NCBI GenBank assembly: GCA_964487045.1
Contig: CAZAOT010000001.1
Location: 215,863 to 279,862 of the forward strand
Length of the DNA: 64,000 nt
Source: an uncultured Candidatus Saccharibacteria bacterium
Lineage (GTDB): Bacteria; Patescibacteriota; UBA1384; DTJR01
Direction: 5' to 3'
Part shown: piece by piece, positions 1 to 64,000 of the stretch
Numbering within the stretch: position 1 is the first letter of the stretch
Layout: the number at the start of each line of letters is the position of its first letter
Made by a program: the position numbers and the translations under genes
Notes under the pieces: generated by a model
Databases searched by the model: none
The model's input: only the letters and a program-made list of their open reading frames with translations
What the model was told of the DNA's origin: nothing

Positions 1-1109
1 TGTTTGTCGGAGTTGGAGCTTCGCGTGTGAGAGATATGTTCACCAAGGCCAAGAGAAACGCTCCATGCGTAATATTCATCGATGAACTTGATGCTATTGG
101 CCGCCAAAGAGGCTCTGGACTGGGTGGTAGCCATGACGAGCGTGAGCAGACCCTCAACCAGATTCTGGTTGAAATGGATGGCTTTGAGACCGACACAAGA
201 GTGATCGTCCTAGCAGCCACCAACAGACCTGACGTACTTGATCCGGCACTACTTAGGCCAGGAAGATTTGATCGCCGAGTTGCGCTTAGTTTGCCTGACA
301 AAAATGACCGAGAAGAAATTATCAAAATCCACTCACTTAATAAGCCAATCGAGAAAAACGCTGACTATGGCCGAATTGCCTCAAACACCGTTGGTATGAG
401 CGGAGCTGACCTGAAAAATGTGATGAACGAAGCAGCGATTCTTGCAGCCAGAAAAGATCAAAAGACCGTTACTGAAAAAAATGTTTTCGAAGCAATCGAA
501 AAAGTTACACTCGGACCTGAACGAAAAAGTAAAATCATGAACGCCCACGAGAAAAAAATTGCCGCCTATCATGAGGCTGGTCATGCTGTGATCGGTCATG
601 CTATTAAAGACGATCAAGCCTTGCAGAAAGTATCCATCATCTCCCGTGGACAAGCCCTCGGATATACCTGGAGTATGCCGAAAGAAGATACTTATATGCG
701 ATCAAAAGATGAATTCTTAAATGATATCGCTGAGCTTCTTGCTGGACGGGTAGCGGAGAACATGATCTTTAGTCAGCAAACTACTGGAGCCTCAAACGAC
801 CTTGAGCGCGCCACGAAGATTGCCCGAGATATGGTTCAAGTTTATGGTATGAGCGAGATCATCGGACCGGTAGTTGTCGGCCAGAGAGACGAACTCGTTT
901 TCTTGGGACGAGAGTTGACTGAGCACAAAAACAGAAGCGAAAAGACCTCTGCTCTTATTGATAGCGAAATTGAGAAATTCGTCAGAGCTGGTGAAGATAG
1001 AGCTAAAAAAATCCTTACTAAAGATAAATCAAAACTTACCAAACTTGCAGAAGCATTACTCAAAAACGAAACATTAGATCGCGAAGAACTCGAGAAGATT
1101 TTAGCCTAG
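1..1109 (+). CDS. ftsH: ATP-dependent zinc metalloprotease FtsH, C-terminal portion (5' end outside the window)
   Basis: AAA second-region and M41 peptidase motifs are present ([29 protein letters not shown]; HEAGHA zinc site). The reading frame is open from position 3. Confidence 0.9.
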
Positions 1110-1119
1110 AACTAGTTGT

Positions 1120-2766
1120 TTATAGATATTCTGACGTGAATGCTGGTGGGAGTGCATTGAGGCTTGCTACAGGCACCAATCCAGAAAGACTAGTTCTACT
1201 ATCAGGGATCCACTTGTCTTGTCCTGAGTAAGCGGCATAATATTTGTATTTGCCATTTACTACTGCACGCAAACTCCAAAAGGCTTGAGAGTCACCTGTC
1301 CCGCCATATTTAACCAGTGTGGCAACGTATCCACGAGATTTATTGTATGTCCTCCATGTATAGTGAGAGCTAATAGTTCCAAATCTGGCCAAATCTCGAG
1401 TTGGTGAGCTCCAAAAATTTGTAGATTCAACTTGTCTTTTTCTAACATATACTTGCCTCTCCTTTTCGGTTGCAGCAGCTTCTCTTTCGGCCCATCGTAT
1501 TTTCTCGTAATAAAGGGGATCTTGTCCAGCAGCTTCTGCGGCCACAATTCGTTTATATTCCAAAATTGCGTCTTTAATGTTATTGCAATTATCTAACTTA
1601 TTCTGTGCCTTGCCAAAAAGCTGATTTTTCAATGCAGACAATCTTCCCTTTATCTCTGTAAGTCTGTTGTCAGTAAGTTTATTTTTTTTGAGATATTTTT
1701 CTCTTTCTGCGATAAATTGACTTATGTCTTTCTTGCACTCCTTCAGTTCTGGACTTTCAGCGGTTACCTTGTCTATCATTTTTATCCATTCCTGACATTT
1801 CGCGATAGCTTTTTTGGGGTCTTTTGTGAATATTTCTTTATCTTTATATTCCTTATATTGACCCTCGATCGTACTATAAGGAAGTCTTATAGGGTCGTTA
1901 ATAGTTGCATAGTCGATCTCTCTGTAATCGTATAAAAATTTATTTACCCTTGCTCTACAGTTTGAAATAGTAGATGTAGATTTATCTTCATTATCAGTCT
2001 TTAATCCCGTTGGCAAAGTCACTTGATTAGGATTTTCAGCCAAAGATGCTCCGGCGGTCTGCCCAGTTCCATCATTCCCGGTCGTCGCGACTGTTCCCGT
2101 TGCTGCATCTGTTTTGCCCTGTTCGACAGCCTGTTGTACCGTATCGTTTGGTTTAGTGACTGGGATAGCATCACCTTTTGAGCTGACAATCTCGCCATAA
2201 TCCTCACTATTTGGTCCCTGACAATCCGGTTTAGACTGGGATTGAATCACCGTTCTTTGTAAGTCTTGCGCTAGGAAATCTTTTCTACCTGCGTTTGTTT
2301 CTTTGTTCCATTCAACCCATTTTTGCATAAAGGCTTCGCCATTTGCTACAAATACGATCGGCTTTCCGTTGATACTTCCGCCATTTAAATAGTCGACAAC
2401 TTTTGCTCTATTTTCAGTTTCCTTACCAGCAGCCGTGCTTATTTCAGGAACGCAAATTTGAGAACATCTAAAATTTTTACCACCAAGAGGTTTTAGGACT
2501 TCTCCGGTTTTGTACGCCGAATTTCCGGTAACGTACTTGTTGATGTTGTCTGGTCCAGGATAATTATTGATTGCGATAGCAGCTGAACCTTCCACGCATT
2601 TTCCCTGAACTGGGCGAGTGGTGACAGTCGAGGCATCTACCGGATAGTAATATTTAAAAATAAATAAAGAAGAGATTGAGATAGCAAAAAAGAGTGCCAA
2701 GGTACCAGCAATCGACCACAAAACCGCAATTAACTCACGAGGTGCCTCGTGGTGTGAGTGACTCAT
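1120..2766 (-). CDS. hypothetical membrane-anchored protein with an N-terminal TM helix and a coiled-coil-rich C-terminal half
   Basis: 548-aa ORF in AT-rich backbone composition. A hydrophobic segment lies near the N-terminus. No family was recognised. Confidence 0.5.
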   Translation of the reverse strand: MSHSHHEAPRELIAVLWSIAGTLALFFAISISSLFIFKYYYPVDASTVTTRPVQGKCVEGSAAIAINNYPGPDNINKYVTGNSAYKTGEVLKPLGGKNFRCSQICVPEISTAAGKETENRAKVVDYLNGGSINGKPIVFVANGEAFMQKWVEWNKETNAGRKDFLAQDLQRTVIQSQSKPDCQGPNSEDYGEIVSSKGDAIPVTKPNDTVQQAVEQGKTDAATGTVATTGNDGTGQTAGASLAENPNQVTLPTGLKTDNEDKSTSTISNCRARVNKFLYDYREIDYATINDPIRLPYSTIEGQYKEYKDKEIFTKDPKKAIAKCQEWIKMIDKVTAESPELKECKKDISQFIAEREKYLKKNKLTDNRLTEIKGRLSALKNQLFGKAQNKLDNCNNIKDAILEYKRIVAAEAAGQDPLYYEKIRWAEREAAATEKERQVYVRKRQVESTNFWSSPTRDLARFGTISSHYTWRTYNKSRGYVATLVKYGGTGDSQAFWSLRAVVNGKYKYYAAYSGQDKWIPDSRTSLSGLVPVASLNALPPAFTSEYL

Positions 2767-3018
2767 ATCCCTCCTTATTAATTATATTTTAGGGAAGTGG
2801 TAGCTAAATTGCAACCCGCTCCCGTTTTTAAAATATATTAGAAAAACGGGAAGTCCCGCATCAATTCCTGAAGGCGAACGAGGATGCTTTGCGAAGGTGG
2901 AATTCGCAAATATCAAAATTGTAGATATTACCAATCCTATGTGTTGCATTCAAGAATTTGGTGCTGGGATGTATCATGCTCGTTGCAAGCATTCTCGCTC
3001 GCTGATAAGCTAATAGTC

Positions 3019-4872
3019 ATGGATATTTTAGAAGGCTTAAATCCGGCACAGAAAGAAGCCGTTACGGTGACAGAGGGCCCCGTTTTGATATTGGCTGGAG
3101 CTGGTTCAGGAAAAACTAGAGCGCTTACTCATAGGATCGCCTACTTAATAGGGGAGAAGAGTGTTAGCGTTCAAAATATTTTGGCCGTGACTTTCACCAA
3201 TAAAGCTGCCGGTGTGATGGGCGAAAGAGTATCTAAATTGCTTAAGACAGAAGCTAAATTGCCCTGGCTCGGTACTTTTCACTCTATTTGTGTCAAAATC
3301 CTACGCCGCGAGGTTCACCAGCTCGGCTATTCCAGTAAATTCTCAATATACGATCAGGACGATTCTCTGAGGCTTATCAAACAAACGATGAAATCGCAGG
3401 GTATAGACGAGAAGAAATTTAATCCTCGCGCAATTCAATCTTATATTTCAGGAGCAAAAGGGGAGTTGATCGATGCCAAGGCATATCAAAGTTTTGCTTT
3501 TGACGTATTTCAGGAAAATGTAGCTAAAGTTTATAAAATTTATGAAAGAAAACTTAAAGAGCAGGATGCGCTTGATTTTGATGATTTGATAGGGAAGGCA
3601 GTCGAGCTGTTTCAAAAATTTCCGGAAGTATTAAATAATTATCAAAGTCGTTTTAGATATATCTTGGTCGATGAGTACCAGGACACAAATCATTCTCAAT
3701 ATATTCTGCTTAAATTAATCGCCGAAAAACATCAAAACATCTTCGCGATAGGGGACGACTGGCAGTCGATCTATTCTTTCAGAGGAGCAAAATTTCAGAA
3801 TATTCTTGACTTTAAGAAAGACTATCCAAAGGCAAAAGTGATTTATTTGGAGGAGAATTACAGATCTAAAGCGCCGATTTTGGATGCGGCGCAAGCAATT
3901 ATCAAAAACAATGAACTCAGGTCTGACAAGAGCATCTTTACCAAGAGGGTAGGGGGGTCACCGGTGATGGTCATCGGCTCGCCGACTAAAAACGAAGAAG
4001 TAGAATTTATTCTTGACGAGATCCTATCGCTCAAGATAGGGGAGGGGCGAGAGCTAAATGACTTTGTAATTTTATATCGAATTAACGCCCAATCGCGAGC
4101 TTTTGAGGAATCGATGATGCGCCGCGGACTTCCCTACCGGATCATCGGGGGAGTCAGGTTCTATGAAAGACGCGAAATTAAAGATATTTTGGCGTATTTG
4201 CGTTTCGCCCGCAATCGCCTTGACACCATTTCCCTCTCCAGAATCATAAATGTACCCGCCCGAGGGATCGGCGAGAAAACCGAAAATCAAATTTTGGCTG
4301 ATCTAGATCAAGCTTTAAATTTTCCAAAATTCGCTAAGTTCATGGAGATTATCGAAAAAATTTCTGCTCAAATTGACAAAAACCTCAAGCCAGATGTTTT
4401 GATTGATCATGCACTTACCTTCTCTGGCTACAAGGACTTTCTAAATGACGGAACTATCGAATCTCAAGGCCGACTGGAAAACCTAGAGGAACTCAAAAAT
4501 GCCGCCGCCAGTTTCGAGACACTTGAGGAATTTTTAGAATCAGTCGCTTTAGTATCTGACACGGATAAATTTCAAGAAGATCGTGATTACCTAACTTTGA
4601 TGACCGTACACGCAGCCAAGGGTTTAGAATTTCCAGTTGTTTTTATTTCAGGTTTGGAAGAGGGTGTCTTCCCACATTCACAGAGCCAATTCGATCCTAA
4701 CGAACTTGAAGAAGAACGCAGACTATTATATGTTGGTATGACAAGGGCGATGGAGAGGTTGTATTTAACCTACGCTAGAAGCAAGTATCTCTATGGCCAA
4801 CTGCAATTAGCAACAGAGTCTAGATTTATAAAGGAGTTGCCTGATGACCAAGTCGAAATTATTGATGTGTAG
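3019..4872 (+). CDS. pcrA: ATP-dependent DNA helicase, UvrD/PcrA family
   Basis: Walker A GAGSGKT is followed by UvrD-type motifs. The start was taken at the ATG for MDILEGLNPAQKEAVT; the longer ORF begins at 2884. Confidence 0.85.
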   Translation: MDILEGLNPAQKEAVTVTEGPVLILAGAGSGKTRALTHRIAYLIGEKSVSVQNILAVTFTNKAAGVMGERVSKLLKTEAKLPWLGTFHSICVKILRREVHQLGYSSKFSIYDQDDSLRLIKQTMKSQGIDEKKFNPRAIQSYISGAKGELIDAKAYQSFAFDVFQENVAKVYKIYERKLKEQDALDFDDLIGKAVELFQKFPEVLNNYQSRFRYILVDEYQDTNHSQYILLKLIAEKHQNIFAIGDDWQSIYSFRGAKFQNILDFKKDYPKAKVIYLEENYRSKAPILDAAQAIIKNNELRSDKSIFTKRVGGSPVMVIGSPTKNEEVEFILDEILSLKIGEGRELNDFVILYRINAQSRAFEESMMRRGLPYRIIGGVRFYERREIKDILAYLRFARNRLDTISLSRIINVPARGIGEKTENQILADLDQALNFPKFAKFMEIIEKISAQIDKNLKPDVLIDHALTFSGYKDFLNDGTIESQGRLENLEELKNAAASFETLEEFLESVALVSDTDKFQEDRDYLTLMTVHAAKGLEFPVVFISGLEEGVFPHSQSQFDPNELEEERRLLYVGMTRAMERLYLTYARSKYLYGQLQLATESRFIKELPDDQVEIIDV

Positions 4873-5788
4873 CGCTATTCTATCGCTTGTTTTTATAGCT
4901 ACCCCAGCGCTTGCTTACGACGAATCTTATTTCAAAGGCAAAGCTATTGAAAAAGCTGGTTTTCAGGAAGATGAGCTAGTGGTTGAACCCGAGTTGGTTT
5001 ATTCTTTGCCGGGTAGCCGAGAGCTAGCCGGGGGGAGTGAAGCGGATAGGGTCATTACAATTATTGATCCTAAATTCTCCATCACCGGGATCACCGCTGT
5101 CTTCAAGGCGCCAATTTATACTATTGTTGACCAAACTAAGACCTATCAGCTCCCTTCTTTTAAGCGAAGAGTAGGGGACATTTTAGCCGCTGGGGGAGTC
5201 GATATTGCAAAAGAAGATATGGTAAATCCGAATCTTTCCTCTTCCGCCCCCCTGCCAGAAAATAATAATTTAATTAAAATCACCCGTGTTTCGGTCGCTG
5301 AAATTGAAAAATTTGAATCACTCCCCTATCAGACAAAAAGAATTGACGATCCAACCTTGGAACGCGGTAAGGAAAAAGTCGAACAAGAAGGGAAAATTGG
5401 AAAAAAGCGACTCCTCTACTCTGTTAGGCGTGAGAATGGTGTCGAAGTTTCAAGGGTTCTCTCTAAAGATGAAATTGTTGAAAAACCAAAGGATAAAATC
5501 ATCAAAGTGGGAACTAAGATAGTAGTGCTTAGTTCCAAAAGAGGCATCGCAACCGCTACCAACCGAAATAACGCAGTTGTCTCGGCTAATTATAAAAAGG
5601 GCACTCTGATCAGAATCACCAACCTCCAGAACAACACTACTATTATAAAAACGGTCAATTACACTTGGGGTACTGCTACTGCGCCCGATGGGATTGTGCT
5701 AGACCTGTCCTGGAGTATTTTGGACGAGCTTAAATATGACGGCAAGGGCAAAGGACCTAGCGTCTTAGTTGAGGAGATTAAGCCATGA
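4844..5788 (+). CDS. secreted YabE/RpfB-like protein with a G5 domain and a C-terminal 3D (RlpA-like DPBB) domain
   Basis: Signal peptide MTKSKLLMCSAILSLVFIATPALA. A G5-like block is followed by a 3D-like C-terminus (GTLIRITNLQNN...DGIVLDLSW). AAGGAG sits 6 nt upstream of the ATG. Confidence 0.6.
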   Translation: MTKSKLLMCSAILSLVFIATPALAYDESYFKGKAIEKAGFQEDELVVEPELVYSLPGSRELAGGSEADRVITIIDPKFSITGITAVFKAPIYTIVDQTKTYQLPSFKRRVGDILAAGGVDIAKEDMVNPNLSSSAPLPENNNLIKITRVSVAEIEKFESLPYQTKRIDDPTLERGKEKVEQEGKIGKKRLLYSVRRENGVEVSRVLSKDEIVEKPKDKIIKVGTKIVVLSSKRGIATATNRNNAVVSANYKKGTLIRITNLQNNTTIIKTVNYTWGTATAPDGIVLDLSWSILDELKYDGKGKGPSVLVEEIKP

Positions 5789-6609
5789 GTGATAAATCCA
5801 TCTATCTAGAGAAATACAAGCAGTTTCATTTTGATAAATCTCTTGGTCAGCATTTTTTGACTAATGACGCGGTTGTCGAAAATATGGTTAAACACGCCAA
5901 GATCGAACGCGAAGATGCGATATTAGAAATTGGCCCCGGTCTTGGAATTCTTTCGCATGCCTTAGTCGCCTCGCCTGCTCGCGAAGTTATTCTTTGCGAA
6001 AAAGATGATTTGTTTGCCGCGATTTTAAAAAAGGAAATCACTAATAACAGGGTAAAAGTTATCACCGAAGACGCCCTCGTGCTAGTCCCCACCCTCCAAG
6101 TAAAACCGCCTTTTAAAGTAGTCTCAAATCTTCCATATAATATCTCATCACCGATTATTACTTCACTTTTGACGATGTCTCCTACTCTTCCGACAAAAAT
6201 TATCGTTATGCTTCAGAAGGAAGTCGCCGAGAGGCTGGTCACTCCGGCGGGAAATTCTGACCGAGGGATCATCACGGTTTTGATCGAATCTTTTGGTAAG
6301 GCTTCTATCATAGATCAGGTTCCTAAAGAAGATTTCTACCCCAGCCCGAAAGTGGATTCAGCGGTTTTGATGATTGAAGACATTAAGCCTTCTCAAATCG
6401 ATCCTAAGAAATTACTCAAGATTTTAAAAATGTCTTTTGCTGGTAAGCGCAAAAAGATCAAAAACTCATTGTTTTCAACTCTAAAGATTCCAGCTGATCA
6501 AGCGCTTGAGATTGCCAAGAATTCAGGTTTTTCGCTTGATGATCGTCCCGAGGATCTCACAATCGACGCGTGGACTAAATTGTTTAAAGCTCTCGAAGCA
6601 TTTAAATAA
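5785..6609 (+). CDS. rsmA: 16S rRNA (adenine1518/1519-N6)-dimethyltransferase
   Basis: N-terminal motif LGQHFLTN...ILEIGPGLG. ATGA overlap with the upstream gene. Confidence 0.85.
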   Translation: MSDKSIYLEKYKQFHFDKSLGQHFLTNDAVVENMVKHAKIEREDAILEIGPGLGILSHALVASPAREVILCEKDDLFAAILKKEITNNRVKVITEDALVLVPTLQVKPPFKVVSNLPYNISSPIITSLLTMSPTLPTKIIVMLQKEVAERLVTPAGNSDRGIITVLIESFGKASIIDQVPKEDFYPSPKVDSAVLMIEDIKPSQIDPKKLLKILKMSFAGKRKKIKNSLFSTLKIPADQALEIAKNSGFSLDDRPEDLTIDAWTKLFKALEAFK

Positions 6610-6659
6610 AAAAGTCGCTTATCTAGCGACACCATAATTAGAAATTAAAAATTACCGGC

Positions 6660-7187
6660 TTATGAAGTAAGGCGGTCTAGCAGCCATCCCATTCCCACTC
6701 CGATAAGGGCTGTTTTCCAAAAATCTCCAGATTTATCAGTTTCAACCGAGAGGTTGTAATTATCTCCACCGAAAGCGATATAGTTTCGTCCTAGCGCGGG
6801 GTATTGAAGGTAGTTATTATTGCTACCATAATTATTATAATTTCCGAGCATCGGGTTATAACCCTGACATTTCGATTGAGGAAGCAGGGAATTTATAAGC
6901 AAACACATAATTAGCCACTCTCCAGTGCCCATATTGGCCAGTTGCGAGTTATATGAATATTGATTGCCATAACCTGATATTAAGCCATTCGTTGCGTTCC
7001 AAATATTTCCATTCTCAGAGCACGTATTTAAATTATCCCCCGGCGACGCCCAGGTACCATCAGGCATCTGCTGCCAATATTCGCCTTGAATTTGTTTACA
7101 AGTTCCTACTGGATAAGAAGTAATGGAAGCGGCAAATGATACGCTTGGTAGCAAAACTATAAAAAGTCCGATCAAAAACTTCTTCAT
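6660..7187 (-). CDS. small secreted Asn/Tyr/Gly-rich hypothetical protein
   Basis: Signal peptide MKKFLIGLFIVLLPSVSFAAS. Backbone composition. Confidence 0.5.
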   Translation of the reverse strand: MKKFLIGLFIVLLPSVSFAASITSYPVGTCKQIQGEYWQQMPDGTWASPGDNLNTCSENGNIWNATNGLISGYGNQYSYNSQLANMGTGEWLIMCLLINSLLPQSKCQGYNPMLGNYNNYGSNNNYLQYPALGRNYIAFGGDNYNLSVETDKSGDFWKTALIGVGMGWLLDRLTS

Positions 7188-7326
7188 TAGCTAAATTTTA
7201 CATCTTTACGCAGGGGTCCGCAACTATTTACATATAAATTGAGAATATTATAATGGCACTTAACCGCAAGGATCAGCGGCATATAAGATTGGTCCAATGT
7301 CTGGCCGCAAGGCCAAAAGCAGGTGA

Positions 7327-8118
7327 ATGATGGAAAAGCTGTTTTACGGTCAGCCGGAGGTGGTTGCTGCAACTAGCCCCGTCGACGTTTTTGAAGTAGG
7401 TAATGGGTGGGGTCTCGCCAGGCAACAGCTGTATAACGACCCTTGTGCATTGGCGGTTGCCAGAGTCGAAAACTGCGCTTTTCTGGTCCGTTTCGAAAAT
7501 GGCCCAGAAATTGACTGGCAGGCAGGAGAGGGCTGGGGATGGTGTTTTCACGACGGCGGCTTCGTGCATACCGATATGCCAGAAGGCGGTAGATATATCT
7601 ACCCGGCCGTCGATCCTCTAGTGTTGTTCGCAGTCAGAGACGGCTGGGACTGGGAACAATTCCAGTATGCTCGCATGCTGCAGATCATCTGCGGCATCAG
7701 CGGTATGTACGAGCATGGGCAGAGCGTGTTCGAAGAACTCTACCCGAAGCTAAAGTTCCGCAAGAGTCTCGGTAACTACCAGGATCTCAGTAACGCGCTG
7801 GTTGCTGCCACTGCAGGACGTATGGCTCATCGGAGGGTCACAGTCCTAGGAGATTTCTGTAAGACGCAGCTCCAATGCGCAGGCAAGGGTGACAAGCGTC
7901 CCCTTGAGGCTCTGGTTACTACCCAGGGGCCAGTCGGTTATGTTGCTAATAGGCTCAAGGATGCCATCTATGCCATGATGGATGTCTGTAACAGCCTTGT
8001 CGGTGATTCAGTGGATCTTCAAGGCAGAAAGCTACTGCCTCGCAGTGAAGAACCGACGAGCGCCCTGGATTTCACGAAAGTCGACGAGGAATTACAGCGT
8101 ACGATCAACCTATTGTAG
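7327..8118 (+). CDS. GC-rich cassette A: hypothetical protein of 263 aa
   Basis: The open frame is visibly GC-rich against the AT-rich flanks. A TATAAT lies upstream and a hairpin (ggttgcc...ggcaacc) downstream at 8138-8160. Confidence 0.5.
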   Translation: MMEKLFYGQPEVVAATSPVDVFEVGNGWGLARQQLYNDPCALAVARVENCAFLVRFENGPEIDWQAGEGWGWCFHDGGFVHTDMPEGGRYIYPAVDPLVLFAVRDGWDWEQFQYARMLQIICGISGMYEHGQSVFEELYPKLKFRKSLGNYQDLSNALVAATAGRMAHRRVTVLGDFCKTQLQCAGKGDKRPLEALVTTQGPVGYVANRLKDAIYAMMDVCNSLVGDSVDLQGRKLLPRSEEPTSALDFTKVDEELQRTINLL

Positions 8119-8172
8119 TTCTGTTTGTAGAGTTGCCCACGGGTTGCCTGATTCTTAGGCAACCCTTCTTCT

Positions 8173-9129
8173 CTATAGCCAAGTAGTGATACGTTTGATC
8201 GCATCAGAGGAACTTTTTATCAAAATCAAATCTTGTTGTTTGCGAAGCCAAGTCAGCTGTCGGCGAGCATAGCCGTGAGTTTTCCATTTAAGCTCCTGAG
8301 CCATTTCTTTGAATTCTTTGGAATTTAAGACTTGAGATTTATGATTTGATTGGAACTTGGAAATTGGAACTTGGAAATTTTGCGTTAAATAATCGCTAAT
8401 TATTCTATATTCGAGACCTAGGGATTCGAGCCACTGGTGTGATACTCCACTGCTGAGCAATCCTACTACTTCCTCTAGCATCCTCTGCTTAGCGAATCGA
8501 ACATCAACTCTCTTATCAATTCTGCTATAAAGTTCTTCTCTGGGTAGGTCGATCGCTAATATTAAGCTTTCAAAATTAGGCTTTTGCTTGGTTGTACTAA
8601 TTCCCTCTTGAGTTTTTTCGATCGCTCGAATCAGCCTGCGAGGGTTTTGTATATCCAATTTTTCTGAATCTATTTTTAATTTTTTTATTAACTTTTGGAG
8701 CTTCTCTAGGGTCATCTTGTTAAGTATGTCTCTAGAATAATGTTGCGAAGCGACTCCTGAGCTCTTAGTTCTTAGTTTTGAGCTATCAGATATGCGAAAT
8801 CCTTCAGCCAGCGCTTTTGCATATAATCCTGTCCCCCCGACTACTATTGGCAATTTGCCGGCGCTAAATATTTCTTCAATTTTTGTTTTAGCTTGTTCTA
8901 GCCAATCAAAAAGTGTGAATTTTTCTTCTGGAATGCAAATATCGATCAGGTGATATTTAACGCCATCATATTCACTAAGGTCCTTGCCAGAACCGATATC
9001 AAGGCCCTTATATACTTGGCGCGAATCAGCTGAAATAATCTCGCCATCAAATTTTTTGGCGAGTTTTACGGCTAAGGATGTTTTGCCTGATCCAGTTGGT
9101 CCTAAAATAAAAACCACTTTTCTTTTCAT
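8173..9129 (-). CDS. miaA: tRNA dimethylallyltransferase
   Basis: MKRKVVFILGPTGSGKTSLAVKLA P-loop. The alternative upstream start at 9165 would leave only 21 bp to the divergent comM. A tandem 15-bp repeat lies in the 3' coding region. Confidence 0.8.
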   Translation of the reverse strand: MKRKVVFILGPTGSGKTSLAVKLAKKFDGEIISADSRQVYKGLDIGSGKDLSEYDGVKYHLIDICIPEEKFTLFDWLEQAKTKIEEIFSAGKLPIVVGGTGLYAKALAEGFRISDSSKLRTKSSGVASQHYSRDILNKMTLEKLQKLIKKLKIDSEKLDIQNPRRLIRAIEKTQEGISTTKQKPNFESLILAIDLPREELYSRIDKRVDVRFAKQRMLEEVVGLLSSGVSHQWLESLGLEYRIISDYLTQNFQVPISKFQSNHKSQVLNSKEFKEMAQELKWKTHGYARRQLTWLRKQQDLILIKSSSDAIKRITTWL

Positions 9130-9186
9130 CTCGAGAAGTTTATCAAAAATATTGTTTTCTATCAACCGGGCGATATAATCAAATCA

Positions 9187-10728
9187 ATGAGCAAGCTCTC
9201 AAAAGTCTATTCAATTTTTACTCATTCACTTGATGCTAATTTGGTTGAGGTTGAAGTTGATGTTGGTGCCGGTATTCCTTCTCTTATAATTGTCGGTCTG
9301 CCCGACAAGTCAGTAGAGGAGGCCAAAGAGCGGGTTAAGTTAGCTATAAGAAATTCAGGATTAGATTTTCCAGATAAAAAAATAATTGTAAATTTAGCTC
9401 CGGCTGACCAGAAAAAGGAAGGACCTCTTTATGACCTGCCAATTGCGATCGGAATTCTAGCTGCCACTGGTATGATTGATGGCGAGAAGTTAAAGAAGAC
9501 AATTTTACTTGGCGAACTTTCTCTCTCTGGTGAAATCAAACCTGTTAGAGCAGTTATCCAAGCGGCAGAACTTGCAAAAAATAAAAATTATAATTTAATA
9601 ATCCCTTCACAAAATTTGATGGAGGCGGGCTTGATCGAAGGGGTCAATGTTTATGCCCCGGAAAATCTGCAAGAACTATTTAAATCCTTAGAAACGAAAA
9701 AGGAAATTTTTTCGAAAACCAAAAAGCCGAAGATTCCATATCTAGACGATTTTGGTGAATATGATTTTTCAAATATAGTTGGGCAGTTTATGGCTAAGCG
9801 TGCATTAGAAATTGCTGCCGCCGGAGCTCATAACATTTTATTTTTCGGCTCTCCCGGCGGCGGAAAAACCTTATTGTCTAAAAGTATCGTTTCGATCCTG
9901 CCGGAGTTGAACGAACAGGAGATGCTGGAAGTTACGAAAATTTATTCGGTTGCTGGGATGCTTTCGAGCGATAAGCCAATTATTAATTGCCGACCATTTT
10001 TATCTCCTCATCACACAACCTCACCGGTCGCGATTATCGGCGGAGGGACCAATCCAAAGCCCGGATCCGTTTCGCTTGCACATAAAGGAGTTCTTTTTCT
10101 TGATGAGTTTCCAGAGTTTCCTCGTTCTGTTCTCGAAGCTCTGCGCCAGCCGCTTGAAGACAGGGTTGTGACGATATCAAGAGCCCAAGGCTCGATCACT
10201 TATCCGGCTGATTTTATGCTCGTTGCCTCCGAGAATCCTTGCCCTTGTGGTTATTATGGTGATCCCAAGCGAGAATGCACTTGCTCGACAACACAGATTA
10301 TTGCCTATCACAAGAAAATTTCTGGTCCGATGCTCGATAGAATTGACCTTCACCTAGAAGTCGAAAAAATTCCGCTTAAAACTATCAAATCAAAATCCAA
10401 AGAAGAGCCTTCGTCGGAGGTTCGCCGGAGGGTCAGCAGTGCCAGAAATATCGCTCTTTCGCGAGCGCAGAAATTACTAAATAAACCCAAATTAAATAGC
10501 GCTCTTAGTCGCCAGGATTTGCTCAAAGTTGCTCCGCTTGATAGTGCTTGTGAAAAATTACTTGAGGACGCATGTGATAAACTAGACCTATCGATGAGGC
10601 AATTTTTGAAACTGCAAAAAATCGCGAGAACAATTGCTGATCTGGAAGGCGCGACCAATATTAGCATTTCACATTTATCGGAAGCCCTTCAATATAGATC
10701 AAAGAAAGGAGAGCGCGGTGGAATTTAA
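9187..10728 (+). CDS. comM: Mg-chelatase-like AAA ATPase, ComM/YifB family
   Basis: N-terminal Lon-like domain, an AAA core (FGSPGGGKT), and a C-terminal ChlI-like domain. Confidence 0.85.
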   Translation: MSKLSKVYSIFTHSLDANLVEVEVDVGAGIPSLIIVGLPDKSVEEAKERVKLAIRNSGLDFPDKKIIVNLAPADQKKEGPLYDLPIAIGILAATGMIDGEKLKKTILLGELSLSGEIKPVRAVIQAAELAKNKNYNLIIPSQNLMEAGLIEGVNVYAPENLQELFKSLETKKEIFSKTKKPKIPYLDDFGEYDFSNIVGQFMAKRALEIAAAGAHNILFFGSPGGGKTLLSKSIVSILPELNEQEMLEVTKIYSVAGMLSSDKPIINCRPFLSPHHTTSPVAIIGGGTNPKPGSVSLAHKGVLFLDEFPEFPRSVLEALRQPLEDRVVTISRAQGSITYPADFMLVASENPCPCGYYGDPKRECTCSTTQIIAYHKKISGPMLDRIDLHLEVEKIPLKTIKSKSKEEPSSEVRRRVSSARNIALSRAQKLLNKPKLNSALSRQDLLKVAPLDSACEKLLEDACDKLDLSMRQFLKLQKIARTIADLEGATNISISHLSEALQYRSKKGERGGI

Positions 10729-11377
10729 TTTTTCTGGAGCTCGAATAATTACAAGCGAGGTAGAAGATGGCTCGATGGATAAGGAGAACATCTCGCAAAA
10801 TTTACCTAAATTTATTGAAAAATATTACCTAGGGGATGTCGCCTACTGCGAGCAGGTCCATGGTATGCAGATCGAAATAATTTCGAAAAGTGGATTTTAT
10901 AAATCAGCTGACGGCCTGGTGACGGGGGAGCGGATGGGGCTAATTATCAAATCAGCCGACTGCATTCCCCTGCTCTTTCGCTCCAAGGAGGGGATACTCG
11001 GCGCGGTTCATGTTGGCCGCCGCTCGCTTCTTGGCGGAATCATCACTAAATCGTTAAAAGAAGTTTTTGAAAAATTATCACTCTCCCCTACTAATATAAA
11101 TTTTTTCCTGGCGCCGCACATTCGAACTAACAATTATGAAGTCGGCGAAGACCTAATCCAGGAGATTTCAGCATGTGGCTACTCCCCTTTTATCAAAGAA
11201 AGTCACTTTGATCTAACCGGAGCGCTTATAAATGATCTTGTGAAAATCGGGGTAAAGGAGGAGAATATAGTGGATAGCGGGATCGACACATTCTCTGACA
11301 AGAGGTTTTTTAGTTATCGTCGAGGCGACAAAAATAAATTATTTGCAAGCGTAATTTCATGGCCAAAAGACAAGTAG
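10718..11377 (+). CDS. pgeF: peptidoglycan editing factor PgeF/YfiH (DUF152 laccase-domain protein)
   Basis: Motifs ADCIPLLF...GAVHVGRR. A GTG start with AAGGAG 7 nt upstream was chosen, which overlaps the comM stop. Confidence 0.7.
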   Translation: MEFNFSGARIITSEVEDGSMDKENISQNLPKFIEKYYLGDVAYCEQVHGMQIEIISKSGFYKSADGLVTGERMGLIIKSADCIPLLFRSKEGILGAVHVGRRSLLGGIITKSLKEVFEKLSLSPTNINFFLAPHIRTNNYEVGEDLIQEISACGYSPFIKESHFDLTGALINDLVKIGVKEENIVDSGIDTFSDKRFFSYRRGDKNKLFASVISWPKDK

Positions 11378-12405
11378 CGCAGATCTATAAAATATTGCTC
11401 CTGATTGTTTCAGTGATTTTTATATATGTGATTTTTAGGCAGCTTGGAGACCTGACCAGAGCTGTTGAGACCCTGTCCAAGGGTTCATGGTATTTTATCC
11501 TGCCGGTTCTCGGTATTCAGGTGCTGGCGATAGTCAATAAAGGCGCTCTTTATCAAACGCTCTATGATTATTTCAAGGTGAAAGACACGCTTTGGCGACA
11601 TATCAAGATGCAGCTCGCGGCAAACTTTTTGAATCTCGCTGCGCCCTCGGGTGGATTATCCGGAATGGCCGTTTATGTCGCTCAGGCCAAATCACATGGA
11701 GTCTCCAAGAGTCGCTCGACGTTTATAAATTTCTTTGCCTACTTCTTATACTATGCGGTCTTTACTATTATTCTTCTCTTCGGATTGTTTTATCTAATGC
11801 TCAATCATCAACTCTATCAGTACCAGATCGTAACCGCCTCAATCCTGTTTGGCATGATTATTTTAATTTTAATCGCAGTAATTGCAGTTATCGAAGAGGC
11901 AGCCAGACTCAACAAGCTGTTTTCGCTGGTAGCGAGAATGATTAATTTTATTAGCCGATTTTTCAAGAAGAAAAAGTTAGTCGAAGATCAAGACATTTCT
12001 GCGCTTTCAAAAGAAATTCATAGTTGTTTGAGATATGTCCAAGTCAAATGGAAGGCCTTGTGGCTACCAATTTTTCATGTTCTTTTGGCTGAAGCAATTG
12101 ATATTATGACGTTGTATTATTTGTTTTTGGCCTTCAAATATCCGATTTATCCTGGAATTTTAATAACCGCATACGCTATCTGTGTTTTATTTACCCTAGT
12201 ATCAATCACTCCTGGAGGGATCGGGGTAGTTGAAGCAGCGATGCTGTTCGTATTGTCAAACCTTGGAGTACCGGTAGAATTAGCGGCGGTTGCAGTTTTG
12301 GGGTTTAGAATTATTGGTTACTGGATTCCTTTCGGCTTAGGGTTCTTATCATTTAGGTCGCTTCATAGCGAGAAATTGGAAAAAATCGAGAATGGTACTG
12401 CTTGA
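11359..12405 (+). CDS. UPF0104 / LPG-synthase-TM 'flippase-like' integral membrane protein
   Basis: Multi-TM protein with the GIGVVEA motif typical of the family. It is translationally coupled to the neighbouring genes. Confidence 0.65.
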   Translation: MAKRQVAQIYKILLLIVSVIFIYVIFRQLGDLTRAVETLSKGSWYFILPVLGIQVLAIVNKGALYQTLYDYFKVKDTLWRHIKMQLAANFLNLAAPSGGLSGMAVYVAQAKSHGVSKSRSTFINFFAYFLYYAVFTIILLFGLFYLMLNHQLYQYQIVTASILFGMIILILIAVIAVIEEAARLNKLFSLVARMINFISRFFKKKKLVEDQDISALSKEIHSCLRYVQVKWKALWLPIFHVLLAEAIDIMTLYYLFLAFKYPIYPGILITAYAICVLFTLVSITPGGIGVVEAAMLFVLSNLGVPVELAAVAVLGFRIIGYWIPFGLGFLSFRSLHSEKLEKIENGTA

Positions 12406-13084
12406 TCAATTAGGCCCGAATATCGATCATATTCCGACGCCTAAAAAGAAAAAACAAAATTATATTTGGGCTTTATTTAAAGATATTGTTCTAGTAACTT
12501 TTTTTTCATTTTGTGTTTTCATATTCATCAATTTCCCGGCAATTACATTGATTGGTACTTACAAATTGACTCCACATCGACTCGCTTATGATTTTCCAGC
12601 CCAGGCTGAGACTCAGAGTCCGACTGCTATTGAGTCAAAAACTCCGGAGGCGCCAAAGATTGAACAATATCCTGATAATATGATTTTTATTCCTAAGATC
12701 GGGGTGAAAGCTCCCATCGACTGGGACGTCACAAGTGATAATGTGATGGACGAGCTCGAAAAGAATGTCGTTCATCTCAAGGATACTGATAAGCCGGGTG
12801 GGCCTGGCAATATCTTTGTGACTGGTCACAGCTCAAACTACTGGTGGAAATCAGGAGAGTATAATACGGTCTTCGCTCTAGTTCCTCAGCTTGTCGAGGG
12901 AGATGAAATCATCATCACCTACAAAGGAGAATTTCATTATTATAAGGTCACTGACAAGCAGGAAATGCGAAAAGACGAAGTTTCAAATCATCTCGAATCG
13001 GGTCGGCCAAGACTCACGCTTATGACCTGCGTACCAGTTGGAACGAATTTGAGAAGGATGTTGGTGTTTGCTTCACCCCGTTAG
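12392..13084 (+). CDS. sortase family transpeptidase
   Basis: N-terminal TM helix, catalytic His (VTGHSS), TLxTC motif (LTLMTC) and a conserved Arg. Confidence 0.8.
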   Translation: MVLLDQLGPNIDHIPTPKKKKQNYIWALFKDIVLVTFFSFCVFIFINFPAITLIGTYKLTPHRLAYDFPAQAETQSPTAIESKTPEAPKIEQYPDNMIFIPKIGVKAPIDWDVTSDNVMDELEKNVVHLKDTDKPGGPGNIFVTGHSSNYWWKSGEYNTVFALVPQLVEGDEIIITYKGEFHYYKVTDKQEMRKDEVSNHLESGRPRLTLMTCVPVGTNLRRMLVFASPR

Positions 13085-13232
13085 AGATTAGCGCAAGCCT
13101 TATTATGTTTAATTAGATTAGAAGATAAGAATCGATATTCAAAAATAAACTAAAGGAAGTTTTATCTCTAACGGGGCAAGCCAGTTAAGAAGTAATTTAT
13201 TGAAAATGCACAAGTTTGGTATAATCAATTTG

Positions 13233-13577
13233 ATGAAAAAATCCTATTTATTCCTAGCACTCTTAGGCTTAATTTTTCTGTTTGCAGTAAAAGTCCAAGC
13301 TCAGGGAACCGAGCCTGGCTTGGGTTTGCCGCTTCTAGATGATGTTACCTCGACAGCAACGACAACATCTGGTACTTATACTACTACCCCAATCACAACT
13401 TACTCGACAATTACGCCAACCACCTATACAACTACGACGAGTTCTCTCAGCCAGCAGGCAGTTGATGATGCTGATACAGGGAGTGAAGTGGTTGTGTTAG
13501 TTATTCTCTCAATCACTGGCGGAGTGGGAATTTTCTTAATCAAAAAATACTTCGATTTTAAGCGCTATAGTTTGTAG
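13233..13577 (+). CDS. small Thr-rich surface protein: signal peptide, low-complexity Thr-rich region, C-terminal TM helix and basic tail (candidate sortase substrate)
   Basis: Signal peptide MKKSYLFLALLGLIFLFAVKVQA. C-terminus ...VDDADTGSE-VVVLVILSITGGVGIFLI-KKYFDFKRYSL. The ORF lies directly downstream of the sortase. Confidence 0.6.
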   Translation: MKKSYLFLALLGLIFLFAVKVQAQGTEPGLGLPLLDDVTSTATTTSGTYTTTPITTYSTITPTTYTTTTSSLSQQAVDDADTGSEVVVLVILSITGGVGIFLIKKYFDFKRYSL

Positions 13578-13646
13578 CTCGATCTATAAATATTCTCTCA
13601 TTTGCGGCTGGTTCATTTTGCTTTTATCTTCTGATAAAATGAGGTT

Positions 13647-15089
13647 GTGATGGAAGATCCCTTTGGTCTTCTTGAGATAAGTAAAAAGTCACCATCTCAA
13701 GAGACCAAGCAAAAAAAAGACAACCGGAAGGTATATTTGACCGTGATGTCAGTCTTGGTAGTTTTTAGTTTACTTGCAGTCAGCTTGGCAATATTCAGCG
13801 ATCGGGGCAAAATTTCAGCCGATTCTCAGAACCCGGCTGCAACTATCAAAATTACTAACCTTCCGTCAGATATCAAAACAGGCCAGACAATCTCATTTAA
13901 TTTAGTTTTTACAAATACTTCTGATAATTTCGATACTTCATACGCTCTCATCCAAGCAAAGGGTCTGAGCTTAAATCAAACGACCGAGCAGGCGAAGAAC
14001 CTACTTGTGACGCAAGATGGTTACTTACGAAAAATGATCGATTCTGAATATACGCGTTTCGATCAGCAGGGTGATTCAGGAATTTATTATAGGACTGGCG
14101 CTCTTAAGAATAACGAGTCAAAAAGCTTAGTAATCAAGGCTGTCGTCAACTCTGGTGCGGAAGGTGATACCGGCGTTGAGGCGAAGATGTTTACGACCAA
14201 ATATAAGGCTGAGAAATGTGGATTTTTGCGTTTATCAACTTGCCAGAGTGAATCGGGAACGAACCAAATCGCTTCAGCCACTTTCCAGCTTGAGCCACTT
14301 GAATCAGGCAAGATCAAGCTTCGCTCCGGCTTTAATTTCGTTTCTCTCCCATATATATTTTCTTCAAACTCATTGCAGGAATTTTTCGCCTCGCTCAAGA
14401 GCAAATGGGCTTATATTTATGCTCCGTCAACAGGGGAATATTTAAATTTGTTAACCGGCACCAATACTGCAAATGTTAAACCAGGGAGTGCTTTCTGGGT
14501 TTATGATGCAAACGGGGGTGAATATGATTTACCAACCACCAAAGTCGAGACAAATATCAACGAAACGTATTCGATTCCCCTCTCAATCGGCTGGAATCAG
14601 GTGGGCAATCCCTATTCAAAACGTATGATTTTATCTAGCAAGAAAATTATAGTAAAAGAGCTTTCTGACTCTGGAAGCGAGCTTGGCACTGGCTATGACC
14701 TTAAAACCGCGATCGCAAATGGCGTTTTGTCTGATCCATATATGATCGTTTATCCAACAGCCAATGATTCTTCGACTAATCTCAAAACAGTCAAGGGATT
14801 TTTGGACAATATGATCGAGCCGTTTTCCGGATTCTTGATTAGCTCAACCAAGAAAGTAAATCTAATAATTCCTGGCAAAGAGGTTATTGCTCCAGGCGAC
14901 GTATTGTCCGGCAAGGAAAGAACCAAGATCGAAAATTGGATTAGTGAAAATGGGTTTAATCAATACGGCGATCCAAACGGGACTGTCTATGCGGGCGGTA
15001 CCCCACTTTACGATGAAAATACCGGTCAAACTCTTGACCGAATGGACTATATTTTAGAGCGTCACCCCGACAGACCGTGGAATAGATAG
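13647..15089 (+). CDS. large extracytoplasmic hypothetical protein with an N-terminal signal-anchor
   Basis: 480-aa ORF. A TM helix lies at about residues 30-50. Backbone composition. No known domain was recognised. Confidence 0.55.
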   Translation: MMEDPFGLLEISKKSPSQETKQKKDNRKVYLTVMSVLVVFSLLAVSLAIFSDRGKISADSQNPAATIKITNLPSDIKTGQTISFNLVFTNTSDNFDTSYALIQAKGLSLNQTTEQAKNLLVTQDGYLRKMIDSEYTRFDQQGDSGIYYRTGALKNNESKSLVIKAVVNSGAEGDTGVEAKMFTTKYKAEKCGFLRLSTCQSESGTNQIASATFQLEPLESGKIKLRSGFNFVSLPYIFSSNSLQEFFASLKSKWAYIYAPSTGEYLNLLTGTNTANVKPGSAFWVYDANGGEYDLPTTKVETNINETYSIPLSIGWNQVGNPYSKRMILSSKKIIVKELSDSGSELGTGYDLKTAIANGVLSDPYMIVYPTANDSSTNLKTVKGFLDNMIEPFSGFLISSTKKVNLIIPGKEVIAPGDVLSGKERTKIENWISENGFNQYGDPNGTVYAGGTPLYDENTGQTLDRMDYILERHPDRPWNR

Positions 15090-15125
15090 CGTAGCTAAAT
15101 ATTAAGTACTAAGTTCTAAATTAGA

Positions 15126-15497
15126 ATGTCAAACAAAGATCAAAACTCAAAATCCAAGAAATACGGATTAGGCGAAAGGTGTTCAAAATTTGGGGAAGAA
15201 ATTATTTTATTTTGTAAGACAATTAAAGAATCTAACATCAATAAAAGCATTATTAATCAATTAATAAGATCCGGAACCTCAATTGGTGCAAATTATATGG
15301 AAGCTGATTGTGCCGAAAGTAAGAAGGACTTTTATCACAAGATAGGTATTTGTAAAAAAGAGTCAAAAGAATCTACGCATTGGCTCAGGATGCTAGCAAC
15401 TTCGGAACAGCATTTAAAAGCTAATTGCAGGAGACTATGGCAAGAAGCTCATGAATTAACATTAATCTTCTCAACAATTATTAAAAATAGAACTTAG
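15126..15497 (+). CDS. four-helix-bundle protein (the family also called 23S rRNA intervening-sequence protein)
   Basis: Characteristic of the family: ...IRSGTSIGANYMEADCAESKKDFYHKIGICKKESKESTHWLRM... Confidence 0.65.
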   Translation: MSNKDQNSKSKKYGLGERCSKFGEEIILFCKTIKESNINKSIINQLIRSGTSIGANYMEADCAESKKDFYHKIGICKKESKESTHWLRMLATSEQHLKANCRRLWQEAHELTLIFSTIIKNRT

Positions 15498-15595
15498 ACC
15501 TTATTATTTTGTTAGAACTTGGAACTTTTAATTTAGAATCTTTTAAGTCCATGCTTGAGATTTGATTGGATGTTGGTTTTTGGTAATTGATATTT

Positions 15596-15919
15596 CTAAA
15601 TCGACAGATTTAGTCTATCCACCATCCACACTCCAGCTTTGAGGATGATGTCTGATTTGGTGTTAATTAGATACACAGCAACAACGGCTAAAATTAGAAT
15701 TGAATATGTTATTAGAATTTTTCTAATTTCTTTCTTAACCTCATGGGTTTCGGCAGCATCAGAGTCATTTCTCATCTGTGTTTGAGGTTTGATTTCAGCT
15801 TTCGCATCCGAAGCAATTACTTCCTCTTGCCCTTCAGGCATAGATGTTGAAGTGCTTACTTGATGCTCCGCTTGCGCGTGCATTATTTTTCTCAATTTTT
15901 TCTTATTTCTTTTTCCCAT
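15596..15919 (-). CDS. small hypothetical membrane protein
   Basis: 107 aa with a charged N-terminus and one TM helix. It sits downstream of tRNA-Cys on the same strand. Confidence 0.4.
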   Translation of the reverse strand: MGKRNKKKLRKIMHAQAEHQVSTSTSMPEGQEEVIASDAKAEIKPQTQMRNDSDAAETHEVKKEIRKILITYSILILAVVAVYLINTKSDIILKAGVWMVDRLNLSI

Positions 15920-15998
15920 AAATGCCTTTTTTTAATAATTGTCCAACTTCGCCAAGGCTTCGCTGGACATCCCGCATAGCCCTTTGGGCGACGTGGGA

Positions 15999-16072
15999 TG
16001 GAGGTCTGGCCGGGATTTGCACCCGGGTATGCGGTTTTGCAGACCGCTGCCTAACTACTCGGCCACCAGACC
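15999..16072 (-). tRNA. tRNA-Cys (GCA)
   Basis: Hand-folded. Acceptor GGTCTGG/CCAGACC, anticodon loop CTGCAAA, T stem CCGGG/CCCGG, discriminator U, encoded CCA. The T-loop is atypical (TGCAAAT). Confidence 0.75.
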
Positions 16073-16306
16073 ATGTCAAACTTCAAGCCTACTTAGTCAC
16101 CCTTGTCCTTCCGTAGGTCGCACTGCTCATAGAGGATATAATCCCTTGATCAGTAAGACCGAAGGAGGAAGACCTAATTTACAGGGTTAATATTATCAGC
16201 TTTTTATTAAATATAAAGAGTTTACGAAAGAAAACAGCCCCGGACGCGTCATCCTGGTAGAACCAGTCTGACGGCCGGGGCCGTTGGTGGCTAGTTGCCT
16301 AGCCAA

Positions 16307-16732
16307 CTACTCCCAGGAGAGCCAGGGGGCGGCAGAGGTGTCGGCAACCTTCATCAGGATTGCCAACGCGGTAGATGCGACGGGCCCCGGGAAGGCAACC
16401 GTTCCGCCTTCCTTGCGAATACCGACCTTGAGGCCAACAGCCTCAGCGGCGGCGCAGATGAAGCCGTGGCCGCGCGAGAAGATGTTGGCGGCGCCATCGA
16501 GCGCCAGTTCATGGCCATGGATGAGCACGTTGTCGCCATCCTGAAACATGTACACGAAGGTCGCGTTGGACTTGTCCTTGGCGACCTCCATCACGAACAT
16601 CTCGGCCTCGATCTCTCGGCTCTCCTCGTCAACTTCGCCTTGCTCATTCAGCGATACGACAGTCAGAGGCAGTGACCTTCTCATCTGAAACTCCAACCGC
16701 TTTAGGGGCGCGGCAACCCCATGGCTTGTCAA
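16307..16732 (-). CDS. GC-rich island B, gene 2: hypothetical protein of 125-141 aa
   Basis: GC-rich ORF. An internal Met at 16684 has the better SD (GGAG). Upstream at about 16800-16830 is a TTGACT-17-TATAGT promoter. Downstream (minus strand) is the gccccgg/ccggggc hairpin followed by a T-run. Confidence 0.5.
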   Translation of the reverse strand: MTSHGVAAPLKRLEFQMRRSLPLTVVSLNEQGEVDEESREIEAEMFVMEVAKDKSNATFVYMFQDGDNVLIHGHELALDGAANIFSRGHGFICAAAEAVGLKVGIRKEGGTVAFPGPVASTALAILMKVADTSAAPWLSWE

Positions 16733-16985
16733 ACTTCATGCAAGGGAGTACTAAGCTTCCTCCTCAAGCAAACATAAGACTATACCACAAAACAGCCTAA
16801 AAGTCAAGCCAAGTGAGTATTCTCACCTGGGTAACCCCTCACTCTAGACACGAAGTGAACGTGAACGAATTGTTCGAGTGAACTTTCGAGTTAGAGGGAG
16901 TGGTCAAGATTAGGGCTGTTTATAAAGAGGAAGGCCCCCTGTCGAATGACGGGGGGCCTGGTGGTTGCGAACAGAATCAGCGGGG

Positions 16986-17777
16986 CTATACCTTGGGAAA
17001 GATGGAGGCGCAGTCGCGCCCGGTGAACATGTTTTCGGGCGTGATCTGGACAGAGCGCCCGATGGCGTCGAGGTTGGGAGAGCATGCCAGAAGAACTTCG
17101 CGTAGATTCCACATGTTCATCCAGATATCCTTGAGCGCCTCAATGGCGCCGTCGGTTCCCTTCAGGAATAGTCCGTTCGGTGGGCCCTTGATGGGCCATT
17201 CCTTCAAGTGCTCCGATCCGGTCAGCCAACGCTCAAGCGCCAGAACCTCCTGAGGGAAGACGACTTTTTGCCCGGTGTTGTTCTGGCACTGGAGCCTGAC
17301 CTCATCAATGATGCTAGGGTCACTGGCCGAGGCCCGACCCTTGAAAGTAACGCGCACATTCTTGGCGGTGGTGTCGCGGACTCGTTGCCACTCGCAGTAC
17401 CAGTCGGCGAAGTCTTCCTTGATTGAGAGCTTGCAGACATAGGCTGATTGGAGCGTACTCCTTCGATCTCGGGAGTGATTGGACATGATCGGGTCGGGTG
17501 TGTGCTCGATGGACAAGCGTGGACCGAAGAGATGGCATCTCGTCAGGCCTCTGGCGAGGTTGACACAACGAGTGTTGCCAATGTAGTGAAGGAACCTAGT
17601 TCCTTGAGCTTCCGGACTCTGTAGTCGGATATCCATCTCGTCGCCGGAGGCGTTGGCCTGAATGTAGGCTGCGGCGCCTCCCTTGAAGCCTGGCACGATC
17701 TCGATGTCTCCTTGTAACGGTTTGAGCGCTTCGATGTCCGGAAGGCTGAACAGCTCGGGGGTCGGCGGCTGCACCAT
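16986..17777 (-). CDS. GC-rich island B, gene 1: hypothetical protein of 263 aa
   Basis: GC-rich ORF. AAGGAG lies 5 nt upstream of the ATG. No family was recognised. Confidence 0.5.
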   Translation of the reverse strand: MVQPPTPELFSLPDIEALKPLQGDIEIVPGFKGGAAAYIQANASGDEMDIRLQSPEAQGTRFLHYIGNTRCVNLARGLTRCHLFGPRLSIEHTPDPIMSNHSRDRRSTLQSAYVCKLSIKEDFADWYCEWQRVRDTTAKNVRVTFKGRASASDPSIIDEVRLQCQNNTGQKVVFPQEVLALERWLTGSEHLKEWPIKGPPNGLFLKGTDGAIEALKDIWMNMWNLREVLLACSPNLDAIGRSVQITPENMFTGRDCASIFPKV

Positions 17778-17880
17778 CTTGACTCCTTCTTGGCGGCTTA
17801 CCAGTAGGCCATGCCCGAACGGGTTGGGGAAGCGTCAACTATTGGTCCTGAGAAAACGGACATATGTTTATTCGCTGATC

Positions 17881-17926
17881 CTATCCGCCAAAGATCAAGT
17901 ATTCTCCTGATCACTGGCGGATAAGT
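17881..17926. promoter_or_regulatory. imperfect 17-bp inverted repeat (cTATCCGCCAaaGATCA...TGATCActGGCGGATAag), a candidate operator upstream of island B gene 1
   Basis: The palindrome was read directly. It lies about 100-150 bp upstream of the 17777 start and is adjacent to and overlaps a TTGACA. Confidence 0.45.
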
Positions 17927-18034
17927 ATGTCAAAGAACATTCAAAAGCACTCCTTGTAAAATCTTCACCAATACAATAACCTTATTTGTTAATATTTACA
18001 AAATTTCTCTCTTGATATATAATTGCTCCAGTTA

Positions 18035-18109
18035 GCGGGTGTAGTTCAGCGGTAGAACGCTTCCTTGCCAAGGAAGAGGCCGTGGGTTCAAGTCCCATCA
18101 CCCGCTCCA
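18035..18109 (+). tRNA. tRNA-Gly (GCC)
   Basis: Acceptor GCGGGTG/CACCCGC, anticodon loop TTGCCAA, T-loop TTCAAGT, encoded CCA. A terminator hairpin (aaccgcc-acca-ggcggt + T-run) follows. Confidence 0.9.
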
Positions 18110-18231
18110 AACAAAATAACCGCCACCAGGCGGTAATTTTGTTTGAAAAATGGCTGTGGGACTTGAAGGCCGGAGGTGCGACGGCACCGAGGCCCGCCCT
18201 GAAGAAATTTCAGCAGAAATTTACTGAAGGG

Positions 18232-18251
18232 AAGTCCCATCACCCGCTCCA
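18232..18251 (+). repeat. 20-bp perfect direct repeat of the tRNA-Gly 3' end (aagtcccatcacccgctcca)
   Basis: Identical to 18090-18109. Additional 19-bp direct repeats (gggacttgaaggccggagg) lie at 18158-18176 and 18300-18318. Confidence 0.8.
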
Positions 18252-18435
18252 ATTGAAACAGATGGCCCAGTAGGGCCATATTTTGGTGGAGTAAAAATTG
18301 GGACTTGAAGGCCGGAGGGCAACTGGTGCTTGATTTTGTAATTTCTCGATGTTCTCCGTTTGTTCGGGGTTGATTTTTACTCCTAACAGGTGTAGACCCT
18401 TGACAAGCTTGCTCAGTAGTGTACACTATTTCCCG

Positions 18436-18669
18436 ATGTTAAAAATCCTTGTTTGGATAGAATATATTGTTTCTGTCTTGATCATTGCTTCGGTGCTACT
18501 TCAGCACCGCGGTACTGGTTTGGGCGGAGCATTTGCAAGTTCTGCAAACGCTTATCGCTCCAAGAGGGGCATAGAGAAGTTTTTGTTTAACGCTACCATC
18601 GCTTCTGCGGTCGTACTGGTAGCAGTAACCCTAACTCATTTGTATCTTCGCCTAAAAGGCATAAGTTAA
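18436..18669 (+). CDS. secG: preprotein translocase subunit SecG
   Basis: Sequence MLKILVWIEYIVSVLIIASVLLQHRGTGLGGAF. The promoter is TTGACA-16-TACACT at 18401-18428. Confidence 0.8.
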   Translation: MLKILVWIEYIVSVLIIASVLLQHRGTGLGGAFASSANAYRSKRGIEKFLFNATIASAVVLVAVTLTHLYLRLKGIS

Positions 18670-18674
18670 GAACT

Positions 18675-20018
18675 ATGGAAATTCCCTTACGCGGCTCAAG
18701 CCGTGTCAAAATAAATACATTTAGATTTATCACAAAACACTGGAAAACTATTTTCCCAACTTGGGAAAAGATTTCCCTGCTACTTATTGCCCTTCTAGTT
18801 GCTTTAACTAGTGTGTCATGGGTATGGGCCGCCTCCGCGAGTAAAGGCACTAGTCCTAAAGAAGGCGGTACTTTTATAGAAGGAATAGTTTGTGGCAATA
18901 TCGAATCAGTTGACCTGGGTCGTTTAACCAAGTCAGGACTCACAAAAATCAACGAAAAAGGTGAAGTTTCTCCTGATATAGCCCAAAATTGGGTGATATC
19001 AAATGATAAATTAACCTATACTTTTAACCTGTCGGATAAGGTTACAGCTTATGAGATTGCCGATAATGTCAAAAATGCGCCTACTTATCTGCCGAAAGCT
19101 ACATTATCGCCGGTTGACCCTAAAACCCTCTCTATCGCCTTGCAAGAGCCTGATTCGAACCTTTTGACCGAAGTCTCGCAGCCTATATTCCCACACGGAC
19201 CTTATACGGTTGATAAAAAGACCCAAACAGAAATTCGTCTTAAGAGAAACAACGGCTATCATTTAGATAGACCATTTTTCGATAAATTTATAATTCGCAC
19301 CTATCCTGATGCTTCAGCTCTCCAGAAGGCAGCTGATCGAGGTAAGGTTAATGGTGCTTTAAATCTCGTCAAAACCCCAGGAAACTGGCAGGAAAAAGAG
19401 ATCTCACTTGGTAAAAAGCACTATTTATTTATCAATTCTTCTAAAACTTATCTGAAGAAAACCAAGACCAGAGAAGCACTTCTAAATGCCGTCAAACCTG
19501 ATGGTGTAACTACTCTCGACGTTCTCGAGGTCAATGGCCAGCAAGAAGATGCTGATTTTGAGGCCTGGAAAGAAAAATTAAAGGCTGCTGGTGTAGAGGT
19601 CAAGAGTAGAAAAGTTGCCCTAAAAGATGCTCTAAAGGAAGATTTACCCAAGAGAAATTATGATGTTTTGTATATCTTGATCGCTGAGGGACAGGCTCAG
19701 GATCCATATCTTTTGTGGAATTCCACCCAGCGTTCATCCGTTGGCCAGAACTTTGCTGAGCTTGCTAATGCTGATATTGATGAATTGACCGAGAACTATC
19801 ATGCAGAAACTGATCTAACTAAGAAAGCGGAAATTGCTGCTAATATCAAAAAAGCGGTTGAAGCAGAAAAGGTTTCTGTCGAGTATCGCAATTTAACTGC
19901 TAAGTATGTTGTCTCTCCAAAGGTCAAGGGATTTGTCGTCTCACCTACTATCTCAAGCGAAGTTGATCGCTTCGCCCAGGCGGGTTTGTGGTATATGTAT
20001 GAGAAAAAGATTAGATAA
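18675..20018 (+). CDS. extracellular solute-binding protein, family 5 (OppA-like)
   Basis: N-terminal TM/signal anchor and an SBP_bac_5-like N-terminal core (GGTFIEG...LTYTFNLSDKV). Confidence 0.55.
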   Translation: MEIPLRGSSRVKINTFRFITKHWKTIFPTWEKISLLLIALLVALTSVSWVWAASASKGTSPKEGGTFIEGIVCGNIESVDLGRLTKSGLTKINEKGEVSPDIAQNWVISNDKLTYTFNLSDKVTAYEIADNVKNAPTYLPKATLSPVDPKTLSIALQEPDSNLLTEVSQPIFPHGPYTVDKKTQTEIRLKRNNGYHLDRPFFDKFIIRTYPDASALQKAADRGKVNGALNLVKTPGNWQEKEISLGKKHYLFINSSKTYLKKTKTREALLNAVKPDGVTTLDVLEVNGQQEDADFEAWKEKLKAAGVEVKSRKVALKDALKEDLPKRNYDVLYILIAEGQAQDPYLLWNSTQRSSVGQNFAELANADIDELTENYHAETDLTKKAEIAANIKKAVEAEKVSVEYRNLTAKYVVSPKVKGFVVSPTISSEVDRFAQAGLWYMYEKKIR

Positions 20019-20132
20019 TCTTTTTTAAATTTCTAAATTAAAAATTACAAGTTCAAAGTATGGAATCGCCCGAGGGCGATTTCTTGGTAAAAAGAAAGGG
20101 CTCGTAAGAGCCATTATAAGTTGTGTAATATC

Positions 20133-20219
20133 TGGTGCCGAGAACAGGACTTGAACCTGCATGACCTTGCGGTCACAGCGCTCTGAACGCTGCGTGTATA
20201 CCAATTTCACCATCTCGGC
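20133..20219 (-). tRNA. tRNA-Leu (CAG), type II
   Basis: Acceptor GCCGAGA/TCTCGGC, anticodon loop TTCAGAG, long variable arm, CCA. A terminator hairpin (ggctcttacgagcc + T-run) lies on the minus strand. Confidence 0.85.
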
Positions 20220-20319
20220 TTATATCAAAAATAAATACTACTCAATTTTATTAAACCTGTAAAGAAAAGGGGCCGCGGTCGATGAAAATCGCGGCCCCTA
20301 GGCACAGGCTGGACTGAGA

Positions 20320-20610
20320 TCATCCGCCTTGCATCTTTGCGAATGCCCCGCGGATAAGTGTTTCCAGATGAGTGTAGTAACCGTAGCCTCTCGTGTCGAG
20401 TGGCTGGCCGTCCAGGTACTGTGCACGCGAGGGCGAACCCTCGCATACTGTCTTGCCATCAATGACAACTGGCAGCAGATGTCGGTGGTCGTCGTCATGA
20501 CCACCCCAGTTCAGGATGCCTTCGCTCAATGACCCGGTGATCTTTTCGAGCTTGGCGACGTCGTTGTCGGGAGGTACGTCTAGTCCACACTTATCGCATT
20601 TTGCAGACAT
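20320..20610 (-). CDS. GC-rich cassette C: 96-aa hypothetical protein with an N-terminal CxxC
   Basis: TTGACT-17-TATAAA promoter and AAGGAG SD upstream. A strong terminator lies downstream (ggggccgcg...cgcggcccc + T-run, 20255-20298). Confidence 0.5.
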   Translation of the reverse strand: MSAKCDKCGLDVPPDNDVAKLEKITGSLSEGILNWGGHDDDHRHLLPVVIDGKTVCEGSPSRAQYLDGQPLDTRGYGYYTHLETLIRGAFAKMQGG

Positions 20611-20731
20611 AAATGCATCTCCTTATTCTTAGAAGCAAGACTTTTATACTTCTAGATTTGCTTAAAGTCAAGATTATCCCTTGATATTTATCAATTTTCT
20701 GACTAGGATTAATTACACTAATTTATAAAAA

Positions 20732-22300
20732 ATGAACTCGATAGAGCTTCAAAAACAATTTCCCGAAATTTACCAAGAGTTTTTCTTCAAGTGTCAGCGA
20801 GTTGCTTCCGCTCCCCATTCTTTCCTGTGGACAGGGGATTTTTCCGGTTTTTATGGAGGGCTGACAATCTTATCCAAACTACCTTTGCGGTTTTATGTAG
20901 GACTTGAACAAATTGGCTCAGACAAATTTGAAATAAATGATAAATTCCAGGCATATTTTCCGGCGCAAAAGAAATTTAAAGATATAAAAATCGAAAGTCA
21001 TATCACTAGAGAATTAGCCGATATTCTCAAAAATAAGTTCAAGGGTTACAGGATGCATTTTCTATCAGAGTTAACCCTCGGACTTTCTCTTGGTGGACTT
21101 GGCGCAATTGCTGCATCGATTGCAGAGCTTGCAGATAAAGAAGCGAATTTTGACGATAAATTTAAAATTGCCAAAACAATTGTTGCCCAGATTCAAACTG
21201 GGCGAACTTCGGCCGCTACTGCTTATTGCGCCCTCTCGCAGTCTAGATATCCTGCGGTTTTCTACCAGAGCGGCGCCAAGAGCTGGGGAAAGTCGCTTGA
21301 CGAATTAGCCGAGTTGCCAAAAAATCCTGTTTGGCCATTTGATTTCGGGCTAATTTTCTCTGGAAATTTAGTCCAGGGAGCCGCGGTTATCACATCAGCC
21401 GAGCAGATCAAACGAATCTCGACCAAGCGCCAAAAAGAAATTTCAGATCTAATTGGCGAAGAGTCGGGTAACTTCTGGGGCGACTACCTTAAGATGCTTG
21501 ACCAAGTTTCGAAACAAACTCTGCTTGAAATGGTAGAAGTTTTCAAAACTGGAGGAGTGGATGAGAATCTACGCAAATTTTTCGAAAGTCTAAATCAATA
21601 TCAGAATCTATTGCATTATCTTGAAATTTCGACTTCCAATATTGATAAAATTTATTCCTCAATTCATCGCCTCTCGGATAAGAGCGAGAATAGAGTCGGT
21701 TCTGGGTGCAAAATCACCGGAGTGGGGAAGGGCGGAGAGGTTCTGTTTGCAGTGCCATTTGGCAAGTATCGAGAAACTATTGAGAACTCGATTCAGAAAA
21801 TAGGCAATGATCTTTCACTTGATTATGCTTCTTGGTCCGGAGGTCAAGACGTCGAGAAAGCTAAGATCGAACAGAATTTAGATATTAATTTATTCCATGA
21901 TCTTGCCAAAAAAGCCAAATATACTGCTTCAATTTATACCAAAAACGGGGTATCTAAATTGCTCCTAAGCGATCACGATGTCAAGGCAGACCTTGTCCTT
22001 GATCTGATAAATTCCAAAATAATTTACAAGGGAAAGAGTGTTACTAGCCAGCAAATTCCTTCGCAAAAGGCAGCAGCGCAGATACTTAGCAATCTTTTGA
22101 AAACTGAAAAAAGAGTTTTGAAAAGTAGTGCCTGCGGCAAGTATGGCAAAAGCAGATATGACCTGCAGGGTAAAATTGCCCTGCCCATTTCTAAGATAAC
22201 AGGTTTAAAATTCGAGATTTCCGGTGATATTTATGACAACTTTTCGATAACGCTAAAACCATTTGATCTAAAAATCGCTGTCATTGAGTATCTAAAATAA
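20732..22300 (+). CDS. GHMP-kinase-family-like protein (long form)
   Basis: The C-terminal block GSGCKITGVGKGGEVLFAVP resembles GHMP motif III. A glycine-rich block LGLSLGGLGAIAASIA sits near motif II. Confidence 0.45.
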   Translation: MNSIELQKQFPEIYQEFFFKCQRVASAPHSFLWTGDFSGFYGGLTILSKLPLRFYVGLEQIGSDKFEINDKFQAYFPAQKKFKDIKIESHITRELADILKNKFKGYRMHFLSELTLGLSLGGLGAIAASIAELADKEANFDDKFKIAKTIVAQIQTGRTSAATAYCALSQSRYPAVFYQSGAKSWGKSLDELAELPKNPVWPFDFGLIFSGNLVQGAAVITSAEQIKRISTKRQKEISDLIGEESGNFWGDYLKMLDQVSKQTLLEMVEVFKTGGVDENLRKFFESLNQYQNLLHYLEISTSNIDKIYSSIHRLSDKSENRVGSGCKITGVGKGGEVLFAVPFGKYRETIENSIQKIGNDLSLDYASWSGGQDVEKAKIEQNLDINLFHDLAKKAKYTASIYTKNGVSKLLLSDHDVKADLVLDLINSKIIYKGKSVTSQQIPSQKAAAQILSNLLKTEKRVLKSSACGKYGKSRYDLQGKIALPISKITGLKFEISGDIYDNFSITLKPFDLKIAVIEYLK

Positions 22301-22334
22301 TTTTTCTTTTCTGATGCAGGGGGTAAGAGAACCT

Positions 22335-22680
22335 ACTTGCGAAGCGGTTCTCCTACCCCCTGCACCCCCCTCTTTGCTCGCCCAAAAGACGATTTTGCTT
22401 TCTGAGACACTCCGAAAATCGCTTCGCTAGAATCGGCCTCTCGAAGCGCAAAATCGACTTTTGATAAAGGAGGGTTGGTCTTTTTGTTCGGGCAATATGC
22501 GATTGCCCGAACAGCAGGTAAAGCGAAAATTTTCTTGTTTCAATGAGTAGGCCCGCAAACTTGTCGGGTAGAGGCTCATTAGAAAAAGAAAATTTGAGCA
22601 GTCCTTGAAGCGTGTAAGGGTGAGGAAAGTTTTGAAAACCTAGGGAATTTGCCCGCAACAAATTCCTGGGTTTTCAAAAT
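22335..22680 (-). repeat. copy 5 (inverted orientation, diverged) of the recurrent structured element
   Basis: The reverse complement matches the shared blocks ccctaggttttcaa..tttcctcaccct and carries the terminal hairpin ttttgaaaacctaggg..cccgcaa..ccctgggttttcaaaa. Confidence 0.5.
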
Positions 22681-22780
22681 TATATAAAAATTATTATAAG
22701 ATTTTTCCATTTTTTTCTAATTTATAAAATTTATAGTGAGTCTATGAGGCTTAGGTCCTTTGCTGTAGGAGGAAGCTACC

Positions 22781-22858
22781 ATGCAAGAAGGGTTCAACCC
22801 TTTCAACCTAGACGGCTCGATCAACTACGATCACCCGCATTTTCCATCACACTGGTAA
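22781..22858 (+). CDS. GC-rich cassette D, small ORF 1 (25 aa, MQEGFNPFNLDGSINYDHPHFPSHW)
   Basis: AGGAGG lies 7 nt upstream. It is immediately followed by small ORF 2. Both are short, so coding status is uncertain. Confidence 0.3.
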   Translation: MQEGFNPFNLDGSINYDHPHFPSHW

Positions 22859-22872
22859 GGAGAGCTACTGAC

Positions 22873-22986
22873 ATGAGCAAGCCGATCAACCACTGCACTG
22901 GTCATATCGTCCGTCCGAACGGCACTGTCACTCGTCCCACCCCACCTCCGCCCGCTTCCGCCAAGAAGCACATCGCTGTCATCTAG
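22873..22986 (+). CDS. GC-rich cassette D, small ORF 2 (37 aa, Pro-rich, MSKPINHCTGHIVRPNGTVTRPTPPPPASAKKHIAVI)
   Basis: AAGGAGAG SD. A strong terminator follows (ggcgaccgc...gcggtcgcc + TTTTT, 23015-23048). Confidence 0.35.
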   Translation: MSKPINHCTGHIVRPNGTVTRPTPPPPASAKKHIAVI

Positions 22987-23205
22987 GCAGCCACGCCCTA
23001 ACCGGGTTCTCAGGCGACCGCGCTACGCGCTGCGGTCGCCTTTTTCTATATGTAATATAAATGACCCACTCACCGAAATCTTACTGCAAAACAGACTACG
23101 TCCTGTTATTGCAGTGCGGTTGGTGAGGGGTCTGCGGCTAGAGTACTAGCCTTGACTTTTATGATGATGTATGATAACATCATAGATCGTAAATTAAGAA
23201 AGCTT

Positions 23206-24192
23206 ATGACAAATTTTGAACAGGAAGTAAAAACAGGAATCGAATTTTTCAAACTTTTTGACGCAGAGAAAATTCATGAATTTGTGACGCAAATTAAGCC
23301 GCCGGTCTTAGTTGCGGCTATGGGTTCTAGCTATTATTTGCCAAGCGGACGAGCTCAGTCGATTGCTGACCAACTTAGCGTGATGCAGCATATCAGGTTT
23401 ATTTTTGCCTCAGAAGGTTACAATATCAATCCTAAACACTGGAATTCATTAATCCTAATTTCAAATTCTGGAAAAACCAGAGAGATTATTTCGCTAGCTA
23501 AGAAATTTAAAAAAGAGAATATTTACGCTATCACCTCAAGTGGTTCTTCAGAACTCGCTTCACTTGCTCGAAAGACTTATGTTCTTCAGTCAGGAAAAGA
23601 AAAGGCTGTCGCTGCCACTAAGTCAATTGTGGAGCAATCCTTAGTGCTTGAAGATTTAGTCAAATACCTTTCCCAAAAAGGAGAGATTTCTAAAGTTGAG
23701 ATGAAGCAGGTTGACCAAGCGATGAAGAAAAATTTAAATTTATCGATCGACTCAAGATTGGTTTTAGCAATCGCTGGAGCTCAAACCGTTTATTTTGTAG
23801 GTGGATCAACTGGTATCGGCGAAGAGGTTGCCCTTAAATTTAATGAACTTGCTAAGAAAAAGTCTAAATTTATTCCTGGTACTCAAATACTACACGGCTC
23901 AGAAGAAGTTATTGAAAAGGGTGATGTCGTATTCTTGCTTTTTGCGGAAAAATATCGAGATTACGCTGACAGGTTTAAGCAAATGAAAGAAAAAACTGGT
24001 TGCTTCTTCGTAACCGTTGGTCAAAATTGGCCAATTTCCGATGTGGATGCCAGGCTTGAATTAGTTAGCGGTTACAAACCATATTGCTACTTAGCATACT
24101 TCTGGAATATTCTTACCAAATACGCTTTGCTTCGAGGATATTCGCTTGACAAAGCCGATAAAATTGCCAAAGTAGGCGTAGGAGCTAAATAA
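23206..24192 (+). CDS. SIS-domain sugar phosphate isomerase/aminotransferase-like protein
   Basis: SIS-like motifs (AAMGSSYY...ISNSGKT). The start was chosen at MTNFEQ, because the longer frame's TTG coincides with the -35 box. Confidence 0.55.
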   Translation: MTNFEQEVKTGIEFFKLFDAEKIHEFVTQIKPPVLVAAMGSSYYLPSGRAQSIADQLSVMQHIRFIFASEGYNINPKHWNSLILISNSGKTREIISLAKKFKKENIYAITSSGSSELASLARKTYVLQSGKEKAVAATKSIVEQSLVLEDLVKYLSQKGEISKVEMKQVDQAMKKNLNLSIDSRLVLAIAGAQTVYFVGGSTGIGEEVALKFNELAKKKSKFIPGTQILHGSEEVIEKGDVVFLLFAEKYRDYADRFKQMKEKTGCFFVTVGQNWPISDVDARLELVSGYKPYCYLAYFWNILTKYALLRGYSLDKADKIAKVGVGAK

Positions 24193-25031
24193 TGGAAAGA
24201 CTTCCTTTTACAATTACAATGCGCAAAGACCTTGTTAAGAAGGTCGATTCTTTGGTTGATGGTACAAAAATTAGAAATCGATCGCATGCTTTAGAGTTTG
24301 TGGTCAATACATATTTCTCCCCAAAGATTTCAAAAGCACTTATCTTGGCTGGCGGAAAGGGTATAAAAATGCGCCCGCTAACTTACGAAATGCCCAAGGC
24401 AATGCTTCCAGTTAAGGGCAAGCCAATTTTAGAATATACAATCGAGCAACTTAAGAAGAACGAAATCCGCGAAATTATAATTGCTTGTGGGCCTCTTAGC
24501 GAAAAAATAAAAGACTATTTTGGCGACGGCTCAAGATTCTCAGTCAAAATTAGCTATATTGATGAGAAGGCAGACCTTGGAACTGGTGGCGCGCTTAAAA
24601 AGGCCCTACCAATCATGGGAAGCGAGCCTTTTGTGATGGTTTGGGGAGATGTTTTGGCTGAGCTTGATCTTGCTGACATGGTTGATTTTCATATGGACGA
24701 AAATCCAGTTATGACAGTCGCCCTGACCTCTGTTTCTGACCCTAGAGAATATGGTTCGGTTAGAATGCATCGCAATATTATGGTTGATTTCCATGAGAAG
24801 CCAAAGAAAGGTGCTGATGTATCTCACTTGGTCACAGCGGGAATTCATATCGTTGATCCAAAAATTTCTAAATATTTATCAAAAAAATCTTCTTTTATGC
24901 TTGAAGAAGAAGTTCTACCAATGCTGACTAAAGATAGGGAAGTAAGAGGTTATATTTTCGATGGTCAGTGGTTTGATGTAGGGTCTCTTGAGATCTATCA
25001 GCGCGCTATCAGATCTTGGGGCAAGAACTAA
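24192..25031 (+). CDS. sugar-phosphate nucleotidyltransferase with an N-terminal ribbon-helix-helix extension
   Basis: Canonical NTP-transferase N-terminus ALILAGGKGIKMRPLTYEMPKAMLPV is preceded by 46 aa with an RHH-like pattern (ITMRKDLVKKVDSL...RSHALEFVV). It couples to the upstream gene by a TAATG overlap. Confidence 0.7.
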   Translation: MERLPFTITMRKDLVKKVDSLVDGTKIRNRSHALEFVVNTYFSPKISKALILAGGKGIKMRPLTYEMPKAMLPVKGKPILEYTIEQLKKNEIREIIIACGPLSEKIKDYFGDGSRFSVKISYIDEKADLGTGGALKKALPIMGSEPFVMVWGDVLAELDLADMVDFHMDENPVMTVALTSVSDPREYGSVRMHRNIMVDFHEKPKKGADVSHLVTAGIHIVDPKISKYLSKKSSFMLEEEVLPMLTKDREVRGYIFDGQWFDVGSLEIYQRAIRSWGKN

Positions 25032-25100
25032 ATTTAAATTCTCTTGTTTGGTTTGCAATTTTTTCATGTATAATTATGGTAGACGCTAATCATGTGATAT

Positions 25101-25730
25101 ATGAAAAAAATTGGTTGGTCTAATAAAATGGCATATGCGGTCGGTCTTTTAGCTACCGACGGTCATCTTTCAATTGATAAACGACATATAGATCTAACTT
25201 CAAAGGATGTCGAACAGCTGAAAAATTTTATGCAGGCGATTGGGAGACAATATATCATAGCTAAAAAATCTTCTGGTTATACGGGTGAGCTTTGTAGCCG
25301 AATTCAATTTAGTGACGTATCGCTGTATCGGTGGTTGCTGAGTATCGGCTTCAAGCAGAAAAAGACTGATGAGATGAGCGATTTAAAGATCCCTCAAAAG
25401 TATTTCTTTGATTTTCTTAGAGGACATTTCGATGGTGACGGGTCTATATACTCATACTTTGATCCTCGCTGGAAAAGTAGTTTTATGTATTACATAACAT
25501 TTATAGCTAAGAACAGAGATCATATTGTTTGGTTACAAAAAATGATTGAAAAATTAAGTGGCGTAAAAGGAAGGATTGGATTGGGAAAGCGTGTATATCA
25601 AGTAAGATTCGCCAAGAAAGAGAGCAAGGTTCTTATCAATAAGATGTACAAAAGAACTGACGCCCTTTATTTAACTAGAAAATATGATAAAATCTTAAAG
25701 ATCCTTGAAATTGATGCGGATGTGCTGTAA
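25101..25730 (+). CDS. LAGLIDADG homing endonuclease (two-motif)
   Basis: Motifs LLATDGHL and FDGDGSIY. The last 15 nt and stop codon overlap the 5' end of tRNA-Leu(GAG). Confidence 0.8.
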   Translation: MKKIGWSNKMAYAVGLLATDGHLSIDKRHIDLTSKDVEQLKNFMQAIGRQYIIAKKSSGYTGELCSRIQFSDVSLYRWLLSIGFKQKKTDEMSDLKIPQKYFFDFLRGHFDGDGSIYSYFDPRWKSSFMYYITFIAKNRDHIVWLQKMIEKLSGVKGRIGLGKRVYQVRFAKKESKVLINKMYKRTDALYLTRKYDKILKILEIDADVL

Positions 25731-25802
25731 TTGGTAGCCAGGCGGCCTTGAGGAGGCCGTGTCCGTAAGGGCGTGGAGGTTCGAGTCCTCTCATCCGCAC
25801 CA
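25716..25802 (+). tRNA. tRNA-Leu (GAG), type II
   Basis: Acceptor GCGGATG/CATCCGC, anticodon loop TTGAGGA, long variable arm, T-loop TTCGAGT, CCA. Confidence 0.8.
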
Positions 25803-26070
25803 AAAATTAAATATCCCGAAAGGGTTATTTTTTTTAACCCACTTGACCCCATACCAGATAATATTATTGTTAAGGATTATTTGGCGGTTCCGCCCCGCCA
25901 AAGCCTTTCTGCAAAACGAAATTCTTTCGGTTACCTGCCTGCCGGCAGGCAGGTTGCAGAAGCGTCGGCTACGGGGTCTGCGAGCTGATTACAGCTCTTG
26001 ACAACAATATGATGATGTATGATAACATCATATTACATCACGAGCATTTCTTGACAGGAGGGTCGCAATC

Positions 26071-26286
26071 ATGACTGGTGGTACCGTTTCTCTCGATCTG
26101 GAAAATGTTCACGAAGGTGTCCGTCTCTGCAAGAGCGGATGCAACGTGAATGTCTTCGGGGCTAACGGAGTCTTACTCCAAATCCTCGAAGGCACCGACA
26201 TCGCTGAATGTGTGGAGCGCCTTCAGAAAGAGGGTGTTCCGCACACCATCTGCACCCCTGACCTGGTCATTCAAATCACCCGCTAG
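26071..26286 (+). CDS. GC-rich cassette E: 71-aa hypothetical protein
   Basis: A TTGACA promoter overlaps the 24-bp motif atgatgatgtatgataacatcata, which also occurs at the native SIS gene promoter. A terminator hairpin agggcccc...ggggccct follows. Confidence 0.45.
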   Translation: MTGGTVSLDLENVHEGVRLCKSGCNVNVFGANGVLLQILEGTDIAECVERLQKEGVPHTICTPDLVIQITR

Positions 26287-26450
26287 TGTCGTCTGCTAGC
26301 CAGCTATCTCGTGACATCAGGGCCCCCGTCAATCGACAGGGGCCCTACGACTAATTTGACAACTTGGTTTAATATGGTGTTATTATGGCAATATGTATTG
26401 AAAATTAATTCGTTTAAAATTTAATTTTTAAAATAAGAATTGAGGTAGAT

Positions 26451-28289
26451 ATGTGCGGAATTGTTGGTTATATTGGCACGAATAATGGTGTCGAAGCGAT
26501 TGTTGATGGACTCAAGAGGCTCGAGTATCGCGGCTATGACTCGTGGGGAATTGCGGCCAAAAAAGATGGAAAGATTTTAATACACAAACAAGTTGGCAAA
26601 ATTGGAGGATTTGATTTAAAAAAAGATTTACCTAAATTCGATGGACAGCTCTGTATTGGTCACACCCGCTGGGCGACTCATGGCGGCGTAACTCGTGAGA
26701 ACTCTCACCCTCATGTATCTTGCGACGGTAGGATTGTTGTAGTTCACAATGGCATTGTCGAAAACTATCAGGAGCTCAAGGCTGAGCTTACGAAAAAGGG
26801 TCATGTTTTCAAATCCCAGACTGACACTGAAGTCATTGCTCACTTAATTGAGCAAGAGCTATCCGCCTTCGCCAAGGCTTCGGCAGGATCGTCCGGGTCG
26901 TCTAAAGCCGACTCGGCGAAAAGATTAGTCGATGCTGTCAGAAGAGCTTTAAAAAAGATCGAAGGAAGTTATGCTCTTGGCGTTTTAGATCGTGAAACAG
27001 ATACTTTAATCGGAACTCGTCTGGCTAGTCCGCTTATTTTAGGAATCGGAAAAAATGAATTTTTTCTTGGCTCCGATGTACCAGCGTTTCTCAAATATAC
27101 TAATCAAGTGGTATTTCTTGACGAAGGCGAGATGGCTGTAATGAAGAAAGATGCTCTTGGCGCATCGACCTATGAGCTTCTAGAAGTTGCCTCTGGCAAA
27201 AAACTTAAGCCAAAAGTGGTCAAAATTGCCTGGTCTAGTGAAGAAGCAGAAAAGGGCGGGCACCCTCATTTTATGATCAAAGAAATGCTTGAGCAGCCAC
27301 AAGTTATCAGAAAAACTGCCGGCACCGAAAAAGAAGAACTCGAAAAAGCAGCAGCGCTAATTAACAAAGCAAAAAGGGTTTTTGTCGTTGCTTGTGGAAC
27401 GGCCCTACATGCTGGTCTATACGGATCGTATTTGCTCGCTAAGAGAAATAATATTATGGTTGAGCCAATCTCAGCAGGAGAGCTTTCATATTTTTCTCAT
27501 TTATTCAAAAAAGGCGATTTGGTCATAACCGTATCGCAGTCCGGAGAAACAGCCGATGTTTTGGAAGCGGTTCGCTCTGCTCACAAAGCTGGTGCAAAAG
27601 TTTTGGCTTTGGTAAATGTACTTGGCTCCTCGCTCATGCGCTTAGCCAATCGCTCCATTCTTACTAAAGCTGGCTCTGAAATTTGCGTGCTTTCAACCAA
27701 AGCTTATATCTCGCAACAAGCGATGTTTGCGATGCTATCAGGAACGCTTTCGGGCAAAACTGCTTCAGCAAAAAAAGAACTTGAACTAGTCGCTAAAGAC
27801 ATGGAGAAGATTCTTAGCAAAAAAAGCTTAGAAAAAATCAAACTTTCCAGCAAGAAACTTGCTAAAGTCCCTAATCTCTATGCTCTTGGCCGCTCGATCA
27901 ACTATGCAAACTCTCTTGAGAGCTGTCTAAAAATCAAAGAAGTTTCATATATCCATGCCGAGGGTTTTGCCGGCGGTGACCTCAAGCATGGACCAATTTC
28001 ACTTATCGAAAAAGGAGTGCCAGTTTTGATCTTTGTCTCTCCGGACTCGACCGAGAAAGAAATTATTTCAAACGCGATGGAGGTAAAGGCCAGAGGCGCT
28101 CACGTAATCGGCATCTCGCCAACAAATAACTCTGTGTTTGATGAGTATTTTCCAGTCGCAGATCTTGGTGATCTGACTCCAATTTCAGCAATCGTTTACG
28201 CTCAGCTCATGGCTTATTATATTGCCTTAGAGAAGAAACTCGATCCTGACAAGCCAAGAAATTTGGCTAAGTCGGTTACGGTCAAATAA
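26451..28289 (+). CDS. glmS: glutamine--fructose-6-phosphate aminotransferase
   Basis: MCGIVGYIG N-terminal Cys and two SIS domains. Ends with ...VTVK. Confidence 0.9.
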   Translation: MCGIVGYIGTNNGVEAIVDGLKRLEYRGYDSWGIAAKKDGKILIHKQVGKIGGFDLKKDLPKFDGQLCIGHTRWATHGGVTRENSHPHVSCDGRIVVVHNGIVENYQELKAELTKKGHVFKSQTDTEVIAHLIEQELSAFAKASAGSSGSSKADSAKRLVDAVRRALKKIEGSYALGVLDRETDTLIGTRLASPLILGIGKNEFFLGSDVPAFLKYTNQVVFLDEGEMAVMKKDALGASTYELLEVASGKKLKPKVVKIAWSSEEAEKGGHPHFMIKEMLEQPQVIRKTAGTEKEELEKAAALINKAKRVFVVACGTALHAGLYGSYLLAKRNNIMVEPISAGELSYFSHLFKKGDLVITVSQSGETADVLEAVRSAHKAGAKVLALVNVLGSSLMRLANRSILTKAGSEICVLSTKAYISQQAMFAMLSGTLSGKTASAKKELELVAKDMEKILSKKSLEKIKLSSKKLAKVPNLYALGRSINYANSLESCLKIKEVSYIHAEGFAGGDLKHGPISLIEKGVPVLIFVSPDSTEKEIISNAMEVKARGAHVIGISPTNNSVFDEYFPVADLGDLTPISAIVYAQLMAYYIALEKKLDPDKPRNLAKSVTVK

Positions 28290-28299
28290 TTAATTTTTT

Positions 28300-28632
28300 T
28301 GCGAGCAGTAGCTCGCGCTTATGTGAAAACCGGGGGGACACTCTTGATTGTGAAACATCCACTTTTTGAGTACCACCTCAAAAAGCCCTAGGTTTTCAAC
28401 GCTTTCCTCACCCTCGCAATGCCCTTGGTGAAGCTATCTTTGTTGAAACTTCCGGAATTTATTCAGTTTACGTTCAGACTTACGTCTTCATATTCAACTG
28501 ATATGCAGTTCCAACTTTCAACTTCAGAGAGCATCTATTAATTCATAGGCTCGAAGCTCGCTTTTTCGCCTATGAATTGGAGGGATTTATTAATGCCACA
28601 GAATTGACAAAACAGCACTTTTGTGCTATATT
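28300..28632 (+). repeat. copy 1 of the recurrent structured element, with a TTGACA-17-TATATT promoter at its 3' end
   Basis: Shares conserved blocks with the copies at 52555, 37131(-), 42381(-) and 22335(-). It carries two expanded hairpin inserts. Confidence 0.7.
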
Positions 28633-28736
28633 GTCAGGTTCGTAAATTGAAATTTACTTAGAGGTAGGTTCCTGGAGCTTTATCCAGAAATCCTGCTTCT
28701 AAGCAGGTATTCTCCAGCCGCTTAGTCGGCTGGGAG

Positions 28737-29261
28737 GTGATTGATTTGTCGAAGCAAGAACGGACAACCGGACTCGTTGTTGTAGCAGCGGTCGTAGGGA
28801 TCTGGATCCTTAGCCGCATCGTCGGCGATGGCTTCGGCGAGACGTTCTGCGAGATCTTGGCCGTGAGCGCCGGCGCCCTGGTCTGTACCATACTGGCATC
28901 TGCGCTGCTGACGAAGCCGGATGGGAAGATGCCGGAGGAGAGTGCTATCATCGGGCTCTTCATGATCTTCTTTGTCCTGCTGGCTATCCCGCACTTCAGT
29001 GTCTCGGCCAAGCTTGCGTCGAGCAAGTGGCAGATGAAGATCGCGGTGGCCCACGACTATGACAAAGCAGGGATCAAAGAGGCGCTCACCCAGCGTGACG
29101 AGACGCTCCGGCGCTCGAGTGCTTACATGATCGGTGACGGCTGGAAGTATGACCGTCACACCCACTACTTCAACCGGGGCTGGAACCTGTATCTCTGGGT
29201 TCCGTTCTCCGGATACCGGCGCAAGCCGGTCACGACCAACGGCCTGGGGACTAGTCCCTAG
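28737..29261 (+). CDS. GC-rich cassette F: hypothetical integral membrane protein (3-4 TM)
   Basis: GC-rich ORF with a structured ~100-nt leader and a GGGAGG SD. The start could be the GTG at 28737 or the TTG at 28746. Confidence 0.5.
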   Translation: MIDLSKQERTTGLVVVAAVVGIWILSRIVGDGFGETFCEILAVSAGALVCTILASALLTKPDGKMPEESAIIGLFMIFFVLLAIPHFSVSAKLASSKWQMKIAVAHDYDKAGIKEALTQRDETLRRSSAYMIGDGWKYDRHTHYFNRGWNLYLWVPFSGYRRKPVTTNGLGTSP

Positions 29262-29317
29262 GCCGTTTTTGATTGAAAAAAATCAAATTATAAGGTATAA
29301 TTTCGATGTTTGATGAT

Positions 29318-29394
29318 GGGCGACTAGCTCAGTTGGTTAGAGCGACTCGTTTACACCGAGTAGGTCAGGGGTTCGAATCCCTTGTCGCCCACCA
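29318..29394 (+). tRNA. tRNA-Val (TAC)
   Basis: Acceptor GGGCGAC/GTCGCCC, anticodon loop TTTACAC, T-loop TTCGAAT, CCA. Confidence 0.85.
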
Positions 29395-29426
29395 CAATAT
29401 TTTTAAACTAGTGATATAATTAAAAT

Positions 29427-30101
29427 ATGACATACCCCATTAGTTTAAAAAATAAAGCGTTTGAGTTTAGATTGAGAGGATTAAGTTACAACACGATTTC
29501 TACTCGTCTAAAGGTGCCCAAAAGTACCTTGTGCTCATGGCTCAAAGAAAATCTAGATTCAGCAAAAATAAAAGAACAGAACATTGAAAAAACGAGAAAA
29601 ATTTGGTCTACAAATATCTCATCATTTAATTCTGCTAGAGCGAAGCGTTACAAAACTGAAGTTGCATCTGAAATCAGAGCAAATTCAAAGACTTTGCCTA
29701 AACTCAATTCTGATAATCTTTTCTGGATCGGGATAGGACTTTTTATGGCAGAAGGTAGTAAAAAAGAGAAATGGTCGATTAAATTTACAAACTCTGATCC
29801 TTTGATAATTAGATTAATAATGAGATTTTTTAGAGAAATTTGCAACGTTCCCGAGGATAAATTTAGGCCGTTGGTTTTTATACATAATAATTGTGATGAA
29901 GCCGAATCATTGAAATATTGGTCAGGAATTGCTAAAGTTCCAGAAGAGCAGTTCTGGAAGTCACAGATCATACGATCAAAGAGTAGCTTGGGCCGGAGAC
30001 CGGTCGATAGGTTGCCTTATGGAACTTTGCGGATCGCTATTCCTGACACAAGATTGAATAGAAAAATTTATGGTTGGATGCTTGGCTTGAGCAAATATTA
30101 A
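29427..30101 (+). CDS. homing-endonuclease-like protein (single LAGLIDADG-like motif IGIGLFMAEGS)
   Basis: It lies 33 bp after tRNA-Val and 0 bp before tRNA-Phe. Confidence 0.55.
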   Translation: MTYPISLKNKAFEFRLRGLSYNTISTRLKVPKSTLCSWLKENLDSAKIKEQNIEKTRKIWSTNISSFNSARAKRYKTEVASEIRANSKTLPKLNSDNLFWIGIGLFMAEGSKKEKWSIKFTNSDPLIIRLIMRFFREICNVPEDKFRPLVFIHNNCDEAESLKYWSGIAKVPEEQFWKSQIIRSKSSLGRRPVDRLPYGTLRIAIPDTRLNRKIYGWMLGLSKY

Positions 30102-30176
30102 GCCGAGGTAGCTCAGTGGTAGAGCACCGGTCTGAAAAACCGGGTGTCGGCAGTCCGATCCTGCCCCTCGGCACCA
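30102..30176 (+). tRNA. tRNA-Phe (GAA)
   Basis: Acceptor GCCGAGG/CCTCGGC, anticodon loop CTGAAAA, CCA. The T-loop is atypical (TCCGATC). Confidence 0.75.
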
Positions 30177-30299
30177 AACTTCCCTCCAGTAGGAGTTACG
30201 CTTGGCAAGCCACCTATATCAACTAAGATCACCCTTTTCAGGAAGCAATTAAAAATGCGGTTTTCGGGCGGAACGAAAACCTAATCCATAATACAAAGT

Positions 30300-30707
30300 A
30301 TGATCAACTTCAAAGAATTTTTTACCTATAACCATCTCTTTACGCCGACTAACGAGCCGATGCACTACGTGCTTTATTTTTTTAGCCTTTTAGGGATTTG
30401 CCTTCTTATTTCGATTTATCTATATTTTATAGCCAAGAAAAAGCCAATTAAGTTCCAGAAAAATTTTTATCGAAGAGTCGCGGACTCACTATTTTATCTG
30501 CCAGTTCTGATGATTTTGTATCTTTTTATCAGGCGCGGAGGTCTGCAAATTGCCTCCCAGCGGATCATTTTCCTTAGTATGCTGGTTTTATGGTTGATTT
30601 GGCTCGGATTTTTGTTATACTATCGCTTAGCTGTTATTTCGAGATTATATCTTGAGTACAGCAAAAAAAAGAGAGAAGAAAGGTATCTAAAAAATGGTAA
30701 AAACTAA
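30300..30707 (+). CDS. small hypothetical integral membrane protein
   Basis: 135 aa with 3 hydrophobic helices. Confidence 0.45.
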   Translation: MINFKEFFTYNHLFTPTNEPMHYVLYFFSLLGICLLISIYLYFIAKKKPIKFQKNFYRRVADSLFYLPVLMILYLFIRRGGLQIASQRIIFLSMLVLWLIWLGFLLYYRLAVISRLYLEYSKKKREERYLKNGKN

Positions 30708-31773
30708 TACGGCGATTGAAGTTCAGTCATCTATGGACGAACTGGTTGCAGAGGTTGGGGACAAGCTAGTCCCGTTTGGTATTGGAGACTCGGTAGAATG
30801 TAAGGTTTTGCAGACAGCATCACACAGAATTTTGTGTGATGTTATGGGTTTAACTTGCGGTTTTGTGCCGGAGAAAGAATTTTCTTTTGACACTAAAGAC
30901 CTAAAGCCTGGAGATAAAGTTGTTGGTTCGGTTATGTCGATGGAAGGCAAGGACGGAATGATCGTTCTTTCACTTAGACGTGCCGACAGGGACAAGCTTT
31001 GGGACACTTTGCGAGAAAAAATGGAGAATCACTCCACTCTATCAGTAAGAGTTGCTTCTGCTAACAGAGGCGGTTTGATGGTAGATGCTGGAGGGTTAAC
31101 TGGATTCTTACCAGTTTCACAGCTGTCAGTAGATCACTATCCACGAGTTGATGGTGGAGATTCAGGTCAGATTCTCTACAAATTAAAAAAATTAGTCGGC
31201 GAGCCATTATCAGTTAAGATAATTGCCGTTGATAAAAATGAAGAGAAGCTAATCTTCTCCGAAAAAGAAGCAGTTTCAGATGCTCTCGGTGGAGTTGAAA
31301 GCTTGTTCGAAGTTGGCGAAGTTGTTGAGGGTATTATTTCAGGAATTGCTCCTTTTGGACTTTTCGTCAATCTTAAGTCGATCGAAGGTTTGATCCACAT
31401 TTCAGAAGTTTCATGGGATCATGTCTCAGACTTAAACAAAGAATTCAAAGTTAGCCAAAAAGTCAAAGCTAAGGTTGTGAAAATCGAAAACGGAAAGGTA
31501 TCACTTTCGATCAAGCGCTTAAGTGAAGATCCATGGCTAGGGCAGATGAAGAAGCTAAAAGTTGGCCAAAAACTCGAAGGTGAAGTTGGTAAGGTAACCG
31601 CTTATGGTGCATTTATCAAGCTACCTGATGGTTTAGAAGGTCTTGTTCACGCTGGCACACAAGGTGGCGATCCAGCTAAGGTGAAAGAGCTAAAAGCAGG
31701 CGAAAAAAAGGAATTCGAAGTCATCGAACTAAAGCCAGAATCAAGAAGGATTGGACTAAGGCTACTCGATTGA
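30694..31773 (+). CDS. rpsA: S1 RNA-binding-domain protein with four S1 repeats (ribosomal protein S1-like)
   Basis: Repeated S1-like blocks (GxV..I...G.FV.L..G..GL.H.S). Confidence 0.65.
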   Translation: MVKTNTAIEVQSSMDELVAEVGDKLVPFGIGDSVECKVLQTASHRILCDVMGLTCGFVPEKEFSFDTKDLKPGDKVVGSVMSMEGKDGMIVLSLRRADRDKLWDTLREKMENHSTLSVRVASANRGGLMVDAGGLTGFLPVSQLSVDHYPRVDGGDSGQILYKLKKLVGEPLSVKIIAVDKNEEKLIFSEKEAVSDALGGVESLFEVGEVVEGIISGIAPFGLFVNLKSIEGLIHISEVSWDHVSDLNKEFKVSQKVKAKVVKIENGKVSLSIKRLSEDPWLGQMKKLKVGQKLEGEVGKVTAYGAFIKLPDGLEGLVHAGTQGGDPAKVKELKAGEKKEFEVIELKPESRRIGLRLLD

Positions 31774-31908
31774 TCACAGCCCCGACCGGTATTGTACCGA
31801 TGGGGCTGGATCAACCCAGCTTCGATAAGTTCGTCTTAAAGATTACCAGCACTAGTATTCGGACATAACAAGCGGTAAAATTTTTGTAATTCAGCTAAGG
31901 AGGCTGGG

Positions 31909-31937
31909 TTGACAAAACGGCTTAGATAAGCTATAAT
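31909..31937 (+). promoter_or_regulatory. consensus sigma70 promoter (TTGACA-17-TATAAT) for cassette G, followed by a 15-bp perfect leader hairpin (31950-31987)
   Basis: Read directly from the sequence. Confidence 0.6.
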
Positions 31938-32034
31938 CTAGTATTTCATAAACGCACGGCTCTGGAGTAATTCAGAGCCGTGCGTTTATAAGAAACCACC
32001 TGCTCTTTGAGAGTTAGGTTAAGGAGGAACGGCC

Positions 32035-33717
32035 GTGGGCAAGCTGTGGCTGGCTCTTGTATTGCTTGTTGTTGTCTCGATGTCGTTTGCTGCTCAAGAC
32101 TTCGCAGTCGAGTGGCATGTCCACTCGAGCACCTTCTCGGACGGTACTCGCACCCCGCTACAACTCGTGCTCGATTCGCTTTGCCAAGTGGTGGTCTTCT
32201 CAGATCACCTCGACGGCATAGCAGCAAAGGGGGCGAAGCTCTACCTCGACACCATCAGAAGGTTGTCGGGTACAGCTGGGACGCTGGCTATTCCTGCGGT
32301 CGAAGTGACTTGTGGTAAACTTGAGAGCTCATATGATGTGATTGCTCTTGGCCTGAACGAAGAATCGCTTGACGAGCTGATTTCGCTTTATCAGAGAGGG
32401 GCTTTCAACTACTCCGAGCAAGGGCTACCTGCCCTTAAGGCGGTTGCAAACCGCTACAACTTGATCCTCATCGCTGCCCATCCGGACAGTAAGGACACCC
32501 TGCTTGGCAAGGGCATCCCTTTCCATCTCAACGAGAACGCCAAGTATGTCGACGGGTTTGAGATGTTCGATTCGAACCACATCGGTTTTGACGCGGACAA
32601 ATTTCCCGAAAACTGCCTGCCGTTCTACAGGCACTTTGACCGGCTAACGCTCACAGCTGGCAGCGACTTTCATTTCCTGATTCACGGCTCATTGCCAACC
32701 GAGTCTTGGCGTGAAGCGCCAATGACCCGGGTCATCCTCGACGACGACGCCTCGCTCACCGAAGAGTCGATCACTGACTCAATCCGGCGTGGCCGAACTT
32801 ACGTCTCGAGTCTGCGCAGCGCTCGGCTAGTCGAAGCGAGTGCGATGCCCGGCGGAGTGTGGAAGCTCGCCGAGCCGCTCTATATGGCTTGCCGAGGAGT
32901 AGAGGAAGGCGATTTTCTCTACGACAAGGTCAATGTGATTGCGGTCACCGGGAAGACGTGGCACAAGCGGAGCTTTCAACCTCGCTTTGATGGTGACAAG
33001 TTGGTGCTGAAGATCTCGGCTGATCAGTTTCCCCCTGGCATCAAGAGTCTGAACGTAGACTTCTGCGGGCGGATCCTCACCTCGACGATTCTCACCGCGC
33101 CGGCGCCAACTGCTCCGGTGCAGTCATCGCCTGTCGCTTCCGCACCCTCGCCGGTCCAGCCGACCCCTCAACCCGCACCTCAGCCTGCCGCCACATCCTC
33201 ACCAAACGCTAATGTCGATCCGAAGTACGGCATCAATCTTGCGGCGTATAAGTACCGCTTCCGCGGTACACAGGGGAATGTCTTTGGCAACACGAACGAG
33301 TATCTGGTCGTCTTTAATGACGACCTCAAGGGTAAAGTCTGGCATCAATTCGTGGCAGAATTTCCGCCGATTGTTCTCGACGTACAGCTCGAGATGAAAA
33401 GCGACGGCCACGCCCAATGTGTAGAGCTGTTCGACTTTGAACAGACCGCGAACGCCTGGCTTCCCAACCGTGCCCGGGATCCTCGCAAGACCGACCCATA
33501 CCTTGATGAACTGAGGTGTTGGAGTGAAGGTGACTGGGATCTGATCCCCAAAGGGAAGGCGCGTTTGAGAGTCAGCATTGATCCCAAGAGCCTCATGGCG
33601 TCGCACTGCGACACGTCGGGGCTTGCCTATACGATCAAGTCGATCCCTGCCTGGGCCTACGCGTTCAATCGGGGGTTTAACTACTACTATGACCAGGTTT
33701 TCCTAAAGCGTTTCTAG
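32035..33717 (+). CDS. GC-rich cassette G: secreted PHP-domain phosphoesterase with a Pro/Ala-rich linker and a C-terminal domain
   Basis: GTG start with AAGGAGG 7 nt upstream, then a signal peptide. PHP motifs HVHSSTFSDG, AAHP and SDFH are present. A strong terminator lies at 33745-33781. Confidence 0.6.
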   Translation: MGKLWLALVLLVVVSMSFAAQDFAVEWHVHSSTFSDGTRTPLQLVLDSLCQVVVFSDHLDGIAAKGAKLYLDTIRRLSGTAGTLAIPAVEVTCGKLESSYDVIALGLNEESLDELISLYQRGAFNYSEQGLPALKAVANRYNLILIAAHPDSKDTLLGKGIPFHLNENAKYVDGFEMFDSNHIGFDADKFPENCLPFYRHFDRLTLTAGSDFHFLIHGSLPTESWREAPMTRVILDDDASLTEESITDSIRRGRTYVSSLRSARLVEASAMPGGVWKLAEPLYMACRGVEEGDFLYDKVNVIAVTGKTWHKRSFQPRFDGDKLVLKISADQFPPGIKSLNVDFCGRILTSTILTAPAPTAPVQSSPVASAPSPVQPTPQPAPQPAATSSPNANVDPKYGINLAAYKYRFRGTQGNVFGNTNEYLVVFNDDLKGKVWHQFVAEFPPIVLDVQLEMKSDGHAQCVELFDFEQTANAWLPNRARDPRKTDPYLDELRCWSEGDWDLIPKGKARLRVSIDPKSLMASHCDTSGLAYTIKSIPAWAYAFNRGFNYYYDQVFLKRF

Positions 33718-33744
33718 CGCGTAGGGAGATCGAGGTTTGTTTTC

Positions 33745-33781
33745 ACGCCCAGCCGGGTTGTTTCCTGGCTGGGCGTTTTTC
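33745..33781 (+). terminator. intrinsic terminator (acgcccagccgg...ctggctgggcgt + TTTTT)
   Basis: Read directly from the sequence. Confidence 0.7.
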
Positions 33782-33972
33782 TTGAACAAATGTCTTTGTT
33801 CTGTTAAGATCGTGTAATAAATAAAGTAATATCCCGTCACTTTTCAACCTCTCGCAATATTCTCAATCTGAGAAATTTGCGGTCCCCTGTCAAACGGGTC
33901 AAGTAGGTTTCCAAAGTGAGGGACTTCCGGTCCAGCCCTTCGTGAAGAGCTGGACACGGAGCGGGAGTAAAC

Positions 33973-34449
33973 ATGCAGATTTCTAAAGCAAAAGATGGAC
34001 TCATTGAGATAAAAACCAAGTCAGCGATAATTCTGATCGATCATAAAATTATTATAAACGACGTCTCCTTGGAGGGCGCTGGGGAGTACGAAATTGGTGG
34101 GATTTCGATCGAAGGAATTGACGATAATATTTATATTTGCCAAGGCGAAGATATCAATTTTGCAATGGTTAATTTCATCGAAAAAATTTCCAAAGAATCG
34201 ATCGAAAAATTATCAAGCGTATCGCTACTTTTTGCAAGAGTTGATCAAAATGTTGATGCGGCAATTGAGCAGATCAGTCAAATTGAACCAAATCTTTGCG
34301 TTTATATTGGAGACGAACCTTCATATCAAAAAATAAAATCGGCCAGTATTGATGTCGATAAAACAGAAACTCTCAAAGTAAGTAAAAAAGATCTAGATGA
34401 GGCGGAGGGCTCATACTTTCTTGAAATAAACGATGCATCAAGCAAGTAA
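33973..34449 (+). CDS. hypothetical protein of 158 aa
   Basis: Backbone composition. It is preceded by a ~180-nt GC-richer structured leader. Confidence 0.45.
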   Translation: MQISKAKDGLIEIKTKSAIILIDHKIIINDVSLEGAGEYEIGGISIEGIDDNIYICQGEDINFAMVNFIEKISKESIEKLSSVSLLFARVDQNVDAAIEQISQIEPNLCVYIGDEPSYQKIKSASIDVDKTETLKVSKKDLDEAEGSYFLEINDASSK

Positions 34450-35377
34450 AGTCAAAGCATTTCTCGACAATAGTCAAAATATTTTAATTCTTCTGCATCA
34501 GTCACCTGACGGAGATACTATCTCTTCGTCGCTTGCGCTCGCTGCTTATTTCAGGCGAATTGGTAAGAAGGTTGATCTCGCTGTTAATGATGAAATTCCG
34601 AAGATTTTTGAGTTTCTCTTGAGCGAAGATGAGATCAAAAAAGACTTTCTTCTAGGTGACTATGATCTAGTCTTCGCCATAGACTGCGGCGATGCTCTAA
34701 GGACTGGTTTCCCGGCAAGGCTCGAGTCAATGTCTAAGGCAAAGCCACTTATAAATATCGACCATCACTTTAGAAATAATCTTCATAAAATAGCAACTCT
34801 AAATATTGTAGACGAAACGGCCTCCGCTACTGCTGAAATAATTTTTGAAATTCTGCTTGAGCTAGGAGCCAAGATAGACTCCAAAGTAGCAACTTATATT
34901 TTGGCCGGAATTTATTATGATACCGGGGGTTTTCAACATTCAAATGTAACTGGTCGTACACTCGGGATAGTTTCGGAATGTATCCGCTATGGTGGAAGAA
35001 TCAGCCTGGTGAGTCAAAATATTTCTTTAAATAAAAAAACTGCCGGTCTTAGACTTTGGGGCTTGGCTCTTAGAAGGATGATTGCCAAGAAAAACGGAAT
35101 TGTCTTTACCTACCTATCGAGCGAAGATCTTTTGGCAGTCGGCGCCGAAGTTGATGATGCCTCTGGCATTGTGAACCTCATAAATTCAGTACCTCAAAGT
35201 AGGGTCGCACTCTTGTTAATCGAGACTCCAGATGGTAAAATCAAAGCTAGCTTGCGAACCGAGGAAGACAGAGTGGATGTGTCTAAGATCGCTCGAATTT
35301 TTGGCGGAGGTGGTCATCGAAAAGCAGCCGGTTTCACCTTCGATGGCAAGCTGAAGAATTTGATCGCAAAAATATAA
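34433..35377 (+). CDS. nrnA: DHH-family phosphoesterase (NrnA-like oligoribonuclease/pAp phosphatase)
   Basis: DHH motifs: HQSPDGDT...NIDHH...GGGH. Confidence 0.75.
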   Translation: MHQASKVKAFLDNSQNILILLHQSPDGDTISSSLALAAYFRRIGKKVDLAVNDEIPKIFEFLLSEDEIKKDFLLGDYDLVFAIDCGDALRTGFPARLESMSKAKPLINIDHHFRNNLHKIATLNIVDETASATAEIIFEILLELGAKIDSKVATYILAGIYYDTGGFQHSNVTGRTLGIVSECIRYGGRISLVSQNISLNKKTAGLRLWGLALRRMIAKKNGIVFTYLSSEDLLAVGAEVDDASGIVNLINSVPQSRVALLLIETPDGKIKASLRTEEDRVDVSKIARIFGGGGHRKAAGFTFDGKLKNLIAKI

Positions 35378-35382
35378 CAAAT

Positions 35383-35470
35383 GGCGCGGTGTCGTAATCG
35401 GTAGCCGAGGCAGACTTAAAATCTGTTGGTCCTAAAGACCGTGTGGGTTCGAGTCCCACCCGCGCCACCA
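35383..35470 (+). tRNA. tRNA-Leu (TAA), type II
   Basis: Acceptor GGCGCGG/CCGCGCC, anticodon loop CTTAAAA, long variable arm, T-loop TTCGAGT, CCA. Confidence 0.8.
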
Positions 35471-35482
35471 TAGGGAGGATTT

Positions 35483-36175
35483 TTGCAAAAGTTGATCGAT
35501 ACAGAATTCTTCAAGAAATGGACGCATGATAGTGCTTATCTAATCGGCTATATATGTGCTGATGGTTGTGTACATAAGCGATCCAACAGGAATAATAGCT
35601 ATATTCTAACGATCACATCAAAAGATAAAGATCATTTGCACAAAATCAACACCATATTGTCATCTAATTATGCTATTTCAAAAAAAATCGGCGGTAGTGG
35701 ATCGATTTCCTACAATCTAAGTATTTCAAACACTGAGCTTTGCCTTGATCTAATAAATCTAGGGATAACTCCTCGTAAGACTTTCACCATAAGTAAAGTA
35801 GACGTTCCGGACTCTTTATTCTGCGATTTTTTGCGAGGTTATTTTGACGCAGATGGATCGATCTACATCTATAAGGTTAATAATACTTGGCAACTCAAGC
35901 TAGCTTTGGTTTCAGCTAGCAAGAACTTTTTGGAATTATTAGAGAGGGAAATATCTTTCAGACTTCAACTAGAGAGAAAAAATATTTATACGTTTCAGGG
36001 CAAGGGCAAGAACAATCCATTGCACTCGCTAGTTTTTTATATAAATGATGGGCAAAAATTCTTAAAATTTATTTACAAAAATAGTCCCCATATTTTTTTA
36101 GAAAGAAAGTACGAAGTCTTTAATAAATGGAAGACCATCAAAAGACGTAGCTATATATTAACAACTCAAAGTTGA
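35483..36175 (+). CDS. LAGLIDADG homing endonuclease (two-motif)
   Basis: Motifs YICADGCV and FDADGSIY. TTG start with AGGGAGG 7 nt upstream. It lies 12 bp downstream of tRNA-Leu(TAA). Confidence 0.75.
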   Translation: MQKLIDTEFFKKWTHDSAYLIGYICADGCVHKRSNRNNSYILTITSKDKDHLHKINTILSSNYAISKKIGGSGSISYNLSISNTELCLDLINLGITPRKTFTISKVDVPDSLFCDFLRGYFDADGSIYIYKVNNTWQLKLALVSASKNFLELLEREISFRLQLERKNIYTFQGKGKNNPLHSLVFYINDGQKFLKFIYKNSPHIFLERKYEVFNKWKTIKRRSYILTTQS

Positions 36176-36277
36176 TACTTTTCTTACTCCCTTGATCAAT
36201 TTTTATAAAAATGTTATAATTTCTCTCTGTTGGCGCAAATGAAATTGGCCATTTTGTGGTCAGCTAAATCTGCGACA

Positions 36278-36508
36278 ATGGAGGGTGTTTCTGTGGAACA
36301 GGACATCGTATTCGTGTTCGAGGATAAGAAGTACAAGGTCAGCCATGATGCTTACATCCTGGGTCTGGCCATCAGGCTTCCGGATGGTCGCATGATCCGC
36401 CCGAACTACTGGGAAACAGGTGATCCCCCTGTTCCCAAAGGACTGGCGGTTTGTGGGATAGACGAGCATGTTCTTGCTGAGCTCGTCGAAGACGGGAGCC
36501 AGTCATAG
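36278..36508 (+). CDS. GC-rich cassette H: ~76-aa hypothetical protein
   Basis: TTGATC-17-TATAAT promoter at 36191-36219. The start is ambiguous (ATG at 36278 or the GTG 15 nt later after GGAGGG). A terminator follows (ggccgga...tccggcc + T-run). Confidence 0.45.
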   Translation: MEGVSVEQDIVFVFEDKKYKVSHDAYILGLAIRLPDGRMIRPNYWETGDPPVPKGLAVCGIDEHVLAELVEDGSQS

Positions 36509-36578
36509 ATCGCATCTGCAGCATTGTCTCCTGGCCGGACCCAAGCATCACGCTTGGCTCCGGCCTCTTCTTTTTTAG

Positions 36579-37115
36579 CTAGGTCTTATTTCTAGTTAGT
36601 TCTAAAACCTCATACAAAATAACACCTGCAGAGGTAGCCACATTTATTGAATTTGCTCGCCCTAACATCGGTAGTTCTACTGACAAATCGCACTCTTCAA
36701 GTACTTCTTTTGACACTCCCTTGCCTTCATGTCCGAGTACGATCGCAATCGGTCTTTTGTATTTAGCTTTTTTGTAGTCGATTGACTGGTCGGTTTGCTC
36801 TAAGGCTACAACTCGCACTCCTTCATCTTTCAACTTTTTAACAATCATTTTTGCACTTTCAGCGTACTCCCAATCTACCCATTCAACCGCTCCCATTGAG
36901 ACCTTGAAAATTTTGTTTCGCGGAGGTGTAGCGGTGATGCCGCAAAGGTAAATCTTTTTTACTCGTACCGCATCGCAAGTTCTAAAAATTGCCCCGACAT
37001 TTTCCATCGATTTAATATTGTCGAGAATTACATAAATCTCGTTTTTAGGGGATTTAGAAACTTGTCTAAGTCCACCTTTAAGTTTTTTGTTTTCTGCTTG
37101 TGTTCTTTGCCGCAT
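36579..37115 (-). CDS. SpoU/TrmH-family RNA 2'-O-methyltransferase
   Basis: SpoU motifs ...NVGAIFRTCDAV...LVLGHEGKG... Confidence 0.75.
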   Translation of the reverse strand: MRQRTQAENKKLKGGLRQVSKSPKNEIYVILDNIKSMENVGAIFRTCDAVRVKKIYLCGITATPPRNKIFKVSMGAVEWVDWEYAESAKMIVKKLKDEGVRVVALEQTDQSIDYKKAKYKRPIAIVLGHEGKGVSKEVLEECDLSVELPMLGRANSINVATSAGVILYEVLELTRNKT

Positions 37116-37130
37116 AGTTAGTAATTAAAT

Positions 37131-37400
37131 CAATTTTATTTATAAAAGTCAAAGATATTATATTCAAATAGTCGAAGAAGCGAGCTTGGAAGCGATAATA
37201 AATAAATGCTCTCCGAAGTTGAAAGCTGGAACTGATTATCTTGGCAAACTTGTCCAAGAATGAATTCCAGAAGGTTCAACAAGGAGAGCTTCATCAAGGG
37301 CGTTGCGAGGGTCAGGAATTCGTTAAAAACCTAGGGAACACACCGAAAGTGTGCCCTGGGTTGTTAACATTAACTGCGAGCCGAAGGCTCGCAAAGTAAT
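37131..37400 (-). repeat. copy 3 of the recurrent structured element, upstream of the native trmH-like gene
   Basis: Its reverse complement is about 85% identical to copy 2 (52555-52770) and shows compensatory stem changes. Confidence 0.7.
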
Positions 37401-37442
37401 AATCTATTGTTAAATGAATTTTTTTTAGTTAAAATCTAACTA

Positions 37443-38141
37443 ATGAGGAAAAAACTTCAATCATATCTAGCAGTAGTGCTTGCTATAGGCATTTTTGGGT
37501 TCGGAGTATATAAATATTTTCCGACCATTTTTGCTGATGACATTTATCCTCTTGAATACACTGAAGAAATCAATAAATGTGCTGATCTTTTCGGTCTAGA
37601 TAAGCCTCTGCTTGCTGCCTTAATTCTTAAAGAGTCTGGTTTTAATGCTCAAGCTGTATCTCGTGCGGGCGCGATGGGACTGACTCAGCTGATGCCTGCT
37701 ACAGCAAGAGGGCTTAACAATCGAGTTTTTGAAGGAAGATATACAGATTATTTTGATCCAGAATCTAATATTTGTATGGGCGCAGCGCACTTAGCTGGAC
37801 TTCTTGGCACCTATGATGGGGACGTAACTGCGGCGCTTATTGCATATAATGGTGGCGACGGCGCGGCTAGACGTTACTTGGCCGCTCGAGACACTTCAGT
37901 TTTAGTGACTGAAACCAGGCTTTATTCTCCTAAAATCTTGGCTGCTAGGGAAGTCTACGCTTCGATGTATGCCGATAGATTCACTCCGTCTAAGAGTGAA
38001 TTCAAGCTACCAGATCCGACGACCGGTAAAATTTATGCCCCGCAACTAGTCAACCTAAACGTACCAAGGCCCGAAGATAAAACCAAGGAATTCTGGAAAG
38101 GATTTTTGAAGGATGCCTTTGCAAGATTTGTCAAGAAATAG
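37443..38141 (+). CDS. lytic transglycosylase (SLT domain), membrane-anchored
   Basis: SLT motifs ES.FN..A.S.AGA.GLMQ and AYNGG. Confidence 0.75.
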   Translation: MRKKLQSYLAVVLAIGIFGFGVYKYFPTIFADDIYPLEYTEEINKCADLFGLDKPLLAALILKESGFNAQAVSRAGAMGLTQLMPATARGLNNRVFEGRYTDYFDPESNICMGAAHLAGLLGTYDGDVTAALIAYNGGDGAARRYLAARDTSVLVTETRLYSPKILAAREVYASMYADRFTPSKSEFKLPDPTTGKIYAPQLVNLNVPRPEDKTKEFWKGFLKDAFARFVKK

Positions 38142-39894
38142 TATCAGAGAAGCTTATTTAAAGTTTTTTGAAGGGAAGGGGCATAAACGATTGCCTTCTT
38201 CTTCGTTATTGCCAGAAAATGATCCGAGTGTTTTGTTTACAACCGCGGGCATGCAGCAGTTCAAGAGATACTATTTATTTCCCGATGAAGCACCAGCTAG
38301 TCGCATCACAACTTGCCAAAAATGTGTGCGAACTGGAGACATTGATGAAGTTGGAGATCAGACCCATCTGACATTTTTTGAAATGCTTGGCAATTTTTCG
38401 TTTGGATATCCCGAGCTAGAGGGGTCTTATTTCAAGGAGGAGTCGATTGGTTGGGCTTGGGAGTTTTTGACGGAAGTGCTCGGAATTGATAAATCACGAA
38501 TTTACGCAACCTATTTTAACGGAGAAAATGGAGTTCCAGCAGATGAGGAATCGCTCGAAATTTTAAAAAAAATTGATGGACTTTCGAAAATTGAGCCCCA
38601 GGGATTTGAGGATAATTTTTGGTCGCTTGGAACCGAAGGATCACCAGGTGGTCCGACAGTTGAATTCTATGTCGACGGGGTTGAGGTTTGGAATCTGGTC
38701 TTTAATGAGTTTGTGATGAAAAATAGTGTTTATGAACCATCGGAGCTAAAAGGTGTCGATACCGGCATGGGTTTGGAGCGACTTGTGGCGATGATGCAGG
38801 GTAAAAGTGATGTTTATCAAACTGATTTGTTCGAATCGATAATCAAAAGAATCGAAGAATTGACGAATTTAGAATATGGCGACATGGCAGATAGTGAATA
38901 TGAAGATTGTTGGGTAAACGTGCGAAAACAAATGCGAATTGTCGCTGATCATTTGCGATCAGCCGAGGCTATGATTGCAGATGGAGTAATTCCGTCAAAC
39001 AAAGATCAGGGTTACATTTTAAGGCGATTAATTAGGCGAGCGATTGTTCAGGGCAAGAAACTTGGGTTTGAAGATAATTTCACCGCCGAATTTTTCATTA
39101 ATGAGGAGATAAAGGCTGAATTAGAGAAGGAAGAGGCGAAATTTAGAGAGACGCTAGAAAACGGACTAAGAAAATTCGAGAAAAGAATAAAAGGTAGTTT
39201 CGGCCAGGTCGGTTTTGGTGAAAGCCAGATTGTAAAAGATGCTAGGCCAAGTATTTCTGGAGATGAAATTTTTGATCTTTATCAAACTTATGGCTTTCCG
39301 GTTGAGCTAAGTCTTGAGCTAGCGGAAGAGAAAAATATTATTTTAGCAGAAGGTGCATTGGAGATGACGAAAAAATTGATGCTAGAGCATCAAGAGAAAT
39401 CACGCACAGCTTCCGCCGGAATGTTCAAGGGCGGTTTGGCAGATAACAAAATCGAAACGACCAGACTGCACACGGCCGCGCATTTACTTCTCGCTAGCCT
39501 TCGTCATGAATTGGGTGATGAAGTTGAGCAAAAAGGTTCAAATATTACCGAAGAGCGACTTCGATTTGACTTTAATTATCCAGAAAAGCTAACGGATGAA
39601 CAAATTAAGAAAATTGAAGATTTAGTTAATTTGAAGATTGAGGAAGCGCTTCCGGTTACGATGCAGGAGATGGAGATCGAGCAGGCAAAATCATCTGGGG
39701 CAACAGGCTCATTTCATGATCGTTATGGCGATAAAGTGAAAATTTTTACAATTGGTGCGATGGAAGAACCATTCTCAAGGGAGATCTGCGGCGGCCCTCA
39801 TGTTGCAAACACATCTGAACTTGGTGTTTTCAAAATTACTAAAGAAGAATCATCATCAGCTGGCGTGAGAAGGATTAAAGCGATTTTGAACTAA
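38113..39894 (+). CDS. alaS: alanine--tRNA ligase, short form (catalytic and editing domains, no C-Ala domain)
   Basis: N-terminal AlaRS motifs (FTTAGMQQFK; TCQKCVRTGDIDEVGDQTHLTFFEMLGNFSFGY) and the editing HxxxH motif (HTAAHLL). Only 593 aa. Confidence 0.8.
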   Translation: MPLQDLSRNSIREAYLKFFEGKGHKRLPSSSLLPENDPSVLFTTAGMQQFKRYYLFPDEAPASRITTCQKCVRTGDIDEVGDQTHLTFFEMLGNFSFGYPELEGSYFKEESIGWAWEFLTEVLGIDKSRIYATYFNGENGVPADEESLEILKKIDGLSKIEPQGFEDNFWSLGTEGSPGGPTVEFYVDGVEVWNLVFNEFVMKNSVYEPSELKGVDTGMGLERLVAMMQGKSDVYQTDLFESIIKRIEELTNLEYGDMADSEYEDCWVNVRKQMRIVADHLRSAEAMIADGVIPSNKDQGYILRRLIRRAIVQGKKLGFEDNFTAEFFINEEIKAELEKEEAKFRETLENGLRKFEKRIKGSFGQVGFGESQIVKDARPSISGDEIFDLYQTYGFPVELSLELAEEKNIILAEGALEMTKKLMLEHQEKSRTASAGMFKGGLADNKIETTRLHTAAHLLLASLRHELGDEVEQKGSNITEERLRFDFNYPEKLTDEQIKKIEDLVNLKIEEALPVTMQEMEIEQAKSSGATGSFHDRYGDKVKIFTIGAMEEPFSREICGGPHVANTSELGVFKITKEESSSAGVRRIKAILN

Positions 39895-39926
39895 AAAAGA
39901 TACTGCCCGCCGATAGGCGGGCAGGG

Positions 39927-40544
39927 TCAATAGAGCAAAGTACTCGTACTGGTACGAAAACCAATACTCCACTCAAGGTCGGAATAGATCTTTGCTTCGA
40001 TTGAGCCGAAGCGCTGACATATACCAACCTGGAAGTCAAAGTCGTCTAGGTTCGAAACGTCCAGGAAGCCCCGAGCGATAAAGTCGGTGCTTGATGTGAG
40101 TTTGGCGATGCGCCATTTCGGCAGAGAAAGGAAACCGGTCGGGTGCGAGTTGGGTAGCGCGATCGGATAGAGGAGCCGCAAATCGATATTTCTATCGAGG
40201 TACTGCAGCCCTGCGTAGAACTCCTCTTTCTGGATTGGGTCGTATCCCATTTCCTTGTCTCGATCGGATTCCCAGATTCCCGGTACGATATCGAGCATAA
40301 AGCGGTACGACGAGCGCCAGTCTTTAGGGATTGGCCAGGAAAACCTGACGTTCTTGGTCAGTGAGGTTGACGATTCGTAGTCGATTTCGAAGAGGAATAT
40401 CTGATCGTAGAAGTATCCTTTGACCAGACCGTCGCTCCACTCGGCCCCGACTTCGAAGGGTCGGTTGTCAATATCCTGCGCCCAAAGCGGCGTCAGGCAG
40501 AGCACGGCTACCGCAAGAGCGGCTAAACGTGTCACGCATGACAC
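39927..40544 (-). CDS. GC-rich cassette I: secreted hypothetical protein with a signal peptide and a C-terminal aromatic residue
   Basis: AAGGAGG SD. A terminator ctgcccgcc-gata-ggcgggcag + T-run lies on the minus strand. Confidence 0.5.
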   Translation of the reverse strand: MSCVTRLAALAVAVLCLTPLWAQDIDNRPFEVGAEWSDGLVKGYFYDQIFLFEIDYESSTSLTKNVRFSWPIPKDWRSSYRFMLDIVPGIWESDRDKEMGYDPIQKEEFYAGLQYLDRNIDLRLLYPIALPNSHPTGFLSLPKWRIAKLTSSTDFIARGFLDVSNLDDFDFQVGICQRFGSIEAKIYSDLEWSIGFRTSTSTLLY

Positions 40545-40655
40545 CTCCTTAGGTTGGCTTACTAGCTACACTATAGCACTATTTAGCCCGTTAGAAATTG
40601 CCGACGCCTTGTATGCGCCGATATTGTGTATTTATATCTTAGTCGGCATCGATTT

Positions 40656-41483
40656 CTAACGGGCCGAGAAATATGTCTCTACAAACTTTTTTGCCGCTTT
40701 GAGATTTTTTATCACCGCTTCTTCGGTGATATTTCCCTTCTTATCAGCATACTGTTCGCACCAAAGTTCGATTGAAATTGGACCGAAATATTTATCGGCC
40801 CTTAATTGACGCAAAAATTTTTTAAGTGGTAATTTGCCCTTGCCGGGAAGGAGATGGCAGTCTTCAATATTACCCGGCTTTTTCGGACTTGGTCTCATAT
40901 CAGAGTCAGAAAAATGAACATGGCCGACTTTTTCTTTAATTTTTTCATAATACTGCATAATATCCATTTCGGCAGTTGCGATGTGGGATGTATCTAAATT
41001 TATAGACTCAAAAGCCTGCATCACGTCGAAGTGATAGCTCGGATTGAGAGTATTGCCAGAGGTGAAATCATCGCGTTTGGTCGCATTTTCAATCACCACT
41101 TTAACTGGTTTGGCAAGCTTGAAGACACTCTTTTGATTTTCAATCAACCAAGTGACGTATTGCGGATCAGAGTAATCCCAAGAATGCAAAATTAAATATT
41201 TTGCCTTCAGCTCCTTGGCGAGTTTAATCGATTTCTCGAGTCTATTTTTCCAGTCGCCCCAAGAATAAACAAATTCCATCGCTGAGTGAATTGATGTGAC
41301 CTTGAGGGAAAATTTTCGCTCTAAGCGTTTAATGTATTTGGAGTCTTGAGAGTCGAGTCGGTCATCGATAATTAATTCGATATTCTTAAATCCAGCTTTT
41401 TTCGCAACCTCAAAGAACCGGTATAGCCCATATCGGTGACAAGATCCGGTCGATAAAGTCAATTGATTTTTAAGTGTAGCCAT
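40656..41483 (-). CDS. sugar phosphate isomerase/epimerase (xylose-isomerase-like TIM barrel)
   Basis: AP-endonuclease-2/XylA-like TIM-barrel pattern in backbone composition. Confidence 0.6.
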   Translation of the reverse strand: MATLKNQLTLSTGSCHRYGLYRFFEVAKKAGFKNIELIIDDRLDSQDSKYIKRLERKFSLKVTSIHSAMEFVYSWGDWKNRLEKSIKLAKELKAKYLILHSWDYSDPQYVTWLIENQKSVFKLAKPVKVVIENATKRDDFTSGNTLNPSYHFDVMQAFESINLDTSHIATAEMDIMQYYEKIKEKVGHVHFSDSDMRPSPKKPGNIEDCHLLPGKGKLPLKKFLRQLRADKYFGPISIELWCEQYADKKGNITEEAVIKNLKAAKKFVETYFSAR

Positions 41484-41583
41484 TTGAGCAAAATATTACT
41501 AAAAATAAGGTTCAATGTAAACAAAACGGGCCACCCAAGCTATGCAAGGGTGGCCCGTAGAGGGTCCTGGTAGGTGGCTCTAC

Positions 41584-42246
41584 CTAGACCGGGTTGCCAT
41601 TGGCGTCAGCACCGGCGCCATCTGTGTTGACCGAGTAGTCGTTCTTCGTCTCGGTCGTGGTCGTGCGGGTGCCGGCGTTCGAGGCGTTGTCGGCCACGTT
41701 GGCCGTGCCACCCATGCTGCCTTCGGCGGCGGACGAGGTGGTGCCTCCCTCGGCCGAAACCGTCGGGGAAGCAGTGGCGCTCACGCCACTCACGAGCGGC
41801 CCGCTCCACAGCCCATTGGGCAGGGAGAGGGTCAGGTTGATCGTGGGCACAGTCGGCGGCTGACTGCGGAGAGCGTTCAGCTCTCGCCGCATCAGCACCA
41901 GCGCGATCAGGCCCGCGATAAGGCCAAGGGCCAGTCCGATGAGGACTGCCATGACCCAGGAGTTGTCCCGCCAAATCTGCTCCGCCGCCGCGACGGCCAT
42001 CGCCCAAGCCTCCGCGCGAGTCGCGTTGGCGTTGGGGCGGAGCGTACCGTCGGGGTACCCGTTCAGGTTCCCCTGACCGGTGCCCTTGTTCCATGTGGGC
42101 TGGGCCCAGGCGGGCGCGGTCTCACCGGTGTTGAGGTTCGTGAAGTTGATCGGTCCAGAGGAAGGGATCCACGGCCGATCAGTCTGAGCGAACGCGACGG
42201 ACGACAGGAGAACGACAGTGATCACGGCAATGATGGTGCGGGACAT
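41584..42246 (-). CDS. GC-rich cassette J: secreted protein with an S-layer-homology (SLH) domain, then a TM helix and a Ser/Thr/Gly-rich tail
   Basis: SLH signature GYPDGTLRPNANATRAE. The promoter TTGACA-17-TATACT (42381-42409, minus strand) is near-identical to the cassette F promoter. Terminator gggccaccc...gggtggccc at 41529-41557. Confidence 0.55.
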   Translation of the reverse strand: MSRTIIAVITVVLLSSVAFAQTDRPWIPSSGPINFTNLNTGETAPAWAQPTWNKGTGQGNLNGYPDGTLRPNANATRAEAWAMAVAAAEQIWRDNSWVMAVLIGLALGLIAGLIALVLMRRELNALRSQPPTVPTINLTLSLPNGLWSGPLVSGVSATASPTVSAEGGTTSSAAEGSMGGTANVADNASNAGTRTTTTETKNDYSVNTDGAGADANGNPV

Positions 42247-42380
42247 GAGTTGCCTCCCGGCAAGTGTAGTTGCCGCCTCTATACCGAGGTCGGCGTGTAT
42301 CTTTACCCCAGAGCCACCTGGGGATTAAGAACTAATTGTCAAATGCCACATTGATGAGCTTCTCACCAACGTAACGAAGC

Positions 42381-42650
42381 AGTATAGCACAAAATAGCTG
42401 TTTTGTCAATCCTGGAGCTAATTAATCGCCGAAGGCACCGCTTCCAAAAGATGATTTTTCGCTTCTTGCGCGAGTAGTGCCGCAAATCTGTCGGCTCGAG
42501 TGCTCCCGGGAAAGAAAAATCATACTTTTGAGCGTGTTGCGCTTTTTGAGTGGAGCAAAAAGCTAATCCATCAAACCTAGGAACTTGCCCGCAACAAGTT
42601 CTTGGGGTTTCGACATTAACTGCGAGCTTTTAGCTCGCAAAATTTCTTTC
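42381..42650 (-). repeat. copy 4 (partial) of the recurrent structured element, carrying the cassette J promoter
   Basis: Shares the terminal hairpins tgcgagc-N5-gctcgca and aaacctagg..cccgcaa..ccttggggttt, plus the promoter block. Confidence 0.55.
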
Positions 42651-42686
42651 TTTTTACTCTTTCATAAAAGTGCTAAAATAAAACAA

Positions 42687-43943
42687 ATGGGCATATTCGA
42701 TATTTTTAAGGGTTCAGAGGACTACTCTAATTACGCTATCTCGCTAGATATCGGAACTGAGTTTGTAAAAACGCTTATTTTTAAGGTTGAAGGTGATCAG
42801 GCTCATGTGCTTGGCATAGGCAAGCAGCGCCAAAGGTTAGCTGATATTCAGGGCGGAGTTGTCACCGATATTTATGGAGTAATTCGAAACTGCGAAACTG
42901 CGCTTGATCAGGCTGCTACTCAGGCTAAAATTCTGCCCCAACAGGTTATTATCGGTATTGCCGGAGAATTGGTCAAAGGTATTACGACCGATGTGAAATA
43001 CACCAGACCAGATCAAAACAAAAAAATCTCGATGGACGAGCTGACCGAGATCGTCAATCGCATCCAAAAACAAACCTATGACCGCGCTAGAAAAATTCTT
43101 GCTTATGAAACAGGTCATCGAGAAGTTAATGTAAAACTGGTTAATTCGGCGGTCGTGGATGTAAAAATCGACGGATATCACATTACCAATCCGCTTGGTT
43201 TTCAGGGAAAAGAGATCGAGGTTAGCGTCTTTAACGCCTTTGCGCCAAATGTTCACTTGGGAGCGCTTCAAACGGTCGCCGAGAGTTTGGATCTAGACTT
43301 GCTTTCGATCGCTGCCGAGCCATTTGCGGTTGCAAGATGTATGGGCTCAGATCAGGAAAGCGAATTTTCAGCTATTTTCATTGATATTGGAGGCGGTACG
43401 ACTGACATCGCTGTCGTTTCCAAGGGTGGATTGGTTGGAACAAAAATGTTTGCCTTGGGAGGTCGCGCCTTTACCAAGAGAATTGCCCAAGTTTTAAATG
43501 AACCATTTTTAGAAGCAGAACAGGATAAATTAGACTATACTGCCGGCAAATTGGCCAAGGAAAAGCTGGATATTGTCGAAAAAGCAGTCAAGCAGGATTC
43601 GGATGTATGGCTAGCTGGCGTGCAACTCACACTCGAAGAGTTTTCGGATTTAGAGTTACTTCCAAGTAAGATTTTGCTTTGTGGAGGAGGCTCTAATTTG
43701 CCAGATATAGAGAGGGTTTTGCTTGACGCAAAATGGGGGCGAAATGTCGCATTTGCCAAGAAGCCAAGTGTAGGATTTTTAAAACCAAAGAATGTCTCAG
43801 CGGTTGTCGATGATACGGGTGAGCTTAAGACCATCTCTGATGTTACACCGATGGCACTCGCAAATTTAGCCATTGATATGGTTGGCAAAGAAAAAGTAGT
43901 GGACGGATTATTCTCGAAGATTATAATGACTTTGAGGAGTTAA
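42687..43943 (+). CDS. ftsA: cell division protein FtsA-like (actin fold)
   Basis: Motifs DIGTEFVK..., IFIDIGGGTTDIAV and LCGGGS. The start is at MGIFDIF. Confidence 0.7.
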   Translation: MGIFDIFKGSEDYSNYAISLDIGTEFVKTLIFKVEGDQAHVLGIGKQRQRLADIQGGVVTDIYGVIRNCETALDQAATQAKILPQQVIIGIAGELVKGITTDVKYTRPDQNKKISMDELTEIVNRIQKQTYDRARKILAYETGHREVNVKLVNSAVVDVKIDGYHITNPLGFQGKEIEVSVFNAFAPNVHLGALQTVAESLDLDLLSIAAEPFAVARCMGSDQESEFSAIFIDIGGGTTDIAVVSKGGLVGTKMFALGGRAFTKRIAQVLNEPFLEAEQDKLDYTAGKLAKEKLDIVEKAVKQDSDVWLAGVQLTLEEFSDLELLPSKILLCGGGSNLPDIERVLLDAKWGRNVAFAKKPSVGFLKPKNVSAVVDDTGELKTISDVTPMALANLAIDMVGKEKVVDGLFSKIIMTLRS

Positions 43944-45782
43944 ATGGACGAGATTTTATATTTAGAACCAGATGAGGAAATAACTTCCGTAGTCGATAAG
44001 CTTAAGGGGCTCGAGGGGGACTCGGTTGGCTTAGTGGCGCCGAAGGGTTCTTCGATCGTCCAATCTTTAGTTAGTTTGAAATTACTTCAAAAACAAGCCG
44101 AGTCGCTCGGTAAGGAAATTGCCATTGTTACTTCTGATGAAGTAGGCCAGAATTTGGCCGGACGAATTAACCTGCCGGTATATGCCGACGTAAGAAGTCG
44201 TAAGCCGATTGAGCCAAAAGAGCAGAAAGAACCAGAAGAAACGGGTCCAATCGAAATTACAGACGAACCAGCTACGGCAACCGCAGCCGAGATAGCTCGC
44301 GAAAAAGTTGAAACTCCAAAAGAAAGACCAGAAAAAGAACTTCCAGAGGAATATAAAGATTTACCGAAAAATTTTGAAATTAGTCGTTATGATCAAGCTA
44401 AAGATACTGAAGCACCCGAAGAGGTTGCGCCTGTGGCCGCCGAGGATGATGATCCTAAGGAGAGCGAGCAAGAAGTAGAAACTAGCGAGGAAGACAATAT
44501 GCCAAGTGAGCGCTCGGAAGAAAAATCAAATACTAATTTTGTAAACAGACCTCTTCGTGAGAGAGCCGAAGACAATAGGGCTGATCTTGAGAGTGCTAGA
44601 CCAATGATCCATGAGAAAAGGCAGGTCCCAAGTGTTAGTAAGAAAAAATCTCCAAAGAAAGCAATTATCGCAACTGTCATAACTATCTTGGTTTTGGGCG
44701 GACTTTTGTTCGCTGATCTAGCCTTGGCCAAGCTTGATATTAACTTGACGATTCCGGCTGAAGAAATTTCCAAAGATGTAATGATTTCAGTGGAGAAGGA
44801 TCATCCAGCACTCGACTTAGAAAATGGGATTATTGGGGGAACTCAAGTAGATAAAGACGTTTTGAGCGAAGGAAATTATAATTCAACAGGTGAAAAAGAA
44901 ACTGGAGATAAAGCCAAGGGTACTCTTGTCGCAAAGAACGATGCGGGAGTAGATGAGGCAATTGCCGGTGGCACTACTGTAAGGAGTTCTGGCGGAGTTG
45001 AGTTTACTACTGATAAGGACGTTGTCGTGCCAAAAGCGAGCCTAAACTCTAATGGCGATAAAGTTCTAGGACAAGCGAGTTTGGCTGTAACTGCTAAAGA
45101 GGCGGGGGCAAAAGGAAACCTGCCTTCATCAACTTCCTATGTGATTTCTTCTAAGACAAAAATTTCGATTTCGGGAGAAACTACTGGCGGAACGACCAAG
45201 AAAATTAAAATTGTAGCAAAGGCGGATGTTGATGCAGCTAAGAAAGATCTTCAGGAAAAGGCAATTACAAAATTCAAGGAAGAGTTGAAGACTGATAAAA
45301 AAACCTTGTTCTTAGATGATGCAGTCAAGGCTGACCTTAGTGAATTTACGACAAGCAAAAATATTAGTGATGAAGCCGAAAGTTTCAAAGCAAATGCAAA
45401 AGTGAAGATTTCGACTATTACATTTTTGACTGATGACTTTAATCAGGCTGTACAGAAAACCGCCGAAAAGGGGTTGCCGGAAGGTAAGAGTTTGCTTGTT
45501 ACCGAATCTGACTCTGTCACCCCGGCTTTAGAAGAAAATCAGATAAATGTCGGCAAGCTTAAGGTAAAGGGTGAGCTTAGAAGTCATATCGGCCCTAAGA
45601 TCGATCTTGACCAAATTGTCGCTTCCTTCAGACTTAAACCAATCAAAAATATCAAAGCCGAACTTCAGAAGATAGAGGGGGCGACTGTTAATGACGTCAA
45701 GATTTCACCAAGCTTTGCCCTTCCAATTGGACCATTATTCAAGAGCAGCACTCGCCTAAAAATTGAATATACCAAGAAGTAA
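43944..45782 (+). CDS. bitopic hypothetical membrane protein: ~225-aa cytoplasmic Glu/Lys-rich N-domain, one TM helix, ~360-aa extracellular domain
   Basis: Translationally coupled to ftsA (TAAATG). No family was recognised. Confidence 0.5.
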   Translation: MDEILYLEPDEEITSVVDKLKGLEGDSVGLVAPKGSSIVQSLVSLKLLQKQAESLGKEIAIVTSDEVGQNLAGRINLPVYADVRSRKPIEPKEQKEPEETGPIEITDEPATATAAEIAREKVETPKERPEKELPEEYKDLPKNFEISRYDQAKDTEAPEEVAPVAAEDDDPKESEQEVETSEEDNMPSERSEEKSNTNFVNRPLRERAEDNRADLESARPMIHEKRQVPSVSKKKSPKKAIIATVITILVLGGLLFADLALAKLDINLTIPAEEISKDVMISVEKDHPALDLENGIIGGTQVDKDVLSEGNYNSTGEKETGDKAKGTLVAKNDAGVDEAIAGGTTVRSSGGVEFTTDKDVVVPKASLNSNGDKVLGQASLAVTAKEAGAKGNLPSSTSYVISSKTKISISGETTGGTTKKIKIVAKADVDAAKKDLQEKAITKFKEELKTDKKTLFLDDAVKADLSEFTTSKNISDEAESFKANAKVKISTITFLTDDFNQAVQKTAEKGLPEGKSLLVTESDSVTPALEENQINVGKLKVKGELRSHIGPKIDLDQIVASFRLKPIKNIKAELQKIEGATVNDVKISPSFALPIGPLFKSSTRLKIEYTKK

Positions 45783-45831
45783 AAAAGATCTCTCAATTTA
45801 CTATTTACAATAACGAGTTATAATCTTAGCT

Positions 45832-46203
45832 ATGAAGAATGAAATCTTACTTGGAATAGATTTTGGAACTAAGAGAGTGGGGGTGGCTATTTCTCATGGA
45901 TTTATGGCCGAAGGGATAGCGACTCTTGGTTTTTCGAATAAGGAAAGTTTTTATAGTGATTTAAAAAAAATAATTGTAGAGCAAAAAATCGAAAAAATAA
46001 TTGTTGGTTTGCCGATGGGTGTTGATGGTGATACGCATCAAACTTTGTGGACTAGGGAAAGAGGCGAGGAGCTCGGTGAAGAAACTGGCCTACCGGTTAT
46101 TTTTGTTGACGAATCATACTCTTCTGTAGAGGCCGACAAGTATAATTCTGATCGTGATAGCGAATCAGCCAGAATAATATTGGAGCAATACTTGGCCCGT
46201 TAG
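45832..46203 (+). CDS. ruvX: putative Holliday junction resolvase / pre-16S rRNA nuclease RuvX (YqgF)
   Basis: Sequence LGIDFGTKRVGVAIS. The stop codon lies inside the inverted-repeat arm gcccgttagagaca. Confidence 0.75.
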   Translation: MKNEILLGIDFGTKRVGVAISHGFMAEGIATLGFSNKESFYSDLKKIIVEQKIEKIIVGLPMGVDGDTHQTLWTRERGEELGEETGLPVIFVDESYSSVEADKYNSDRDSESARIILEQYLAR

Positions 46204-46211
46204 AGACAACC

Positions 46212-46472
46212 ATGTATTATACTTATGTATTGCGAAGTAGCAAAGATAAGCATCTCTATACAGGTTGCACAAAAGATTTACGGAAGCGCTTAGATCAGCA
46301 TGTTAGAGGGCGGGTTTATCCAACTCAAGCTAGGGGACCATTTGAAGTGATATACTATGAAGCGTGTTTGGATAAGCAAGACGCTTTTGCAAGAGAAAAA
46401 TATTTAAAAACAGGGTACGGGAAACGTTATCTGAAAAACAGGCTTAAGCGCTTCCTGTCTCTAACGGGTTAA
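46212..46472 (+). CDS. GIY-YIG nuclease-domain protein (UPF0213/YhbQ-like), flanked by 14-bp inverted repeats
   Basis: GIY-YIG pattern YYTYVLRS...LYTGCT...R...H. The inverted repeats lie at 46195-46208 and 46456-46469. Confidence 0.75.
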   Translation: MYYTYVLRSSKDKHLYTGCTKDLRKRLDQHVRGRVYPTQARGPFEVIYYEACLDKQDAFAREKYLKTGYGKRYLKNRLKRFLSLTG

Positions 46473-46478
46473 ACAATC

Positions 46479-47531
46479 ATGAAAGCTGAAGTAACAAGGT
46501 ATGACGAAAAGCGTCAATCAGATAAAGATTTAGTCGTCAAAACAAAGAAAGAAAAAAAGAAATCAATTTTTGATAACAGGCTACTTATCACAAGTGGAGT
46601 AGTGATTTTGCTAATATTTTTCGCCTCGGTCAGTTATGTTAGTTTTCTCGGCAGACCGGTATCTAATAACCGCGAAGATTTTACCTATTTTGAAATTAAA
46701 AAAGGCGAGGGAAAGAGACAGGTCGCAGATAGCCTTAAAAAGCAGGGGCTTATTCGATCGTCATTATCATTTTCAATAAACGCGTATTTATCCAAGGAAG
46801 GCCTGCAAGCCGGACATTATAAAATCTCGTCTTCGATGAAACAGGAAGATATTTTGAAAAAATTTGCTACTGGTGATGTCGACGCATACACAATTACTAT
46901 TCCCGAAGGTTATCGCGTTTTGCAAATTGCCAAGAAGCTTTCGGAAGTTGGCGAGGTTGATGCAAATAAATTTTTAAATTCAGCTGGTGGTACTGAAGGG
47001 ACATTATTTCCCGATACATATGTCATCCCTTACGGACTTGAGGAGTCAAAAATTATTAAGATGTTTAAAGACAACTATGAGAAAAGAACTCAAGGGCTGA
47101 GGGTGACCGAGGAGCAGTTAGTTCTAGCTTCGATTGTTGAGCGAGAAGCGATCAAGGATGATGAAAGGGCAAAAATTGCTGCAGTTTATAAAAATAGAAC
47201 TGATCGAAATATGCTGCTTCAGGCAGATCCGACTATTCGCTACGGGATTGATACACAAACTTACTTAAAGCAGAAAAACCTTAATTTTGAATTTTGGCAG
47301 CCACTGACTAAGGCCGATATTAATAATTTAAATAGCCCATTTAATACTTACAAGCAAAAGGGTCTTCCGCCGGCGCCAATCTGCAATCCGGGGATGAAGA
47401 GTATTCAAGCGGCGCAAAGCCCAGAGCCAAGTTTTGATTATCTATTTTTCTTCCACGACAAAAATCAGGTTATACATTTTACTAAAACGTACGAAGAGCA
47501 CTTGAAGGCGATACAGCAGTTTGGGGTGTAG
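46479..47531 (+). CDS. mltG: endolytic murein transglycosylase MltG (YceG-like)
   Basis: N-terminal TM helix plus a YceG domain. Confidence 0.75.
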   Translation: MKAEVTRYDEKRQSDKDLVVKTKKEKKKSIFDNRLLITSGVVILLIFFASVSYVSFLGRPVSNNREDFTYFEIKKGEGKRQVADSLKKQGLIRSSLSFSINAYLSKEGLQAGHYKISSSMKQEDILKKFATGDVDAYTITIPEGYRVLQIAKKLSEVGEVDANKFLNSAGGTEGTLFPDTYVIPYGLEESKIIKMFKDNYEKRTQGLRVTEEQLVLASIVEREAIKDDERAKIAAVYKNRTDRNMLLQADPTIRYGIDTQTYLKQKNLNFEFWQPLTKADINNLNSPFNTYKQKGLPPAPICNPGMKSIQAAQSPEPSFDYLFFFHDKNQVIHFTKTYEEHLKAIQQFGV

Positions 47532-47796
47532 GGCTAAGACGATGATATGAATTTCTCAAGGACGTAGTTCATACAATTCATTTGCGAGCTCCACTCTCGC
47601 AAACCTCCAGCGAGCGATACTACTCATTCTCGGCTTTTTGTCGCTTCGCGAACCGAGCCAAAAAGCCTGCGAAACGCCTTTCGAAATTATATTCATCGTC
47701 ATTCAAGGAGGAGGAAGGAAAGTTTGACTTATCGCTTGTGATTGATAAAATCAGCTCTGTAGCTCGGAGGGCTGATTTTTAAATTAAAGGACGGGT

Positions 47797-48837
47797 ATGT
47801 TCGATAGATTGTTTGGTTTATTTTCAGATGATATTGGTATAGACCTAGGTACGGCCAATAGTTTGGTTTATGTTAAAAACCGGGGAATTGTAATCAACGA
47901 GCCGTCGGTTGTAGCGATTAACCAACGAACCAAACAGGTTCTGGCGATTGGTGAGGATGCCAAGCGAATGGTTGGCAGAACTCCTTCCTATATAGTGGCT
48001 AGTAGACCGCTTCAAGATGGAGTGATTTCCGATTTTGAAATTACTGAGCAGATGCTCAAATATTTTATTGCCAAAAGTATCGAGCGAAAATTTAGCATTA
48101 GTCCGAAGCCTCGAGTTGTAGTCGGTGTGCCTTATGGGGTAACTGAAGTTGAGCGACGAGCTGTTGAGGAAGCAGCGATATCGGCGGGAGCCAGAGAGGT
48201 TTACCTTATAGAAGAGCCACTTGCTGCTGCGATTGGTGCGAGGCTTCCAGTACAGGAATCAACAGGATCGATGATTGTCGATATTGGCGGTGGCACGACT
48301 GAGGTCGCAGTTATCTCGCTTGGCGGAATTGTCACTAGCCGTTCGCTTAGAGTTGCCGGAGATGAGATGAATGATGATATTGTTGATTTCGCTAGAGATA
48401 ATTTTAATCTTTCGCTTGGGCTAAGAACTGCTGAAGAATTAAAGGTGGCGATTGGTTCGGCGGTTGAGCTTGGCGAAGATTTAACTGCACCGATGCGCGG
48501 TCGTGATTTGGTCACAGGACTTCCTAAGGAAATTATTATAAATGATGAAGTTATCAGAAAGGCTATCTCAAAATCAGTCAGAGCAATTGTTCAAAGTGTA
48601 AAAGCAACTATTGAAGAAGCTCCCCCTGAGTTGGTCGGAGATATTTTCGAGCGAGGAATAGTTCTCTCTGGCGGCGGCGCACTTCTTCGCGGATTAGATC
48701 GACTGATTGCCCAGGAAACGCAAACTACAGTTCATATTGCCGACGACCCATTAACTGCGGTCGTTAGAGGTACTGGCGTTGTAATTGAGGATTTGGAAAA
48801 CCTTCGTCCGGTTCTTCTTTCGAGCGCTTTGGATTAA
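47797..48837 (+). CDS. mreB: rod-shape-determining protein MreB
   Basis: Sequence IGIDLGTANSLVYV...DIGGGTTEVAV. Confidence 0.9.
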   Translation: MFDRLFGLFSDDIGIDLGTANSLVYVKNRGIVINEPSVVAINQRTKQVLAIGEDAKRMVGRTPSYIVASRPLQDGVISDFEITEQMLKYFIAKSIERKFSISPKPRVVVGVPYGVTEVERRAVEEAAISAGAREVYLIEEPLAAAIGARLPVQESTGSMIVDIGGGTTEVAVISLGGIVTSRSLRVAGDEMNDDIVDFARDNFNLSLGLRTAEELKVAIGSAVELGEDLTAPMRGRDLVTGLPKEIIINDEVIRKAISKSVRAIVQSVKATIEEAPPELVGDIFERGIVLSGGGALLRGLDRLIAQETQTTVHIADDPLTAVVRGTGVVIEDLENLRPVLLSSALD

Positions 48838-49617
48838 ATGAAGAAAATAGTATATTTCTATCTTATTAGTGCGATTGTTTTATTAATTGTGCTATATCGC
48901 ATTTGGCCTCTCCCATTTCAAACATTTTCGAAAGCAGTTCTTTTGCCTTCGGCAAATGCTTTCGCCCAAGCTGGAAAGAAGGTTTACTCGCCAGTGAATT
49001 TAATTTTAAATCTTAATTCTCTAAATGAAACAAATAAAAGACTCGAGGAAGAGAATTTAAAATTAAGCGCTGAGCTTTCAAAGCTAAAAAGTGATTCTTA
49101 TGATGCAAAGCAACTTCTTGGGGAGATAACAAAGAGTAAGGCAGCCGGTAATATATTGATCGCTAAAGTAATCTCTAGAACTCCGGGGGGATTCAATCAA
49201 AAAATTATTATTAATAAGGGTGAGAGAGATGGTGTGGTTAAAGGTCAAACCGTTTTATCAAGTGGCTATTTTATTGGATTAGTAAGCCAAGTAGACAAGT
49301 CTCAGTCGGAGGTTGAGTTGATTTTTTCACATTCCCTTAGGGTACCGGTTAAGATGGAGAAGAATAGCGATGGCGGACTTTTGCAGGGCGGACTTGAAGG
49401 ACTGGTAGTGACGGATATTCCCATAAATTCCAAGATAGAATCATCTGATAATATTATCACTAGCGGGCTTGGTGGACAGATTCCTACTGGCCTTCTAGTC
49501 GGTCAGATTGGTCTTCACCTTGGTGTAGAGGGCGAGCTTTTTCAAAAAGTTAGAGTGACTTCACCGATCAATCCTTCGGCTATTGAATTTGTGAGCGTTT
49601 TGCAAAATGAATTATAA
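48838..49617 (+). CDS. mreC: rod-shape-determining protein MreC
   Basis: N-terminal TM helix, a coiled coil, and the position after mreB. Confidence 0.7.
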   Translation: MKKIVYFYLISAIVLLIVLYRIWPLPFQTFSKAVLLPSANAFAQAGKKVYSPVNLILNLNSLNETNKRLEEENLKLSAELSKLKSDSYDAKQLLGEITKSKAAGNILIAKVISRTPGGFNQKIIINKGERDGVVKGQTVLSSGYFIGLVSQVDKSQSEVELIFSHSLRVPVKMEKNSDGGLLQGGLEGLVVTDIPINSKIESSDNIITSGLGGQIPTGLLVGQIGLHLGVEGELFQKVRVTSPINPSAIEFVSVLQNEL

Positions 49618-50068
49618 AATATTATTACTCTCAGCCGGAGCTCTTCTAGCTGATTTAGTTTTGGGGATTTACATAAGAGGCGTTGCTCCCGCGATACTGG
49701 TCATCCTAGTTTTTTATCTAGCTTTAAAATTAGAGTATTGGGAAGTAATTCCGATTGCTCTTTTATGCGGATTTTTGTTTGATATCTCGCTTCTCGACGC
49801 GAGTATTTTCAACAGCATTTTTTTACTTGTAATCGCTTTGGCAGTAAAGTTTACTAGCTATAAGTTTATTGATTTCTCACTTCCTTCAATTCAAGTGATT
49901 TCGGTAATATTCTTGCTTTGCGCGAAAATGATAATATTTTATCTTTTATACGATCGTTCACTAAATTCAATTTTTGTTTTTCAAAGTTTGATATCGATTA
50001 CAATTATAGCTTTAGCGATCATTCTATATTTAACGTGGGTTAGGTTTTATGTCAGAGAAAAGAAATAA
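49607..50068 (+). CDS. mreD: rod-shape-determining protein MreD
   Basis: Small polytopic membrane protein positioned after mreC. Confidence 0.6.
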   Translation: MNYKILLLSAGALLADLVLGIYIRGVAPAILVILVFYLALKLEYWEVIPIALLCGFLFDISLLDASIFNSIFLLVIALAVKFTSYKFIDFSLPSIQVISVIFLLCAKMIIFYLLYDRSLNSIFVFQSLISITIIALAIILYLTWVRFYVREKK

Positions 50069-51920
50069 ATTTTATCCTCAAAAGCCAGTTGGCCAGGTGA
50101 GCGATCAGTTGGGTGAGCGAGAATTTTTTGATGAAGAGGCAGATATTTCCAAGAAAACGCCACGGCATCTAATTTGGCCATATTTGGTCGTAACGTTCAT
50201 TTTCTTTTTCCTTGCAACAAGATTATTCCAACTTCAAGTGAAAGAAGGTTTTGCTAATCTTGCCTTAGCAGAGGGTAACCGAATCAAAGAAATTCCTATT
50301 GCTGGAGCAAGAGGGCAAGTAATTGATAGTAAGGGACAAGTGTTAGCCACGAACTCTGCAAGTTACGATCTCATAACTAGAATTACGAAGGTGAAAGATC
50401 TTGAAAAAGTTGATCCTACTATTTTTGAAATAACTGGTCTTAGCAAGGATGCTATCAGTGAGCTGGTTAAAAAACATTCTACAATAAGTGGCTATACGAT
50501 CTTAAAAGAAAATCTGCCTCGTGATGAAGCACTTCTGATGAAATCACGCTTACCAGTATATGGCGAATTTGATATTACGCCGACATTTATTCGTGAATAT
50601 ACTGATCCAAGCTTGTCTCATATTTTGGGATATGTGGGAAAGGTAAATGATGATGAGCAGAAAAATAAACCAATCGCGGCAATAAATGGATCATCGGGAA
50701 AAGCCGGAATCGAAAAAGTTTATGATGATTATCTTCAGGGTGTGCCAGGAACGCATAAGGCAGAAGTAAATGTATCAAACCAACTTGTAAGATTTTTATC
50801 TAGCGATGATCCTCAGATTGGGCGAAGCGTGAAACTGACAATCAATGATGACTTGCAGAAGTTTGCCTTTGAAAAATTAAAAGCTAAGACCGATGAGCTT
50901 AAGACTCAGGGAGCTCTTGTCGCGATGAATCCGCAAAATGGCTCAATTTTAGCGCTAGTCAGTCTTCCGCTATACGATAATAAAAAGCTTTCGACAGGTA
51001 TATCGCAAAAGGAGCTTGATGATATTTTTAATAATCCTTCAAAACCATTTCTAAATAGAGTTATTTCGGGAGTATATCCATCTGGATCGTCAATTAAGCC
51101 TTTTATCGCAACGGCAGCACTCGAGGAAGGCGTGGTTAATGAAGATACTTCGTTTGAGACCCCTCCGTTTATCGAGGTGGGACAATGGAAGTTTCCGGAC
51201 TGGAAAGATCATGGTGTCACTGATATTAAGCGAGCAATTGCTGAGTCAAATAATATCTTCTTTTACTCAATTGGTGGCGGATGGGGACCAGTTAAAAAAG
51301 GTCTTGGACCAGACAGAATCAAAAAAGGACTCGAAAAATTTGGTTTTGGGGCGCTAAGTGGAATTGATTTACCTAGTGAGCAAAAAGGATTTTTGCCAAC
51401 ACCTGAGTGGAAAAAGAGAACTACCGGAGAATCCTGGTATATAGGCAACACTTACAATATGTCTATCGGTCAGGGTGACCTACTTGTCACCCCTCTTCAG
51501 ATTGCCGGCGCAACCAGTGTGGTTGCAAATGGTGGAAAACAATTTAGGCCATATCTAGTATCTGAAATCTTAGATGCAGATAAAAAAGTAGATGCAGCAA
51601 ATGTTGGTGAAAAACTAATCGCTAAAGATACAATGTCTGGTAACAACCTAAGAATAGTTCGCGACGGAATGCGTCAAACTGTTACGAGTGGTTCGGCAAG
51701 GTCTGTTTTTGGTGAAAATTTTCCAACACAGGTGTCTGCTAAAACTGGTACAGCGCAATTTGGTACAGAGGACAAGACCCATGGGTGGTTCACTTCTTTC
51801 GCCCCATCTGACAACCCCCAGATAGTTGTGACCGTCATTATCGAGGCGGGGGGAGAGGGCTATGAATCGGCTGCTCCAGTAGCCAAAGATGTGCTAGAGT
51901 GGTGGGCGAATAATAAATAG
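50049..51920 (+). CDS. mrdA: penicillin-binding protein 2 (peptidoglycan D,D-transpeptidase)
   Basis: Transpeptidase motifs SGSSIKP, SNN and KTGTA. Confidence 0.85.
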   Translation: MSEKRNKFYPQKPVGQVSDQLGEREFFDEEADISKKTPRHLIWPYLVVTFIFFFLATRLFQLQVKEGFANLALAEGNRIKEIPIAGARGQVIDSKGQVLATNSASYDLITRITKVKDLEKVDPTIFEITGLSKDAISELVKKHSTISGYTILKENLPRDEALLMKSRLPVYGEFDITPTFIREYTDPSLSHILGYVGKVNDDEQKNKPIAAINGSSGKAGIEKVYDDYLQGVPGTHKAEVNVSNQLVRFLSSDDPQIGRSVKLTINDDLQKFAFEKLKAKTDELKTQGALVAMNPQNGSILALVSLPLYDNKKLSTGISQKELDDIFNNPSKPFLNRVISGVYPSGSSIKPFIATAALEEGVVNEDTSFETPPFIEVGQWKFPDWKDHGVTDIKRAIAESNNIFFYSIGGGWGPVKKGLGPDRIKKGLEKFGFGALSGIDLPSEQKGFLPTPEWKKRTTGESWYIGNTYNMSIGQGDLLVTPLQIAGATSVVANGGKQFRPYLVSEILDADKKVDAANVGEKLIAKDTMSGNNLRIVRDGMRQTVTSGSARSVFGENFPTQVSAKTGTAQFGTEDKTHGWFTSFAPSDNPQIVVTVIIEAGGEGYESAAPVAKDVLEWWANNK

Positions 51921-52026
51921 AATAATTTTACGAAAAAGTATTGATTTATATGTCAAAAGAGTGCTATAATTAGCCAAGTTGCCACTCGCCTCGTGCGAGT
52001 GGCCATTAATCTTAACGGGAGTAAAT

Positions 52027-52488
52027 ATGGCTGAAAAAGTAATAAAATTGACCAAATCAGGAGTAGAAAAACTGAAGGCCGAGCTTGATGATTTAAAAAA
52101 GGTTAAAAGACCGGCTGTTATCGATCGTATCAAGAGATCTAAGGACTATGGCGATCTATCAGAAAATGCTGAATACGAAGATGCTAGAAACGAGCAGTCC
52201 TTTATTGAGGGTAGAATTCAGGAGATCGAACACATGCTCAAGTATTCTGAAGTGATTGAAAGCAAAAAGGGTGGTGAAATTGGTATGGGTTCGGTCGTAA
52301 AGGTAGAGATGGATGGCGACAAAATGGAATATGAGATTGTCGGATCAACCGAAGCCGATCCTATTGCTGGAAAAATCTCGTCCGATTCCCCAATCGGTTC
52401 TGCCTTGAGTGGCTCAAAGGCCGGCGAAAAAGTTACTGCTAAGACACCAGGTGGAGAGATCGAAATCAAGATCATTTCCGTAGCGTAA
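52027..52488 (+). CDS. greA: transcription elongation factor GreA
   Basis: MAEKVIKLTKSGVEKLKAELDDLKK coiled coil plus the C-terminal FKBP-like domain. The terminator aaaaaagacccgcgagggtctttttt lies at 52511-52536. Confidence 0.85.
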   Translation: MAEKVIKLTKSGVEKLKAELDDLKKVKRPAVIDRIKRSKDYGDLSENAEYEDARNEQSFIEGRIQEIEHMLKYSEVIESKKGGEIGMGSVVKVEMDGDKMEYEIVGSTEADPIAGKISSDSPIGSALSGSKAGEKVTAKTPGGEIEIKIISVA

Positions 52489-52554
52489 TTTAGATTAAAA
52501 AGATTCTAAGAAAAAAGACCCGCGAGGGTCTTTTTTCGTTTTGGGAGCTAAAGA

Positions 52555-52819
52555 TCGTATGTAATGTTAACAACCCAGGGGACACTTTCGGTGCGTCCCC
52601 TAGGTTTTTAACGATTTCCTCACCCTCCTAACGCCCTTTGTGTAGCTCTTTTTGTTGAACCTTCTGGAATTCATCCTCGAACAAGTTTGTCGAGGTAATC
52701 AGTTCCAGCTTTCAACATCAAAGAGCATCTATTTTTTAAAGTCTCGAAGCCCGCTTCTTCGACTATAAATCGACTTTTGATACGGGAGTATTGACATTTA
52801 CCGGGGAATGTGGTAATAT
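52555..52819 (+). repeat. copy 2 of the recurrent structured element, with a TTGACA-17-TAATAT promoter at its 3' end
   Basis: About 85% identical to the reverse complement of 37131-37400. It sits directly upstream of cassette K. Confidence 0.7.
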
Positions 52820-52829
52820 ACGCAAGCTC

Positions 52830-53210
52830 ATGTATTTGAGCACATCCGACGTATACGGAGGCAAGCCCATGGGATGGGAACACGGAACGTTCGGTCGTGG
52901 GGCGTACGACGCGTTTCTCGCTGACTTGAGAAACGATAAGTACAACGACTTCACCATCGTGAAGCTCGACAATCCCAACCAGCCTGAGTACAAGCGACTC
53001 TGCCGCGGACGCGACCTCGACTGCAAGAGGTCTCTCCCGCTGCGCATGGCTCGCTTCAATTACGCAGGCCGCCGCGACAACTGGTACGTCGTGGAGGAAG
53101 TTCTCGCGGTTGATGACAGGGATTGCGATGGCGCGTCCATCGTATCTCTGATTGTCTACCCCGAAGGCTGCCGCCCTGCAGTCAGCCCACCACTGATGCT
53201 GGAGGCCTGA
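52830..53210 (+). CDS. GC-rich cassette K: ~126-aa hypothetical protein, probably translated from a near-leaderless mRNA
   Basis: The ATG lies about 10 nt after the -10 box. A terminator (ggacc...ggtcc + TTTTT) lies at about 53365-53400. Confidence 0.45.
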   Translation: MYLSTSDVYGGKPMGWEHGTFGRGAYDAFLADLRNDKYNDFTIVKLDNPNQPEYKRLCRGRDLDCKRSLPLRMARFNYAGRRDNWYVVEEVLAVDDRDCDGASIVSLIVYPEGCRPAVSPPLMLEA

Positions 53211-53466
53211 CCACACGAGTCCTGAGCGGACTGTAAAATGCTCCGTCTCCGGCAGACGTTAAATGCTGGACTTCCCCGGAAACGGGGGTTCTAGGCATGG
53301 CTTGCCATGTCTACCACACCTGATCGTTTTGCTGTTTATTTGGGCGGCTAGTTCCGTCCACTATATGCGGGACCTGCGGCGATATTGCTGACGGGTCCTT
53401 TTTGTTATTACTTGATTGTAAAATACCCATTTTGAGATATAATCAAACCAGTAAAAAAGGAATTTT

Positions 53467-54768
53467 ATGCTTGATATAAATTTTATTAAAAAGAACCAGG
53501 ACAAAGTGGCCGGAGCGATTAAGGCCAAGGGTATTTCTCTTGATCTTGAAAAACTTTTACAAATTAGCGAAGAGCGTAATCAATTGATCCTAAAAATTGA
53601 CGAACTCAGGAGCAAGCAAAACGAATTTAATAAAACAATCGTCTCTCTCAAAGATGATGAAAAATCTGGCGCTATCGCACAGATGAAATCAGTCTCCGAC
53701 GAAATAAAAGATCTCGAAGAAAAAAGAGCTAAAGTAGAGCTCGAATACGAACTTTTGATGTATCTTGTTCCAAATATTCCTTCTAGTGATTCGCCTATTG
53801 GAGGTGAAGAAGCAAACGAGGTTGTCGACACTTGGGGCGAGGAAACAAAGTTTGATTTTGAACCCAAGAGTCATGTCGAGTTGGCAAGAGATCTCGACCT
53901 GGTCGATTTTGATAAAGGAGTCAAAACATCCGGATTCAGAGGATATTATCTTAAAAATGAAGCTGCGATTTTGCACGTAGCGGTTTTGTTTTATGCTTTG
54001 CAAAAAATGACAAAAGAAGGTTTTGTGCCGATGATTACTCCGACAATATTAAAATCTTTTGCGCTATTTGGCTCGGGACATTTTCCATTTGGTAAAGAAG
54101 ATATTTACGAACTGGCCAATACAGGCAAGGATGAAAATGGAGTGCAGATCGGTGAAAATTTATTTTTAGCTGGAACTAGCGAACCTTCACTTTTAGCTTA
54201 TCGCGCTGGTGATATTCTGGAAGAGTCTGAATTACCCCTAAGATATTGCGGCTTTTCGCAATGCTATCGCAACGAAGTAGGATCTTATGGCAAAGACACT
54301 AAGGGCTTATACCGCATTCATGAATTTATGAAAGTGGAGCAAGTCGTGATCTGCGAAGCTGATGAAAAGATTTCTGAAGAGTGGCTACAAAAAATGCGCG
54401 GTTATGCCCAGGACCTCTTAAGAGATCTTGGACTGCCTCACAGGGTTCTTGCGATCGCAACTGGAGACATGGGAGCGGGCAAGCGCAAGATGTATGATAT
54501 CGAAACCTATATGCCATCACGCAAGGGCTATGGCGAAACCCATTCCGACTCCGACCTAACTGATTGGCAGACGAGAAGGTTAAATATTAAATACAAGACA
54601 AAAGATGGTGAGAAGAAGTACGCTTATGCCTTAAATAACACAGTACTTGCCAGTCCGAGGATTTTGATTGCAATACTCGAAAATTTCCAAAATGCCGACG
54701 GATCGGTTACAATTCCTGAAGTATTAAGACCACTATGTGGTTTTGATACAATCTCACCAAAGAAGTAA
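53467..54768 (+). CDS. serS: serine--tRNA ligase
   Basis: N-terminal coiled coil plus a class II core (…GFRGYYL…FMKVEQ…). Confidence 0.9.
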   Translation: MLDINFIKKNQDKVAGAIKAKGISLDLEKLLQISEERNQLILKIDELRSKQNEFNKTIVSLKDDEKSGAIAQMKSVSDEIKDLEEKRAKVELEYELLMYLVPNIPSSDSPIGGEEANEVVDTWGEETKFDFEPKSHVELARDLDLVDFDKGVKTSGFRGYYLKNEAAILHVAVLFYALQKMTKEGFVPMITPTILKSFALFGSGHFPFGKEDIYELANTGKDENGVQIGENLFLAGTSEPSLLAYRAGDILEESELPLRYCGFSQCYRNEVGSYGKDTKGLYRIHEFMKVEQVVICEADEKISEEWLQKMRGYAQDLLRDLGLPHRVLAIATGDMGAGKRKMYDIETYMPSRKGYGETHSDSDLTDWQTRRLNIKYKTKDGEKKYAYALNNTVLASPRILIAILENFQNADGSVTIPEVLRPLCGFDTISPKK

Positions 54769-54781
54769 GCGGAGGTATTTT

Positions 54782-55144
54782 ATGGATCTAGTAATAAAAT
54801 CATTATCCGGGGTATTAGAAGACGAAGAAAAAAAAGTAATTAGAAAAAAATTACTTTGGTTTGATGAGCACTTGCCTAATAACTCAATAATGACTGTTGG
54901 AGTAAGACAAAAGATTACCAAAAAAAGCAATCAAGCTTATGAGGTTATTGTCCATTTGAATACGCCAAAAACAAGACGTGCAGTTTATGTCAAAATGGCT
55001 AAGGACAATTTGCCTGATGCTCTTGATCAAATAAGAGAGAAGATTGAAAGAATTGTATTAAAGAAAAAAGATAAGAAGCAAATGAAATTTAAAATTCCGC
55101 AACTGCGGTTCGGGAAGAAGAAGCTTGATGAAAAAAATTCTTGA
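54782..55144 (+). CDS. hpf: ribosome hibernation promoting factor / RaiA family
   Basis: Sequence MDLVIKS...EVIVHL. GGAGG lies 7 nt upstream. Confidence 0.7.
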
Positions 55145-57830
55145 TAGACTTTTTGGCGGTAGCAATTCACGAGAAGTTAGAAAGCTCGATTCTATTGTTG
55201 CAAAAATTAACTCCTTTGAAGAAGAATATAAAAGTTTAAAAGACGAAGAGCTTCCTAAGAAGACTGAGGATTTTAAGCAAAGAATAGCCTCAGGCGAAAC
55301 CCTTGATAGCATTTTGCCTGAAGCTTTTGCTCTTGTGCGTGAAGCATCTGGAAGAGAGATCGGCCAGAGGCATTTTAATGTTCAGATGATGGGAGGAATC
55401 GTTCTGCATCAAGGCAAGATCGCTGAAATGCGAACTGGAGAAGGTAAGACTTTGGTCGCTACTTTGCCTTTATATCTAAATGCACTCTCGGGCAAGGGAG
55501 CTCATCTAGTCACCGTAAACGATTATCTCTCTAAGTATCAGGGAGAATGGATGGGTCGGGTTTATGATCGATTGGGCCTTAAAACAGGGATTATCCAAAA
55601 CCAAGGTGTGAGCTTTATTTTTGATCGTGCCTGGAATAAGGAAAAGACAGAAGATGAAAAAAAGGCAGCCGAAGTATGGGAAGAAAACTTAAAGCCATGC
55701 ACTAGGGCTGAGGCTTACTTAGCTGACATTACTTATGGAACTAACAATGAATATGGTTTTGATTACTTGCGTGATAATATGGCACAAAGCAAAGAGCAAC
55801 TTGTTCAAAGGGATCTTAACTTTTCTATTGTCGATGAAGTTGACTCGATCCTAATTGATGAAGCAAGGACCCCACTTATTATTTCTTCTGCTGCCGAAGA
55901 GTCAGCTTCGCTTTATGCTCAGTTTGCCATGATCGTGCCACAGCTTAAAAAGGATCTGGATTTTGAAGTTGACGAAAAGTTAAAGGCGATCTCACTGACT
56001 GATGATGGAATCTCAAAACTCGAAAAAATTCTGAAGGTAGATAATATTTATAGGCCAGAGACGATCGCATTGGTGCACCATCTTGAGGAGGCGCTAAAGG
56101 CTCATGCACTATTTCAAAAAGATAAAGATTATATTGTCAAAGATGGCGAAGTTATTATTGTGGATGAATTTACTGGCAGACTAATGCCAGGCAGAAGGTA
56201 TTCAGAAGGCTTACATCAGGCTATAGAAGCCAAAGAGGGCGTGATGGTAAATCGCGAATCTGATACCTTAGCGACGATTTCTTTCCAAAATTTCTTTAGA
56301 TTGTATGGCAAGCTTTCCGGTATGACAGGAACGGCTGCGACAGAGGCGGAAGAATTTCATAAGATTTATAAACTTGACGTTGTCGAGATTCCCACCAATA
56401 GTCCGATGGTCAGAATCGATATGCAGGATCAGATTTATAAAAATGAAGCAGCAAAGTTCAACGCCATTAGTGAAAAGATCAAGGAGCTTAGCGAAAAAGG
56501 TCAGCCAGTTTTGGTCGGAACTATTTCGATCGAAAAATCAGAAGTACTATCAAAATTACTTAAACGTTCTGGCGTAAAGCATGAAGTCTTAAATGCAAAA
56601 GCCCATGAGAAAGAGGCAAAAATTATTGCTCAGGCTGGAAGGCTTGGAGCGGTAACAGTTGCAACCAACATGGCCGGAAGAGGAGTAGACATCTTGCTTG
56701 GAGGAAGTCCCCAGATCAAGGAAGAAGCCGATAAAGTCAGAAAACTTGGCGGCTTAGTTGTCCTTGGTACTGAGCGACACGAGTCAAGACGTATAGACAA
56801 CCAGCTTCGTGGACGATCTGGTCGTCAGGGTGACCCTGGGATGAGTCAATTTTACATTTCAATGGATGATGATTTGATGAGAATTTTTGGCGGAGATCGT
56901 CTAAAGGGCATGATGGAGCGTATGGGTTTGCCAGAAGACCAGCCAATTGAACATTCATTTATATCTAAGTCGATCGAATCAGCGCAAAGGAGAGTTGAAG
57001 GGCATAACTTTGATATTAGAAAACATTTAGTTGAATACGATGATGTTATGAATCGACAGAGAGAAGTTTTTTATCGAAAACGAAAAAGTATACTTTCGCT
57101 CGACGTCGAAAAGGACGAGTTCCTGCATGATGAAATTTTGGAAAAACTTTCAGAAGAAGAAAAAGCTAGCTATCTGTCAAATTCTAAAAATGTTGACCCG
57201 AGAGCGATCAGAGATCTGGAGAGAAGAATATATCTCTCTATCATGGACCAGCTGTGGGTTGAGCATCTAAACACGATGGATCAATTAAGGGACTCTATAG
57301 GACTAAGGGGCTATGGCCAAGTCGATCCGCTTATTGCCTACAAAGAAGAGTCGCTAAGGCTTTTTGAAGGATTGATGCATCAAATAGACGACGAAGCGAT
57401 TGATGTCCTCGTAAAAATTAAAATAGATCAATCAGCTTCAAATTCAGCTGCTAAGCCTACCGTGCAAAAAAATAATCCGCTTGAATATCATGGAGCAGAC
57501 GAAACCGAAGGATCTGAAGTCATTGAAGAGACGAAAAATAGTTTAGAAACTTCCGCTCGCCCCGTTAGAGATTTACGAGAAGAAGCTGGTGAGCAGGCTA
57601 ATGATTATACACAAAATCCTGAGATCTCTAACGGGGTAAAAAAATCCCCAGAAAAACTTCCTACTAAGAAAGCTAGCGGCGGGGTGGTTGTCACAGTTAG
57701 AGATGCATCTAAGAAAATGGAGCAAGCGGTTAATCAGTCAGGCTCACCAAAACAAAACTCAAATATTGGACGCAACGATCCTTGTCCGTGCGGCAGCGGG
57801 AAAAAGTACAAAAAATGCCACGGTAAGTAA
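55125..57830 (+). CDS. secA: preprotein translocase ATPase SecA
   Basis: Motifs [14 protein letters not shown], a DEAD-like region, and the C-terminal zinc finger [14 protein letters not shown]. An in-frame inverted-repeat insertion lies in the C-terminal tail at 57560-57635. Confidence 0.9.
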
Positions 57831-58550
57831 ATGAACTTAATATTTCTAGCAGCAGGGTTTGCCACTAGACTTGAGCCATTAACTCTAGATCGGCCAAAAC
57901 ATCTTCTGCCTCTTAAAAATGGAGTATTCATTGATCTTTTGATTGATCAACTCAAAAGTGTCGAAAACCAATTCGACAGGAAGATTCTAGTTACTAATGA
58001 AAGATATAAGCAAAGCTTTTCCTCTTGGCAGGAAAGCGCTAAATTTAAAGTCGAGGTCTTTTCGGATGGAGTAAGTAAAAAGGAGAGTCGTTTGGGCGCT
58101 ATTGGCGATTTGCTCAATGTTTTGGATCAAGCTTCGGCTGATGATGATCTTTTGATCTTGGCGAGTGACTATATTCTAAAAGATTTTAATTTTGAACAAT
58201 TTTTGAAGTTTGCAAAAAGTAAAAAATCTTCTGCAACTGTAGCAAAAAAGGAGAAAGACAAAGAAGCAATAAAAGCCGGCTCATGCTTAATGCTTGGAGT
58301 TGATGACAGGATTGTTTCTTTTGCTGAAAAGCCAGAAGAACCTTTTTCCGATCTTTATGGCGCTCCTTATTATTATGTTACGAAGAATGATCTTAAGAAA
58401 ATTCGCGAGATTCCACGAGAGCTGTGGGACAATTGCGGACAAATTGTAGCCCAGCTTTTAAATGATTCTGTAATATATGGATTTAAGTTTGACGGAGATG
58501 ATTTGCATATGACGACTCTTAGCGACTACGAAAAAATTAAATCAATCTAA
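57831..58550 (+). CDS. nucleotidyltransferase-fold protein (sugar nucleotidyltransferase-like)
   Basis: Sequence LAAGFATRLEPLT...KHLLP. Couples to secA by a TAAATG overlap. Confidence 0.5.
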   Translation: MNLIFLAAGFATRLEPLTLDRPKHLLPLKNGVFIDLLIDQLKSVENQFDRKILVTNERYKQSFSSWQESAKFKVEVFSDGVSKKESRLGAIGDLLNVLDQASADDDLLILASDYILKDFNFEQFLKFAKSKKSSATVAKKEKDKEAIKAGSCLMLGVDDRIVSFAEKPEEPFSDLYGAPYYYVTKNDLKKIREIPRELWDNCGQIVAQLLNDSVIYGFKFDGDDLHMTTLSDYEKIKSI

Positions 58551-58660
58551 AATATCCTATTAATAAGTTCTATAGAGAAAAAGGATATAATAAGTACATC
58601 AGCAAAACAAAATCTCAAAAAATAGCTGGTGCGAGGGGCGTTTTAATAGCGACTGTAAGT

Positions 58661-60307
58661 TTGCTTGTCTTGTTTTTTGTGTTGTTTTTTCCTTCGATTG
58701 CAAAAGAAGGAATATTTAATCTAAGCAGTAGTCAGAAGGATTCATTAATTATTCTGCCGCATCTTGATAGTGCTAAAAACTCTAGGCAAGTTTTTATAAA
58801 TGGAATCGATATAAATCCAAGTGATATCGTCATTCTCTCGACAAACCACTTTAATGTTTCGCCTAAAAATATTATCTATTCTAACTCAAGTTGGGTGCTT
58901 GAGGATATTTCTTTAAACCAAAATCAAAATAATCAAATTCAAGACGATGGCGGGTTTGATGATCTGCTAAAAACAGATCATGGCATAAGAAATGTAATTG
59001 TCGATCTTGCAAGTAAATTCAAGCAAGCGACCTACCATAATTATTTAGTTAAATCAGGAGCAACCGAAGAGGAGCTTAAAGATTTACAAGATAATATTAA
59101 GCGATATTGCGAAAAGAAAGACTGCTTGATTGTAGGCTCAGTTGATTTTTCTCATTATAATCCAAATTCACTTAGTCAAATTCACGATCGATATTCGATA
59201 GGGGCGCTTGAGAGTTTTGACGAGAATAAAATAAAAAATTCTGAAACAGATTCTCCGGAGGTTTTGGAGATTGTTAGCAATCTAGCGAAAGAGTTTGGTC
59301 AAAATAATTTCGAAGTTTTTGAAAATTCCAATACTGGGGAGCAATCGGGAAATTTCGATACGGAAACAACAAGCTGGGTCATCGGGAGATATAGCGATAA
59401 AGTTCTCGACAAGCAAAATTCGACCGAATTGATGTTTGCCGGAGATATAATGATGGATAGGCTTGTAGATGCTCGATATAAAAATAACTTCAAGTCATTA
59501 TTTTCTGAATTTAAGGATAGGGTTTTTGCAGGGGTTGATGCATCAATCGCAAATTTTGAGGGACCTCTAAATGATGGTCCTGTAAAAGAAGATGTGTCTG
59601 TCGATAATTTGTTATTTAATTTTCCTTTAAGCAGTCTTGAGGGTCTTAAATATATTAATTTAAGTGGATTCACTTTGGCCAACAACCACACTTTAAATGA
59701 TGGAACAAAAGGACTAAGTAGAACCAGGACACTTCTTGATGAGAATAATTTTTTTGAATTCGGTTCTCCTAAGGGCGTTGACCAGTATTCTGTTAAGGAG
59801 TTAAGCACTAATCCAAAAGTGAGCCTCATAGGGATAAATGTGCTTGAAGGTGTAGACCAAACTAAACTAGTTGATTTAATAAGAGATCAAAAATCAAAAG
59901 GTAACTTCGTTGTAATTTATCCGCATTGGGGCGCGGAATACCAATTGTCTCACGGCGCATCGCAGCAAAAACTTGCCTATGAAATGATTGATGCTGGAGC
60001 CGATATGATTGTTGGGAGTCACCCGCATGTAGTGCAAGATAGTGAAATATATAAAGGCAAGGCAATATTTTATTCTTTAGGAAATTTTGTTTTTGATCAG
60101 CTTTTTTCAAAAGAAACGCAGCAGGGTTTGATTTTGGCTGTGAATATTACAGAAAGCAGACAAAAAATAGTATTAGTTCCAGTTGAGTCAAAAAATCTTA
60201 AACCCCAGCTTGCAACTGGCTCCGTGCGTCTTGAAATTCTCCGCCGGGTGATGCCGAAAGATTTTTTAAACCAGTTAGAAAGTGGTATAATAGAACTAAA
60301 TCGTTAA
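58661..60307 (+). CDS. CapA/PgsA-family metallophosphatase-like protein with an extra N-terminal domain
   Basis: C-terminal motifs FAGDIMM...LANNH...HWGAEY...GSHPHV...GNFVFDQ. Confidence 0.6.
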   Translation: MLVLFFVLFFPSIAKEGIFNLSSSQKDSLIILPHLDSAKNSRQVFINGIDINPSDIVILSTNHFNVSPKNIIYSNSSWVLEDISLNQNQNNQIQDDGGFDDLLKTDHGIRNVIVDLASKFKQATYHNYLVKSGATEEELKDLQDNIKRYCEKKDCLIVGSVDFSHYNPNSLSQIHDRYSIGALESFDENKIKNSETDSPEVLEIVSNLAKEFGQNNFEVFENSNTGEQSGNFDTETTSWVIGRYSDKVLDKQNSTELMFAGDIMMDRLVDARYKNNFKSLFSEFKDRVFAGVDASIANFEGPLNDGPVKEDVSVDNLLFNFPLSSLEGLKYINLSGFTLANNHTLNDGTKGLSRTRTLLDENNFFEFGSPKGVDQYSVKELSTNPKVSLIGINVLEGVDQTKLVDLIRDQKSKGNFVVIYPHWGAEYQLSHGASQQKLAYEMIDAGADMIVGSHPHVVQDSEIYKGKAIFYSLGNFVFDQLFSKETQQGLILAVNITESRQKIVLVPVESKNLKPQLATGSVRLEILRRVMPKDFLNQLESGIIELNR

Positions 60308-60319
60308 AAAAGGAGGGGT

Positions 60320-62026
60320 ATGGATGAGCCAATTCAGACCCAAGAAACTACAAAAGAAGTTAGCCCTCATCGTATATCGAATAAAGTTTTAATTGGAGCG
60401 ATATCGGTAGCTAGTGTCTTAGTGTTAGCTGTTGGAGCATATGCTTATAAAAATTATTCTTCTGGAAATAAAGAGGTTGCCGTATCATCTCCAGTAGCTT
60501 CACCCGTTGCGTCTCTTGAGATAAAATCGCCTGTAGCAGATAGAATTGTCGATGAAGGTGTGACATGGCAAGAACCTCAAAAAATAGATGACCAGGGTTT
60601 ATTTGAAAAATCGGGATCAAATAGCGACTATATGTCCACAGATTATTATAAGGTTGGTACAACTGCATCTGGCGGAGAGATTGTTCTTGCTAAGGTAAAT
60701 ATCGCTGGGATGGGTGATACTTATAGCATCCAAAGAATTATTAAAAATGGTGAAACATATAAAAGGATTTCTCAAAATAGTGAAGCTATCGATGGCAATA
60801 GTTTTGCTCCAACCAGTAAGTTAGAGCAAGATAGTAGTTACTCATTTAAATCGTTGTTCGCCGATAAAGTGATAACTAAAGACGATACTGAATTAATATC
60901 GAGTCAATCGTCGAAATTTGCAATTGAACTGAGCCCAGACTCCGAAACTAAAAAAATCGCCTCAACAAAATGGGGAGATATGTTTCTTGAGAAGACAAAC
61001 TCTTATTCTATTAACGATCTCAATCAGGCAAATTCGGATAAAACTCCAATCGTGAGGATCTCGAGGTATTATGTTAAGCTTAACGACTCTACTCAAGTTA
61101 CCTATGAACCTCGTCCTACTTTTCTAAGGGATGATAATACTTTTGATTTGGATTTTAAGGTAAAGGGAGCATCATCAATAAAGTATGAAAAGTTTGAGAC
61201 CGGGGGCTGTGGCCTTGGATTTGGATTCTTCCCTTTGATGGTAGATAGCAATTCGCTTAGTGATAAATTTGTTATCGCTAGTAAAAATGGATCGGAGCTC
61301 TCGGGAATAAACGCAACATCCAACAAGACCCTTGAATATGCATATGAACTTTATAAGTCAGACCAAGCTGAGAATAAAAAGGATGTTAGTACATTCGCAA
61401 ATGAATATGCGTTTGTCTATTGGGTAGATGCTTATGGCTCCACAATAGGCTTTCTTAACTCAGAATTTAAGCCGGCAGTCGAATGCGGAAAGCCGGTTGT
61501 TTATCTTTATCCGACCAAAGAAACTAACTTTAAGGTCAAGGTAGGAGCACAGGTAACCAAATCTGATCCTGAATATCTAGGCGGCTGGGAAGGTGTAGCA
61601 AAACCAAATGGGCAGTTGACCGTAGGTGGCAAAGACTACCCAAATCTGTTCTGGGAGGGAAAAGGTGTTGGTATGTATCCTAATATAGATTTCGGCCGAT
61701 TAGTCGAAAGAGAAAATATTAAATCTGAAATTTCTAGAGACTTGTCTCATATGGGTTTAAACAGCCAAGAGATATCAGATTTCAATGCCTATTGGCTTGA
61801 TAAAATGCCGCAGAGCAAATACATTCGCTTGAGTTGGCTTGCTAATAATGAGCTTGATAAACTTGCTCCACTATATATTAGTCCTAAGCCAGAGAGTGTA
61901 ATTCGAGTGTTTCTTGATTTTGCCGGATATAATGAAGCAATCAATTTAACCCATCAAACATTGCCTAAATTTGAGCGCAAAGGATATACGGCGGTGGAAT
62001 GGGGAGGATTGCTTAGAGGAAAATGA
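60320..62026 (+). CDS. large hypothetical membrane-anchored extracellular protein
   Basis: N-terminal TM helix in backbone composition. Confidence 0.5.
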   Translation: MDEPIQTQETTKEVSPHRISNKVLIGAISVASVLVLAVGAYAYKNYSSGNKEVAVSSPVASPVASLEIKSPVADRIVDEGVTWQEPQKIDDQGLFEKSGSNSDYMSTDYYKVGTTASGGEIVLAKVNIAGMGDTYSIQRIIKNGETYKRISQNSEAIDGNSFAPTSKLEQDSSYSFKSLFADKVITKDDTELISSQSSKFAIELSPDSETKKIASTKWGDMFLEKTNSYSINDLNQANSDKTPIVRISRYYVKLNDSTQVTYEPRPTFLRDDNTFDLDFKVKGASSIKYEKFETGGCGLGFGFFPLMVDSNSLSDKFVIASKNGSELSGINATSNKTLEYAYELYKSDQAENKKDVSTFANEYAFVYWVDAYGSTIGFLNSEFKPAVECGKPVVYLYPTKETNFKVKVGAQVTKSDPEYLGGWEGVAKPNGQLTVGGKDYPNLFWEGKGVGMYPNIDFGRLVERENIKSEISRDLSHMGLNSQEISDFNAYWLDKMPQSKYIRLSWLANNELDKLAPLYISPKPESVIRVFLDFAGYNEAINLTHQTLPKFERKGYTAVEWGGLLRGK

Positions 62027-62192
62027 AGAGTTGAAGATTACCAATAACCTTTTCAGAACCGGCATAAAAATTTTCCAGCGAAATTTTTTGCCTAAATCTC
62101 GGCCGGTTTTCCCGCAGGCGGGACCAAGCAAAACCGACCTGCGAATTTTCTTCAAAGGTCATTGGTACACTTCATTTTAAGAAAGAGGAGAG

Positions 62193-62891
62193 TTGGAAGA
62201 AAAGAAGGAAGCAATAATAGAGATCAAAGGGCTTACCAAGAAATACGGTAATACCTATGCTTTGGATCATGTTGATTTAAAAATATATCCAAAGGAATTC
62301 ATAATTTTAGTCGGTCCTTCGGGCGCGGGCAAGTCTACCCTCATCAAAATGCTTATAAGGGAAGAAAAGCCTGATAAGGGAAGTATTATGGTGGCCGGAA
62401 GAAATCTTGTAAAGCTTTCGTCTTCAGACTTACCTTATTATCGAAGGAATATTGGAACTGTTTTTCAAGACTACAAGCTTCTACCAACAAAAAACGTTTT
62501 TGAAAATGTCGCCTATGCGCTTGAAGTTGCAGGTGTTTCAGATGAAGAAATTATAAGAAAAGTTCCCAAGGTGCTAAAGGCGGTTAATATCGAAGCCAAA
62601 GCTAACTCCTATCCTGATCAGCTTTCCGGAGGAGAGGCCCAAAGAGTTAGTATCGCAAGAGCGTTGATTCACAATCCTAAGATTTTAATTGCTGACGAGC
62701 CGACTGGAAATTTGGATCCAGAGGCTAGTAGAGAAGTTGCGGTTATTCTGGAGAAGATTAATTGTTTGGGAACTTGTGTTATACTAGCTACTCACGATAG
62801 AGAGCTTGTTGATAGAATGCGTAAGAGGGTGGTAACTATGAAGGAGGGCCGGATCGTTTCGGATCAACAAAATGGCCGGTATAGTTGTTAG
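62193..62891 (+). CDS. ftsE: cell division ATP-binding protein FtsE
   Basis: Motifs GPSGAGKST, LSGGEAQR and DEPTGNLD. Confidence 0.85.
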   Translation: MEEKKEAIIEIKGLTKKYGNTYALDHVDLKIYPKEFIILVGPSGAGKSTLIKMLIREEKPDKGSIMVAGRNLVKLSSSDLPYYRRNIGTVFQDYKLLPTKNVFENVAYALEVAGVSDEEIIRKVPKVLKAVNIEAKANSYPDQLSGGEAQRVSIARALIHNPKILIADEPTGNLDPEASREVAVILEKINCLGTCVILATHDRELVDRMRKRVVTMKEGRIVSDQQNGRYSC

Positions 62892-63803
62892 ATGATAAGA
62901 TTCAAAAGAATTCTAAAAGAAGCTTTAACTGACTTTTTTAGAAATGGACTACTTTCTGCTACCACTACTTTGATTATGACCATGGCTCTTTTGTGTGTTG
63001 GAATATTTATGGTAGTTTTTCTATCCACCAACCAAGCGATTGCTGACCTAAAAGGCAAAATCGATATTGTAATAAATTTCAAGGATGAGGCAAGTGAGTC
63101 ACTAATCCAACAGCTTAAGGCAGAATTACTTGCCAGGCCAAGCATCAAGTCAGTTAGATATATTTCTAAAGAAGACGCCTTGAATGAATTTAAATCAAGA
63201 GAATCGGTCAAGGTTGAAGTCAGGCAAATTATAACTCCAGAAGACAATCCTTTGCCGAGAGGGTTACAAGTTCAGTCGGTTGATCTAGCTGAGTACGATT
63301 ATATTTCTGCTCTTACTAAGAGTCCCATCTATCAGCCATTTATTGACTCCTCTAGCCACGATGATAATAAGCTTTTAATAGAAAATATTAATGATTCCAT
63401 CAAAGTTACTGAGCGAGTTGGTTTCGCCTTGTCTGGTTTATTCTTACTTATTGCGGCACTTGTCGTTTCGAATACTATTCGCTTAACCGTTCACTTTAGA
63501 AATAAAGAAATTGAAATAATGCGTTTAGTCGGAGCTTCAGAGTCGTATGTGAAAATGCCATTTTTGATCGAAGGGATCATCTACGGTACTTTAGCAACGA
63601 TAATTTCTACACTGCTTATTTATGGGTCAACTCTTATCCTCAAAAAAGTTGCAACCACCAGTATATTATCGCGATTTGTTGATAAGGTCGCGCCAGTTTA
63701 TTTTCACGAATTTTGGTTCATTACACTTACAATGTTGGTTATAGGAATAGTGATTGGATTTGGTGCAAGTTGGTTTTCCACAAGGAGGAATGTAAAGCTA
63801 TGA
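62892..63803 (+). CDS. ftsX: cell division permease FtsX
   Basis: Four-TM topology with a large first extracellular loop, positioned after ftsE. Confidence 0.8.
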   Translation: MIRFKRILKEALTDFFRNGLLSATTTLIMTMALLCVGIFMVVFLSTNQAIADLKGKIDIVINFKDEASESLIQQLKAELLARPSIKSVRYISKEDALNEFKSRESVKVEVRQIITPEDNPLPRGLQVQSVDLAEYDYISALTKSPIYQPFIDSSSHDDNKLLIENINDSIKVTERVGFALSGLFLLIAALVVSNTIRLTVHFRNKEIEIMRLVGASESYVKMPFLIEGIIYGTLATIISTLLIYGSTLILKKVATTSILSRFVDKVAPVYFHEFWFITLTMLVIGIVIGFGASWFSTRRNVKL

Positions 63804-64000
63804 ACAAACAAATTATAGTTAAGTTTCTTTTAGCAATTATCATTATTGGACTACCTGCTCAATTTGCGAGCGCGGCGTCACTTAGTGATCTTCTGAGGCA
63901 ACGCGATCAGTTGAATCAAGATCTTAACAATGCTCAGTCGGCTGCCGATAATAAAGCCAAGGAAGCTAAGACACTTTCGACACAGATTAAGAGTTTGGAC
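63800..64000 (+). CDS. EnvC-like murein hydrolase activator / M23 peptidase, N-terminal part (3' end outside the window)
   Basis: Signal peptide plus a coiled coil, an ATGA overlap with ftsX, and AAGGAGG upstream. Confidence 0.55.
   Translation, partial: MNKQIIVKFLLAIIIIGLPAQFASAASLSDLLRQRDQLNQDLNNAQSAADNKAKEAKTLSTQIKSLD

Follow-up and report, generated by a model that had tools for sequence, protein, structure and literature searches.

A modular palindromic element recurring between genes of a CPR bacterium, probably an interspersed repeat family

The recurrent element analyzed here, from a Berkelbacteria-like CPR bacterium and its relatives, is, on balance, probably a lineage-restricted, non-coding interspersed repeat composed of palindromic modules, of the BOX/BIME/NIME kind, which is homogenised within each genome. 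Several intergenic copies occur per genome, in both orientations, and their modules are separable and variably present. About 11 distinct copies were available in total, from the window (the whole 64-kb stretch of DNA under study) and from relatives, whose loci carry L numbers. Interspersed palindromic repeats are well known from proteobacteria, streptococci, neisseriae and rickettsiae. CPR/Patescibacteria, in contrast, have streamlined genomes that are assumed to hold little repeat DNA, and our literature searches did not find such repeats described in them; a density of about one copy of 200-300 nt per 13 kb is noteworthy for this reason.

Copies and modular architecture

The motif CCTAGGTTT is found exactly five times in the window, once in each copy, while 0.49 occurrences are expected. 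Two copies lie on the forward and three on the reverse strand, all of them intergenic. A single HMM (nhmmer) matches the copies c1, c2 and c3. The copies and their modules are listed below.

52543 to 52766, forward strand: c2, the focal copy; 212 nt aligned with c3 at 85% identity; HMM E 1e-90
c2 modules: decayed HP1 52543-52557; HP2 52566-52612; C-rich spacer 52613-52644; rod 52645-52726 with apical AACAAGTTTG; T-rich stretch 52727-52737; 3' hairpin 52738-52766
37168 to 37396, reverse strand: c3, between divergent SLT and SpoU/TrmH genes; HMM E 1e-84
c3 modules: HP1 37394-37374; HP2 37368-37322; spacer 37321-37290; rod 37289-37208; 3' part to 37168
28298 to 28577, forward strand: c1, 10 nt past the glmS stop codon; HMM E 4e-72
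c1 modules: HP1 28300-28317; expanded HP2 28325-28400; spacer; expanded rod 28433-28532; 3' hairpin 28541-28577
42445 to 42642, reverse strand: c4, between ftsA and cassette F; E 2e-3 (5' module)
c4 modules: HP1 42639-42621; HP2 42611-42572; small hairpin 42563-42541
42530 to 42445, reverse strand: type-B rod of c4 (CAAAAGTATGATTTTTC...GAAAAATCATCTTTTG); type-B HMM E 5e-51; rod CM 107 bits
22380 to 22675, reverse strand: c5, without HP1; E 4e-5; rod CM 59.9 and 54.1 bits
c5 modules: HP2 22675-22634; spacer; type-A rod 22598-22524; hairpin 22512-22486; type-B rod 22465-22380

The five sites, the HMM matches and the folding scores given below bear out the original prediction of a recurrent structured element, whose coordinates were about the same; the identity of about 85% between c2 and c3 and the two expanded hairpin insertions in c1 were also found as described. 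The notion of five copies of one element holds for c1-c3, which are full-length homologues, but c4 and c5 are only partial ones. Their homology to c1-c3 is limited to the first 70-100 nt; apart from the overall layout, nothing but the hairpin module at the 5' end is shared. The rods of c4 and c5 belong to other subtypes, and a rod CM detects these two copies and not c1-c3.

The modules follow one another in a fixed order: first HP1, then HP2 (AAACCCAGG..CCTAGGTTT), next a spacer rich in C (TTTCCTCACCCT) and the long rod, and in some copies a further 3' hairpin. HP1 is a GC-rich hairpin of 6-9 bp with a T-run before it; it is decayed in c2 and absent from c5. HP2 is flanked by GAAAACC and GGTTTTC, and in both copies at L030 (L030a and L030b) the same different hairpin substitutes for it. 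The spacer is single-stranded (TTTCCTNACCCT). The rod is imperfect, ends in CAAAAG/CTTTTG and often bears an apical GACAAGTTTG; its interchangeable subtypes A, B and C are variously combined and common to several genomes, and c5 has two rods. A rod-only model (R1) found no copies beyond the known ones and left the c1-c3 rods separate from types A and B. The linker between HP1 and HP2, TTAATGTTAAC, resembles by eye the XerD arm TTATGTTAAAT of an XerCD/dif-like site.

As regards MITE-like features, inverted ends of 16-17 nt (CAAAAGnATGATTTT / AAAATCATCTTTTG) are a property of rod B alone, and terminal inverted repeats of the whole element are absent. By eye, T-rich runs aside, the flanks hold no direct repeats that would suggest a target-site duplication. 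An exact empty site was not recovered; L036 and L033 are without the element, but have flanks too diverged to show its borders.

When folded and compared with shuffled sequences, the copies gave z scores of -4.5 to -9.8, with the exception of c4 (-2.45). The share of paired cells in the alignment was 89.5%. In a small sample of six or seven related sequences, 14 pairs were changed on both sides, whereas shuffles gave 4.8 +/- 1.6 (0/500) and slid controls gave 0-7; such pairs numbered 11 among c1-c3 and 9/21 in the rods. The HP1 stem, for example, occurs as GCGAGC, GGCAGC, GGCAAGG and GCAAGG, and the 3' arm matches in each. The hairpins are maintained through compensatory change, which exceeded the controls in these sequences.

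Occurrence in relatives and comparison with known repeats

Four related copies come from landfill and lake metagenomes. Two copies lie within 14 kb of the syntenic locus L030, and L035 has an orthologous copy of c3 beside SLT. The repeat is limited neither to this genome nor to GC-rich cassettes, so that the confinement considered in the original prediction did not appear. At L033 the site between SLT and SpoU is without the element, and L033 and L034 bear a different repeat at corresponding sites. The same genes and junctions were found on Logan assemblies of several SRA runs. Because identical junctions recur in independent assemblies, the sequence is natural and a construct artefact is ruled out. 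Assembly breaks fall inside the element, as expected for multi-copy DNA; this is the practical cost of the repeat.

Within one genome, copies resemble each other more than they resemble their counterparts at orthologous sites in other genomes, and modules have been exchanged among copies. This pattern points to intragenomic spread or gene conversion, by which the copies would be homogenised. The hairpins and conserved loops may be recognised by a mobilising or recombining enzyme; no transposase, RAYT or recombinase was present among the 20 window ORFs scanned.

The repeat is restricted to a narrow lineage, as judged from relatives with other repeats or none and from a scan with one 19-base signature, CCTAGGTTT-N6-10-TTCCTNACCCT. 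In 185,579 representative genomes this signature gave four matches, which is the chance level, and none was a true one; the match in Saccharibacteria lies within an apparent ribosomal protein gene on the opposite strand. Two scans of viral contigs and blastn searches against phages and plasmids yielded no real match. Rfam 15 returned only tRNAs in the window and six related loci, nothing at E<=1 over c4, and over c2 only chance matches (E 1.2-9.4, far below gathering). The element was predicted to be unlike tRNA, tmRNA, RNase P, 6S RNA, T-box and boxA leaders, and no family in Rfam 15 matched it.

Among known repeats, the pneumococcal BOX elements, which are modular, highly structured, species-restricted and judged parasitic, are a close parallel (PMC3049150). 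BOX (boxA-boxB(n)-boxC; together with RUP and SPRITE) in Streptococcus pneumoniae is likewise non-coding, 100-300 nt long and intergenic, with a fixed module order, variable content, extensive secondary structure and no transposase of its own. It occurs in a single species group and hardly at all in relatives, and its structure is thought to affect neighbouring transcripts (PMC3049150). There is no sequence similarity between the two, however, and the host here is a small-genome CPR bacterium. Furthermore, the A and C ends of BOX pair with each other, whereas the modules of this repeat are separate hairpins, and BOX is not associated with GC-rich cassettes.

Intergenic mosaics of palindromic units are also formed by REP/BIME of enterobacteria and by the NIME/dRS3 and Correia elements of Neisseria, and their hairpins can affect the ends of transcripts. 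Gene exchange takes place in regions flanked by NIMEs, and promoters are found next to Correia elements. REP units differ in being 20-40 nt long and mobilised by RAYTs, none of which is present among the scanned window ORFs; they also occur mostly in transcripts after genes, while many copies of this repeat lie between divergent promoters. The 26-bp TIRs and the TA duplication that characterise Correia elements were not found for the whole repeat.

GC-rich cassettes on the rod side

The more interesting by-product of the analysis is the neighbourhood of cassettes, in which the rod side is favoured beyond what chance predicts. At least seven self-contained GC3-rich ORFan transcription units are present in the 64 kb. 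Near-consensus promoters with an extended -10 TG follow c1 (11/12), c2 (10/12) and c4 (11/12), and L027 likewise has a downstream promoter-like site with TG in the range 10-11/12. These adjacent promoters are part of independent promoter-to-terminator cassettes and not of the repeat, as the following features illustrate.

52791 to 53406, forward strand: cassette G, a neighbour outside the repeat; homology to L043 from the -35 box to the terminator only
52791 to 52819, forward strand: promoter of cassette G, TTGACA-17-TAATAT, then 5' UTR and SD
52869 to 53210, forward strand: 113-aa GC3-rich ORF of cassette G, then structured 3' UTR and terminator ending TTTTTGTT
28604 to 28632, forward strand: promoter of cassette C, TTGACA-17-TATATT with TG, downstream of c1
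42381 to 42409, reverse strand: promoter of cassette F, TTGACA-17-TATACT with TG, downstream of c4

The cassette G homologue in L043 begins exactly at the -35 TTGACA, and no repeat lies upstream of it. Cassette F in L036 has kept its promoter and 5' UTR (~90% identical) in the absence of c4. 

A GC-rich cassette lies on the rod side of c1, c2, c4, L027, L030a and L030b, all six co-oriented, and on that of L023 and L028, where it is probably inverted; no cassette lies on the HP1 side of any of the 11 copies. With about seven cassettes in some 60 intergenic slots, 6 of 10-11 is unlikely to arise by chance (estimated P about 1e-3). This one-sided polarity is not accounted for by the interspersed-repeat reading and counts against it. 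One way to explain it is a landing pad: a recombinase would recognise the rod, or the element folded as single-stranded DNA, and insert promoter-to-terminator GC-rich cassettes at the 3' edge, so that the repeat would be a dispersed functional analogue of integron attI/attC. Across the element, L027 and L023 have 98.8% identity; they part at the rod base (...ATCATCTTTTG) or no more than about 10 nt past it. At one site between ftsA and an AP-endonuclease gene, the element is followed by different cassettes in the window and in L030.

Nevertheless, we consider a landing pad unlikely. The element is missing beside several cassettes (A, B, D and E in the window, G' in L043, F' in L036), c3 and c5 have no cassette, and the distance from rod to -35 box varies from 29 to about 70 nt. 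No second site is found at the distal end of the cassettes, and there are no arrays. The same pattern would be seen if both features accumulate in permissive intergenic DNA and flanks are exchanged by homologous recombination.

The comparison with attC sites is mixed. Both are imperfect palindromes whose ends are conserved and whose apex varies, with extrahelical bases, and in both structure is more conserved than sequence; both are similar within a genome and adjoin ORFan cassettes of foreign composition. The repeat, however, has no RYYYAAC/GTTRRRY cores and no intI/attI/Pc, no integrase is present in the window, and its copies are single and dispersed. An attC site also lies 3' of its cassette, whereas the repeat lies 5', next to cassettes with their own promoter and terminator. 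We regard it as improbable that the element is the chromosomal docking site of an undescribed CPR cassette-capture system for one-sided insertion or exchange of GC3-rich ORFan genes. Just as doubtful is the corresponding proposal that a recombinase would recognise the folded rod, with its conserved ends, bulged base and conserved apical loop, in an integrase-independent counterpart of attI/attC. If docking did occur, it would explain how ultra-small genomes sample foreign genes. A mechanistic cassette polarity would mean that symbiotic ultra-small bacteria acquire genes by a new route; otherwise the repeat family is an ordinary one, specific to its lineage.

Phage "morons" and neisserial minimal mobile elements are comparators for the neighbouring cassettes and not for the repeat. 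They are self-contained promoter-gene-terminator units of deviant base composition between conserved genes, and one site can be occupied by different units in different genomes. Morons belong to a prophage setting, while the present cassettes are located in a CPR chromosome.

Transcription, coding potential and adjacent promoters

The repeat is non-coding and is neither a protein gene nor a pseudogene. The copies have no shared open frame, with stops in every frame in 9/10 of them, and the mismatches between c2 and c3 (13/18/9 by phase) are not 3-periodic. A protein-database search with the translation of a spurious ORF through the element gave no candidates. A small peptide, MLxxVESWN, on the reverse strand of c1-c3 was rejected because it has no SD and is absent from the other copies.

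If the repeat acts on its host, it would most likely insulate the transcription of a housekeeping gene from that of a neighbouring unit, or form 3' ends between the two; the reason is the terminator-like anatomy of A-tract, stem and T-tract in HP1, HP2 and rod. A simple terminator scan of the forward strand flagged HP1 and/or HP2 in c3, L027, L028 and c5, with 2-3 matches in c3, L027 and L028 as opposed to 0.2-0.6 expected; c1, c2 and c4 do not pass on this strand. HP2 and rod B share A-tract, GC-rich stem and T-tract with intrinsic (bidirectional) terminators. The U-tracts of the repeat, however, are only 4 nt long and partly paired, and three or four serial hairpins with conserved loops and spacer occur even where no transcript needs ending. 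Five or six copies sit between divergent genes; this setting gives a terminator no obvious job and counts against insulation. The conserved spacer and the loops TTGCGAG and GACAAGTTTG are accounted for neither by a pure terminator nor by a selfish-DNA reading.

A rival reading is a multi-copy sibling sRNA on the forward strand: HP2 would be its 5' hairpin, the C/U-rich spacer an anti-Shine-Dalgarno-like seed (UUUCCUCACCCU) and the rod its terminator, and it might dampen translation of the strongly SD-dependent cassettes. The cassettes all have AGGAGG-type SDs, while several native genes look leaderless. The spacer is kept in 8/11 copies, with CCUCCU in c2, and a -35/-10-like pair (TTGCGA or TTGGCA, 16-18 nt, TAATGT or TATTTT) overlaps HP1 in c3, c4, L024, L028 and L035. 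This reading nonetheless has a low probability. The promoter spacing is legal in about 5/10 copies; it fails in c1, c2, L027, L030a and L030b, and c5 lacks HP1. The terminal CUUUUG is paired with CAAAAG and no U-tract follows, the spacer is replaced in c4 and L030, and the flanks are not conserved.

The strand of such an RNA is not evident from the pairing either. In the shared helices of 10 copies, 18 wobble pairs fit only the forward and 26 only the reverse strand, so there is no forward G-U excess and no strand asymmetry that would mark an RNA of one strand. In 9/9 copies it is the reverse strand that folds with the lower MFE, contrary to the orientation originally assumed. A conserved C-A mismatch in HP2 was considered as a sign of a reverse-strand RNA (U-G) and dropped because L027 has A-A, c1 G-A and L035 a normal T-A, and because the overall wobble counts are symmetric. 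With these counts, and with no own promoter, terminator or gene found to be conserved across copies, the proposal of an ncRNA family with independent genes was not upheld.

The repeat occupies untranslated DNA; a copy either comes immediately after a stop codon or separates two divergent promoters (c3, c4, L028 and L030a). It is upstream of the -35 box of the next gene in c1, c2, c4, L027, L030a and L030b and therefore outside the transcripts that these promoters start, and not, as had been proposed, in gene leaders. The predicted sigma70 promoter at the end of copies exists after c1, c2 and c4, but it is located outside the repeat, and the c3 site TTGACT-17-TTTAAT fails a promoter scan.

It is very unlikely that repeat and promoter form one mobile, outward-firing promoter module of the Correia or IS-derived type; a promoter-bearing mobile module was one of the original proposals. 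The promoters of c1 and c4 do have 25/27 nt in common and those of L030a and L030b resemble each other. The DNA between rod and promoter is not conserved, however; cassettes D and A have the same promoter type without a repeat, c3 and c5 are without such a promoter, and the mobile promoter unit, to judge from G in L043 and F in L036, is the neighbouring cassette.

A cis-regulatory 5' leader (riboswitch- or attenuator-like), the other original proposal, fits the high degree of structure and the four copies directed at the 5' end of a downstream gene, but is extremely unlikely because near-consensus promoters separate element and gene in c1, c2, c4, L027, L030a and L030b, the 5' UTRs proper differ among cassettes, the downstream genes are unrelated ORFans, c5, L023 and L024 are directed at gene ends, and orthologous genes retain promoter and UTR without the element. 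In c5 it is the 3' side that faces the end of a convergent gene. HP1 and its T-rich tail come right after stop codons in c1, L027 and L030b.

The repeat family and its architecture

In the window the nonamer CCTAGGTTT has exactly five occurrences (0.49 expected), one in each of the five predicted copies, which confirms that these are real. The focal copy c2 (52555-52766, +) and c3 (37168-37379, -) form an inverted repeat of 212 nt with 85% identity, in line with the original prediction; c1 and c2 have an ungapped block of 77 nt in common (84% identity). An HMM built from c1-c3 recovered these copies with E values of 4e-72, 1e-90 and 1e-84, respectively, while its matches to c5 (E 4e-5) and c4 (E 2e-3) were limited to the first 70-100 nt. 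From these matches we infer that c1-c3 are full-length homologues and that c4 and c5 have the 5' module and general plan in common with them. Folding was far more stable than in shuffled controls for every copy, with z scores of -5.7 (c2), -5.6 (c3), -4.5 (c1), -9.8 (c5 region) and -2.45 (c4).

No reading frame is open in all copies, and the c2/c3 mismatches show no 3-periodicity. The search of Rfam 15 gave nothing at gathering level or E<=1, with chance-level matches alone over c2 (E 1.2 and above), so that the repeat indeed falls in no Rfam family. No sequence relative was found in phages and plasmids. The sequence is natural and not a construct artefact: in Logan assemblies from several SRA runs the native flanking genes and GC-rich genes co-occur on the same contigs. 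These contigs typically break inside the element, as a repeat would lead one to expect.

Modules of the repeat, read on the strand chosen in the original prediction (forward)
HP1: T-run, then a GC-rich hairpin of 6-9 bp with a loop of 3-5 nt
Linker between HP1 and HP2: AT-rich, often TAATGT
HP2: GAAAACC-C-AGGG..loop..CCCT-A-GGTTTTC, position beside CCTAGG usually mismatched
Spacer: unpaired, C-rich, TTTCCTNACCCT plus ~15 nt
Rod: long imperfect hairpin, usually with apical GACAAGTTTG
Extra hairpin: c1-c3 only, then CGACTAT

Rods of type A and of type B are both present in several genomes; the rods of c1-c3 are a third type, which the rod CM missed. In type B, the commonest, CTTTTG at the 3' terminus pairs with CAAAAG at the 5' base, so the element ends exactly at the rod foot. 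Copy c5 has two rods and lacks HP1. In both copies of the syntenic locus L030 of a relative, HP2 gives way to a hairpin unrelated to it, the same one in each (GGGGTAGGAAG..CCTCCTACCCC). Adjoining c5 (22318-22372, -) is a 25-bp hairpin of very high stability (GGGGGGTGCAGGGGGTAGGAGAACC...GGTTCTCTTACCCCCTGCATC) that resembles this substitute in sequence; hairpin modules seem to be common to repeat variants of different genomes.

A count of compensatory changes supports a conserved structure. Across six B/A-type copies, paired cells make up 89.5%, and 14 two-sided pair changes were counted versus 4.8 +/- 1.6 in shuffles (0/500) and 0-7 in slid controls; c1-c3 alone show 11. The HP1 stem varies as GCGAGC/GCTCGC, GGCAGC/GCTGCC, GGCAAGG/CCTTGCC and GCAAGG/CCTTGC. 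The structure appears to be under selection, but not visibly as a one-strand RNA. Functional RNAs normally have a strong G-U excess on their own strand. The element shows no such excess: 18 helix positions pair on the forward strand only (G-T) versus 26 on the reverse (A-C), and free energy is lower on the reverse strand in 9/9 copies. Neither border carries a conserved promoter or terminator: where a -35/-10-like pair overlaps HP1, its spacing is legal in only about half of the copies, and the flanks beyond the T-run/HP1 and beyond the rod are unrelated from copy to copy.

Distribution and apparent turnover among relatives

The host belongs to the CPR and is close to Berkelbacteria. A protein encoded near the element has a homologue at 63% identity whose source is labelled Candidatus Berkelbacteria, and an identical copy of it is present on a 320-kb NCBI contig. 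Of 12 loci from a metagenome scan, nhmmer confirmed four (L024 and L028 from landfill-type samples, L023 and L027 from lake samples), all with c4/c5-like copies. Syntenic loci of relatives (73-77% amino-acid identity) yielded further copies. L030 has one copy at the ftsA/AP-endonuclease site, which is the c4 site, and another after yceG; L035 has a c3-like copy adjoining SLT, the c3 site. The copies are thus not confined to this genome. The element is absent between SLT and SpoU in L033, where these genes are 3 nt apart, and upstream of ftsA in L036. This pattern of presence and absence, together with the module swaps, indicates a lineage-restricted, modular family that is gained and lost at given sites. 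Copies in one genome resemble each other more in the 5' module than do copies at orthologous sites in separate genomes; this implies gene conversion or spread inside a genome.

At the ftsA-upstream and SLT/SpoU sites, where the window has c4 and c3, L033 and L034 have another structured repeat, which is species-specific. It reads TATTGTTCGA..GAGTGGAGC.CGAA..CCTTCTCGACTC..GCTCGAAGAATAA, and a C-rich motif (ACCCCACCCT) and a promoter come after it. Fixed intergenic sites seem to be subject to turnover of repeat families.

Other repeat of the relatives
L034 9700-9800 and 17800-17920
L033 9455-9560

Neighbouring GC-rich cassettes and their promoters

The window contains at least seven GC-rich units with a GC3 of 0.58-0.83, versus 0.32-0.42 in native genes.

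GC3-rich ORFan units (window coordinates)
7229-8172, +
16300-17940, -
28604-29270, +, unit C
31909-33780, +, unit D
39927-40620, -
41500-42409, -, unit F
52791-53406, +, unit G

Where flanks were read (C, D, F, G and the L027 unit), a promoter, strong SD and terminator were present; reading C, D, F and G end to end showed a near-consensus promoter and a 5'UTR in each. In units A, B1 and E, at least an SD and a promoter-like site can be made out. Apart from a weak SLH motif, the products matched no Pfam family. The cassettes resemble phage 'morons', but they lie in a CPR chromosome.

Near-consensus promoters with an extended -10 lie downstream of c1, c2, c4, L027 and both L030 copies; c3 is followed only by TTGACT-17-TTTAAT. 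The predicted sigma70 promoter at the end of the copies is thus found after c1, c2 and c4, but it is not part of the repeat. Cassette G, after c2, has a 55%-identical homologue, G', which in L043 stands between efp and a gene unrelated to the window's, with no repeat upstream. Nucleotide homology between window 52791-53406 and L043 440-1055 runs from exactly the -35 TTGACA to the terminator TTTTTGTT, which suggests that the mobile unit is the stretch from promoter to terminator itself. For cassette F, after c4, the promoter and 140-nt 5'UTR are ~90% identical to L036, which lacks c4, versus 30% for the ORF. Through the element, L027 matches L023 at 98.8% identity; the two diverge at, or no more than ~10 nt past, ...ATCATCTTTTG, beyond which L027 continues into a promoter and GC-rich ORF, and L023 into a stretch that resembles the terminator end of an inverted unit. 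Promoters of this kind also precede cassettes D and A, where no repeat is present. Together, these four comparisons show that the promoters belong to the neighbouring cassettes, and the recurrence of the G and F promoters without the repeat speaks against a promoter-bearing mobile module. The element is located 5' of promoters, or with divergent promoters on its two sides (those of ftsA and SLT are found between HP1 and the ATG), which rules out its predicted place in gene leaders.

SLT (37407-37445, +), ftsA (about 42655-42690, +) and the SpoU/TrmH gene (37150-37113, -) have a -10-like box, TAAAAT or TTTAAT, ending 7-8 nt before the ATG, with TGn in front in ftsA; none has an SD, and their mRNAs look leaderless. 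All GC-rich cassettes, in contrast, have an AGGAGG-type SD.

The promoters of cassettes C (28604-28630, +) and F (42409-42383, -) are identical at 25/27 nt, with the spacer palindrome ACAAAAC...TTTTGT(G) in common; the cassette D promoter (31909-31937) is related, and the orthologue of the F promoter in L036 is different. The likeness of C and F could reflect a genome-specific operator or promoter gene conversion. The promoter plus 5'UTR of the SLH-like gene F (42409-42250, -) aligns with L036 1577-1720 and includes the hairpin CCCCAGGTGGCTCTGGGG; adjoining core genes are 73% identical in amino acids. This 5'UTR, which has no Rfam match, is a candidate conserved leader RNA. The cassette G 3'UTR (53211-53406, +; ~190 nt), also without an Rfam match, is better kept relative to L043 than its ORF (55% amino-acid identity), with compensatory changes in its hairpins (e.g. 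CCCCGGAAACGGGGG vs CCCGGGTCATCCCGGGG, GGCATGGCTTGCCATGTC vs GACACGGCAACGTGTC). Its role could be that of a structured RNA or of a recombination site.

Likely effect on the host and known systems

The element is an interspersed repeat of palindromic modules that has been homogenised within genomes. Its hairpins are kept by compensatory change, and it has no coding capacity, transcription signals or promoter of its own. HP1 with its T-rich tail, HP2 and rod B (both A4-stem-T4) have the appearance of intrinsic terminators; in a simple forward-strand scan, HP1 and/or HP2 passed in c3, L027, L028 and c5. HP1 starts 10-25 nt past the stop codon of a co-directional gene in c1, L027 and L030b. On these grounds the likeliest effect on the host would be to form 3' ends, or to insulate a housekeeping gene from the unit that follows it, which often has a strong promoter.

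Insulation does not account for the conservation of the spacer and loops, which leave room for a less likely reading, an sRNA of the forward strand whose seed is anti-SD-like; against it stand the strand balance of the helices and the lack of conserved transcription signals. Insulation also does not account for cassette polarity. On the rod side, c1, c2, c4, L027, L030a and L030b have a co-oriented GC-rich unit, and L023 and L028 probably an inverted one; the HP1 side always faces a native gene (glmS, greA, SLT, ftsA, aldolase, mreB or yceG, leaving out the L024 flank; for c5, one starting near 22780). We estimate P at about 1e-3 for this bias, assuming ~7 cassettes per 60 intergenic slots and with small n. 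An att-like docking site for cassettes would explain the polarity but is improbable, as a good number of cassettes stand without the element and no cassette adjoins c3 or c5.

Insulation has parallels: comparable 3'-end effects have been proposed for REP and Correia elements. The same holds for BOX (PMC3049150). The element is best placed among the mosaic repeats of the BOX/BIME/NIME kind, with which it has in common a multi-copy intergenic distribution, modularity and a narrow lineage range. Neither target-site duplications nor empty sites, as in MITEs, were found; no RAYT was seen among the ORFs looked at, which cover part of the genome; and the window shows none of the core sites, arrays and integrase of attC systems. 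The literature searched documents no such repeats in this phylum.

Three ORFs resemble free-standing LAGLIDADG homing endonucleases (25101-25730, 29427-30101 and 35483-36175, all +), the first and third with a weak Pfam LAGLIDADG_3 match and the second by eye only; two of the three directly adjoin tRNA genes (29318-29391, 30102-30173, 35383-35467). Directly 3' of ftsA, a 612-aa ORF (43944-45782, +) has a weak Baseplate_J-like match (E 1e-5); its position is kept in relatives, where the products have 608-623 aa and no Pfam match on record.

Follow-up and report, generated by a model that had tools for sequence, protein, structure and literature searches.

In-frame selfish DNA within essential genes is a curiosity known mainly from Rickettsia. 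The Rickettsia palindromic elements (RPE), reportedly described by Ogata et al. in 2000 (Science, 'Selfish DNA in protein-coding genes of Rickettsia'), are short palindromic repeats that lie in frame in many genes, including essential ones, and are translated and tolerated. The Ssn proteins are GIY-YIG nucleases which are flanked by their own hairpin repeats and cut single-stranded DNA (ssDNA) next to them (PMC11893778). In Neisseria, SsnA and its NTS repeats, which are rarely located within genes (2%), have been proposed to modulate recombination or transformation, and Chenal et al. (2025) noted that the Ssn gene-repeat architecture looks like an insertion sequence (PMC11893778). RPE and the Ssn/NTS nuclease-repeat pairs are the closest analogues of the elements described here, one of which lies in frame within the secA gene of a Berkelbacteria-like bacterium recorded as an uncultured Candidatus Saccharibacteria bacterium.

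The window, i.e. the whole 64-kb stretch of DNA analysed, encodes a protein of 900 aa that was identified as SecA by its Pfam domains SecA_DEAD, PP_bind, P-loop, SecA_SW (to aa 764) and SEC-C (aa 882–900). A sequence-only reading had placed a pair of inverted arms inside this coding sequence, and a repeat search confirmed them as a perfect repeat of 13 nt per arm (100% complementary) with 51 nt in between (Table 1). The start given in that reading (57560) was right, whereas its end (57635) has to be moved to 57636 and its spacer of about 50 nt to 51 nt. The variable linker before the zinc finger, where the arms had been said to lie, is indeed their location: the segment (about aa 810–836) falls within the linker between the wing/scaffold domain (SecA_SW) and the SEC-C zinc finger. 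The 77-nt element adds 27 residues. The secA reading frame stays intact, as had been claimed; its translation is exactly the peptide quoted at that time, and it is read in one of the two arm phases that contain no stop codon. Since an identical 900-aa SecA is encoded on an independent Logan assembly (L208), the element is not an artefact of a single assembly. The arm sequence, with up to two mismatches allowed, occurs 9 times in the window (1.0 expected; 0 of 100 shuffles reached 9). Its 8-mer CCGTTAGA occurs 8 times in the window (1.4 expected), always as four inverted pairs, which start at 13076/13164, 40586/40652, 46195/46457 and 57560/57624. An arm-like string at 57692, CACAGTTAGAGAT, was set aside as a coincidence, as it encodes the conserved SecA peptide TVRD, for which relatives use other codons.

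Table 1. Positions of the secA element, its host gene and the other family members in the window
Feature	Position	Strand	Remarks
secA host gene, 900 aa	55128..57830 (ORF from 55125)	+	Pfam
Left arm CCCCGTTAGAGAT (terminal inverted repeat)	57560..57572	+	secA frame reads (R)PVRD
secA element interior, 51 nt	57573..57623	+	open in secA frame, 17 residues
Right arm ATCTCTAACGGGG	57624..57636	+	secA frame reads ISNG(V)
secA element with 4-nt flanks CTCG ... TAAA	57556..57640	+	contains the 81-nt segment missing from L001
Full-length member, arms GCCCGTTAGAGAC / GTCTCTAACGGGT	46195..46469	+	brackets 86-aa GIY-YIG ORF 46212-46472
Short member, 75-nt interior	13076..13176		after sortase gene; arm = TAG stop of ORF 12392-13084
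Short member, 53-nt interior, inner palindrome TGCCGAC/GTCGGCA	40586..40664		

The sequence-only reading had predicted that alignment with SecA orthologues would reveal an indel of about 25 aa at the arms. In the alignment with the closest orthologue for which DNA is available (P0002/L001, 80% aa identity), a single clean gap of 81 nt was found, equal to the 77-nt element plus 4 nt, with edges that coincide with the arms. A second pair of filled (L206) and empty (L207) sites in the same clade differs by a clean gap of 84 nt, which takes in an arm-bounded segment of 80 nt. The peptide ARPVRD...ISNGV is carried by L002, L003, L205 and L206, all with arm-like nucleotides that have partly decayed, whereas the orthologues without the peptide have no arms; no orthologue carried the peptide without arm-like DNA, the pattern that would have marked it as ancestral coding sequence. 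Relative to close SecA orthologues, the secA element (with 4 nt) is an insertion, which supports the earlier idea of a mini-element accommodated as extra linker residues in an essential gene. Element-bearing SecAs make up 6 of the 11 members of one clade, the other five being without the segment, and none was found outside it. Since all six carriers belong to this clade and have the left flank GCTCG and the reading phase in common, the element may represent one old insertion followed by several precise losses, rather than a fresh insertion. The flanks of the secA element, CTCG and TAAA, form no direct repeat; the unusual flank pair CTYG...TRAA is common to all four copies in the window, none of which has a target duplication. 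The net size of the secA gap, 77 + 4 nt, is consistent with such a duplication.

Elements with these arms occur in Patescibacteria, Omnitrophota, Planctomycetota, Desulfobacterota and other phyla, and their consensus is an inverted repeat of about 13–14 nt, Y-CCCGTTAGARAY ... RTYTCTAACGGG-R. The arm-pair pattern was found at no fewer than 120 loci in species-representative genomes of many phyla, compared with about 17 expected by chance according to our own estimate. Arm-to-arm distances in the arm-bearing loci fall into just two classes, 25–150 nt and 250–300 nt. The short copies (25–150 nt) have mutually unrelated interiors, that of the secA copy included. Insertion of family members duplicates 4 nt of the target, mostly TNNA and with at least 13 different 4-mers represented: perfect direct repeats of 4 nt flank 46 of the 89 C-type short elements (8.0 expected from shuffled sequences, with a maximum of 17 in 1000 shuffles) and 22 of the 35 T-type short elements (2.9 expected, with a maximum of 8 in 1000 shuffles), i.e. 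68 of 124 compared with about 11 expected. Copies with the same interior and different flanks are present inside one genome (L024, L027). The features of miniature elements (MITEs) observed are terminal inverted repeats (TIRs), a short non-coding unit, several copies, and presence or absence between related genomes. An integron attC site was considered, as the core GTTAGAG resembles GTTRRRY, and was rejected on inspection, the order of the arms being the reverse of R''...R'. The literature yielded nothing relevant on the arm string or on GIY-YIG elements bounded by TIRs with target duplications.

Family members are often fixed in frame within real genes. ORFs of at least 100 aa span 41 of 133 elements (about 30%), and all 10 hosts tested are real genes, encoding UvrA, PheT, GatB, ProB, Sua5, PrmC and others. 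Since the length is divisible by three in 36 of 40 genic copies (compared with 36 of 89 copies outside ORFs) and the stop-containing arm phase is never used by them, the genic copies are translated. Excision in silico of the element plus 4 nt left the frame open in 5 of 6 hosts (UvrA, PheT, GatB, ProB and Sua5), the copy in the sixth (L117) having a length that is not a multiple of three. Four Pfam domain matches improved upon excision and three went back to the exact profile length, with scores rising from 119 to 136 bits for UvrA_inter, from 69 to 80 bits for B5 and from 133 to 149 bits for GatB_Yqey; the Sua5 match became one stretch instead of two, and that of AA_kinase was the same as before. 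An intron or intein was rejected as the nature of the insert, since there was no Rfam match, only 27 aa are added, and 36 of the 40 genic copies keep their length a multiple of three and avoid the stop phase. The likeness to RPE is one of behaviour and does not establish membership of that family. RPE, whose conserved interiors measure about 100–150 bp, are confined to Rickettsia, whereas the present elements have in common only arms of about 13–14 nt around unrelated interiors, are spread over several phyla and have a GIY-YIG partner with the same ends. With the present family, the in-frame behaviour extends to CPR bacteria and to several further phyla, and its coding partner has been clearly identified.

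A single protein-coding form of the family was found, a cassette of about 275 nt encoding a single-domain GIY-YIG protein of 86 aa, with the left arm 5–15 nt upstream of the ATG and the right arm within the last codons. Both arms are at the same positions in 70 of 80 metagenomic homologues of the protein, which share 65–81% identity with it and were matched across all 86 residues in 76 cases. The Pfam GIY-YIG domain covers residues 1–71 of 86 (E = 1e-16), and the Tyr, Tyr, Arg, His, Glu and Asn positions, which we take to be the GIY-YIG catalytic residues, are at least 90% conserved in 59 aligned homologue ORFs. Purifying selection acts on the ORF (dN/dS about 0.13), and the non-coding left arm is conserved despite the saturation of synonymous sites (pS 0.74). 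The single solved relative is UPF0213 BH0048 (1zg2, E = 9e-6); NCBIfam has no specific family for the 86-aa protein, and a plasmid database search for homologues linking it to Ssn gave just two distant matches. Fifteen short pairs were found in the 206 kb flanking GIY genes, loci that had been selected on protein similarity alone. The position of the GIY locus does not change between five sequencing runs and is also kept in a relative with 73% SecA identity. A multi-copy GIY gene in the source organism was dismissed, as the five contigs with identical protein represent one ruvX-GIY-yceG locus from five runs. The ruvX/yceG junction holds the full element in the window and in L002 and a short one in L206, and is empty in L003.

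The short copies were considered as deletion derivatives of the GIY cassette, and this was rejected, the subterminal AGGAA signature being present at 1 of 302 short-element ends. In BLAST searches with short-copy interiors, the arms alone were shared with the cassette or with other copies; since its interior is unlike both, the secA copy is not a simple deletion derivative. A weak AGCGC..AAGCCT likeness to the cassette at 13089-13102 is probably due to chance.

We consider it probable that the 77-nt secA segment belongs, as a short non-coding copy, to a family of tiny selfish elements, of which the GIY-YIG cassette is the coding form. In such a family, the element-encoded nuclease would act as the putative mobilising enzyme, driving the spread or retention of full-length and short copies. 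The arms would be its recognition site and might, by analogy with the related Ssn nucleases, work as a hairpin in ssDNA. The secA copy would be a neutral passenger, tolerated thanks to the flexible SecA linker, and its loss in sister lineages would have come about by precise excision, or by deletion, of the element together with 4 nt. A wider proposal, that the 86-residue GIY-YIG is the sole protein of cross-phylum elements with TIRs and 4-nt duplications and with spreading arm-only copies, and so represents a prokaryotic mobile element of a new enzymatic class, is put forward tentatively, as a possibility that may well prove wrong. If it is true, CPR bacteria, Omnitrophota and Planctomycetota, with their small genomes, would host spreading arm-only copies, and essential proteins such as SecA, UvrA, PheT and GatB would regularly acquire extra loops from them. 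Points against the main reading include that i) the secA copy shows no visible target duplication of its own (CTCG vs TAAA), so that its arrival in the manner of other family members is presumptive, ii) the evidence for mobility comes from sequence comparison, not from direct observation, and iii) a duplication of 4 nt and CCC...GGG ends are just as characteristic of DDE transposons.

Among the alternatives, two concern the secA segment itself. Ancestral coding sequence with a chance palindrome has in its favour the open reading frame and nothing else; the inverted repeat recurs four times in the window, no shuffle reaches the arm count, and presence or absence among the orthologues coincides with the arms, so that this explanation, already refuted, has practically no probability left. 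A functional part of secA, either an mRNA hairpin or a linker peptide acting for example in translational pausing or regulation, would agree with the perfect arms, with a hairpin more stable than shuffled sequence (-13.7 kcal/mol for DNA, z = -2.6) and with the phase and left flank common to six related SecAs. However, the same arms are found in unrelated genes and intergenic DNA across phyla, they are decaying in related secA genes, and five members of the clade do without the segment. In Rfam, no family matched the element at gathering score; the matches with E < 1, to eukaryotic snoRNAs and miRNAs, were weak, far below gathering, and are taken as noise. A function within secA is regarded as very improbable. 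Allowing G·T wobble pairs to lengthen the stem on one strand revealed no strand asymmetry.

The other alternatives concern the enzyme. In one of them, a domesticated ssDNA nuclease of the Ssn type would serve the host by modulating recombination or transformation, and the arms would mainly be its target sites, the secA copy being incidental. The protein consists of a single GIY-YIG domain and is similar in size to the Ssn nucleases (about 90–100 aa), and on either side of its gene stands a repeat of its own that is dispersed in the genome (PMC11893778), while the constancy of the GIY locus in the five runs and the relative would also suit a domesticated gene. Nevertheless, the Ssn repeat motif SRM, HGTCWYN(0-2)YYVSBRHN(0-5)WNVSBRGN(0-2)RNCYNB, had 0 matches in the 64-kb window and the 206 kb of GIY loci. 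The gene has one arm per side and no complete 20-50-nt hairpin, the flanks being halves of one long-range inverted repeat with the right arm inside the ORF. Transposition is indicated by target duplications and by the occurrence of identical copies at separate sites; the duplications and frequent in-frame genic copies are unreported for NTS, and the genic share is about 30% here vs 2% for NTS repeats (PMC11893778). Host-used sites of this type seem improbable to us. REPIN/RAYT systems are similar in having dispersed inverted doublets that form hairpins and a single-copy enzyme gene that has these repeats on its flanks, but RAYT is a Y1/HUH transposase, not a GIY-YIG protein, and REPINs are extragenic and lack a target duplication. 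Somewhat unlikely, though less so, is that the short elements and the GIY-YIG cassette are MITE-like and are moved in trans by a conventional, unseen transposase with the same ends, an IS1380/piggyBac-like DDE enzyme being one candidate; the GIY-YIG protein would then be an accessory retention or homing factor, like TnpB in IS200/IS605, and not the mobiliser. CCC...GGG ends with a TNNA duplication would fit the piggyBac/IS1380 style, and the elements begin with CCC and finish with GGG, with TNNA as the usual duplication. The clean losses of element plus 4 nt (81 and 84 nt) resemble precise excision, and TIRs, small size, several copies, a 4-nt duplication and clean loss together with one duplication are all found in classical DDE MITEs of this kind. 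Moreover, GIY-YIG enzymes are hydrolytic nucleases, and we know of none that is a transposase. Against this, no DDE transposase with these ends was found in 1.24 Mb of arm-bearing loci, in which about 250 arm pairs surround the GIY-YIG ORF or no coding sequence at all, and no arm-bounded unit of more than 400 nt carries another gene; the sample was biased by its mode of collection, so that this negative result weighs little. A 2.5-kb arm-bounded unit in L070 was rejected, being due to a chance 9-mer inside a 1037-aa ORF. Unlike in classical MITEs, the cargo is an 86-aa nuclease and the short copies share just the arms with the coding copy; the GIY ORF and its two arms have been conserved together although synonymous divergence is saturated, and the right arm lies within the CDS.

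The insertion sequence-like architecture was a speculation of the Ssn authors, to which the present family adds signatures of mobility, namely duplicated targets, orthologous sites that are occupied in one relative and empty in another, and identical copies at more than one site. Since the family has these signatures, GIY-YIG-driven transposition is directly testable with the element of about 275 bp.

The arm peptides PVRD/E...ISNG or PLE...SLTG can serve to flag insertions that distort or inflate alignments and domain calls in metagenome-assembled genomes. The arms also reshape gene ends by supplying stop codons, as do 3 of the 4 copies in the window. In the short member at 40586..40664, an arm provides the TAG stop of the minus-strand ORF 40656-41483 (AP_endonuc_2 fold), and in the full-length member (46195..46469) the left arm provides that of ruvX (45832-46203), while the right arm encodes the C-terminus of the GIY-YIG protein (...SLTG).

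The arms within secA lie 51 nt apart and are both still perfect in the window. Since the SecA_SW domain ends, and the SEC-C zinc finger begins, on either side of the segment that they enclose (between residues 764 and 882), this segment falls in the linker, where the sequence-only reading had placed it, and the translation through the arms agrees with the 30-residue peptide given in that reading. The mechanical ORF opens at TTG 55125; the likelier start is the adjacent ATG 55128, used by the 900-aa database protein. That the segment is a mini-element insertion, to be seen as an indel of about 25 aa among orthologues, was supported by the alignments. The two closest SecA homologues (80% identity) are 25–27 residues shorter than the window SecA, and one SecA homologue, P0002, lacks exactly the arm-bounded peptide; its DNA (L001) aligns with a single clean gap of 81 nt (about 57558–57638), i.e. 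the 77-nt element plus 4 nt. In a further filled/empty pair, L206 versus L207, the gap is again clean, is 84 nt long and encloses an 80-nt secA element. Other relatives (P0003, P0004–6, P0010 and P0011) have ARPVRD...ISNGV segments of their own and, wherever the DNA was at hand, these carry arm-like sequences with 1–3 mismatches, not the arm-free coding sequence by which the same reading would have recognized an ancestral segment. At the level of sequence comparison, these alignments show an insertion relative to orthologues.

A neighbour-joining tree built on the SecA core places all 6 element-bearing SecAs in one 11-member clade, with none elsewhere. GCTCG flanks every element-bearing secA copy on the left, and the phase does not differ among them, so that the history was either a single old insertion, later lost precisely at least four times, or several insertions at a favoured place; mobility is required under both histories. 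In one relative (L205) the distance between the arms has shrunk to about 8 nt. The secA copy is most likely neutral and tolerated, because the linker varies in length and sequence. The secA event, a mini-element lying in frame in the tail of the gene, adds a new case to an already known phenomenon, the Rickettsia palindromic elements showing the same behaviour as the family of this element. CACAGTTAGAGAT at 57692–57704, a left-arm look-alike with two mismatches located 56 nt 3' of the element, was rejected as a further arm; it encodes the conserved SecA TVRD, for which relatives use other codons, and the likeness is therefore probably a coincidence. Only 9 nt separate this TVRD-coding motif from the right arm, which precedes it, in several relatives.

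CCGTTAGA occurs eight times in the window, always within four inverted pairs (13076/13164, 40586/40652, 46195/46457 and 57560/57624), and arms with up to two mismatches occur 9 times, versus 1.0 expected. The interiors of the window copies do not align with one another. Since the copies at 13076 and 40586 and the ruvX-side copy supply stops, 3 of the 4 set the C-terminus of a host protein. All four, oriented alike, have the flank pair CTYG...TRAA, with a 4-nt direct repeat absent from the flanks of each, and GCTCG is also found directly 5' of the secA copies in the related loci L002, L003, L205 and L206. One possible reading of the CTYG...TRAA flanks is an extended end specific to the lineage; another is a different mode of arrival.

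Features of the arm-bounded elements in the window
Feature	Position	Location	Description
Left arm CCCCGTTAGAGAT	57560-57572	in secA	perfect 13-nt inverted repeat
Right arm ATCTCTAACGGGG	57624-57636	in secA	perfect 13-nt inverted repeat
Host ORF secA	55125-57830		SecA product; SecA_SW to residue 764, SEC-C zinc finger 882-900
GIY-YIG cassette	46195-46472	ruvX/yceG junction	same arms (46195-46469) around 86-aa GIY-YIG ORF
Short copy	13076-13176	gene end	in-frame TAG stop for sortase gene (+)
Short copy	40586-40664	gene end	in-frame TAG stop for AP_endonuc_2-fold gene (-)
Flanks, copy 13076-13176	13072-75 / 13177-81
Flanks, copy 40586-40664	40582-85 / 40665-69
Flanks, GIY-YIG cassette	46191-94 / 46470-73
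Flanks, secA copy	57556-59 / 57637-40

Scanning of species-representative genomes for CCCGTTAGARA-(21-81 nt)-TYTCTAACGGG yielded at least 120 loci, versus about 17 by chance on our own estimate, and the hosts among the listed loci include many Patescibacteria classes, Omnitrophota, Planctomycetota, Desulfobacterota, Nitrospirota and others. The inverted repeats are terminal, with the extended consensus Y-CCCGTTAGARAY. The four bases immediately outside each arm form a perfect direct repeat in 46 of 89 C-type and 22 of 35 T-type short elements (8.0 and 2.9 expected from shuffling; at most 17 and 8 in 1000 shuffles), with at least 13 different flanking 4-mers, mostly TNNA. At the family level, this repeat is a target-site duplication, which fits the additional 4 nt of both secA gaps (81 = 77+4; 84 = 80+4). 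Interiors are mostly unrelated across genomes but identical among copies in some (L024/L020/L084; L027). One type, ATAGCCCGCC...GCGGGCGAGAT with a GC-rich inner hairpin, is common to L104, L105 and L086 from different phyla, and another, AGCCGAC...GTCGGC, to the secA copies of L002, L003 and L206 and the window copy at 40586–40664, indicating that subfamilies exist beyond the arms. The element matched no Rfam family. Nested or overlapping arm pairs (L095 2335–2437; L015 2597–2740; L021 5741–5821; L070 6534–6586) suggest that elements insert into each other. Of three near-identical 78-nt copies at the Jorgensenbacteria locus L027 (2943–3104 and 6122–6199), two stand in tandem with only GCTCAC between them and lie within a single open frame of 215 aa.

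ORFs of at least 100 aa span 41 of 133 elements, and another 20 supply the stop codon of an upstream gene. Length was divisible by three in 36 of 40 ORF-spanned elements versus 36 of 89 outside ORFs, and genic copies use the two stop-free phases (PVR, 24; PLE, 16), never the stop-containing one. All 10 hosts tested are ordinary genes (UvrA, PheT, GatB, ProB, Sua5, PrmC, LpxD-like, POR, Wzy-like and SurA-like). When the element plus 4 nt was removed in silico, the ORF stayed open in 5 of 6 hosts tried; it broke in the LpxD-like gene (L117), whose element is not a multiple of three in length. Removal changed the match to UvrA_inter from 125 aa and 119 bits to 106 aa and 136 bits (106 profile positions), to B5 from 86 aa and 69 bits to 67 aa and 80 bits (67 positions), and to GatB_Yqey from 163 aa and 133 bits to 139 aa and 149 bits (139 positions), and merged two matched stretches of Sua5 into one. 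The kept frame, the restored exact Pfam lengths and the higher scores show that genic elements are translated passengers, not spliced out.

The cassette at the ruvX/yceG junction provides the coding partner. Its left arm gives the ruvX stop (...YLAR*), and its right arm encodes the last residues of the nuclease, with TAA directly following. The full cassette is also present at this junction in L002, and a short element of 107 nt occupies the same point in L206; L003 is empty there, its RuvX ending differently (...YLNGK*). In five sequencing runs, the source organism had the cassette at this locus alone. Among 80 metagenomic homologues collected by protein similarity alone (65–81% identity; 76 matched over all 86 residues), both arms were present at 70, with one-mismatch versions at most others, the left arm lying 5–15 nt ahead of the start codon and the right arm encoding ...FLSLTG. 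Purifying selection acts on the ORF (median dN/dS 0.13; pS 0.74, i.e. saturation at synonymous sites). Conservation is at least 90% at the positions that we take to be the catalytic residues of GIY-YIG enzymes, and the non-coding left arm is conserved as well. In 1.24 Mb of arm-carrying loci, arm-to-arm distances fell into two classes only, 25–150 nt and 250–300 nt, and no cargo other than GIY-YIG was found between arms, showing that within these loci the conserved GIY-YIG gene is the exclusive association of the arms. Short pairs are frequent beside GIY genes (15 in 206 kb).

By analogy with known systems, the nuclease may recognize the arms, which can pair as a stem in single-stranded DNA (predicted at -13.7 kcal/mol, z = -2.6, for the secA copy), and may drive the spread of both size classes or their retention. 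The main rival is mobilization in trans by an unseen DDE transposase, as the duplication and style of ends presumably resemble those of IS1380/piggyBac. The model for action by the GIY-YIG protein is the Ssn nucleases, known from experiments as single-domain GIY-YIG proteins that cut single-stranded DNA beside hairpin repeats flanking their own genes; the discoverers of these nucleases described the arrangement as identical to an insertion sequence (PMC11893778). The architecture of our family is like that of Ssn/NTS and, likewise, REPIN/RAYT; since the published SRM motif gave 0 matches, the arms are not members of that repeat class. Full-text literature searches, incomplete in coverage, turned up no account of this family, either by the sequence of its arms or as a GIY-YIG element that has inverted repeats and duplications; an earlier description may exist. 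The family appears to be a new variant in which a minimal element, associated with GIY-YIG, combines inverted ends with target duplications, is spread across phyla and is often fixed inside essential genes; this family is of more interest than the secA event alone.

By the names on its best SecA and GIY-YIG matches, the source organism is a Berkelbacteria-like member of the candidate phyla radiation. The sole solved relative of the 86-aa protein is a UPF0213 protein. Several public records label these 86-aa proteins 'excinuclease ABC subunit C', a mis-annotation due to the shared GIY-YIG domain.
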